From a virus (Duplodnaviria; Caudoviricetes), in IMG/VR virus record IMGVR_UViG_3300012931_000897, positions 1-33,969 of that record: 33,969 bases of DNA; one strand, written 5' to 3'. Each line of letters begins with the position of its first letter. The stretch's first letter is position 1. Under the pieces are notes generated by a model. The model made no database searches, was not told the DNA's origin, and saw only the letters and a list, made by a program, of their open reading frames with translations. The position numbers and the translations under genes are program-made. Positions 1 through 33,969 of the stretch are shown piece after piece.

Positions 1-67
1 TCATTCGTCTCTCCGATTCTGAGAGAAACGCTTCTCTACTGTTCCAACCAAAATGCGAGGTGACACA
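1..67 (-). mobile_element. Possible left end of an IS3-family insertion sequence interrupting the giant gene
   Basis: The minus strand reads TGTGTCACCTCGCATTTTGGTTGGAACAG...GGAGAGACGA-ATG(4..2): a 5'-TG terminus, a drop in GC, and an RBS and ATG ~64 nt inside. This resembles IS3-family left ends as I recall them. The transposase would lie outside the window. Confidence 0.35.
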
Positions 68-3000
68 CGTGCTTGTTCCTTGTGCAGCTCCTGCTCTCCA
101 CGGCGGGTGGACTGGATCTGCCGGTTCCTCCAGGCGAAGTGCTTGATGGCGTTGTAGAGGGAGTTGAAGTCCTCAATGCTCATGTCCCGGACGGAGGTCT
201 TGTCCAGGATGGCCAGCACCTCCATGTCATGCTCGGACATCTCGGTATCCGGATCCGCCTGGAGTCGCTGCCGAAGCTCCGTGAGGGCCAGGCGGCGCTT
301 CGATGTCAGGCCCTTCAGGGTGATGCTTTTCAGGAGGTCCTCGATCGGTTTCCTGGCGTCGGGGTGCATGTACTTCAACTCGCTCTGGATCCGCTTCAGA
401 TCGCGGACCTTCCGGTTGATGTCCGTCCTGGATTTTCTGTCCTGCGTTTCGTTGGCCCGGGATGCCCGGTTCTTCTCGCGGATGGCCTTGATCTTGGCCC
501 GGCCGGCTTCGGTGGCTGTCGTCTTCTGGGTCTTCAGCTTCTCCCGGGCGGAGAGCTTCAGGGCGGCCAGCTTCTCCTCGTGGGACGCGGCCTCCTTTTG
601 GATCAGCTTCTCCAGGTCCGCGGAATAGGAGCGCTCCCGACGGATGTCCCGGGCCGCAGTGCGGGCCATGTTTTCCTTCTTCTGGTTCTCCCTGCGGAGC
701 TGGCGGTTCTCCGCCCGGAGCTTCTCCTCCGCGGTTTCCTTCTCCCGGCGCTCGGCTTCCAGCTGACGGATGGCATCTTCGTCCCCCGTGATTCCGGCGA
801 AGATGGCGCGGTAGGCGGCCGGATCATCGCGGACCTGGTCCATGATCTTGGCGTAGTGCTTCTCCGATAGGATGCCGCCGTTCTTCACGGACATGGCGCC
901 CGTCTTTACGATCCCCGTGAGGTTGTCGATCTGACCCTTCTGCGCGGCTTCCTGTAGGATCCTCGATAGGCCTTCCCGGTCCATGGAGGCCAGGAAGCGC
1001 TCGTTGGCGGTCTTCCGGTCGGTCGTCTCGGCTTCCCGGGCCTGCTCCCAGATCATGGACCAGTAGCCGGAGTCGTGGACCGGCTCCCCGGGGTCCGCCA
1101 TGGCCTCAGCGTACTCCCCGAACTCCTCCGCGGTGGCGAAGGTCGCGGCATCCGCGGCGTAGCGCGCGCGCCGCTCGATCTCAGCCTTGGCCCAGTCGCG
1201 ATCCGCATAGTCGGCCAGGACGTCGTCTCCAACCGCCTCCCCTGCCTCCACGGCCTCCCGGGTGGTCTCCTCGTGCGTCCGGCCCGCTTCCTCCCCTGGA
1301 TCGGGCTGGTAGAGCAACCGGGAATCCGTAGGGGACCATGTTCCCTGGTTCTCCACGCTCTTCGCTTGGTTTGGCTCGAATGCCACGTACTCGGTGACCG
1401 TCTTCCCGTCCGTCCCCTTCACCCCCGACACCGTGCCGATGATCCCGTCGTAGCCCTGGGCCTGGAGCTTCGCCACGCGTTCTGCGGTGAGGAAGGATGA
1501 ATCCCCGCGGTAGGGATTCTTGATCGACAGGTAGACCGCCAGGGGTGCTTCCCGGGAGACTCCGGCGGACCGCGCGTACTCCGCGTCCGAGGTGAAATAG
1601 AAGGCGCCGCCGTAGTTGGACTTCGATTTGTCGAAGGCCTCGAACTTCTTGTCCGTCCCGTGGTAGACGACCTGCGGGGCTCCTGCGCCGTCGGTGATCT
1701 TGGAATCCCCGAACCAGGCCTTGAACGCCGCGGATTCCGTTGGCTCCGCGGACTGGAAGAGGAAACGTCGGTCCTTGAGGCTGAACTCCCCGTTGTTCGA
1801 AGTCCCTTTCACCTGGATGGAATCGAAGGCAATCCAGGATTCCCCCTCTCCCTCCACCTGGTTGGGGTAGACCACCCCGTCGTATCCAATCTCTTCCAGT
1901 GCTTCCTTGGCCGTGGTCCAGAAGTTGCTGGTGGCTTGATCGATCTGCTCCTGGCTTTCGGCCGACTCCAGCACCCGCTGGTGTTGCGCGGCCAGGACCT
2001 GTAGCCGGTCCACGGTCTGCGCATCAAGGCCGGCCTCCATCGTGAGGATCTCCGCGGCCCTCGAGAGCGGGACCTTGTCCCCGCGCTGGGTGATGTCCTC
2101 GGAAAGCCTGAGCGGATTCTGTATGGACAACCAGGCGGCGATGACCTTGGAGCCCTTCGTCTTGGCCTGAGCCTCGGTCCCGAAGTGGAAACCGAGGTCC
2201 CTGGAGACGAGGAAGGTGTCGAACTCCTTGTCCGTCCCGTGGTAGACCACCAGGGGACGGCCCTCCGAATCTACAACCTTGGAGGCCCGGAACCACCGGT
2301 TAAACTTCGGGCTAAATCCCTGGGTATTGACGCCAGCGAGAAGTTGTTGTATTTTTGAATCGACGGAAGGACCTGAAACCTGTACGCCTTGCTTTGGCAG
2401 TGAGACACGACGAGGTTGCAGGTCCTTCCTATTTTCCCAGTCGCTCACGTTTAAATCATAGAAATGCAGAAGGATCTGACCTGATTCCTTAACCTCTTTC
2501 GCGGTTATCCGCACAAGGCAATCCTGGCCATTCACATTGACGCGGGCTGCATAATGGTGCCAAGCCCGGATGTTGGTGGATTTTTTCTTTCCCTGATCAT
2601 GGGGTTCTACGGTAAGCTGAACCGCGGTCTCGAATAGATCCCCTATCCTCTCGATAAGGATGGCCTTCCTGGGATCCGCGCTCCTGCTGATGGCCTCCTT
2701 AAGCCCCTTGTTCGGGATCGTCATGAGGGCGCCACTCTCAGAGTTCACCCATGATTTGGTTGTGGGGGGAAGCTCCCGGAGCCTTTGCCGAATTACGGCG
2801 GCAGTTTCTCTGCTTGCGATCTTGAGGGGGGGAGCCACCTCCAGCTTCTGGAACGCAGCTCCTACCTGCTGCCGGCGGGTCTCCATATTCCCCGGCTGGT
2901 TGAGTAGCTTGGGTCCCGGGGCCCCGGCGGCCGCCGCCTGGCCCTGCCGCGTGAGGATCCGGTCATAGACGCCGCGGATCTCCGGGGAGACGATGGACCG

Positions 3001-5532
3001 GATGGAACGGTAGATCCTGCGCATCCAGTCCGCGAACCGCTCGTAGATCCCCCGCAGCTCGGGAGTCGGGGCGAGGCCCTCGCGCAGGTAGTCCTCGAAT
3101 CCTTTGGCGAACTTCTCCTCCGCAGCTTCCGACCAGGCCGTCTCCGTGGCCCCCGCCCACGCCGCGGCGGTTGCCATGTCCGCGGCGGAGAGCTGCCGGC
3201 GGAAAACATGCGATAGCTCGTGGACCCATGAGGAGAAGTCGGAGGTCTGGGACAGGTGGATCAGGGCCCGGCCGTCTTCGAGGAACTCGACGGCCGCCTT
3301 CTTCCCCTGATTGAGCGCCGCGGCGCTTTCCTTGGAATCCGCGAACACCCCCGGGGCAAGGTACTCGTCCATCCATTCCTGGGTGGTCATGCCCTTGGCC
3401 TCGGCCGCGAGGTCCGCCAGGATGGCCGCGTGGTCCGCCTCAACGGGATTCCAACCCGGGAAGGCCTCGCCGATCCTGCGCCGAAGCTCCGCATTCTGCG
3501 GGGCCCGCTCCGCAAACTGCGGAACCTGGGACTCGGCCACGGTAACGGGCGTTTCTGCCTCCGCGAAGCGCTCAACGAACTCCGCGCGGGTCTCCCGCCA
3601 GGGTTCCGCGGATCGACGCTCCGAGTCCTCCAGCTCCCCGAAGGTTGTCCCGGCCTGGACGGGCTGCGTGGACTCGTCGTACCACTGCAGGCCGATGGAA
3701 TCCAGCTTCTTCTGGGTGCGCCGGATCTCCGCCTTCACTCTCTTCAGATCCGCCTCGATGGTGGCCCGCGTGACCGGGTCCGGGGCGGTTTCCAGGTTCT
3801 TCTTCTGTTCCTTATCAACGGCCTGCAGCTCCACCAGGTCCTGCTGGGGGCCCTGCCTGCGCGGGTTCTCCGCCAGGAGCTGGTCCCGGACGCGCTTCCC
3901 GATGGTGTCCTGGGGGTCCCAAACGATCGCCTTGCCGGGATTCTGCGCCATGACGGCAACGACCGCGGCCTTGGCCTGGCTCTCGAATCCGGCCACCGTG
4001 GTGAGCTTCTGGATGCCCACAGAGGCGGTCCCGGTGTCCACGGTGATGGTCCCGTAGAGGGTAGAGGTCTGGGGGTCCTCGATGCGGAGCGTGCTGGCCC
4101 CCCGGGGAGCGACAACAGGCGCCTGCACCGCGGCCGCTTCGCCCCCGGCCTCCCCCGCGGGGACCGCCACGGACTGGCCCTGGGCGGCCTCCGGAATCAG
4201 GCGGACCGTTTGGGGGACCTGAGGGGCCGCGGCCTGTTCCACCGCCTGCCCCGCGGCGCGCACGCCCTGGGCCTCCTTCAGCGCTTGGTTGGCGGTATTC
4301 AACAGCTCCGCACGGCGGGCCTCGTTCTTCTGCGCCGTTTTCTCGCCCATCGCCTCCCGGGTCTCCCGGATTGACCCGCCGAGGCCGATCAGGCTCATGC
4401 CCATGGCGGTGGACTTCGCGGTCTCCGTGAGCTGCGTGACGTAGTCCTTCAGCGTGGCGGTGGGGATGCTGGTTCCCGCCGCGGCGTTCCCGGCCTCGAT
4501 CGCCATGTCCGTCCCGAGCTGTTCCACGAGGGTCTGGGACATCTCCTGCAGCGTCTCCGTGGCGATGTTGGTGCCGTACTTCGCGATGAGGGTCGTAAAG
4601 TAGTTCTGCAGCTTCCCCTTCTCCACCCAGTTCTTGATGACTGAAAGGCCGCTGTTCTCAATGAGTGGTTTCAGGAAGGTCCCGCCCCCGGTCACCTTCT
4701 CGAAACTGAGCTCCTCGAGGGCACCGGCGAGAGCTCCAAAGGGGATGGCGATCGACCTGGCCACCTGGGCGAACTTCTTTCGGAGGTCGGGGTTCTTGTA
4801 GACGGGCTTTCCCGTGGTGGGGTCGATCGTGTTCATGACCTGGAGGAAAATGCTGTTTGCCTCCAGGTTGATGTTCTCGATGGTTCCACCGATCTTCCCG
4901 CCGATGTTCCATCCCACTTTGGCCCCGGCCGCGGTTCCCCCGGGACCCATGGTGGAACCGATCCCGGCGCCCACCAGCGCCCCACCGGCGCCGAAAAGCG
5001 CACGGGCTACGCCGGTGTCCACCATGGAGGGGATGAACTGGATGGCGGAGAGTCCGGCCTGGCCGAGGAGATTCCGCTGAACATTGTCCTCCCTCGGTCG
5101 GCCGGCCATGAGCTCGTCGTATTTCGACCACTTCTCTTCGTTGTCCGGATCCATCATGAGGCCCAGCTTCGAGGTCTCGATGTCCGTCCAGGACCTGCGC
5201 CATTGGTTCTGGGCCGCCTGGAGGTAGGAGAGCGGAAGGTCCTTCGACTTGAAGTAGTCCTGGGCGTAGTTATCGAAGTTCAGGTATGCGGACCGGGCCG
5301 GTACCTGCAGGGCCTTGGCCAGGTAGATCGCGGTCAGGCGCTTCGCTTCCATCTCCTGGGAGGAATCCAGGGACATGAGATCGTCGTACTGCTGTTGGTA
5401 CCAGAGACGGCCAGCCTCGGAGGGATTGGAGATCCACGAGGGGGTGATGCTTGCGGGTGCCTCTGGAAGGATTTCCTTCGGCTGAAAAAGGGGCGTCGGG
5501 GTGATCCATGAAGGCGTGATTGGATCGGACAT
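1..5532 (-). CDS. Large polyvalent (injected internal virion) protein: glycine-rich hydrophobic segment, HExxH zincin-like motif, LPD3-like domain, two ART-PolyVal ADP-ribosyltransferase domains, coiled coil; possibly truncated
   Basis: ATG at 5532 overlaps the upstream stop (TGATG) and has a GGAGG RBS. Motifs: SSWVHELSHVF (~3208-3222), and two units of the form F..WF..SK..D..G.P.VVYHGT...F.F...LSI.NP...GYDG...AF...Q.K (~2316-1760 and ~1740-1320). It follows the tail tube and internal virion genes. Confidence 0.85.
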   Translation of the reverse strand: MSDPITPSWITPTPLFQPKEILPEAPASITPSWISNPSEAGRLWYQQQYDDLMSLDSSQEMEAKRLTAIYLAKALQVPARSAYLNFDNYAQDYFKSKDLPLSYLQAAQNQWRRSWTDIETSKLGLMMDPDNEEKWSKYDELMAGRPREDNVQRNLLGQAGLSAIQFIPSMVDTGVARALFGAGGALVGAGIGSTMGPGGTAAGAKVGWNIGGKIGGTIENINLEANSIFLQVMNTIDPTTGKPVYKNPDLRKKFAQVARSIAIPFGALAGALEELSFEKVTGGGTFLKPLIENSGLSVIKNWVEKGKLQNYFTTLIAKYGTNIATETLQEMSQTLVEQLGTDMAIEAGNAAAGTSIPTATLKDYVTQLTETAKSTAMGMSLIGLGGSIRETREAMGEKTAQKNEARRAELLNTANQALKEAQGVRAAGQAVEQAAAPQVPQTVRLIPEAAQGQSVAVPAGEAGGEAAAVQAPVVAPRGASTLRIEDPQTSTLYGTITVDTGTASVGIQKLTTVAGFESQAKAAVVAVMAQNPGKAIVWDPQDTIGKRVRDQLLAENPRRQGPQQDLVELQAVDKEQKKNLETAPDPVTRATIEADLKRVKAEIRRTQKKLDSIGLQWYDESTQPVQAGTTFGELEDSERRSAEPWRETRAEFVERFAEAETPVTVAESQVPQFAERAPQNAELRRRIGEAFPGWNPVEADHAAILADLAAEAKGMTTQEWMDEYLAPGVFADSKESAAALNQGKKAAVEFLEDGRALIHLSQTSDFSSWVHELSHVFRRQLSAADMATAAAWAGATETAWSEAAEEKFAKGFEDYLREGLAPTPELRGIYERFADWMRRIYRSIRSIVSPEIRGVYDRILTRQGQAAAAGAPGPKLLNQPGNMETRRQQVGAAFQKLEVAPPLKIASRETAAVIRQRLRELPPTTKSWVNSESGALMTIPNKGLKEAISRSADPRKAILIERIGDLFETAVQLTVEPHDQGKKKSTNIRAWHHYAARVNVNGQDCLVRITAKEVKESGQILLHFYDLNVSDWENRKDLQPRRVSLPKQGVQVSGPSVDSKIQQLLAGVNTQGFSPKFNRWFRASKVVDSEGRPLVVYHGTDKEFDTFLVSRDLGFHFGTEAQAKTKGSKVIAAWLSIQNPLRLSEDITQRGDKVPLSRAAEILTMEAGLDAQTVDRLQVLAAQHQRVLESAESQEQIDQATSNFWTTAKEALEEIGYDGVVYPNQVEGEGESWIAFDSIQVKGTSNNGEFSLKDRRFLFQSAEPTESAAFKAWFGDSKITDGAGAPQVVYHGTDKKFEAFDKSKSNYGGAFYFTSDAEYARSAGVSREAPLAVYLSIKNPYRGDSSFLTAERVAKLQAQGYDGIIGTVSGVKGTDGKTVTEYVAFEPNQAKSVENQGTWSPTDSRLLYQPDPGEEAGRTHEETTREAVEAGEAVGDDVLADYADRDWAKAEIERRARYAADAATFATAEEFGEYAEAMADPGEPVHDSGYWSMIWEQAREAETTDRKTANERFLASMDREGLSRILQEAAQKGQIDNLTGIVKTGAMSVKNGGILSEKHYAKIMDQVRDDPAAYRAIFAGITGDEDAIRQLEAERREKETAEEKLRAENRQLRRENQKKENMARTAARDIRRERSYSADLEKLIQKEAASHEEKLAALKLSAREKLKTQKTTATEAGRAKIKAIREKNRASRANETQDRKSRTDINRKVRDLKRIQSELKYMHPDARKPIEDLLKSITLKGLTSKRRLALTELRQRLQADPDTEMSEHDMEVLAILDKTSVRDMSIEDFNSLYNAIKHFAWRNRQIQSTRRGEQELHKEQARVSPRILVGTVEKRFSQNRRDE

Positions 5533-7865
5533 CAGCGATCCTCCGTGAAAGCGGATGTGAGGAGCCTGTACTCCGCGTCCTCGAGGTCCTGCTTCGTCCA
5601 ATTGCCGCCGACCGCATGCCACATCTGAAGGAGTTTCGGCGCCATCTCTTTCGCCACCGATTCCTTGTCCGCTTTCGTTGGGGCCCTGGGCGTTACCTGA
5701 ACGGTCATTCCCTGTTGGGCCTGTGTGGGTGACGGAACCTTCTTATCGACGGCCACATCCACGAGCCTCTTCCGGGCTTCCGCGTAGATTTCTTGATAGA
5801 ATAGGTCGCTGTTCGGATCTGCCTTAGCCGCCTCGGTTTTTGGTTTTTCAAGTGCTTCGCTTGCAGCCAGTGCTGAATCGTGTTCAGCTTTGGCCGCTTT
5901 CTTCGCATTATTGGGCAAGGTCGTCGCGGGGTCCCATCGCAGCCCATGCGCCCGATCAGCCCCGCCTGCCACCTCATATACCTTGATCTTTTTGTCTTCG
6001 GGATCGGCCATCACCTTGTACCAGTGCGGCACCCCATCCGTTCCATTGATCAGGTACATCGGCAGGTCGTCGCCTCCGTTGGGATCGCTATCGATTGCTT
6101 CTTGAAGGACTTCCGTGATTCCGAACTTTCTGGCCAGGGTCTGCTTGGACCACGAGTCGATTTGGGTGTAAGCGGTGGCGGCTTCCTTGGAAGACGACCG
6201 GTCAATCTCATGGTTCTGCATGCTCAAAAGGAGGTCCGCGGCACCGCTCTTGGCATCATCGAGGTTGTACGGGTCGAACTTGGGGATCATAGCGTCTGTG
6301 ATTTCCTTGCTCTTGACCCCGCCGAGGAGGGAGTCGACCTTCTTGGATAGAGTCTCCAGGTATCCCTCTTCATCCCAGTGATTGGCGAGCATATTGATGA
6401 AGCTGTTTTGAGTCTCAAGCTCCTCCTTCAATATCGCGTCCAGCTTTTTCGGGTCCGTCTTCCCCTTTCGATTCGAATCGTAAAAATCGCTGATGCGCTT
6501 CTCCTGATCGAGAATGCGTTTGTCCGTGAAGTTTTTCCGTTGCGCCAGCGTTGAGCTGAATTTCATGATGTCGTCGTTCTGGAGGAGCACGGTACCGTCG
6601 GCGGAAACTTCGCTGCTTTTAAGGACCCTCATAAACTCCTGGTCCGGCATGTTGGAAATGAAGTACCTCTTCATCAGGGCAAGCGTGGCCTGATCGGACA
6701 CCGGCTTCTTCTCTCCCCGCTCAATCGCCGCGATGTCCTGCTGCGCCACGCCCCACCAGTACATCTGCGTGCCTCGGATCATCTTGGAGTCGTATTTTTT
6801 CTCAGGATCCAGGAGGAGCTTCTGGAGGGCGTACGGATTCCCCTTGTTCTCGAAGTAGAACTTGCCCACTTCTTCGTCCGCCACGCGGTCCGTCTCGTCA
6901 AGCTGACGCTTGAACTCCACCTGTAGCGCCTGGCGCACCGAGGGTTGATACGCTTGTGGGGTCTGCGCGTAAACGTTGGCGATTGCCGTCTCCCCTGTTG
7001 CTCCCGTCGCCAGCATGGTCTGGAACCCCTGGATCCCTTTGTCGATCCATTTCAGCTCCGCCACCTTCGATTCATACTGCGCCGCGTTGCGCAGGGCATC
7101 CGCGTTCTCGCTTGATAGCCCGGTCTTCACTAGCCCCTGGATGTACTCGTCCGCTTTGGCAAAGCCGAAATCCGTGGTCATGGCCCGGACCTGGCGGTCC
7201 TTCACCCCCAGGTCCCATTGCTGCTGAGCCTGCTGGGTGATGGCGGCTTTCGCGTCGGCACCGAGCCACGCGGCCCCGCTGATCGTCTCCTGGACCTTGG
7301 AGAAATCCCCGGAGGCGACGGATTCCTTGAGAGCGGTGGCCAGGTTCTGGGCATGCAGGGTGTCGCGCTCCTTGAGCGCGCGCTCCTGGGCCGCGTTCAA
7401 CGCGGTTTCGGTCAGGGAGTCGTAGATGGAATAGAGGCTGTCCTTGGCCCATGTACGTACGGACTTGAAGTCCCCCAGTCCGGCATCGATTTCCTTTACC
7501 TTCTCCTGGTAGTACCGCTCGAAATCCGCGGGGATCTCGATGGAACCGTCCGCCCCGGGCTGGATTGCTCCGGAGAGGGCCAGGTCCCTGATCCGCTGCT
7601 TCATCTCCTGCTGGGTGGTTTGGAGCTGCGCCTTGGTCTTCTCGAGGGCGCCCTGCTCGAATATCGAGTAGACCTCTTTCCCGACGTCGAGGAGCCCGGA
7701 GACCGCCCCGGAGACGGCCCCGGCGATGGTCTGGTCCTGCTGCAGCTGAAGCTGGCGTTTATTGATGTTGGCGGCCTTGCCTGAGAGGATGGCCTTCTGC
7801 GCCTGGCCCGCGCGTTCCAGGGCATTTAAGGCGGGGCTGTAATCCACGGTCGGGAGCTTGATCAT
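5532..7865 (-). CDS. Putative internal virion/ejection protein (777 aa, helical)
   Basis: Long ORF with RBS, rich in Q/A/K. It sits between the tail tube genes and the giant protein, the position of T7-like ejection proteins. Function is inferred from position only. Confidence 0.6.
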   Translation of the reverse strand: MIKLPTVDYSPALNALERAGQAQKAILSGKAANINKRQLQLQQDQTIAGAVSGAVSGLLDVGKEVYSIFEQGALEKTKAQLQTTQQEMKQRIRDLALSGAIQPGADGSIEIPADFERYYQEKVKEIDAGLGDFKSVRTWAKDSLYSIYDSLTETALNAAQERALKERDTLHAQNLATALKESVASGDFSKVQETISGAAWLGADAKAAITQQAQQQWDLGVKDRQVRAMTTDFGFAKADEYIQGLVKTGLSSENADALRNAAQYESKVAELKWIDKGIQGFQTMLATGATGETAIANVYAQTPQAYQPSVRQALQVEFKRQLDETDRVADEEVGKFYFENKGNPYALQKLLLDPEKKYDSKMIRGTQMYWWGVAQQDIAAIERGEKKPVSDQATLALMKRYFISNMPDQEFMRVLKSSEVSADGTVLLQNDDIMKFSSTLAQRKNFTDKRILDQEKRISDFYDSNRKGKTDPKKLDAILKEELETQNSFINMLANHWDEEGYLETLSKKVDSLLGGVKSKEITDAMIPKFDPYNLDDAKSGAADLLLSMQNHEIDRSSSKEAATAYTQIDSWSKQTLARKFGITEVLQEAIDSDPNGGDDLPMYLINGTDGVPHWYKVMADPEDKKIKVYEVAGGADRAHGLRWDPATTLPNNAKKAAKAEHDSALAASEALEKPKTEAAKADPNSDLFYQEIYAEARKRLVDVAVDKKVPSPTQAQQGMTVQVTPRAPTKADKESVAKEMAPKLLQMWHAVGGNWTKQDLEDAEYRLLTSAFTEDR

Positions 7866-7880
7866 CAGCGTCTCCCTGTC

Positions 7881-8750
7881 CTATCCCAGGATATAATCGT
7901 AAAAGTCTTCATCATAGTCGGGGGGGACATACCCAAAATCGTCGTCTCCATACCCCGTAAGGAAGGTGTCTTCGGAGTAGTCCTCCTCCTCTTCATCCAG
8001 GATGTGGCTGTAGAAGTCCTCGTCGTAGGTGCTCTCTGTCTCCTCGGTGGTGCTTCCGTTCTCTTCTTGTTTCCGACGTTCTTCTTCCGCCGGGTCGTCC
8101 GTCGTGGCCTCTTCGGTTGTCGTCGTGGTTTCCGTAGTGGTCGTGTCGGTCCTCGCGGCCTGGATTGCCGCAAGCGCCGCTTCCAGGTTGGTCTTCGTGG
8201 TGGACAGCGTCCCGAGGGTCGTCTGGTAGAGCTCGAGCTGTTTCTGCGCCGTGGATTTGTCGAGAGCCAGCTGATTGGTCAGCTCCGTGAGCCCCAGCTC
8301 GTAGGTCCCGGCGGCCGCCCCTTCCCCGCCCAGCGCCAGGTCAGCGCCCGCGTATGAGACCGCGGACTCGTAGGCTGCCTTCCCCTGGTTGAGCAGCTTC
8401 CCCTGGGTCTGCCCGGTTGCGGATGCGACTTCATTAATGTCCCCGTAGTTGGATAGCAGGGTCTGGAGGCTCTCCTTGCCTTCCTGCTCGTAGGTGGTCG
8501 TCTCCAGCTGGGCTGACGAGTCGAAGTTTCCCAGGTACTGGCTCAGTAGGTCGATCTGCCCGGAGGCCTCCGTCTGGGATAAATCAAGCTGGGCCAGCTG
8601 GTTCTTGATGTCGGTTTCCTGGAGCTCGAGATTGAGGTTGTACTCCTCCTCGGCCAGGTCCTGCTCTTCCAACGCGTTGGTGAAGGAGAAGATGGATTGG
8701 ATGGTGTTCCAGATCGTCGTACCGATCGACAGGATCGATGCAAGGTCCAT
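7881..8750 (-). CDS. Putative internal virion protein with Thr-rich linker and highly acidic C-terminus
   Basis: Amphipathic N-terminus, coiled coil, then TTTTETTTTT and a D/E/Y-rich tail. It lies directly after tail tubular B. Confidence 0.6.
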   Translation of the reverse strand: MDLASILSIGTTIWNTIQSIFSFTNALEEQDLAEEEYNLNLELQETDIKNQLAQLDLSQTEASGQIDLLSQYLGNFDSSAQLETTTYEQEGKESLQTLLSNYGDINEVASATGQTQGKLLNQGKAAYESAVSYAGADLALGGEGAAAGTYELGLTELTNQLALDKSTAQKQLELYQTTLGTLSTTKTNLEAALAAIQAARTDTTTTETTTTTEEATTDDPAEEERRKQEENGSTTEETESTYDEDFYSHILDEEEEDYSEDTFLTGYGDDDFGYVPPDYDEDFYDYILG

Positions 8751-8753
8751 CTC

Positions 8754-10472
8754 TCATCCCTCCTGTAGGGCGATGCGGGTCATCATCGCCAGTACGGTGA
8801 ACGGGAAGGGCTTGTCCTGGACACAGGTGATGGCGCCGTCGGTGTCCACGGTGCCCGGTGACGGGACCTCGGCGTCCCCCGTGAAGGGGGCAGGCGGATC
8901 CCCGAGGTCCTGGCCCTCGAGTCCGACGTAGGCCAGGGACATCAGGTTGTCCTCGTCGGGTCCGGCCTGGCCGCCGTAGGACCTGTAGAGGCGGAGCGTG
9001 GTACTCAGGACCTGCTTCGTCTTTCCCTGCCAGGTGTTGTTCAGGGCGATCTCCGGCCGCTCCGGCTTCACCGTGGACGTATAGGGAAGCCCGATGTGGA
9101 TGGTGGAAACGCCCTTGGAGTAGGTGACCTGCCCGGAGGCCACGGTCTTCGAGGGAAGGAGGCCTCCATCTCCGATGGCGGACACTACCTTGCCCTCCAG
9201 GTGGGTGAGACCGGTGATGGTCTTGGTGGGCGTCGCGTAGGTCTTCCGCAAGCCGCTGTCCAGGTAGTGAATCTCCTCGAAGTCGTCATCTTCCACGGCC
9301 AGGGACAGGTATTCCATGCGGCGGTTGCCGTCCCGGTTGACCACCATCCAGAGCTCATCCCCGGAGGTGCCCCGGGCCACGGCTACCGACTCCACCAGGC
9401 CATCGTCGGCGAGGACCTGGCGGGACCAGCCGACGGACAGCCCCCCCTGGGTGTCGATGGTGGCGGCGCAGAGCGTGCCGTCGCTGCGCGCGAGGAACGC
9501 CACCTGGTCGGGGTCCATCATGGCGGCGATCTCGAGCACGGAGGGCTTGAGGATGTGGTCGGAGAACCTGGAAGCGTCGATATCCGCGAAGCTCTCGCTG
9601 TCGGATGAATAGGCCAGGATGCGCAGGGTGGGGGTCACGTAGCCGAGGTAGAGGACCACGTTGCCCGACTTCAGGGCCTTCTGCGGAGCGCAGGGGACAT
9701 AGGCGATGGGCTGCATCGTGATGTCGGAGGCGAGGGTAGCCGTGTTCTGCCAAACGGACCGATCGGTACCGGCCATGAGGCCCAGTTTGTGGACCGCGGT
9801 CCAGCGGATGCTGGACCCTACTCCGTCCGGGATGGTGTAGATCACGGCGTAGTCGGAGGTGGAACCGGTTGTGAAGTCGGTGAAGCGGTACGCCCCCGTT
9901 GCCGTGTTGAAGGTCCTGGACATGAAAATGGTCCGCGGTTCGTTGTTCGTGGCGGCGAAGAGGAGCCGTCCCTGGTAGATGTCCACCACGGCGGGGTAGT
10001 CCCCTGTTGCGGAGAATGTGCGGGCCCCGCTGAAGGATGGCGTGGAAAGCGTGAAGGTCCCTGCGGAATAGGTGATCAACCGGGGTGCGTACGACGGGTG
10101 AACCAGGTAGATCTCGTCCCCGTTGGCCACATAGTCGATTGCGGCGATATCGGACGCGCTCCACGGGGTAACCACCACTGCGGGGGAACCGTAAAGGGCG
10201 TGAGCCGTGGTCCATAAGCGGGCGGACAGCGCCGTGAGCTCCAAGATGCATGTGCCCGCGGACGTGGTCCAGGGGATCAGGCGCGCGGTGGCCGCCGGAT
10301 CCCCGATGTAGTAGGTGCCGGGGCGACGACGGAACCCGCCGTTCTTCATCGGTAGGAAGTTTTCCATGGTCCTGCAGCCGTTCTGATAGGCCGGCAGGTC
10401 GGACCGGCCTTCCAGTTTCGGGCTGAGCTCCCCGGCGAGGAAGTTGTTCTGCAGAAGGACGATGCTCGACAT
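8754..10472 (-). CDS. Tail tubular protein B / nozzle (T7 gp12-like)
   Basis: N-terminal NNFLAGELSPKLEGRSDL...ENF...GG..RRPGT, plus GDYPAVV..YQGRLLFA, GWSR, GLTHLEGKVV...DG, IGLPY and C-terminal QDKPFPFTVLA. Confidence 0.85.
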   Translation of the reverse strand: MSSIVLLQNNFLAGELSPKLEGRSDLPAYQNGCRTMENFLPMKNGGFRRRPGTYYIGDPAATARLIPWTTSAGTCILELTALSARLWTTAHALYGSPAVVVTPWSASDIAAIDYVANGDEIYLVHPSYAPRLITYSAGTFTLSTPSFSGARTFSATGDYPAVVDIYQGRLLFAATNNEPRTIFMSRTFNTATGAYRFTDFTTGSTSDYAVIYTIPDGVGSSIRWTAVHKLGLMAGTDRSVWQNTATLASDITMQPIAYVPCAPQKALKSGNVVLYLGYVTPTLRILAYSSDSESFADIDASRFSDHILKPSVLEIAAMMDPDQVAFLARSDGTLCAATIDTQGGLSVGWSRQVLADDGLVESVAVARGTSGDELWMVVNRDGNRRMEYLSLAVEDDDFEEIHYLDSGLRKTYATPTKTITGLTHLEGKVVSAIGDGGLLPSKTVASGQVTYSKGVSTIHIGLPYTSTVKPERPEIALNNTWQGKTKQVLSTTLRLYRSYGGQAGPDEDNLMSLAYVGLEGQDLGDPPAPFTGDAEVPSPGTVDTDGAITCVQDKPFPFTVLAMMTRIALQEG

Positions 10473-10474
10473 GC

Positions 10475-11065
10475 CTACCTCAACTCGTCGTAGTAGGTGA
10501 ACCCGAGGTCTTCGGCCGCGGTCTGTTCATCCCGACGGCCGCCGTCCGCGGAGAGGGCGCGCGCAAGCGCCTCCTTGTACTCGGCCCTGATCTTGGTCTG
10601 CGTGGATTCCGACTTCGTGATGGGGCCGGACAGGATATCCGCGAGCCTGATGGCGATCAGGTTGCGCAGGTACGGGGGTAGTTTCGTGGCATCCGCGGGC
10701 CGCGCCGTGTAGGTGATGTAGACCTCGTCGGCGTCGGTGAGCAGTTGTTCCCCCTCGATGCTCCACTTCTCACCGCCGGCATCCACCTCGACGCATCGGA
10801 TGAAATCGGACGGAAGCTGGTACTGGTATTCGAAACCGTAGGCCGGGGTATCGGTGAGCTGGGCCAGCTGGACGCGCTTTGTGGCCGCCTTCCAGGAGAA
10901 CTCGTTGAAGACGTCCTCAACGGCGCCGCCGATGAACTTCCGGCAGTAGTTGGCGTTGGGGTTCGTCGTCTCGGAAATCGTCCCGATCTGCTTGGTGCCG
11001 AGTCTCCCGAGCGCCTGGTTGGCGACGTCGGTCCAGCTCTTCGGGTAGCTGATACCTCCGGCCAT
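10475..11065 (-). CDS. Tail tubular protein A / head-tail adaptor (T7 gp11-like)
   Basis: DVANQALGRLG, W..A.KRVQLA, YQYQLPSDFIR and IEGEQLLTD motifs, and position upstream of tubular B. Confidence 0.85.
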   Translation of the reverse strand: MAGGISYPKSWTDVANQALGRLGTKQIGTISETTNPNANYCRKFIGGAVEDVFNEFSWKAATKRVQLAQLTDTPAYGFEYQYQLPSDFIRCVEVDAGGEKWSIEGEQLLTDADEVYITYTARPADATKLPPYLRNLIAIRLADILSGPITKSESTQTKIRAEYKEALARALSADGGRRDEQTAAEDLGFTYYDELR

Positions 11066-11068
11066 GGG

Positions 11069-11419
11069 TTACGCCTCCGTGGTCGCGGCGGCCTGCGCGG
11101 CCTGGATGGCCTCGATGATGGAGGCCTTGTTGGCGTTGGACGCGACGGTCACCCCCTGGGCGGCCGCGTATTCCAGGAGCTCCGCCTTGCTCATGTCATC
11201 CAGGACCACCGCCGCGTCGCCTTTCGCCCCCGTGGTCGCGGCGGCCTGCGCGTCGAAGTCGGCCAGCATGGCCTGGGCTTCCTCGTCCATGGCGATGAGC
11301 CGCTTTGCCTGGCCGGACTTCTTGAACTGGGCCACCTTCTCCTCGGACAGCTGATAGGTCTGGTCCTCGTAGTAGGTGGTTCCCTCGTAGAACCGCTCTT
11401 TGACTCCAAAAAGTGCCAT
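11069..11419 (-). CDS. Small virion-associated protein with C-terminal HeH/Rho-N-like motif
   Basis: Start re-called to ATG 11419 (GGGAGGG RBS). C-terminal LDDMSKAELLEYAAAQGV...NKASIIEAI. Confidence 0.65.
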   Translation of the reverse strand: MALFGVKERFYEGTTYYEDQTYQLSEEKVAQFKKSGQAKRLIAMDEEAQAMLADFDAQAAATTGAKGDAAVVLDDMSKAELLEYAAAQGVTVASNANKASIIEAIQAAQAAATTEA

Positions 11420-11455
11420 ATTCCCTCCCGTGCGCCTGGCTGGCGCGGTATATGA

Positions 11456-11480
11456 GAGCCCCCGGGGGTCCCGGGGGCTC
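11456..11480. terminator. Strong GC hairpin after the capsid-associated gene (terminator or mRNA stabiliser)
   Basis: GAGCCCCCGGG-ggt-CCCGGGGGCTC, an 11-bp perfect stem, with no convincing U-tract. Confidence 0.45.
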
Positions 11481-11490
11481 ATGGTTCAGG

Positions 11491-11961
11491 TCAGAACGGC
11501 AGGTCGGGCCCGGCTTCGATCCAGGCGGTGACCGTCGCGGCGGTGAAGGTGCCGGAGCTCTTGGGCACGCATCCGGCGCGGAGGTAGCGGCGGTGGATCT
11601 TGGGCAGGGGCAAGACGGCGATGATGCCCTTCTTGGTCCCCAGGGCACCGGTGGTGTAGTAGGTCCAGCCGTAGACGGTGGATCCGTCGTCCCATCCCTT
11701 GATGATGTTCACCCACGCGGATCCGGAGTAGGAATCCTGGATGAGCGGGGTGAAATCGTCGATGGAGGCGAAATCGGCCGCCGTGTGGAAGACCACGCAA
11801 AGATCCGCGTGCACGCCCGTGAGGTGCGTGTAGAGGCTGGAACTGCAGTAGGTCCGGAACATGGAGGAGACCGCGGCACAGTCCAGGGAATCGGCGCTGT
11901 AGACGTCGGTCCCTTTGACCGCCAGGCTGATCGCCCCGAAAATTTCAAGCGAGCTGCGCAT
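11491..11961 (-). CDS. Bbp16-like capsid cement/decoration protein
   Basis: Immediately after the major capsid gene. C-terminal LP..HRRYLR.....GTFTAATVTAWI is typical of this family. Confidence 0.7.
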   Translation of the reverse strand: MRSSLEIFGAISLAVKGTDVYSADSLDCAAVSSMFRTYCSSSLYTHLTGVHADLCVVFHTAADFASIDDFTPLIQDSYSGSAWVNIIKGWDDGSTVYGWTYYTTGALGTKKGIIAVLPLPKIHRRYLRAGCVPKSSGTFTAATVTAWIEAGPDLPF

Positions 11962-11971
11962 GTCACCCTCC

Positions 11972-12949
11972 TCAGCTGATAGCCGTCTCGGTGTCGAGAA
12001 TCGGCTCGTACATGCGGAACGGTACGCCCGCGCAGTGCGTGATGGGCCCGTACCCCTGGATCTCCCTCAGGTGGTAGGAGATGTTGGCCTTGTTGTAGGC
12101 CAGATCGTCCAGCTGCCCCATGACGGTCCGGTTGGCGAACGCCACGGCGTTCCGGCCCACGGAGGGGAGCTCCCTCTTCATCTTGATGAACGTGCTGGCG
12201 CTGAAGGTGTTGCTGGCTCCCGCGGTCTCGATGTTGGCGTACCGCAGGAAGGCCCTGCTGTTGCGGAGCACGATGCCGGCCCAGATCTCGAAGTGCCTGA
12301 CCCAGGCCCAGTAGTTGCCGGACCCGGAGGGCACGGGGAGGCTGTGCATTCCACGGTCCTCGTTGTGGAAACCGGCGGCGCCGCTGTCGGGCGGGAAGGT
12401 CATGTAAAAACCTGAGGGCCCGAACTCGAAGAGGAGGACGCTGGTAACGTCGGATCCCGTGCCGGAGCCGCCCCAGACGGTGTAGGGCTTGGCCGTGGAC
12501 AAAGTCTTTCGCCTGGCGTAGAGCCCCTTGAACGCGTCGGGGTAGTCACCCTGGTCGACGTAGACCAGCTGGTAGAGCCAGTCCTGCACGAGCCCGTTGA
12601 AGTTGAGGATATCCTCGGAATCACGGACCTTGCGGGCATCCACGCCCTTCAGGACCCGGTCATCGATGTTGGAGTCCCCTTCGTAGAGCTTGACCGGCTC
12701 GGTGATCTCGTCGGTCCCCGAGCTGATGGGGGTCGTGGCCCCGTACGCCTTGCTGAAGGCGCCCTTACCCAGGTACTTGGCCTGGAGCTGCTTGTTGTAG
12801 ATCCCCTGGTTGGCGGGGAGGAAGGGGCATTCATCCAGGAAGTCGTTCTGCTGACTGACTTCCCCCATGACCTCGGCTTCGCCATCGAATCCCAGGCGCT
12901 TCAGGGCCTCCGTCCAGGAGAGAGCGGAGTTCTGTGTGATGACGGACAT
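11972..12949 (-). CDS. Major capsid protein (BPP-1 Bbp17-like)
   Basis: 325 aa with AGGAG RBS. N..LD..PF..AN, F.GL..R, GSGTGSDVTSV, RYANIE and C-terminal GVPFR..EPILDTETAI. Located after the scaffold. Confidence 0.85.
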   Translation of the reverse strand: MSVITQNSALSWTEALKRLGFDGEAEVMGEVSQQNDFLDECPFLPANQGIYNKQLQAKYLGKGAFSKAYGATTPISSGTDEITEPVKLYEGDSNIDDRVLKGVDARKVRDSEDILNFNGLVQDWLYQLVYVDQGDYPDAFKGLYARRKTLSTAKPYTVWGGSGTGSDVTSVLLFEFGPSGFYMTFPPDSGAAGFHNEDRGMHSLPVPSGSGNYWAWVRHFEIWAGIVLRNSRAFLRYANIETAGASNTFSASTFIKMKRELPSVGRNAVAFANRTVMGQLDDLAYNKANISYHLREIQGYGPITHCAGVPFRMYEPILDTETAIS

Positions 12950-13241
12950 AATGCGCTCCTATCGTGACGACACGAGTAGTTGCGCGGCTATGTCTGGTTT
13001 TGGTTCTTTGCCGTCCTGTCCCTGTTTCAATCCACGCACCGTTAAGGTGCGACGGAAATCACCAGTCCATTTCCGGCCGACCGGCGCCGTCCTGTCCCCA
13101 GGTTCGCCCGTCCAAGTCTGGTACCCCCGCGATGGACCGACTCATTTAGCTGGTCTATTTTCGGCGCGCTCCAGATCCAGCTGCCGCTGAATCCGCAACG
13201 CGGATTTCATGGGGTGTATCGCTACACCCCCGTAAACTAGC
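12950..13241 (-). ncRNA. Structured ~290-nt 5' leader/ncRNA upstream of the major capsid gene
   Basis: Non-coding gap in an otherwise tightly packed operon. Hairpins at 13211-13230, ~13190-13206, 13053-13075 and ~12962-12975, plus the CRISPR repeat. Confidence 0.55.
13024..13053 (-). CRISPR. Solitary type I-C-like CRISPR repeat (not an array)
   Basis: Minus strand GTCGCACCTTAACGGTGCGTGGATTGAAAC: GT, CGCACC/GGTGCG stem, 5-nt loop, then the 11-nt TGGATTGAAAC handle. This matches I-C repeat architecture with the stem 1 bp shorter than the usual 32-nt repeat. Single copy, no cas genes. Confidence 0.8.
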
Positions 13242-13247
13242 ATGGGT

Positions 13248-13276
13248 ATAGTACCTCAGCCCGCTCTAGTTGTCAA
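13248..13276 (-). promoter_or_regulatory. Sigma70-type promoter driving the leader and capsid gene
   Basis: TTGACA (13276-13271), 17 bp, TACTAT (13253-13248). The -10 is bracketed by the inverted repeat AACTAG (13235-13240) / CTAGTT (13266-13271). Confidence 0.7.
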
Positions 13277-13485
13277 GTTTTCGTGCCTGCAACAGGATAT
13301 TTTTCCTCGAACTGCGGGGAGTAATGCTGTCCCTTTTTCCCCGCGGGCTTCTTGCCCGCCGCCGGTGTGACACCTGCGGCCCCTGCCCCTTCTGCCTCGG
13401 CGGGAGGTTGTCCCGCGGGCTGTGCGGTCGCATCTGCCGCGGGCTTCGGGGGCAGTTCCTTTTTCACGTCGTCTAAAAAGCTCAT
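13273..13485 (-). CDS. Small protein resembling the scaffold C-terminus
   Basis: ATGA overlap with the scaffold stop. Ala/Pro/Gly-rich, ending HYSPQFEEKYP, compared with HSREFDEKYP in the scaffold. Confidence 0.7.
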   Translation of the reverse strand: MSFLDDVKKELPPKPAADATAQPAGQPPAEAEGAGAAGVTPAAGKKPAGKKGQHYSPQFEEKYPVAGTKT

Positions 13486-14375
13486 CTTCGTCCCTTTCCT
13501 TTCGCGGGGTACTTCTCGTCGAACTCGCGGCTGTGGGCCATCCCCTCTGCCTTCGGCTTCCCAGCGCCCTGCGGGCTGCCCGGGATGAACGGCTCCTCGA
13601 GGAGATTCCTCTCCATCCCTGCGATGCCCATGGCGAACTTGGGGTTGAAGAACAGCCCCGTTTCCACCATCGCATTCACCGTTTCCTCGTCGCCGAACCT
13701 CTTCACCATGGCCCTCTTGTAAAGGTTCAACGTCTCGGCCTTCTTGGTCTCACTCCCGCCCAGGGCGTCCAGGAGCTTCGCCTCGAAACCGTCCTCGCTC
13801 TCCTTCTGCTTCTTCTTCCGCTGATCCTCGGCCACCTTGTTGAGATTCATGTAGGTCTCAAGGAGCTTCTGGGCCTGGTGGTTGTTCAGGCTCATTCCCG
13901 CGGCCTGCTGGCGTACGAATGCGACCGCGTTGTCCAGGTCCTTCACGTCCTTGTAGGCGTCCACTTTGAACTGGTATCCGTCCGGCTTCTCGGGGATCCC
14001 CAGGCGCGTGCGAAAAGCCTTCACCTCCGCGGGATCCGGCTTCTCCCCGGACGGGAGGATGAGCGCGCGGGCCATCCGCTTGGACATCTCGAATGATCTA
14101 GAAACTAGATCGTTCAGCCTGGGATGTCCTGAGAGATACTTCCGGAGCTCGGGGTCCTTTCTCAGCTCCGGGGAGATCTGGGAGTAGTAGTCGGGGTCCT
14201 TTGGTTCCGCCGCGGCGCCCTTGGGAGCCGATCCCCCGGCGGACGCCGGCTGTACGCCGGAGGCGGGAGCCCCGCCGGCGGGCGCTCCTTCGTCCCCCGC
14301 CCCTCCCACGGTGCCTCCGCCCCCTCCCCCGGCACCGTCGTCCGGTGCCCATTTGACCCAGTTTCGAAACCGCAT
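13482..14375 (-). CDS. Capsid scaffolding/assembly protein
   Basis: Low-complexity G/A/P N-terminus, LGIPEKPDGY motif and coiled coil. Located between portal and capsid. Confidence 0.75.
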   Translation of the reverse strand: MRFRNWVKWAPDDGAGGGGGGTVGGAGDEGAPAGGAPASGVQPASAGGSAPKGAAAEPKDPDYYSQISPELRKDPELRKYLSGHPRLNDLVSRSFEMSKRMARALILPSGEKPDPAEVKAFRTRLGIPEKPDGYQFKVDAYKDVKDLDNAVAFVRQQAAGMSLNNHQAQKLLETYMNLNKVAEDQRKKKQKESEDGFEAKLLDALGGSETKKAETLNLYKRAMVKRFGDEETVNAMVETGLFFNPKFAMGIAGMERNLLEEPFIPGSPQGAGKPKAEGMAHSREFDEKYPAKGKGRR

Positions 14376-14385
14376 ATCCCCTCCC

Positions 14386-14667
14386 CTATGTTTCCGGACC
14401 TTCGTCCGGCATGAGCTCGAGGTCCGCCATGGTGGCCGTGTCCGCCAGGGCGTTGGCCAAGGCGAACAGGTTTACCGGCGTCACGATTCCCAGCTTTCCC
14501 AGGATCCTGTTGTAAAGCGCGCGGAGCTCCGGCTTCCCGATCTCCGGATTCTGTGACCATTCTCCGCATTCATTGGCCAGCCACGCGAGCACTTCCCGGC
14601 CGTCCTGGGTGAGGAACACCCGCTGGAAGAGAAGCCGTTCCCCCCGGGTGTCTACTTTGATGCTCAT
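14386..14667 (-). CDS. Bbp19-like protein
   Basis: FQRVFLTQDGREVLAWLANEC motif, directly after the portal. Confidence 0.7.
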   Translation of the reverse strand: MSIKVDTRGERLLFQRVFLTQDGREVLAWLANECGEWSQNPEIGKPELRALYNRILGKLGIVTPVNLFALANALADTATMADLELMPDEGPET

Positions 14668-14669
14668 TT

Positions 14670-16385
14670 CTACACCGCCTCCGCCATGGATTCCGCGGGG
14701 CTCCCGGCCTCCGGGGCCTTGGAAGTGGCACCGTAGACCTTCGACTGGAGCTCCGCTGCCTTCATCTGCATCTGGGCCTTGAGCATGGCCTCCTGCTGTT
14801 TCTGCCGCGCGGCCCGGATCTTCTGGACCTCATACACGTCCCGCAGCACGTTCCGGTCGATGTTGTAGTACTTCCCGATGGACCTGACGTAGGCCTCCAG
14901 GTTCACGGGATCCAGCGCCGTCTTGTCGATCTGCGCCAGAGTGAAGATCTCGTTGAGCGCCTGACGGGTGTTGTCAAGAAGTAGGTAGCGCTTCTGCAAC
15001 TGGGCCAGGGGGCTCACCAGGTCGATCTTGATCCGCTGGCCACCGAGAACCCGGGGAGCCGGTGGCGCACGCCCAGCGTCTATCTCAAGCTGGAATAAGT
15101 CCTCCGTGACAGGCTCTAGAAACTCAGCTCCGAGCCGCCCGAAGAATGCCGTGAGCATTGCCGCCTGCTCCCCGCGGAGCCCTTCCACTTCCGTGGCGGT
15201 CTTGGTGCGCTGGATGTTCTGGGTGAGCACGAGGAAAAGCTCCGTGTGGTAGGACTCGTTGACGCCCTTCTGGAGCAATGACATGTCTTCAAGTATGCCC
15301 TTGGTATCCCCGATCAACATCCCGGCGCCGTAATCCTCACCGGCGCGCATCCATGTCACACCTGATGGGGTGAGATTGAGCCGGCCCTGCAGCTGCTCGG
15401 TTGCCTTGAGCGGCGGTCTGGCGCGCAGCTGGATCATCCGGTGGTAATCCTTCCTCATCCCGGAGAGCATCATCACATTGCTGATCTCGAGCATTCCCGG
15501 GCAGTCGATCCCCCAAACGGACCCATCGGGATTCCGGCTCCAGCGCCAAACAAAGAAGGGCTTCACCTCGTAGCCGCCCTCCCGAATTGCTTTCCGGTGA
15601 TCGCAGTCCGCCACGTAGACCGAATAGAACGGCATCCCTTTGGTGGACCGCGCGTCGATATCGAGGTCGAACTTGTCCAGAGGGAAGATGAACTGGGTGA
15701 ACATTTTTCGCGTGGTGTCGTTGTTCCGATAGGCATCCTGGATTATGACAGGCAGGGCCTCGTAGCCGAACATTGCTACGGCATCGAACGGCGTGAGCCA
15801 CAGGTCCCTGAAGAGGGTGTCCACCTCCCCGTTCTCGTCCTCCATGATGCAGCACCTTTTCAGGTGGAGGACCTGATACTGGGGAATCCCGCGGACCACG
15901 TTGTTGGTCCGGAACATGATTGCCGTTCCGAAATCAGCGCCAATGCGGATGAATGAACGGCCCTCATCGTAGAAGGACGATTTAGCCCACTGGTTGTACA
16001 ACCCGATCTCGGAACGCTGAAGGTAAGAAGAGACATCGGTGCGGTCCATCAAGGATTCATCTTCCGTGGCCAGCCTGTTCCAGGCACTGGATCGAGAGAA
16101 GGAATATCCCTGAATCCCATCCGCAAGACGGCCGCTTGCTTTCATGGCCGTGTTGTCGTAGACGACCTTCATGTCCGGCAGGGTCGTCTGGATCTCCGAC
16201 TCGAAGTTCCAATCGGCCAGAAGCGGATTGCAGTGCTGCGCAATCTCCTTCCACGTGGGGATGATCTGTTCCCGCTCCTCGATGAGCTGTCCGCGGATCT
16301 GGTAGAGGACGTCGAGGGATTCGACCGAGATTCTCGGCGTTGCCCGAATAATTTCTGCGGTTTGGGCCGCGGTTCGTTTTGCCAT
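14670..16385 (-). CDS. Portal / head-to-tail connector (T7 gp8 family)
   Basis: 571 aa. W.EIA...P, YDNTA..A...LA.G, FGTA, ED.NGEVDTLFR, GGY...PF...RW, KTATEV and SPLAQ motifs. Confidence 0.9.
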   Translation of the reverse strand: MAKRTAAQTAEIIRATPRISVESLDVLYQIRGQLIEEREQIIPTWKEIAQHCNPLLADWNFESEIQTTLPDMKVVYDNTAMKASGRLADGIQGYSFSRSSAWNRLATEDESLMDRTDVSSYLQRSEIGLYNQWAKSSFYDEGRSFIRIGADFGTAIMFRTNNVVRGIPQYQVLHLKRCCIMEDENGEVDTLFRDLWLTPFDAVAMFGYEALPVIIQDAYRNNDTTRKMFTQFIFPLDKFDLDIDARSTKGMPFYSVYVADCDHRKAIREGGYEVKPFFVWRWSRNPDGSVWGIDCPGMLEISNVMMLSGMRKDYHRMIQLRARPPLKATEQLQGRLNLTPSGVTWMRAGEDYGAGMLIGDTKGILEDMSLLQKGVNESYHTELFLVLTQNIQRTKTATEVEGLRGEQAAMLTAFFGRLGAEFLEPVTEDLFQLEIDAGRAPPAPRVLGGQRIKIDLVSPLAQLQKRYLLLDNTRQALNEIFTLAQIDKTALDPVNLEAYVRSIGKYYNIDRNVLRDVYEVQKIRAARQKQQEAMLKAQMQMKAAELQSKVYGATSKAPEAGSPAESMAEAV

Positions 16386-16394
16386 GGTATCCTC

Positions 16395-17129
16395 CTAAAG
16401 GAACTCCATTGGATCCCACTCACCGGTCCGCTGCCCGCTCCCGGATATCGTTTGTTCTGGAATATTACCATCTCGGCGGTCCCTCGTAAACCACCACGCC
16501 AACAGGAGATATGCGGTCACCAGGTCGTCATGGATTTCTTCATCGTCGGCTTCGTGCTTGGTCCTCCCGGTCTTTGTCGGAATACCCCGAAAGTGCATGA
16601 GCTGGGTCTGCATCTCCGGAGCCCAGCGTACCCCCTGCGCGACGCGGATCCGGTTTCGTTGCGCCAGGAGATTCCCGGCCGCCACCAGGTCGTCCTTCGG
16701 GACATGTATCTCCTGCAGGATGCGGGCCCCGGCAAGCTTCCCGCTCTGGGAGGAGGAGAAAACCTTCCCGAACTCGCTGTAGACCTCCCTCGACTGCCCA
16801 CCGCCGGTGATGATGATCGGCGTGGGGAACAGGTCCTTGCTCCTCATGAGGTCCACCACGGGCTCCCCCACCCCGGTGGCGTCGACAATCAGGTCCGCGT
16901 TCTGGGCCAGGTCCTTGTGCTGCATCAGCTTCCACACCGAAGACACCATCTCGATGTAGGACTTCCCGAAAAGCTGGTCGATGAACACGATGTCGTAGAA
17001 GTGGAGGAGCCGGTCCGGCTGATCGATCCGCCGGTCTCCATCCACGATTTCCGCGACGTCCTTGCCCACCTCGATCACGAACCGGTCTTTCCGTTTTCCT
17101 ACATCCACGGCCACGCAATATTCTTTCAC
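16395..17129 (-). CDS. terL: Terminase large subunit, nuclease (RNase H-fold) domain as a separate gene
   Basis: VAVDVGKRKD, LIVDATGVGEPV and HDDLVTAY motifs. GTG start overlaps the ATPase stop (GTGA) and has its own GGAGGT RBS. Confidence 0.8.
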   Translation of the reverse strand: MKEYCVAVDVGKRKDRFVIEVGKDVAEIVDGDRRIDQPDRLLHFYDIVFIDQLFGKSYIEMVSSVWKLMQHKDLAQNADLIVDATGVGEPVVDLMRSKDLFPTPIIITGGGQSREVYSEFGKVFSSSQSGKLAGARILQEIHVPKDDLVAAGNLLAQRNRIRVAQGVRWAPEMQTQLMHFRGIPTKTGRTKHEADDEEIHDDLVTAYLLLAWWFTRDRRDGNIPEQTISGSGQRTGEWDPMEFL

Positions 17130-18046
17130 ACCGGCACCTCCAGGGCTGGCGTGTTGGTCTTCTGTACCAGCCCGAAATCCATGGCCTTCACGTCGTTGTC
17201 AAACATCTTCTGGACGTCGTCATAGGAGAAGACCTGGTCATCAGGTTCTACGAACTCCACGCAGTATTCCTGTCGGTACATCGTGGGGCCCATCTCCTCC
17301 AGGTTTTCCTGCTGCTCCTCGAGGTTTGCATGTCGCGGCGAGTAGAATCCGCGGATCCCCGCGGCGGCCCGAAGAGCCTGGAACTTGGCCTCCGGCATGG
17401 CCGGCACCAGCTTGATCGCCTCCTCGTCAACGTCCCAAGGAGCGCGGATCTCGTACCTCTCCCAGCGGGCACTCAGGTAGGCCTTGTAGAAGAAACCCTC
17501 CCGCCCGTTGGGCGTCGAGATGACGATCAGCTCGCACTTCGGGTTGTCCGTAAGCATCGGTCTGATACCCGACTTGTATACCACGTCCTCGATACGGGAT
17601 GCCTCGTCCAAGAGGATCAGGTCCGGATTGGAATAGCCTCGGGCGCTGCGCTCCGTGGCCGCCACGATGATGATACGGGAGCTGTTCTCCAGCTCGATCA
17701 TCTCCTCGTTGGACTTCACAAGCGCGGGATAGAACGGATCATGGCCGATGAAATCCTTCACCTTCTCCATGTCCTCCCCGGCCTGCTTCTCCGTGGACGC
17801 CACAATGATCGATAGGCTTCCGGGGTAGAACTTGGCGTGGTGGGCGGGCTTTGTGCAGATAATCGTGCTCTTCCCGCTCTGTCGTGCGCCATCGATGAGA
17901 ATCCTCTTTGCGAAACTGGAAAGGACGTCCTTCTGCCATGGATATGAGTCAAACCCGAGGGACTTCACGTACCGCCAGGTGGAAAGAGAGTGGATGATGT
18001 AGTCGGCCTCCTGCCGCTTAATCTTCTGCAGCACGTTCGATTTCAT
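17126..18046 (-). CDS. terL: Terminase large subunit, ATPase domain
   Basis: YPWQ Q-motif, Walker A GARQSGKST, Walker B LILLDEASR, motif III ISTPNG, and C-terminal YRQEYCVEF. Confidence 0.9.
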   Translation of the reverse strand: MKSNVLQKIKRQEADYIIHSLSTWRYVKSLGFDSYPWQKDVLSSFAKRILIDGARQSGKSTIICTKPAHHAKFYPGSLSIIVASTEKQAGEDMEKVKDFIGHDPFYPALVKSNEEMIELENSSRIIIVAATERSARGYSNPDLILLDEASRIEDVVYKSGIRPMLTDNPKCELIVISTPNGREGFFYKAYLSARWERYEIRAPWDVDEEAIKLVPAMPEAKFQALRAAAGIRGFYSPRHANLEEQQENLEEMGPTMYRQEYCVEFVEPDDQVFSYDDVQKMFDNDVKAMDFGLVQKTNTPALEVPV

Positions 18047-18686
18047 GAATGATCTTCTCCCGGATCTCCGGGTAGTCCTCCGTCGCCTTCACGACGGCAT
18101 CCCTCATTCGAATCAGGGATTGGCTCATGGTGACGTTCATCACAACGTCCTTGATCTTCCCCTGGATGCGCGCAATCAGTTCGAGCTGACCCGTCAGGGT
18201 GTTGGCGGTCTCAAGGAGTAGTTTCCGCGGATCCGCAATTCGGTAGGAAATGGCTATGCAATCCTTCTCCGTCTTCAAGATCAGGTTCTGCAGCGTTTCC
18301 TTGTCCAGAATGGGCGCTCCCTTTGGGCTCAGGCTGGCCACGTAGGTGACCATGATGTCCGCGGCCCGGGGGCCCAGATCGTACTTCGTGGGGTCCTTGC
18401 AGTCCCGGAGGTATGAGTCCGCGGCGTCGTACATCTTCCGGACCCGTGAGACCACCTGATCGATCTCGTCGAGCAGCTTGGTGCCCAGATACCGAACCTG
18501 GGCAAGCGCCGCGGCGGCCGCGCGCCCCTCTAGATTCTGGTGAAGGTAACGGTTCACTGACTGCCGGTTCACCCCGTACCGGCGGGAGATCTCCGTCTGG
18601 GATAGGTTCCCCTTGATGAGCGCCTGGATGATCTGGGCCCTCTGAGGGTGCTGTTCGATGGCCAGAAATGGCCTGCGGCCGCCCAT
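18018..18686 (-). CDS. Probable terminase small subunit (N-terminal HTH)
   Basis: LSQTEISRRYGVNRQSVNRY HTH, immediately upstream of terL. Confidence 0.65.
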   Translation of the reverse strand: MGGRRPFLAIEQHPQRAQIIQALIKGNLSQTEISRRYGVNRQSVNRYLHQNLEGRAAAAALAQVRYLGTKLLDEIDQVVSRVRKMYDAADSYLRDCKDPTKYDLGPRAADIMVTYVASLSPKGAPILDKETLQNLILKTEKDCIAISYRIADPRKLLLETANTLTGQLELIARIQGKIKDVVMNVTMSQSLIRMRDAVVKATEDYPEIREKIIHEIERAAED

Positions 18687-18965
18687 CTACCACGCCTTCC
18701 ATATCCTCACGGCATCGATGTCCCGTGTGTTCGGTCTGAACGTGGTGAACGGAAGCTTCACCCCAGGCGCCGTGTGGTAGACGGCGTAAGGGTCCTTCCC
18801 TGGAGCAACGACCAGGTCCAGGCGGAGTGGATAGTCGAACTGTGGCAGTCGCACCGTGATCGGACGCCCGCTGATCGCCCGGTTCTGGCGGGATGCCCGC
18901 GCCGCGGCCTCCCATGAGTCGTATTCCCGTATCCGCTTCTCCCCAGGTTTCACCGGCGCGTTCAT
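18687..18965 (-). CDS. Hypothetical protein
   Basis: Coupled ORF (ATGA overlap) with RBS. Confidence 0.55.
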   Translation of the reverse strand: MNAPVKPGEKRIREYDSWEAAARASRQNRAISGRPITVRLPQFDYPLRLDLVVAPGKDPYAVYHTAPGVKLPFTTFRPNTRDIDAVRIWKAW

Positions 18966-19318
18966 GGGCCCTCCGTGATGATGAAGGTGATTTTAGACGG
19001 CCCGTGCGCATTCCCCACGCGAACCGCTTCCGGCAGGGGGACCTCCGCGCCCTCCGTGAAAACGGAGGCTTTTCGTAAGGCCTCCATGCACGGCTGTACC
19101 AGCCGTTCCTCCCTGATCCTGGCGGGGATCTCCATCTCCAGGCGGATGTTGATCGTGCCGTAGAGCCTCCTCTTCAGGGCCTTCCGGATGGCCAGGGTCA
19201 TGCTCGAGATGCATAGGAGGAGCTGACCCTCGGTGTACTTCTGGCCATTTCCCCCGGCGCCGTATTTTCGGTCCGCGGGGATTGCCTTTCCTTCCCACTC
19301 GATGATCGTGGTGCTCAT
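18962..19318 (-). CDS. RusA-like protein with degenerate active site
   Basis: Start re-called to 19318 (ATGA overlap). Size, position and the pattern GTINIRLEMEIP...RLVQPCMEALRKASVFTEGAEV...KITFIIT follow RusA, but DxDN..K...D...DD is absent. Confidence 0.45.
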   Translation of the reverse strand: MSTTIIEWEGKAIPADRKYGAGGNGQKYTEGQLLLCISSMTLAIRKALKRRLYGTINIRLEMEIPARIREERLVQPCMEALRKASVFTEGAEVPLPEAVRVGNAHGPSKITFIITEGP

Positions 19319-19803
19319 GAGGCTTTCTCCTGCGCCACCCGATCGAGCTTCTCGATGCACTCCAGCGCCCAGCTCACCACCAGGCGGGATTGCCGGGTGT
19401 GCGGACGGCCGTTCTCCACCATGTCGTTCAACAGTCGGACCGCGGTCAGGAGCACGGTCCGTTGCACCTCGTTGTGCCTGGCGGCCGCGATCCAGGCCGA
19501 CTCATCCCCGGAGAGGGCCTGGTCGTTGAAGCGAGTCAAGGCTTCCTGAACACGGACCTGGTATTCCTCCAGCCTGTTCCGGCCGAAGAAATCCCGCTCC
19601 GCCAGCATGCTCAAGGATATGATGCTGGAAATCGTCAACCCGCGGATCTTCTTCTCCGCCGATTCCACGAACGCATTGATCTCCCCGGTAGGCTTACGGA
19701 TTTTCTCCCGGAACTTGAACCCACCGGTGGCCCTGACTCCTAACAACACCTGATCCAGCTGCTCCATGGAGCGCCGGATCTGCTTGTGCTCGTCTTCTTT
19801 CAC
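19315..19803 (-). CDS. Hypothetical helical protein
   Basis: Coupled ORF, GTG start with GGAGGG RBS. Confidence 0.6.
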   Translation of the reverse strand: MKEDEHKQIRRSMEQLDQVLLGVRATGGFKFREKIRKPTGEINAFVESAEKKIRGLTISSIISLSMLAERDFFGRNRLEEYQVRVQEALTRFNDQALSGDESAWIAAARHNEVQRTVLLTAVRLLNDMVENGRPHTRQSRLVVSWALECIEKLDRVAQEKAS

Positions 19804-20327
19804 CTTCCCCTCCCTATCTCGTTAACCCGATCGATCACCAGGTTCAGCGTCTTCGCAAGATCGTTAATCCGGTTGAGGGCTGCATTCAAATCGGGATTTT
19901 TGCTGAAAACGTTCTGAACCCCGTGGTCTTCAAATTGGTCAAGCGGCTTTCTTTCAACGCGTGGCTCGCGTTCCACCGGCACCCTGATGCCCGCGGAGAA
20001 AAGCCCCAGGCTCAGGGCCGCAACCGCCTGCTCGCTCAACTCGATGGCGGAGTTGTCCGCGACAAGATGCACCACCTCATGCAGCAGCGTCTCCTCGAAC
20101 TGGTCGGGAGGCAGATCTTGTTCCAGGGTAATCAACCCGGCATTCATGATGCTCCGTCCCATCGCGCCGTCACACGGGGAGTTCTTCTCGAAGAGCTCGA
20201 TCCGTTGTTCCAACCCGAAGATCCTCACCTTGCCATACGCTTCGCCCACCGTCTCCTCCTCCCAGTTTTCACGCTTCTGCTCAGATAGCCGCTTTATCAC
20301 GCGTATCCGCGGATCCGGGCGGCGCAC
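19800..20327 (-). CDS. Phage zincin-like metallopeptidase-domain protein
   Basis: EETLLHEVVHLV...LSEQAV (HExxH plus downstream E). Start uncertain. Confidence 0.6.
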   Translation of the reverse strand: MRRPDPRIRVIKRLSEQKRENWEEETVGEAYGKVRIFGLEQRIELFEKNSPCDGAMGRSIMNAGLITLEQDLPPDQFEETLLHEVVHLVADNSAIELSEQAVAALSLGLFSAGIRVPVEREPRVERKPLDQFEDHGVQNVFSKNPDLNAALNRINDLAKTLNLVIDRVNEIGRGR

Positions 20328-21261
20328 GTTCTACAGGTTCCGACGCGGCCGGTTCCCAGCCGTCGCCCGTCTCTTCCACCTTTTTCCGCGACCAGATCAG
20401 CCGGCAAGCATTGCAATGGGCTTCCCCTCGCGAGCTGACCCGTTTCTTCCCGTGGCAATCTGGGCATTCAACCGTCTCGACTTCCTCCCGCGGCGGCCGC
20501 GTGGATTTTTTTGCCTTCTGGAGCCATTCGAAATAATCGGCCAGGAACAGATTCATTGCCTTTCCGGAATGCGCTTTCTGACATGTTCTGTACGCGGATT
20601 CGATCTCCACGGGATCCTCGCTTACCTGAAGATTCTCCAGTTGGGACAAGATTCTTTCGGAGAGTTCCGGCAACGGCTTACCGGTCACCTCGAGGTGAAT
20701 TGCGGAGAGTCTATTCATGATTCCGGTTTCGGTTTCGGAAGGCGAAGCCGAAGGGGGGGATTCTTCCGGCGCCGCGGCGCCGTCTGGGATCCCAGGAATT
20801 CTTATTCCCCCCTCTTTCTTTTCTTTTCTTTTCTCATTGCTTGAGCGATGCCTCGGCGTCGGTTTAGCATCGCTTAAGCGTTGCTTGAGCGATGCCGCAG
20901 CCTTGCCGCCCTTCCGTCCAGCATCGGCGTACCGTTGCTTTGACATCGCCATGATGTCCATATCACGGAGGACCCTCGAGCTCCATGCCGTCTCCTTGTT
21001 CATCTCGAGAAGCTCGATTTCCTCCCCAGCCAGCTCCCGGATGAACTGTTCAGCCTCACCCGGAGTGCAACCCCACTTCTTCGCAAATGCCCGAAAAGTC
21101 CACTTCGTGAGGACCATGATGTAGCCGTCCTGAAGCCGCAGGAACTCCACGATCGTCCACCACCGGCCGTATCCCTCCATCCCGTGGAGATGGATCAGGG
21201 CCTCGATCTTCGGATCGTCGGTTGCGTTTGCGTCGTGCTTGAACCACGGTACGTCTTTCAT
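20281..21261 (-). CDS. Replication initiator (DUF4373/Lin1244-like N-terminus, C-terminal Zn finger)
   Basis: Start re-called to ATG 21261. WFKHDANA.DDPKI..L....GMEGYG.WW..VE.L, AGRKGG, and CPDC...CNAC. Confidence 0.75.
   Translation of the reverse strand: MKDVPWFKHDANATDDPKIEALIHLHGMEGYGRWWTIVEFLRLQDGYIMVLTKWTFRAFAKKWGCTPGEAEQFIRELAGEEIELLEMNKETAWSSRVLRDMDIMAMSKQRYADAGRKGGKAAASLKQRLSDAKPTPRHRSSNEKRKEKKEGGIRIPGIPDGAAAPEESPPSASPSETETGIMNRLSAIHLEVTGKPLPELSERILSQLENLQVSEDPVEIESAYRTCQKAHSGKAMNLFLADYFEWLQKAKKSTRPPREEVETVECPDCHGKKRVSSRGEAHCNACRLIWSRKKVEETGDGWEPAASEPVERAPPGSADTRDKAAI
20814..20896. repeat. Candidate replication origin: iterons plus pyrimidine/AT-rich tract within the initiator gene
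   Basis: TTGCTTGAGCGATGCC at 20837-20852 and 20881-20896, an inverted near-copy at 20867-20879, and an adjacent (CTTTT)n tract. Confidence 0.6.
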
Positions 21262-21437
21262 GCGCCCCTCCCCGCCCCCCAGATCATGGCTCCCGTCGGC
21301 GGCTGCCACGTACGCGTTAGGATGTAACCCGGACCGAACAAGATCAGCTTCTCCTCCCGGCATTCCTCGCACCAGAACATGTCATTGCCCATCCTCGAAA
21401 CGGGCCGGCCACAGTCCGGACAGGTCACACGTTTCAC
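21258..21437 (-). CDS. Small zinc-ribbon protein (59 aa; not in ORF track)
   Basis: GTG start with GAGGT RBS. MKRVTCPDCGRPVSRMGNDMFWCEECREE...; the stop overlaps the initiator ATG. Confidence 0.6.
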   Translation of the reverse strand: MKRVTCPDCGRPVSRMGNDMFWCEECREEKLILFGPGYILTRTWQPPTGAMIWGAGRGA

Positions 21438-21441
21438 GCGG

Positions 21442-21771
21442 TTACCTCGTTGGGGGCACGACGAGGCCGGAGACCACGCCGCGGATCGACTGCAGGATCT
21501 CCGGATCGGTCAGATCGGTGACGACCACGCCAACCGATGACACCCGGAGGAACTGCGGCGCACCGAAGAAGGAATCCGCGCGGTCCACGCCGTAGTCCAC
21601 CCCGCCTTCGGGACGGGGAACCAGCTTCACCCTCGCCGTCTTGTTCGTCGGAAAGATGATCTTCCCGTCCTTTTCTTCCACGCATTCGCAGAAGAAAAGC
21701 GAACCGGATGGGATCTGGTAGAGCCCTACCACCCCAGTATTGAGGCGCCCGTTTGCCTTCATGATGGCCAT
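21442..21771 (-). CDS. Hypothetical protein
   Basis: Fills the operon gap, with plausible composition. Confidence 0.55.
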   Translation of the reverse strand: MAIMKANGRLNTGVVGLYQIPSGSLFFCECVEEKDGKIIFPTNKTARVKLVPRPEGGVDYGVDRADSFFGAPQFLRVSSVGVVVTDLTDPEILQSIRGVVSGLVVPPTR

Positions 21772-21774
21772 GGG

Positions 21775-21984
21775 CTACTCATTCCTGGCGATGGATGAAT
21801 TCGCCCACATGACGCACTCTTCCAGCTTCGTGAAGGAAAGGGACTTCTCACGGCTTTCGGGACACTGGCGGTTCAGTAGATGAGCAAGCTCTTTCGCTTT
21901 CTCGCGGATCTCCTCATATCGTTCTAACTGCGTCCCCTTTGGCGCGTGGTAAATGAAGTTGTCTTCGATCTCGTCGTGCTTCAC
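21775..21984 (-). CDS. Acb2/Tad1-like helical-hairpin protein (candidate immune-signal sponge)
   Basis: 69 aa, NFIYHAP...CPESREKSLSFTKLEECVMWANSSIARNE. RE.S.A.TKLEE..MW is the hairpin signature I associate with Tad1/Acb2-related proteins. Confidence 0.6.
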   Translation of the reverse strand: MKHDEIEDNFIYHAPKGTQLERYEEIREKAKELAHLLNRQCPESREKSLSFTKLEECVMWANSSIARNE

Positions 21985-22074
21985 GGTTTCCCCCTCCCAA
22001 AAACCGCGGAAGCCGGGCGGGTGTACCAGGTCTTTCAGGAGTCCCGGGATCCCGCACCGGCAACCGCGCGAATC

Positions 22075-22794
22075 TCATGCGATGGTGGCGACGTCCTTCA
22101 CCTGCTCCCGGCACCACTCCACGATCGAGGCTATGGCGTTCAGCTTCCAGAGACCGCCCCCGGCGGTGAACAAGGCGAAGGATGGCGGTTGCCCATCCCC
22201 GCCCCCGCGGGCCCTGAAGATGAACGTGGACTCGGGCTGTTCGATCTCCCGGAAGGTCCTCCACGGCCTCAGCTTCACGGGGTTGGGGATCGGGCTGTTT
22301 TCTCCAAGATGGACTCCCACCTTGGTCTGGACCGTTTGGGAAACGCCATCGTCCGAGTGGTTGACGACCTTCTCGTCCTTGATGTTCCCGACAACCTGGA
22401 GGATCTTGGCCAGATCCCCGGTTTCGGAGAACTCCACCTGCAGGTTGATGATGAATGTCTCGGGGTCCATCCACTTCCCGAACTGGAACGCTCCCTCCTC
22501 CGTGGTTGTACGCAAGAAAACGGTCCTCTTCAGGGACGGCTCCTTCGCGGGCCCCAGGATGGCCACGGATTTGTGGCTTTCAACGTGCAGTAGGACCTGG
22601 TCCCGCTTCACCAGGTCGAGGTTGTGCTCGAAGAAGTCGTTGATGGCGGTGAGCGTGGAAACGGCCAAGGTGTCCGGCCGCGGATCGTGCTCGATCAGCT
22701 TCAGGCTCTGGTTGCTGTACTTTTTCCCATCCACATCCAGCAGCGTGGGGGCGGCCAGTTTGACGACCTCCTGGATGAAACTCGCGTCCATCAT
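22075..22794 (-). CDS. Conserved phage protein (YfdQ/DUF2303-like)
   Basis: FIINLQ..F, DDGVSQTV, PNPVKLRPWRTF.EIEQPES.FIFR and GG.WK motifs of a common prophage family. The DUF assignment is tentative. Confidence 0.6.
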   Translation of the reverse strand: MMDASFIQEVVKLAAPTLLDVDGKKYSNQSLKLIEHDPRPDTLAVSTLTAINDFFEHNLDLVKRDQVLLHVESHKSVAILGPAKEPSLKRTVFLRTTTEEGAFQFGKWMDPETFIINLQVEFSETGDLAKILQVVGNIKDEKVVNHSDDGVSQTVQTKVGVHLGENSPIPNPVKLRPWRTFREIEQPESTFIFRARGGGDGQPPSFALFTAGGGLWKLNAIASIVEWCREQVKDVATIA

Positions 22795-23138
22795 GCTTCT
22801 TTTCCTTTCTTGATGTCTAGAACGACCCCGGGCAGTAACCCCTGCTTGGGGTGGTCCGTGTACGCCTTCGCGCCGGCATTCGTTCCCACGATATGGATGT
22901 TGGTCTTGTAGGATTTGATCGGGGCCAGACGCTTCGACGGCGAGACCTCAATCTTGCCGTAGGATCGGTCTTCACTCGGCTTGATCTTGAACGTCAGGGT
23001 AATCGACCTGGTCGCCTCCGCGGCTGTGTTTGGATCGGCGATGTTCTGAAGAACCTCCGCAAACTCCTTCGCGAAAAGCTCCCCGGCGACGCCCGCTCCC
23101 AATGTTTCGAGGGTCACCTCTTTCAACTCATTTTCCAC
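22791..23138 (-). CDS. Conserved phage protein (often annotated 'replication terminator'), partner of the downstream gene
   Basis: G...E.F..E...VLQNIADPNT.....RSITLT..IKP...R motif. Confidence 0.65.
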   Translation of the reverse strand: MENELKEVTLETLGAGVAGELFAKEFAEVLQNIADPNTAAEATRSITLTFKIKPSEDRSYGKIEVSPSKRLAPIKSYKTNIHIVGTNAGAKAYTDHPKQGLLPGVVLDIKKGKEA

Positions 23139-23337
23139 GTTCCTCTCCTTTCTTCTGCTTGAAATCCACCGCGTTCCGGCAGGTGGCCCAGTGCGGCGTC
23201 CCGTCCGGATCCAGGGGCATCGCTTTCCCAGCCTGCGTGCGGATCCAGAAGATCGATGCGCCGCACCCCTTGCAGCTCTTCGGGGCCGTCCCGGGCGGGA
23301 TCTTGTACTTCCCGTCTACCGGCTTCCCGTACGTCAT
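23128..23337 (-). CDS. Small zinc-binding phage protein
   Basis: Start re-called to 23337. CKGCGASIFWIRT..GK.MPLD....HWATC. Confidence 0.7.
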   Translation of the reverse strand: MTYGKPVDGKYKIPPGTAPKSCKGCGASIFWIRTQAGKAMPLDPDGTPHWATCRNAVDFKQKKGEERGK

Positions 23338-23555
23338 ACGGTCACCGGGAGCGCTTCCCGGTCCCCAACCGACTCGAGGAACTGCACGTACTGGTCGTCC
23401 GTTCCATGGAACGCGATGGCCCCCGGAACCGGCGTCCCCGCGCCGAAGATCAGGGCGGCCAGCTTGAACCGGTGAGGCATCACCGCCATGTCCCGCGGGT
23501 ATAAAATGACCTCCCGCGTCTTCACCCCCTCGATCTGTCTCATCCCCACGACCAT
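23334..23555 (-). CDS. Hypothetical protein
   Basis: RBS before ATG 23555, ATGA coupling downstream. Confidence 0.5.
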   Translation of the reverse strand: MVVGMRQIEGVKTREVILYPRDMAVMPHRFKLAALIFGAGTPVPGAIAFHGTDDQYVQFLESVGDREALPVTV

Positions 23556-23675
23556 CCTCGTCTCCTTTCGCCCCACCATGGGGCCGCGGACTGTCACGCC
23601 CCCCGGAGACCGCGCGATCTCCAGGATTAAGAGGAGCGGCCGCCGGGCTACCAGCCCAGGCCCTCCCCGGGATCC

Positions 23676-24161
23676 CTACGAACCGGCCAGCCCCGGCAGC
23701 CACCTCTCCCCCGCCGGCACCAAATGCTTCCGGGCCTGTCCCTCGAGAATCCGGGAACCGACCGCCAGGGCTTGCCGGAGCCTGGGAGGAAAGCCCTCGG
23801 CCGCCGCGGGGGAAGGGCCTCCTACGGCGGCGGGGCGCTGATCGTCGTCGGATACAGGTCTGAGCCCCAGAAGGGCCTGAAACTGCTCACGGGTAATGAG
23901 CGCCCGCTCCACGGCGGACCGCAACTCCCGGATCTGCGCCCCGGAGGGGAGCTCCGCAGGATGCGGCGGCCGCCCCGCGGATTGCGGGGGATTCACGTGA
24001 TGCGGGGATTCAAAGGCCTTCAGGACCATGTAGGCCTGGAACTCGTTCAGAACCACCGGCACCCCGGGAGACGTTTCCACCTCCGGGAATAGACGGCGGA
24101 CCGCCCGGAGGACCGTGTCCTCTGATTTCCGCACGATCTGGGCGACCTCCCGAATCTTCAT
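23676..24161 (-). CDS. HTH DNA-binding protein (antirepressor/Rha-like regulator candidate)
   Basis: N-terminal MKIREVAQIVRKSEDTVLRAVRRLFP HTH. Confidence 0.55.
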   Translation of the reverse strand: MKIREVAQIVRKSEDTVLRAVRRLFPEVETSPGVPVVLNEFQAYMVLKAFESPHHVNPPQSAGRPPHPAELPSGAQIRELRSAVERALITREQFQALLGLRPVSDDDQRPAAVGGPSPAAAEGFPPRLRQALAVGSRILEGQARKHLVPAGERWLPGLAGS

Positions 24162-24427
24162 GCGGTCCTACCGGCGGCTACCGTTGCCCGGCGGAGCTTC
24201 AGGAGGTCCTGCATGCGCTGGTATTCCGCGCTGATCCGCTTCCAGTAGTCGTACTCATCCATGGAGAGCTCGATCTCGATGATGTCCCCGGCGCCCCCGT
24301 AGGGCAGTTCCGCGGGGAACTCGTAGACCACCGGCCAGCATTCCAGGAAGGCCTCACAGGTGGCCGTGCGGACCCGGACCGTCTCCGGCCGTGGGAGGAG
24401 CTTGATTGACATGGCGGAGTCGATCAT
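24158..24427 (-). CDS. Hypothetical protein
   Basis: ATGA overlaps at both ends and GGAGG RBS. Start re-called. Confidence 0.55.
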   Translation of the reverse strand: MIDSAMSIKLLPRPETVRVRTATCEAFLECWPVVYEFPAELPYGGAGDIIEIELSMDEYDYWKRISAEYQRMQDLLKLRRATVAAGRTA

Positions 24428-24612
24428 TGCAGCCCTCCGATCGACATCCGCGGAGGCTCCGCGTCCCGGGCGTGCCGCGCTTCCCGGCGCGCGCGGCGCT
24501 TCGCCCTGAAACCGTCGCCCAGTATCCAGGCGATCGCGATGAGGGTGCCCACCGCGGCAACCGCGGAAAGAGCGCAAAGGGTACCGAACATGGCATCCAC
24601 GAGGGTCTTCAT
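24424..24612 (-). CDS. Small single-pass membrane protein
   Basis: MKTLVDAMFGTLCALSAVAAVGTLIAIAWILG followed by a basic tail. AGGAG RBS, ATGA overlap. Confidence 0.55.
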   Translation of the reverse strand: MKTLVDAMFGTLCALSAVAAVGTLIAIAWILGDGFRAKRRARREARHARDAEPPRMSIGGLQ

Positions 24613-25067
24613 GCTCCTCTCCTTTCCTGGTGGGGCGTCCCAGTTCTGCGCCCCGCCAAGATCAGTCTCAGGGCCTCGCGCCGTACGGCCGCCTGTCCCT
24701 CCAGCCAGCCCGGCGGCCCTTTGATTGCCGTACCCAGGTTCCAGTACCGGTCCGTTCCGTGCATCTCGTCGGCCACCCCGTTGTTCGGTTGCCGCTTGCG
24801 GTCCTTCTCGATGGATGACCACTTCTTCCGCGGGACCCCCCATGCATCCAGGAGCTCGTAGAGGCTGTAGAGGTCCTGGGTGAACCGGAGCGGGTATTGA
24901 ATCGATCCCGCCTCAAGGCCGATCACCCGCGCCTCCAGATCCGGAATGCAGTCCAGGAGCGCCACCTTGTCCTCGGGTGCGATGATCTTCCGTGGCGCCC
25001 GCGCCGGGACCGCCTTGGTGGTCATGAAGTCGTGTGGGCAGTCGGTCCCGGGGATTGGAGGCAACAT
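24609..25067 (-). CDS. Hypothetical protein
   Basis: In-operon ORF with RBS. Confidence 0.55.
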   Translation of the reverse strand: MLPPIPGTDCPHDFMTTKAVPARAPRKIIAPEDKVALLDCIPDLEARVIGLEAGSIQYPLRFTQDLYSLYELLDAWGVPRKKWSSIEKDRKRQPNNGVADEMHGTDRYWNLGTAIKGPPGWLEGQAAVRREALRLILAGRRTGTPHQERRGA

Positions 25068-25076
25068 GGCCCTGTC

Positions 25077-25263
25077 CTACTCCTCGCTGATGGTGAGATA
25101 GAGCTTCTTTCCGGGCTCAAACAGGGGGAACGCCGCAGGATTTGAAATCGTCATCTTCAAGCTTCCGCTCGGCGTGGCCTTCCAGAAGGCCCGGTTCTCC
25201 TCACAATAGTTCATCGTTGTAGTGCGTGATGGAACTGACAAAAAACTTCGCTTTTACCTGCAT
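25077..25263 (-). pseudogene. Frameshifted small conserved phage gene
   Basis: MQVKAKFFVSSITHYND in one frame (stop at 25203-25201), and EENRAFWKATPSGSLKMTISNPAAFPLFEPGKKLYLTISEE in the +1 frame. Both halves match one small phage family as I recall it. Confidence 0.6.
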
Positions 25264-25318
25264 GATTCCCTCCTCGCCGACGCCCTTTGTCGTCCGCGCG
25301 TAGATCTCCTGAATTGTG

Positions 25319-25357
25319 AAAAGAGGCCGGGACGGGAAAGGAGTAACCCGCCCCGGC
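25319..25357 (-). terminator. Rho-independent terminator in early operon
   Basis: GCCGGGGCGGG-loop-CCCGTCCCGGC followed by CTCTTTT on the minus strand. Confidence 0.55.
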
Positions 25358-25605
25358 AGAAACGGGAGAAAGTCGCAGGCGAACCTGCGGCATCGAAACG
25401 GAGGTTGGGCGCCTCCGAAGTCGATCATGGAAAAGAAGCCCCAGTCTTGCCCCGCGCTGAGGCGCCGCGGCGGAGAACATCCCGTGCGTGACTTGACCAT
25501 TGGCATGGATCGTTTCCTCACGCCCTACGATCCCGGTACACCCTACGGTTCGTTCCCCTTCAAACCGCCACTGTTTTGGGGTTATGCCACTGAATTGGAG
25601 GTGGA

Positions 25606-25725
25606 TCATCTGTGCAACCTCCGGATTATGTGAAACAGATCCAAGTAGAGGTGGTACAGATCGCGACAAAAGCACACGAATCCATAAGCGCTTCCGATAG
25701 CAATGAGGAGGTGAGCCAGCTTCAT
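25606..25725 (-). CDS. 39-aa hydrophobic peptide (not in ORF track)
   Basis: MKLAHLLIAIGSAYGFVCFCRDLYHLYLDLFHIIRRLHR, with ATGA overlaps at both ends. Confidence 0.4.
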   Translation of the reverse strand: MKLAHLLIAIGSAYGFVCFCRDLYHLYLDLFHIIRRLHR

Positions 25726-26042
25726 GGCACGATCTCCTTTATGGCGGCTTCGAGCGGTGCAAGATCATATTCATCTGTGCCAGCTCTTTTCAGATCAGCG
25801 ATAGTCAACCCGGCGCCTTTGATGATTTCCGTGGCATAGGTGGGTTCGTCGAATGCTCGGATCAGTTCTGCGCAGGCGTATGCAATCCCCTGGACAAAAC
25901 TGACGTTATTCTTACTCGTCGCCTCCCGCAGCTTTGTGCCCTGAGCAAGCAGCGGATCGATGGCGGAACAGAGGTAGACGTTGTACATTCGGTTGTCACC
26001 CTTGGGGTGCATCAGATATCTTTCGGGCTGTTCTGCGCTCAT
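25722..26042 (-). CDS. Hypothetical protein
   Basis: Start re-called to 26042 (ATGA overlap with the methylase stop). Confidence 0.6.
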   Translation of the reverse strand: MSAEQPERYLMHPKGDNRMYNVYLCSAIDPLLAQGTKLREATSKNNVSFVQGIAYACAELIRAFDEPTYATEIIKGAGLTIADLKRAGTDEYDLAPLEAAIKEIVP

Positions 26043-26929
26043 GCTCTCATCTCCGCGTTTTCGAATAATCCTTTTTCCCTGACTGGAACCTTGGGAGACA
26101 GCCACAGGACCTCCGTACGCGCCCCTTTGAAAGCACCAACACGGCATTCAATGCGGCGCCAATCGGGGTAGAGCTCGGTGTCGTAAAGATCACAGGGATA
26201 CCCGGAAATGATGGCCATGCCTTGAATTTCATGCAGAGCTGAAGCCAGTTCCCGGTGATCCTCTTCGGTCATTTCGTGGCGGTAGCTATGGCCATTATCG
26301 CTGCGCGTTGATTGAAGGTATGGAGGGTCCAAATAGAACAGCGTGTCATGATGATCGTATTGCTGGATCACCTTGAGCGCTGGCCTTGATTCAATGACCA
26401 CCCCCTGCAGGCGCCGGACGAACTCGGCGATGTGATTCGGGTAGTGAGCCCAGTCCTTCGCCGGCGTCGTGCCGCTTCGATTCGAGTCGGAGCGGAATCC
26501 CGTGTGCGCTTTCCATACCGATGCTCGACAGAAGAACCCGCAAGCCCCTGCGGATCCCCGATGGATCGAGTCCGAGCCGAATCCTGCGAAAGACTTGAGG
26601 ACCGTCCGGCGAGCCTGTTCAATGGGATTCCTGGTGGGTGTAAAGGCAGATCCGAAATCCTCCCGGGAGAACGGGGTCAGGCGGATGAGCCGTTCCAGCT
26701 TCGCGGCTTTCCTGGGATTCCGGAGGACCCGGAAAACGTTCACGACCTCGAGGTCCAGGTCGTTGTAGATCTCCGCGTATGCCCGTGGCTTCTGCAAGAG
26801 GACAGAAGCCCCACCCCCGAAGGGCTCAACGTAGACCCGATGCGCCGGAAAATAGCGGATGATCCACCTGGCCATGCGCCATTTCCCTCCGTGGTACCTG
26901 AGCGCAGGTCGGGTCACAGCGCCTGTCAT
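26039..26929 (-). CDS. dam: DNA adenine methyltransferase (Dam/D12 class), orphan
   Basis: RYHGGK, YVEPFGGGASV, EIYNDLD and FYLDPPY motifs. Start re-called to 26929. Specificity unknown. Confidence 0.9.
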   Translation of the reverse strand: MTGAVTRPALRYHGGKWRMARWIIRYFPAHRVYVEPFGGGASVLLQKPRAYAEIYNDLDLEVVNVFRVLRNPRKAAKLERLIRLTPFSREDFGSAFTPTRNPIEQARRTVLKSFAGFGSDSIHRGSAGACGFFCRASVWKAHTGFRSDSNRSGTTPAKDWAHYPNHIAEFVRRLQGVVIESRPALKVIQQYDHHDTLFYLDPPYLQSTRSDNGHSYRHEMTEEDHRELASALHEIQGMAIISGYPCDLYDTELYPDWRRIECRVGAFKGARTEVLWLSPKVPVREKGLFENAEMRA

Positions 26930-27144
26930 CCCCGCCCTCCTGCCGCCACGGGTGAAACAGGCGCGGGAATGGCGATGGAATGCCACTCCACAAGGTCATC
27001 CGGATCTCCATTGACGTTCCTCATTTGACCGTCCCACTCCAGTGGGATGTCTTTTCCGTTTATCCGGTAGTGAGTCCAGAACCACTTCCCAGCGTCTAAC
27101 CTCGACGGTAGTATGTCGGAGCATTTTATCCACTGCCCGATCAT
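26926..27144 (-). CDS. Small DUF551-like phage protein
   Basis: WIKCSDILP N-terminus and VEW..I..P C-terminus. Confidence 0.55.
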   Translation of the reverse strand: MIGQWIKCSDILPSRLDAGKWFWTHYRINGKDIPLEWDGQMRNVNGDPDDLVEWHSIAIPAPVSPVAAGGRG

Positions 27145-27521
27145 CCCCGCCCTCCTGCCGGAGGCAGATCGAGGTTGAAATGCACGCTGGGCTCCGGCTC
27201 GTTGGGCTCATCGTCCGCGCGGACCGGGGGCAGAACCTTGTCGATCGTCTCCAGGATCCGCCGTTCCTCCGCCGCCTGGCCGCCAACCTTGGACAGATTG
27301 GCGATGAACTCCCGCGCCAGGCGTACGGCATCCGCCATCTGCTCCCGCTCCCCCTCCACCCTCAGCGCCCAGGCGCGGTTGTCGTCCGCGCGGGTGGCCT
27401 GCTCCCTGCCGGCGCGTTCGATGGATTCCCGCTCCGAGGATGCGGCAAGAAGAGTGGCCGCTACCGCGTCGGCGCTGAAATACTTCCGACCGTTGATGAT
27501 GACGAAAGGCATGTCATCCAT
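27141..27521 (-). CDS. Hypothetical coiled-coil protein
   Basis: AAGGAG RBS, ATGA coupling. Confidence 0.6.
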   Translation of the reverse strand: MDDMPFVIINGRKYFSADAVAATLLAASSERESIERAGREQATRADDNRAWALRVEGEREQMADAVRLAREFIANLSKVGGQAAEERRILETIDKVLPPVRADDEPNEPEPSVHFNLDLPPAGGRG

Positions 27522-27531
27522 TGACGTTCTC

Positions 27532-27561
27532 CTTGAAAGAAAAAGCGCCCCCGATCATGAT
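27532..27561 (+). promoter_or_regulatory. Duplicated sigma70 promoter, copy 1 (30-bp perfect direct repeat)
   Basis: CTTGAAAGAAAAAGCGCCCCCGATCATGAT = TTGAAA-17-CATGAT. Identical copy at 28044-28073. Confidence 0.7.
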
Positions 27562-27597
27562 GCGAGAAGGTGAGATTTCACGAAGGAGGGCGCTACC

Positions 27598-27810
27598 ATG
27601 TCCATCGTTCCAAATCCGACATCTGTGTGTCCCAAGACCGATTGCGGCGGTACGCTTTTCGTGCGAGATGACTACACGGCACCCCCGGGGGAGACAGCTC
27701 CGGATGTCGATTTGATCATCTGCAAGAAGTGCGGAACCGTGATTGGGGCTGTACTGCCGTTGGCTATTCAAAACGGCCTCCGTTCTATGCTCGCTCGGAA
27801 GCCGGGGTGA
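27598..27810 (+). CDS. Small zinc-ribbon protein, counter-oriented cassette
   Basis: AAGGAGGG RBS. CPKTDC...CKKC. Confidence 0.7.
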   Translation: MSIVPNPTSVCPKTDCGGTLFVRDDYTAPPGETAPDVDLIICKKCGTVIGAVLPLAIQNGLRSMLARKPG

Positions 27811-28009
27811 TGACCCTTTTCTCCATGATGACCACCCCGCGAATCTCCGCGTAGGTGTAGAGTGTCTGGGGGGCGGTCGGTTCGGTTTCTGTGGCCGTCT
27901 TCTGTCGCCCCCGAGTCTGGACGACCACCTTGATCTCCTGGTCCTCCACGCCAGCCTCATCCAATGTTTTCAAGAGTTCTGTCAGCTTCTTCTGCGCTGT
28001 TTCTGTCAT
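27785..28009 (-). CDS. Hypothetical protein
   Basis: GGAGG RBS, start re-called to 28009. Overlaps the plus-strand gene tail to tail. Confidence 0.55.
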   Translation of the reverse strand: MTETAQKKLTELLKTLDEAGVEDQEIKVVVQTRGRQKTATETEPTAPQTLYTYAEIRGVVIMEKRVITPASERA

Positions 28010-28043
28010 TCCTTCCTCCTCCTCAGCCCGCACGGGCCGTCTT

Positions 28044-28073
28044 CTTGAAAGAAAAAGCGCCCCCGATCATGAT
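28044..28073 (+). promoter_or_regulatory. Duplicated sigma70 promoter, copy 2
   Basis: Identical to 27532-27561 and followed by the same GAAGGAGGGCGC RBS block. Confidence 0.7.
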
Positions 28074-28113
28074 CAGGTAAAGGTGAAACACACAGATCAG
28101 AAGGAGGGCGCCA

Positions 28114-28287
28114 ATGGATTCCCAAGGACAAATTGCTCTGGAGCTGACAAAGGCCGTTCTGATTGCCGATGCAATCCGTAATAGCCGAGAAGGTCGGGCT
28201 TTTCCGGTTGATCTTGAAAAACACTCCGTTGACATTTTTCTATCTATTCTTTCCGAGTTGAACGCTCGTGCAGGCGCTCCAGGGTGA
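28114..28287 (+). CDS. 57-aa hypothetical protein, counter-oriented cassette (not in ORF track)
   Basis: AAGGAGGG RBS. MDSQGQIALELTKAVLIADAIRNSREGRAFPVDLEKHSVDIFLSILSELNARAGAPG. Confidence 0.65.
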   Translation: MDSQGQIALELTKAVLIADAIRNSREGRAFPVDLEKHSVDIFLSILSELNARAGAPG

Positions 28288-28411
28288 TTCGATAGGACCA
28301 GGGGTCTCCTTTTTGCAGCAGGGTTCCCGTTGAGCCCTCTTCGAGAGATTTCACCTCGAACCCAACTCCATCGATCGCATCGATGAGCTCTTTCAGCTTT
28401 GTCTTTTCCAT
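28244..28411 (-). CDS. 55-aa hypothetical protein (not in ORF track)
   Basis: GGAGGT RBS. MEKTKLKELIDAIDGVGFEVKSLEEG... Confidence 0.6.
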   Translation of the reverse strand: MEKTKLKELIDAIDGVGFEVKSLEEGSTGTLLQKGDPWSYRITLERLHERSTRKE

Positions 28412-28426
28412 GACCTCCCCCTCTTC

Positions 28427-28645
28427 TCAATCCCGCCCCGCGGCGGCGTCTGCGAACCTATTCCGGGCTTTCTCTTCACGCGCCAGCTTCTCCATTACCG
28501 CCTCCTCCCCCCATTCCTCCAGGGACTTCCCTTGCATGGCCGCGGACGCTTTCGCCTTCCCATGGATCACCGGCAGAACCCACGTGAACATCCGCTTCTT
28601 GGGTGGCAGAGAAGGTTTCGTATTTGGTGACTTTGTAGCGCCCAT
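28427..28645 (-). CDS. Ribbon-helix-helix-like regulator in the Cro position
   Basis: Start re-called to 28645. KRMFTWVLPVIHGKAKASAAMQGKSLEEWGEEAV fits the RHH pattern. First gene divergent from the repressor. Confidence 0.6.
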   Translation of the reverse strand: MGATKSPNTKPSLPPKKRMFTWVLPVIHGKAKASAAMQGKSLEEWGEEAVMEKLAREEKARNRFADAAAGRD

Positions 28646-28653
28646 CGAGTGAC

Positions 28654-28681
28654 ATTGTAACCTTAAAAAAGACTTTGTCAA
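28654..28681 (-). promoter_or_regulatory. Early lytic promoter
   Basis: TTGACA (28681-28676), 16 bp, TACAAT (28659-28654). Confidence 0.75.
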
Positions 28682-28702
28682 GAAATAATTTGTTTTTTTT
28701 TC

Positions 28703-28731
28703 TTGTAAGTTCACATAATGTGAACTATACT
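28703..28731 (+). promoter_or_regulatory. Repressor promoter with palindromic operator in the spacer
   Basis: TTGTAA-17-TATACT, with AGTTCACA-TAA-TGTGAACT at 28708-28726. Confidence 0.7.
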
Positions 28732-28744
28732 GGTGGTAACCGAA

Positions 28745-29254
28745 ATGGATAACGCTTTCGGAGAAAAAATTAAGAAAATCCGCGAATACAAGGGCTTGTC
28801 TGGCTCAGAGTTTGGAGAGAAACTCAGCCTCGGGAAACAAGCTATTTCCATGATTGAGAGTGGGAAACGGGGGATGAGCGTTGAACAGATTCAATCCCTT
28901 GTCCTCACGTATAAAATTGACCCGCGCTATTTATTTGGTGGAATTGATGATGTTTCTGAGGCCGATCTCTCGAAACGAGGAGAAGATCCAGGACAGACTC
29001 AGCTGGAATCCTTGAAGAAAGAAATTATTCAGCTAAAAGACCGCGTTAATCCAGTAAGTAAAATGGACCCTGTCGCCGAACGAGTCCTAGCAAATCAGGA
29101 TCTGCACGATCTGGTGGAGCTTGTACAATTTTGGGATTCTTCAATGCTCCGCAGGTTTCGAGATATAGCGTACGGTTATGTATCAGGCATCCATGATGAG
29201 CGGGAAAATCAGAAAGCCCTAAAAGAGAGCCGAGGGGAAGAAAAAGTTGGATGA
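28745..29254 (+). CDS. XRE-family HTH prophage repressor
   Basis: FGEKIKKIREYKGLSGSEFGEKLSLGKQAISMIESGKR. Divergent from the early operon. No recognisable S24 peptidase domain. Confidence 0.85.
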   Translation: MDNAFGEKIKKIREYKGLSGSEFGEKLSLGKQAISMIESGKRGMSVEQIQSLVLTYKIDPRYLFGGIDDVSEADLSKRGEDPGQTQLESLKKEIIQLKDRVNPVSKMDPVAERVLANQDLHDLVELVQFWDSSMLRRFRDIAYGYVSGIHDERENQKALKESRGEEKVG

Positions 29255-29357
29255 GTCCTGTTATCGTCAATCGGTTGTTCGTATCGGAAATATCATCTAT
29301 TTTTTTGGCTGGGAAAATAGCATGGTGAGAGCTTAAGAGAAAAGGAGAATCGTTAGG

Positions 29358-29792
29358 ATGAAGCGGTTTTTCATTCTAGTATTATTCTTGCTTGGTTGCT
29401 TAATTTCTGCTCAAGACAAGGAAAAAGAAACCCCTATAGATATTGCTGGGCGATGGAAATCTACTGTGATTTCATCAGTATGTTTTTCTGGAGAGCAAAA
29501 AAAAATAACGTATGGAGCAACAACGAGTACTGGCTTTAAATCAGAAGTTATGTTTTCCCCTAACGGCTACGGGCAAGATGGTGAGTGGCAATTCTTATGG
29601 GAATACGATGAAAAGACAAATACCTATTTCTTCTCATCACATTCTCAGGAGTACCAAGTTCGAATTTACCAATACTCGAACAATCTTCTTTGTATGGCTT
29701 CAATAATGATAAGGAGCATTTTCATTCCCGATTGGTTTTCCAACGACAATGTTTCCTTCACACTTCTCGAGCGCATCCCAAGCACGGAATAG
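29358..29792 (+). CDS. Secreted/periplasmic protein (lipocalin-like start), moron
   Basis: Signal peptide MKRFFILVLFLLGCLISA, IAGRWK motif, low GC, AAGGAG RBS. Confidence 0.65.
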   Translation: MKRFFILVLFLLGCLISAQDKEKETPIDIAGRWKSTVISSVCFSGEQKKITYGATTSTGFKSEVMFSPNGYGQDGEWQFLWEYDEKTNTYFFSSHSQEYQVRIYQYSNNLLCMASIMIRSIFIPDWFSNDNVSFTLLERIPSTE

Positions 29793-29807
29793 GAACTGAT
29801 AAAATCC

Positions 29808-30320
29808 ATGAGTAGTGAAGTAAACTGGCCAAAACGTATCTTCCTCTGGATTGTCCATTCAATTGCGTGCGGGATTCTGGAGTTGCTTATCAAGACTACT
29901 GCGGCAACAATTAGGCGCTACTCATTTTCATCTGGATGGAGCGGTTTTTTCTTAGATTTTCTCCCCGGAGTTGCGGTGTTGACGTTACTATACTTGGGCT
30001 TTCGATTCATCGCGAAGAAGACGGTCGTTGAGCCTGAATTGCATGATCCCCCTTCAACCTACAAGGCGCTCTGGGCTGATAGGACTGCAGAAGATGAGTG
30101 GCGCTGCCCAAGCTGCAGCATAATCAATCCAGTATCTGAAAAGCGCTGCAAGAGCTGCGGTTGGCTGTACTTCGGCAAAGTGGCGCCTTCTTCCCCTCCG
30201 CCGCCTCCTCCTCCAGAAAAGCTCATGCAGAAGCCTGGTTGGGAATGCCCATCCTGTTCGTACCGCAATTCCTCTGCCGATGTTCGGTGTCAGAACTGCA
30301 GCAACCTGAGGTCCCCCTGA
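29808..30320 (+). CDS. Two-TM membrane protein with two RanBP2-type zinc fingers
   Basis: Two hydrophobic helices. WRCPSCSIINPVSEKRCKSC and WECPSCSYRNSSADVRCQNC, separated by poly-Pro. Confidence 0.75.
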   Translation: MSSEVNWPKRIFLWIVHSIACGILELLIKTTAATIRRYSFSSGWSGFFLDFLPGVAVLTLLYLGFRFIAKKTVVEPELHDPPSTYKALWADRTAEDEWRCPSCSIINPVSEKRCKSCGWLYFGKVAPSSPPPPPPPEKLMQKPGWECPSCSYRNSSADVRCQNCSNLRSP

Positions 30321-30359
30321 TGTTCACCCTCCCGCCAGCCTGGTCGGGGGTGCTGGCCC

Positions 30360-30388
30360 TTGACGGTTCCGTGAAACGTCACGATACT
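30360..30388 (+). promoter_or_regulatory. Putative promoter of the protease cassette
   Basis: TTGACG-17-GATACT. Shares CCCTTGACGGTT with the hicA promoter repeat. Confidence 0.5.
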
Positions 30389-30407
30389 TGAAAACGAGGT
30401 TCAAGGA

Positions 30408-30638
30408 ATGCTGAAAAGGGAATGGGAGTACTACCAGGCGCACCTGCAGGATTTTCTGAAGGAGCATACCGGGGAGTTCGTCGTCATCAAGGACGATTCC
30501 GTGAAGGGCTTTTTCTCCACGGAGGAGGAAGCCTTTAAGAGTATGGCCGCCGTGGAGCTCGGGACCTATTTCGTGAAGCGTTGCGTTCCCATTGACCAGG
30601 ACGTTGTCGAATACCACTCCAGGGTGGTCTTCTTTTAG
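30408..30638 (+). CDS. Small DUF5678-like protein
   Basis: YYQAHLQDFLKEHTGEFVVIKDDSVKGFFSTEEEAF pattern, upstream of an aspartic protease. Confidence 0.65.
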   Translation: MLKREWEYYQAHLQDFLKEHTGEFVVIKDDSVKGFFSTEEEAFKSMAAVELGTYFVKRCVPIDQDVVEYHSRVVFF

Positions 30639-30640
30639 GC

Positions 30641-31183
30641 ATGCATCTCTCCCCAGGCGACTTCAAAGCATTCACCCTGAAAGCGGACAGACCGGTTCGG
30701 TTGTCGGTGCTGGTCACGCCCGTGGATGTCCGCCAGGCTGCCAGTCTCGTGGGGATCTCCGGCCCATCGAAGAGGTACTCGGCGATCTGGGATACCGGCG
30801 CCATGATGACTTCGATCTCTCCGCGGATCGCAGCAGACCTTCAGCTGAAACCGATCTCCGTCGTGAAGATTCACGCTGCTGGCAACTCTTTCGATTCCCC
30901 GGTGTACAAGGTCGACCTGGTGCTCCCGAACGGTCTGACCGTTCTTGCGGTGAGCGTATCAGAGGCCGGAAACATTCATGGCGCCGACATGCTGATAGGG
31001 ATGGACATCATCACGAACGGCGACTTCGCGATCACCAATGCTGGACATCAGACGTGCTTTTCTTTCCGTTTCCCCTCGAGCTCTGTTCACACGGACTATG
31101 TCGAGGAAGCGAAGGCCCTCCGAAAAAAGCAGACGCACATAGACCAAGCCCGAAAACTCCAGCGCAAAGGAAAATTGAGATAG
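30641..31183 (+). CDS. Retropepsin-like (clan AA) aspartic protease
   Basis: AIWDTGAMMTSIS catalytic motif and DMLIGMDII. Confidence 0.85.
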   Translation: MHLSPGDFKAFTLKADRPVRLSVLVTPVDVRQAASLVGISGPSKRYSAIWDTGAMMTSISPRIAADLQLKPISVVKIHAAGNSFDSPVYKVDLVLPNGLTVLAVSVSEAGNIHGADMLIGMDIITNGDFAITNAGHQTCFSFRFPSSSVHTDYVEEAKALRKKQTHIDQARKLQRKGKLR

Positions 31184-31305
31184 CCGCTGCCGGTCTCTGG
31201 AGGGTCTCTCCTTGAGTCGAGCGCTTTCTCCCAGCGATATTGTCCTGGATAGCGATGTTGTCAGTTTTGGGGACTTCATGCAGAAGGTCGGAGTTTGATC
31301 CACTC

Positions 31306-31353
31306 GTGCCCCGGGGGAGTTCCGCGGCGCCCTTGACGGTTGCGGCCGCCCGG
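31306..31353 (+). repeat. 48-bp direct repeat, left copy (contains hicA -35)
   Basis: 45/48 identical to 31790-31837. Confidence 0.85.
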
Positions 31354-31369
31354 CGATAGGTTGATGGAG

Positions 31370-31573
31370 ATGAAAGTTGGGGAGATCATCAAGCTGATCG
31401 AATCCTATGGGTGGTATCAAGTCGTCCAGGAAGGAAGCCACCGACAATTCAAGCACCATGAAATCAAGGGGCGCGTCACGATCGCCGGAAAACCATCCGC
31501 GGATCTCCCAAGGGACACGCTCTACAGCATCCTTCGACAGGCTGGACTGGGCAAGGATATTCTCCGGAGGTAG
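31370..31573 (+). CDS. hicA: HicA-family toxin (mRNA interferase)
   Basis: MKVGEIIKLIESYGW...GSHRQFKH...GRVTI...DLPRDTLYSILRQAG. Confidence 0.9.
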   Translation: MKVGEIIKLIESYGWYQVVQEGSHRQFKHHEIKGRVTIAGKPSADLPRDTLYSILRQAGLGKDILRR

Positions 31574-31576
31574 ATC

Positions 31577-31786
31577 ATGAGGCGATATCTGATAGTAATT
31601 GAAAAGGCCGATGGCAATTTCAGCGCCTACTCCCCGGATCTGCCCGGGTGCGTGGCGGCAGGCGATACCGTCGAGGAAACCAAGAAGCTCATGCTTGAGG
31701 CGATCGAAATGCATCTCAAGGGGATGCGTGAAGACGGCCTTCCGATCCCCCAGGCGCAAGCCATTGGTGAATACGTGACGGTCTGA
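31577..31786 (+). CDS. hicB: HicB-family antitoxin (short form, no DNA-binding domain)
   Basis: YLIVIEK...FSAYSPDLPGCVAAGDTVEE...EAIEMHLKGM.EDG.PIP. Confidence 0.9.
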   Translation: MRRYLIVIEKADGNFSAYSPDLPGCVAAGDTVEETKKLMLEAIEMHLKGMREDGLPIPQAQAIGEYVTV

Positions 31787-31789
31787 TGT

Positions 31790-31837
31790 GTGCCCCGGGG
31801 GAGCTACGCGGCGCCCTTGACGATTGCGGCCGCCCGG
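31790..31837 (+). repeat. 48-bp direct repeat, right copy
   Basis: Begins 3 nt after the hicB stop. Confidence 0.85.
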
Positions 31838-31852
31838 GGGTGTCAGTCCTAT

Positions 31853-31879
31853 CCGCCGTGAGGGAGACGGCGGGTTCTT
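31853..31879 (+). terminator. Hairpin/terminator between convergent hicB and dinD
   Basis: CCGCCGT-gagggag-ACGGCGG followed by GTTCTT. Confidence 0.5.
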
Positions 31880-32742
31880 CATCCGGAGGAAGAAGAGCCG
31901 GTCCTGTCGGCTTTCTTTTTATCCTGAAGGGCCTTGTGTGTGGTTTTTAGCTCCTTCCGGACCTGCTTCATATCCCTTGCAATAGGAAGATTCTCCGGTG
32001 CCGTTCCTCCGATGTCGAGGATGGTATGTCGGACCTTTTTCCCGACCTCTTCGGCCGCCTCCTCGAGGCGGCGCTGCCCTTGGATGTTTTCATTTCTGAT
32101 CTTGGATTCCGTCTGGGTGACGCGGAATAGATTCGCTGCCAATTCTTCCTTCCCCATGAAGTCCAAGAGGGACCTGCTGAGGAGGTTTTCATCCAAGCCT
32201 TTGAACTTTTTCAATCTGGAGATGTCCATGTTGTACAACCCGCGGTATCCTGCATTCTGAAAAAGCGGGTATTTCTGGACTCCCTGTTCATGGGCTACTC
32301 GAACCAGATTTTTTTCGTGGTCGGAGATGTCTTCGCGGATCAGAAGACGTTCCACGTTGTCCGACGCTTCAATGTAGTTCTTGAACGTCGCGGCGATGGC
32401 TGCAAAGTAAGCTTGAGCCGATGCAATCTGTGGCTTCTTGGGATCTCCGTTCATGGCCACGAGGTAGCAGGCGAAACGGGAGAGCTTGAAATCACGTCGA
32501 CGCTTCCCGTCCTGATCCACTTCGATCTGTTGGAAATTGTCCTGGACGGTGATGTCAAGAGAGGTGCAAGCGGAGAGCGCCTTGTTGATGACCTTGGAGA
32601 AAGAGCTCCACGATTCGTATCCCAGGAGGCTCATGAGGTCGGAAGCCAGCCAAGTCCTCTGACCGTTCTGCCTTCCCATGCTTTCGAAGTTGGGCTTCCC
32701 TTCATCGAAAGTAAAAACGGATTTGTCGGAACTGTCGCTCAT
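31879..32742 (-). CDS. dinD: DNA damage-inducible protein D (DinD)/BRO-family protein
   Basis: W.ASDLM.LLGY..W..F..VI.KA, DFKLSRFACYLVAMNGDPKK.QIA.AQAYFA, FQNAGYRGLY and LDFMG.EELAANLFR.TQTE motifs. Confidence 0.85.
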   Translation of the reverse strand: MSDSSDKSVFTFDEGKPNFESMGRQNGQRTWLASDLMSLLGYESWSSFSKVINKALSACTSLDITVQDNFQQIEVDQDGKRRRDFKLSRFACYLVAMNGDPKKPQIASAQAYFAAIAATFKNYIEASDNVERLLIREDISDHEKNLVRVAHEQGVQKYPLFQNAGYRGLYNMDISRLKKFKGLDENLLSRSLLDFMGKEELAANLFRVTQTESKIRNENIQGQRRLEEAAEEVGKKVRHTILDIGGTAPENLPIARDMKQVRKELKTTHKALQDKKKADRTGSSSSG

Positions 32743-32748
32743 TCCGTC

Positions 32749-32777
32749 ATTATAGCCACCTGCTCAGTCAGTTTCAA
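32749..32777 (-). promoter_or_regulatory. dinD promoter (leaderless)
   Basis: TTGAAA-17-TATAAT, then 6 nt and the ATG. The -35 lies in the last integrase codons. Confidence 0.75.
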
Positions 32778-33969
32778 CGTCCGTCTCCTCCGGCGGTGGA
32801 GCCGGCAGCAAGGCGCTCACGCACGCGCGTGCGGGCTCGAGCGCTTGCGCGGACTGGACTACCCACGCATCGTCGTAGATGTCCGTGATGGCCGCGGAGG
32901 AGTGGCCCACCATGGTCTGGACTGCCCAGTCTCCCATCTCACGGCGCAAATGGGACACGTAGGTGTGACGCAAGGAATGAGGAACCAAGCGCCGGCCATT
33001 GGCCTGGATACCGACCGCCTTGAGAGCATCTGCGAAGTGGAGGGACACGGCTTCTCCGGATAGGGGGATCTTGTGATTGTAAGTTCCGGGGAAAATCAGG
33101 TCGTCCGGTTCCGTGTGTTCCGAAAATGCCCAGTATGCGAACAGCGCCATGCTGGTTCGTTTCGACAGCAGCACGATCCGGGCCTTCCCTGATTTCGTCG
33201 TTCCGATCCTCATGGCGTCCGGGTCCGCCTTTCGCGTTTTTTTTGCCGCGGATTCGATGATCAGTGCTTTCAGCTTCCACGAAACGTGGCGCCAGCGGAG
33301 GGCGCGGGCTTCGCCTTGACGCATGCCTGTCCCTATGAGCAAAATGAAGAAGACCGCCCACTTGAAACTGCCCCAGATCCTCAGCATGGCCACCCTTTCG
33401 AAGGGGAAAAGAAGATTGATTTCGGAGAACTCCAGGGAAGAAGGCGGGTGTTCGTCTCCATGGAGCCGTCCGATCCCGGACACCGGATTCCTGTCGATCC
33501 ATTCATCCTCTTCTGCCTGGTTAAGGACGATTTTGAAAGCATTCATGACGTGGTTTTTTTTCGCGCTCCCGCCCGGCACAGTCAGGATCCATGGTTTGAC
33601 GTCTCGACGTCGGATGGCGTCGAGACGGTACTCTCCCCAGAAAGGCAGGATCTCGTCGACCAGATAATGCCGGCATCTCTCGATGTATCGTTCCTCAGGG
33701 AGGCTGTTTGAGGCCTGGCGCCAGGCCAGCCACTTGCATTTCCCGGGATCGAAGAAATCCTTGGCGAACTCCCGAAGCGTCGGAATCTGTACCCGCGTTT
33801 CCAATTGCTGGATCTGGGGCGAGGTGGGTTCGCCCAGGGATTTCTTGTAGGCGAAGTTTTCCGCCCGTTGGCGGTTGGTTTCACCGGTACTTGCGAAGTT
33901 GATCATGGAGGGGAGCTTGTAGTGGTAGATGGTTCCGCGCTTCTTGAGACGGTAAGGTTTGCTAGCCAC
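32764..33969 (-). CDS. int: Tyrosine recombinase/integrase
   Basis: TGMRQGEARALRW, TTKSGK, HSLRHT and VGHSS..ITDIY catalytic motifs. GTG start at the window edge. Confidence 0.92.
   Translation of the reverse strand: MASKPYRLKKRGTIYHYKLPSMINFASTGETNRQRAENFAYKKSLGEPTSPQIQQLETRVQIPTLREFAKDFFDPGKCKWLAWRQASNSLPEERYIERCRHYLVDEILPFWGEYRLDAIRRRDVKPWILTVPGGSAKKNHVMNAFKIVLNQAEEDEWIDRNPVSGIGRLHGDEHPPSSLEFSEINLLFPFERVAMLRIWGSFKWAVFFILLIGTGMRQGEARALRWRHVSWKLKALIIESAAKKTRKADPDAMRIGTTKSGKARIVLLSKRTSMALFAYWAFSEHTEPDDLIFPGTYNHKIPLSGEAVSLHFADALKAVGIQANGRRLVPHSLRHTYVSHLRREMGDWAVQTMVGHSSAAITDIYDDAWVVQSAQALEPARACVSALLPAPPPEETDVETD

Follow-up and report, generated by a model that had tools for sequence, protein, structure and literature searches.

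A solitary type I-C-type CRISPR repeat in the conserved capsid-leader RNA of a temperate podophage: a candidate lineage-specific anti-CRISPR decoy

The stretch of DNA analysed here (the window) is a virus record of its own, of 33,969 bases, in IMG/VR and, based on PHROGs, Pfam and NCBIfam matches, represents a temperate podophage with an integrase, a repressor, a terminase, a portal-type gene and a capsid gene of the epsilon15-type gp7 family. The named relatives of the window capsid recovered by our capsid searches come from Spirochaetes and hence, as judged from this sequence relatedness, the host of the phage is probably a spirochaete. Two relatives of the window integrase were found, and a search for a close prophage in 69 genomes of the family of G001 (a member of the class Spirochaetia; see below) returned none, with weak matches in two genomes and the leader motif described below in one genome. 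Separately, the early/immunity region of the window holds two pairs of direct repeats, one of 48 nt (31306-31353 and 31790-31837, 94% identical) and one of 34 nt (27528-27561 and 28040-28073, 97% identical).

The features around the capsid gene are listed in Table 1. The sigma-70-type promoter reported in the preliminary description of this locus is indeed present; it scores 10/12 and is the sole minus-strand site within 11500-14500, a segment that contains two promoter-like sites in total vs. 0.5 +/- 0.7 in shuffles. Its -35 box overlaps the stop codon of a 70-aa ORF; the tail of this ORF may have originated by duplication of a tail that binds the capsid, and its product is a candidate ligand of the leader. 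The C-terminal motifs of the 70-aa and scaffold-like proteins recur among many relatives, and two loci (L018 and L028) have the long protein alone. Downstream, the end of the -10 box lies 195 nt from a sense-oriented, type I-C-type CRISPR repeat, which in turn ends 74 nt before the capsid ATG (at 12949).

Table 1. Features of the capsid-leader region of the window, in positions of the whole stretch
Feature	Position	Strand	Basis or remark
Major capsid protein gene, epsilon15/BPP-1 gp7 type, 325 aa	11972..12949	-	Pfam GP7; NCBIfam MCP_gp7_epsi_15 above cut-off; PHROGs
Hairpin over Shine-Dalgarno (12960-12956) and capsid AUG	12945..12994	-	Predicted fold
35 nt 3' of the handle: conserved module 3' strand and A/C-rich linker; prospective pseudo-spacer in the event of a Cas5c cut	12989..13023	-	
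Core module copy 2, with the repeat in its variable tip	13010..13077	-	Second R1 match (13077-13010, 20.5 bits, E 7.6e-4)
Solitary type I-C-type repeat, 30 nt: 2-nt 5' end, 6-bp stem, 5-nt loop, 11-nt handle (13034-13024)	13024..13053	-	
Core module copy 1: closing stem, purine-rich internal loop, second stem, variable tip	13084..13168	-	R1 match (13208-13081, 56.7 bits, E 1.3e-13); covariation in relatives
P1 hairpin, GUU loop	13190..13206	-	Conserved with compensatory changes in relatives
5' hairpin	13211..13230	-	Predicted fold
Sigma-70-type promoter, TTGACA-17-TACTAT	13248..13276	-	TTGACA 13276-13271, 17 nt, TACTAT 13253-13248
70-aa ORF directly 5' of the promoter	13273..13485	-	C-terminus resembles the C-terminal motif of the 297-aa scaffold-like protein
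Scaffold-like protein, 297 aa, preceding the 70-aa ORF	13482-14375	-	

The leader had previously been noted as hairpin-rich, consistent with its predicted fold, which beats 100/100 shuffles (z -4.06), and had otherwise been treated as background; the conserved, duplicated RNA module that it contains was absent from that account. Our capsid searches provided 102 loci, 93 of which have sequence 5' of the start codon and collapse to 62 distinct upstream regions, including that of the window itself (L062). Many of these regions share a motif about 50 nt 5' of the ATG (median 52.5, n = 38 regions) that starts with a P1 hairpin (GUU loop) and a small hairpin, continues with a closing stem separated from a second stem by a purine-rich internal loop, and finishes in a variable arm. 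The arm ends mostly in a GAA-ACC-loop-GG-AGUA pattern, which we take to resemble the loop E (S-turn) motif. Among 29 single-module leaders (28 distinct rows) selected for possessing both loop strands, 93.5% of 336 cells were paired, two-sided changes occurred in 6 of the 12 leader pairs, and the covariation score was reached by none of 500 shuffles, with slid controls pairing at 22-52%; it is important to note that kinship among the leaders may inflate these values and that the choice of rows favours them. The one-sided changes in the leader stems are G-U/U-G, which favours an RNA on the sense strand. The support for P1 is a hairpin count, i.e., a stem of at least 5 bp on a GUU, GUAU or GUC loop in 28/35 leaders vs. 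0.5 expected from shuffles, with two to five pair types at every one of five positions; in the covariance model R1, P1 is out of register (43% paired). In the whole-leader fold of the window, another long hairpin replaces P1 and the closing stem of module 1. Taken together, the window leader belongs to a structured RNA that is conserved among epsilon15-like phages with relatives in Spirochaetes, and we infer from its structure that it is a cis-acting control element for capsid translation.

The R1 model was built from the same 29 single-module leaders, with the window left out, and matches 37 of 60 sources (29 of these being training rows), whereas 23 sources, from divergent clades, gave no match. 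A strict leader pattern returned 21 matches in IMG/VR, every one of them 5' of a capsid gene of the window's family (20 on contigs known by their capsid and one confirmed separately), and one match in GTDB, to a record already known via its capsid. None of the eight matches to a pattern for short-tip modules had a capsid match. Rfam 15 gave no match to the window leader at gathering score and, even with E values of up to 2 allowed, none to the L008 leader, which has a single module; no described version of the motif was found in the largely open-access literature searched.

The slot of the 5' hairpin in the window is the site of a tRNA-Met(CAT) gene in 10 of the 58 loci scanned (L017, L020, L026, L027, L029, L039, L040, L045, L056 and L077), which belong to separate clades; nine of these genes lie directly 5' of the motif and that of L077 about 500 nt before the ATG. 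Of 59 full-length upstream regions, 43 contain a TTGAC[ATG] element before the capsid, a count that carries no chance control. These two observations suggest that the promoter-proximal slot often holds extra RNA cargo. Several of the tRNA loci also share an additional conserved hairpin block 5' of the tRNA. A Treponema-associated clade (L054, L058, L060, L094 and L102-L104), in which R1 gives no match, has a different leader in the 250 nt 5' of its capsid gene that is also apparently conserved and structured.

The window leader carries the core module twice, with the repeat occupying the variable tip of the second copy. The same tandem layout is found in L010, which shares the C-U/A-G stem of module 2 and has a plain 18-nt hairpin at the tip, and, by eye, in L029. 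None of the 61 other distinct upstream regions of the capsid family has an I-C repeat on either strand. In a quick capsid tree, the tandem leaders do not group, and the window is sister to P0002, followed by L001/L067 (one module, no repeat). The simplest reading of this distribution is that the repeat was gained after the module duplication, with loss in other lineages being the alternative. A 13-nt duplication flanking the repeat was considered as an insertion scar and rejected, as it corresponds to the conserved 3' strand of each module. The comparison with relatives shows a conserved leader with covarying stems and a repeat that is not conserved, an outcome that the preliminary description had listed among those that would refute it; it follows that the coupling of capsid expression to Cascade, which the preliminary description had raised, is not a trait of the family, and that selection on the repeat is not demonstrable by comparison.

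The description of the repeat itself proved accurate. The I-C pattern, with up to three mismatches, has one match in the window and none in 100 shuffles, the 11-nt handle is intact, no second full or partial repeat is found at spacer distance in the window, and no cas family is present among 43 ORFs searched with PHROGs or 44 ORFs searched with NCBIfam. The possibility of a CRISPR mini-array was rejected because the GCCGCGC found 35 nt further on belongs to the leader and is shared by relatives that lack the repeat. The repeat is intergenic, being overlapped by unsupported opposite-strand ORFs only, and is single, outside any array, with no cas genes nearby and a promoter at most 250 bp upstream, which are the positional criteria for solitary repeat units (SRUs). 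Natural I-C substrates consist of a 2-nt overhang, a 7-bp stem, a 5-nt loop and an 11-nt overhang, and Cas5c recognises the stem base and U22-G23-G24 while tolerating loop changes, according to PMC8524198. The window repeat has the 2-nt 5' and 11-nt 3' overhang sequences of these substrates, but not their 7-bp stem and 32-nt length. In all 19 Spirochaetia array stretches fetched, the main repeat is likewise 32 nt long, and the best identity of the window repeat to any of them is 27/32; SRUFinder asks for an identity of 90% or more to one of the array repeats in its comparison set (17,823 repeats, vs. our 19 stretches). Relative to the closest host-type repeats, the window repeat differs solely in the loop and in one lost top pair, and retains the 5' GU, the stem base and the entire handle. 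In DNA run X4, a 96-nt contig is identical to the window over 13008-13037 and divergent on both sides; it could stem from a spacer in an array or from a relative of the phage whose repeat is a variant, and pattern scans for such a spacer or phage found neither (four unrelated matches and one more unrelated match).

Type I-C systems occur, patchily, in the plausible host class. I-C repeats were found in 51 of 401 genomes (~13%) of the class of G001, these genomes being incomplete, and G001 itself combines a related prophage (L100) with Cas5d and an array of roughly 90 repeats. The three other genomes with related prophages (G002-G004) have no I-C repeat, so that one of four such genomes has an I-C array. 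None of 741 spacers matched the window or the loci of its relatives over more than 20 nt.

RNA run X3, a metatranscriptome from another study, contains near-identical contigs over 13073-13305 and 12515-12979 and further pieces over 28768-32304, near the repressor and integrase genes. These contigs show presence only, as strand and start are invisible, the library may include DNA, and the run was found through the leader region. The leader contig extends upstream of the predicted start at 13241 by 64 nt, which read-through or DNA would explain and a clean start would not. No X3 contig covers 12980-13072, which holds the repeat, and none covers 13306-28767 except for two foreign pieces of ~34 nt. 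Reading these holes as a sign of cutting at the repeat, and the overall pattern as lysogen-like, was considered and dropped, since the contigs are filtered, of low depth and from one study.

Several known systems offer points of comparison. The closest is RacrIC1, which, as described in PMC10651486, sits 11 nt downstream of acrIC5 and functions inside a bicistronic mRNA; like the SRUs of that study, the window repeat is a single intergenic sense repeat, without array or cas genes, less than 250 bp from a promoter, and, like RacrIC1, it would be part of a protein-coding transcript. Unlike RacrIC1, it lies upstream of an essential structural gene, within a conserved leader, with a handle predicted to be paired and a 6-bp stem. 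It is a candidate SRU/Racr by position rather than an established member, and the word "capsid" is absent from the main text of the SRU paper. The viral crlRNAs/Cracrs (10.1101/2024.10.29.618823) are similar in combining a phage-borne repeat with a spacer-sized stretch, whereas in the window no PAM-adjacent target was found for this stretch, which is a conserved strand of the leader and older than the repeat. The structured phage RNAs of PMC10690425 also include motifs that covary and precede capsid genes; of the rows in its within-25-bp table, nine name capsid domains and none of these names PF20911, and on the basis of these table entries the leader may or may not coincide with one of those candidates. 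The preprint 10.64898/2026.07.01.735769 deals with other RNAs.

In having a structured leader for a head gene that neighbours one of scaffold type, the window also recalls the translational operators of the P22 type, scaffold autoregulation in P22 reportedly being a phage example of such an operator. The window motif is larger, with two conserved internal loops, and its regulatory role is putative. No described repeat in a capsid or portal leader was found in the literature searched, which was largely open-access and included the main text of the SRU paper. Accordingly, what appears to be new here is the location of a repeat inside a capsid leader and a candidate undescribed RNA motif, solitary repeats themselves being already known.

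Shortened (27-30 nt) I-C repeats are found in other phages as well, with at least 120 loci in IMG/VR (~170 estimated) that fall into at least 47 sequence groups and at least 36 lineages; among the matches listed, 80 of 80 loci have a single match. A sense ORF of at least 70 aa lies within 350 nt of the repeat in 30 of at least 47 groups, and none of these 30 groups has a capsid annotation among the matches listed. In four unrelated lineages the ORF behind the repeat is of the portal type, at 15 nt or less from its start in L169, L213 and L222 and at 108 nt in L212 (repeats near position 1200, or 1150 in L222). In L169 and L222, the repeat is wedged between the stop of the large terminase gene (2-7 nt before) and the portal start, and in L225 it lies downstream of a virion structural gene. 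It is important to note that viral contigs are selected for hallmark genes, and hence the recurrence at portal genes is a lead rather than an enrichment test. A few additional observations concern other loci. The solitary repeats of L169, L225, L206 and L161 are flanked by 15-21-nt direct duplications of phage sequence that resemble insertion scars. In L113/L114, near position 1500, a solitary I-C-type repeat lies a few bases 5' of the ribosome-binding site of an ORF whose product looks, on visual inspection, like a sigma factor. L004 (1501-1530) is an example from a Megasphaera chromosome, where a solitary I-C-type repeat of 30 nt follows a terminator-like hairpin. L148, L149 and their relatives, a single lineage of at least 10 groups that accounts for most loci among the matches listed, retain an I-C repeat of 27 nt, its stem being 5 bp long, in the neighbourhood of invertase/integrase and DNA-binding genes.

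Based on the above, we tentatively favor, at slightly less than an even chance, the hypothesis that the window repeat is a candidate lineage-specific RNA anti-CRISPR decoy riding on the capsid-leader transcript. Under this hypothesis, a spirochaete host is the likely source from which the repeat was captured, the tip being a tolerated insertion site given that it varies freely in the family. The promoter would give rise to a leader-capsid RNA that a phage protein probably reads at the invariant internal loops, and the Cas5c (Cas5d) of the host would cut at 13035/13034 when the tip breathes, leaving the 11-nt handle, ~35-38 nt of leader and a GC hairpin, i.e., a product with the dimensions of an I-C crRNA and no target. 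This untargeted, crRNA-like product would tie up Cas5c and Cas7, and capsid control and decoy would be separate roles that share an RNA rather than parts of a single designed switch. A role as a decoy, as the preliminary description had proposed by analogy with Racrs, appears the likeliest because the repeat is solitary, promoter-proximal and sense-oriented, keeps its 11-nt handle, and I-C systems occur in a plausible host class. However, several observations weigh against it: cutting would remove the conserved leader from the capsid mRNA, the stem is one pair shorter than in natural substrates, the best identity to a fetched array repeat is 27/32, I-C repeats are seen in only ~13% of the class sample, the spacers fetched show no match of note to these phages, and the repeat is lineage-specific with a handle that is predicted to be paired.

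The last point gives rise to the main alternative, namely that the captured repeat is a silenced passenger, an inert, stable hairpin whose handle is zipped into the leader stem and shields the mRNA from Cas5c. The fold of the leader predicts that U-G-G-A in the handle pairs with the 5' flank at 0.93-1.0 (0.94-0.97 for the UGG after the cut site) and the AC of the handle with the 5' strand of the module at 0.64, which makes access of Cas5c to the handle doubtful in this model. Both ends of the handle thus pair in register with the module 5' strand, and pairing of at least 0.9 is seen in only 2.3% of 300 shuffled flanks and in 4/47 other phage repeats. The plain hairpin at the same place in L010, the absence of the repeat from the relatives and the scar-like duplications around the repeats of L169, L225, L206 and L161 are also consistent with this alternative. 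On the other hand, 10 of 57 working array repeats are predicted to be equally paired, and therefore the pairing weakens the decoy hypothesis without refuting it and is no proof of protection; further, changes have affected two bases of the stem as well as bases of the loop, but none in the unpaired central part of the handle. We consider the passenger a real possibility, albeit one that we would on balance bet against.

An unlikely alternative, raised in the preliminary description as its second reading, is that capsid output itself responds to Cascade, i.e., that Cas5c would cut the leader and Cas7 would coat the following 35 nt, stripping the 5' arm of the AUG stem, or, in a variant, that the cut would remove the upstream control modules, and that capsid translation would thereby change in I-C-positive cells. 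The SD/AUG region of the window is predicted to lie in a strong hairpin (unpaired 0.17 vs. 0.49 in shuffles) that is also predicted in L010, L001 and L067, most spacers of the fetched arrays (588/741) are 34-35 nt long, and forcing the handle and the 35 nt to be unpaired frees the AUG in the computed fold. Yet the SD stays partly paired in that fold, a GCCGCGC-like element exists at similar spacing in 12 repeat-less relatives, occlusion of the SD is unsupported across the family (29/55 below control, p 0.077), the repeat occurs once, and tying an essential gene to a patchy host system would bring no clear benefit. It also seems improbable that a single RNA serves to absorb Cascade and, at the same time, to adjust capsid output to the CRISPR status of the host (a Cas5c site in a capsid riboregulator); if this were true, the solitary I-C repeats before portal genes in four unrelated lineages would represent a wider class of Cas-processed late messages.

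Still less probable is that the repeat and its 3' flank form a regulatory guide, i.e., a crlRNA/Cracr directing Cascade to a promoter. The handle, 35 nt and hairpin do have crRNA geometry, and I-C Cracrs exist according to 10.1101/2024.10.29.618823. However, the part that would have to act as seed (the first 14 nt 3' of the handle) coincides with the invariant 3' strand of the module, which is present in repeat-less relatives; no PAM-adjacent target for the 35-nt stretch is found in the window, where a self-match in module 1 has a CCT flank and a first-base mismatch; and four cas5d loci offer a seed run of 6 nt at most, vs. the 9 PAM-proximal matches that serve as threshold in that study. Finally, an assembly chimera or a chance likeness is barely credible, even if the repeat is known from one assembly lineage, given that it has no counterpart in 100 shuffles, the leader strands on either side of it are in register, no fetched array repeat is identical to it, and a single contig of DNA run X1 (possibly the source sample of the window, so that its agreement is not independent) covers 11500-14500, including the repeat, with zero differences.

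In conclusion, the window offers a natural candidate Cas5c site inside the leader of an essential structural mRNA, and the leader itself, as a covarying motif of ~130 nt with invariant internal loops and no Rfam match, is a candidate new cis-regulator of head-gene expression. The solitary I-C repeats at portal starts suggest that late transcripts are a recurrent landing place for such repeats. If the site in the window is cut, RNA anti-CRISPRs may arise by dropping a repeat into the tolerant tip of an existing RNA, which would also raise the question of whether host Cascade alters the output of virion genes.
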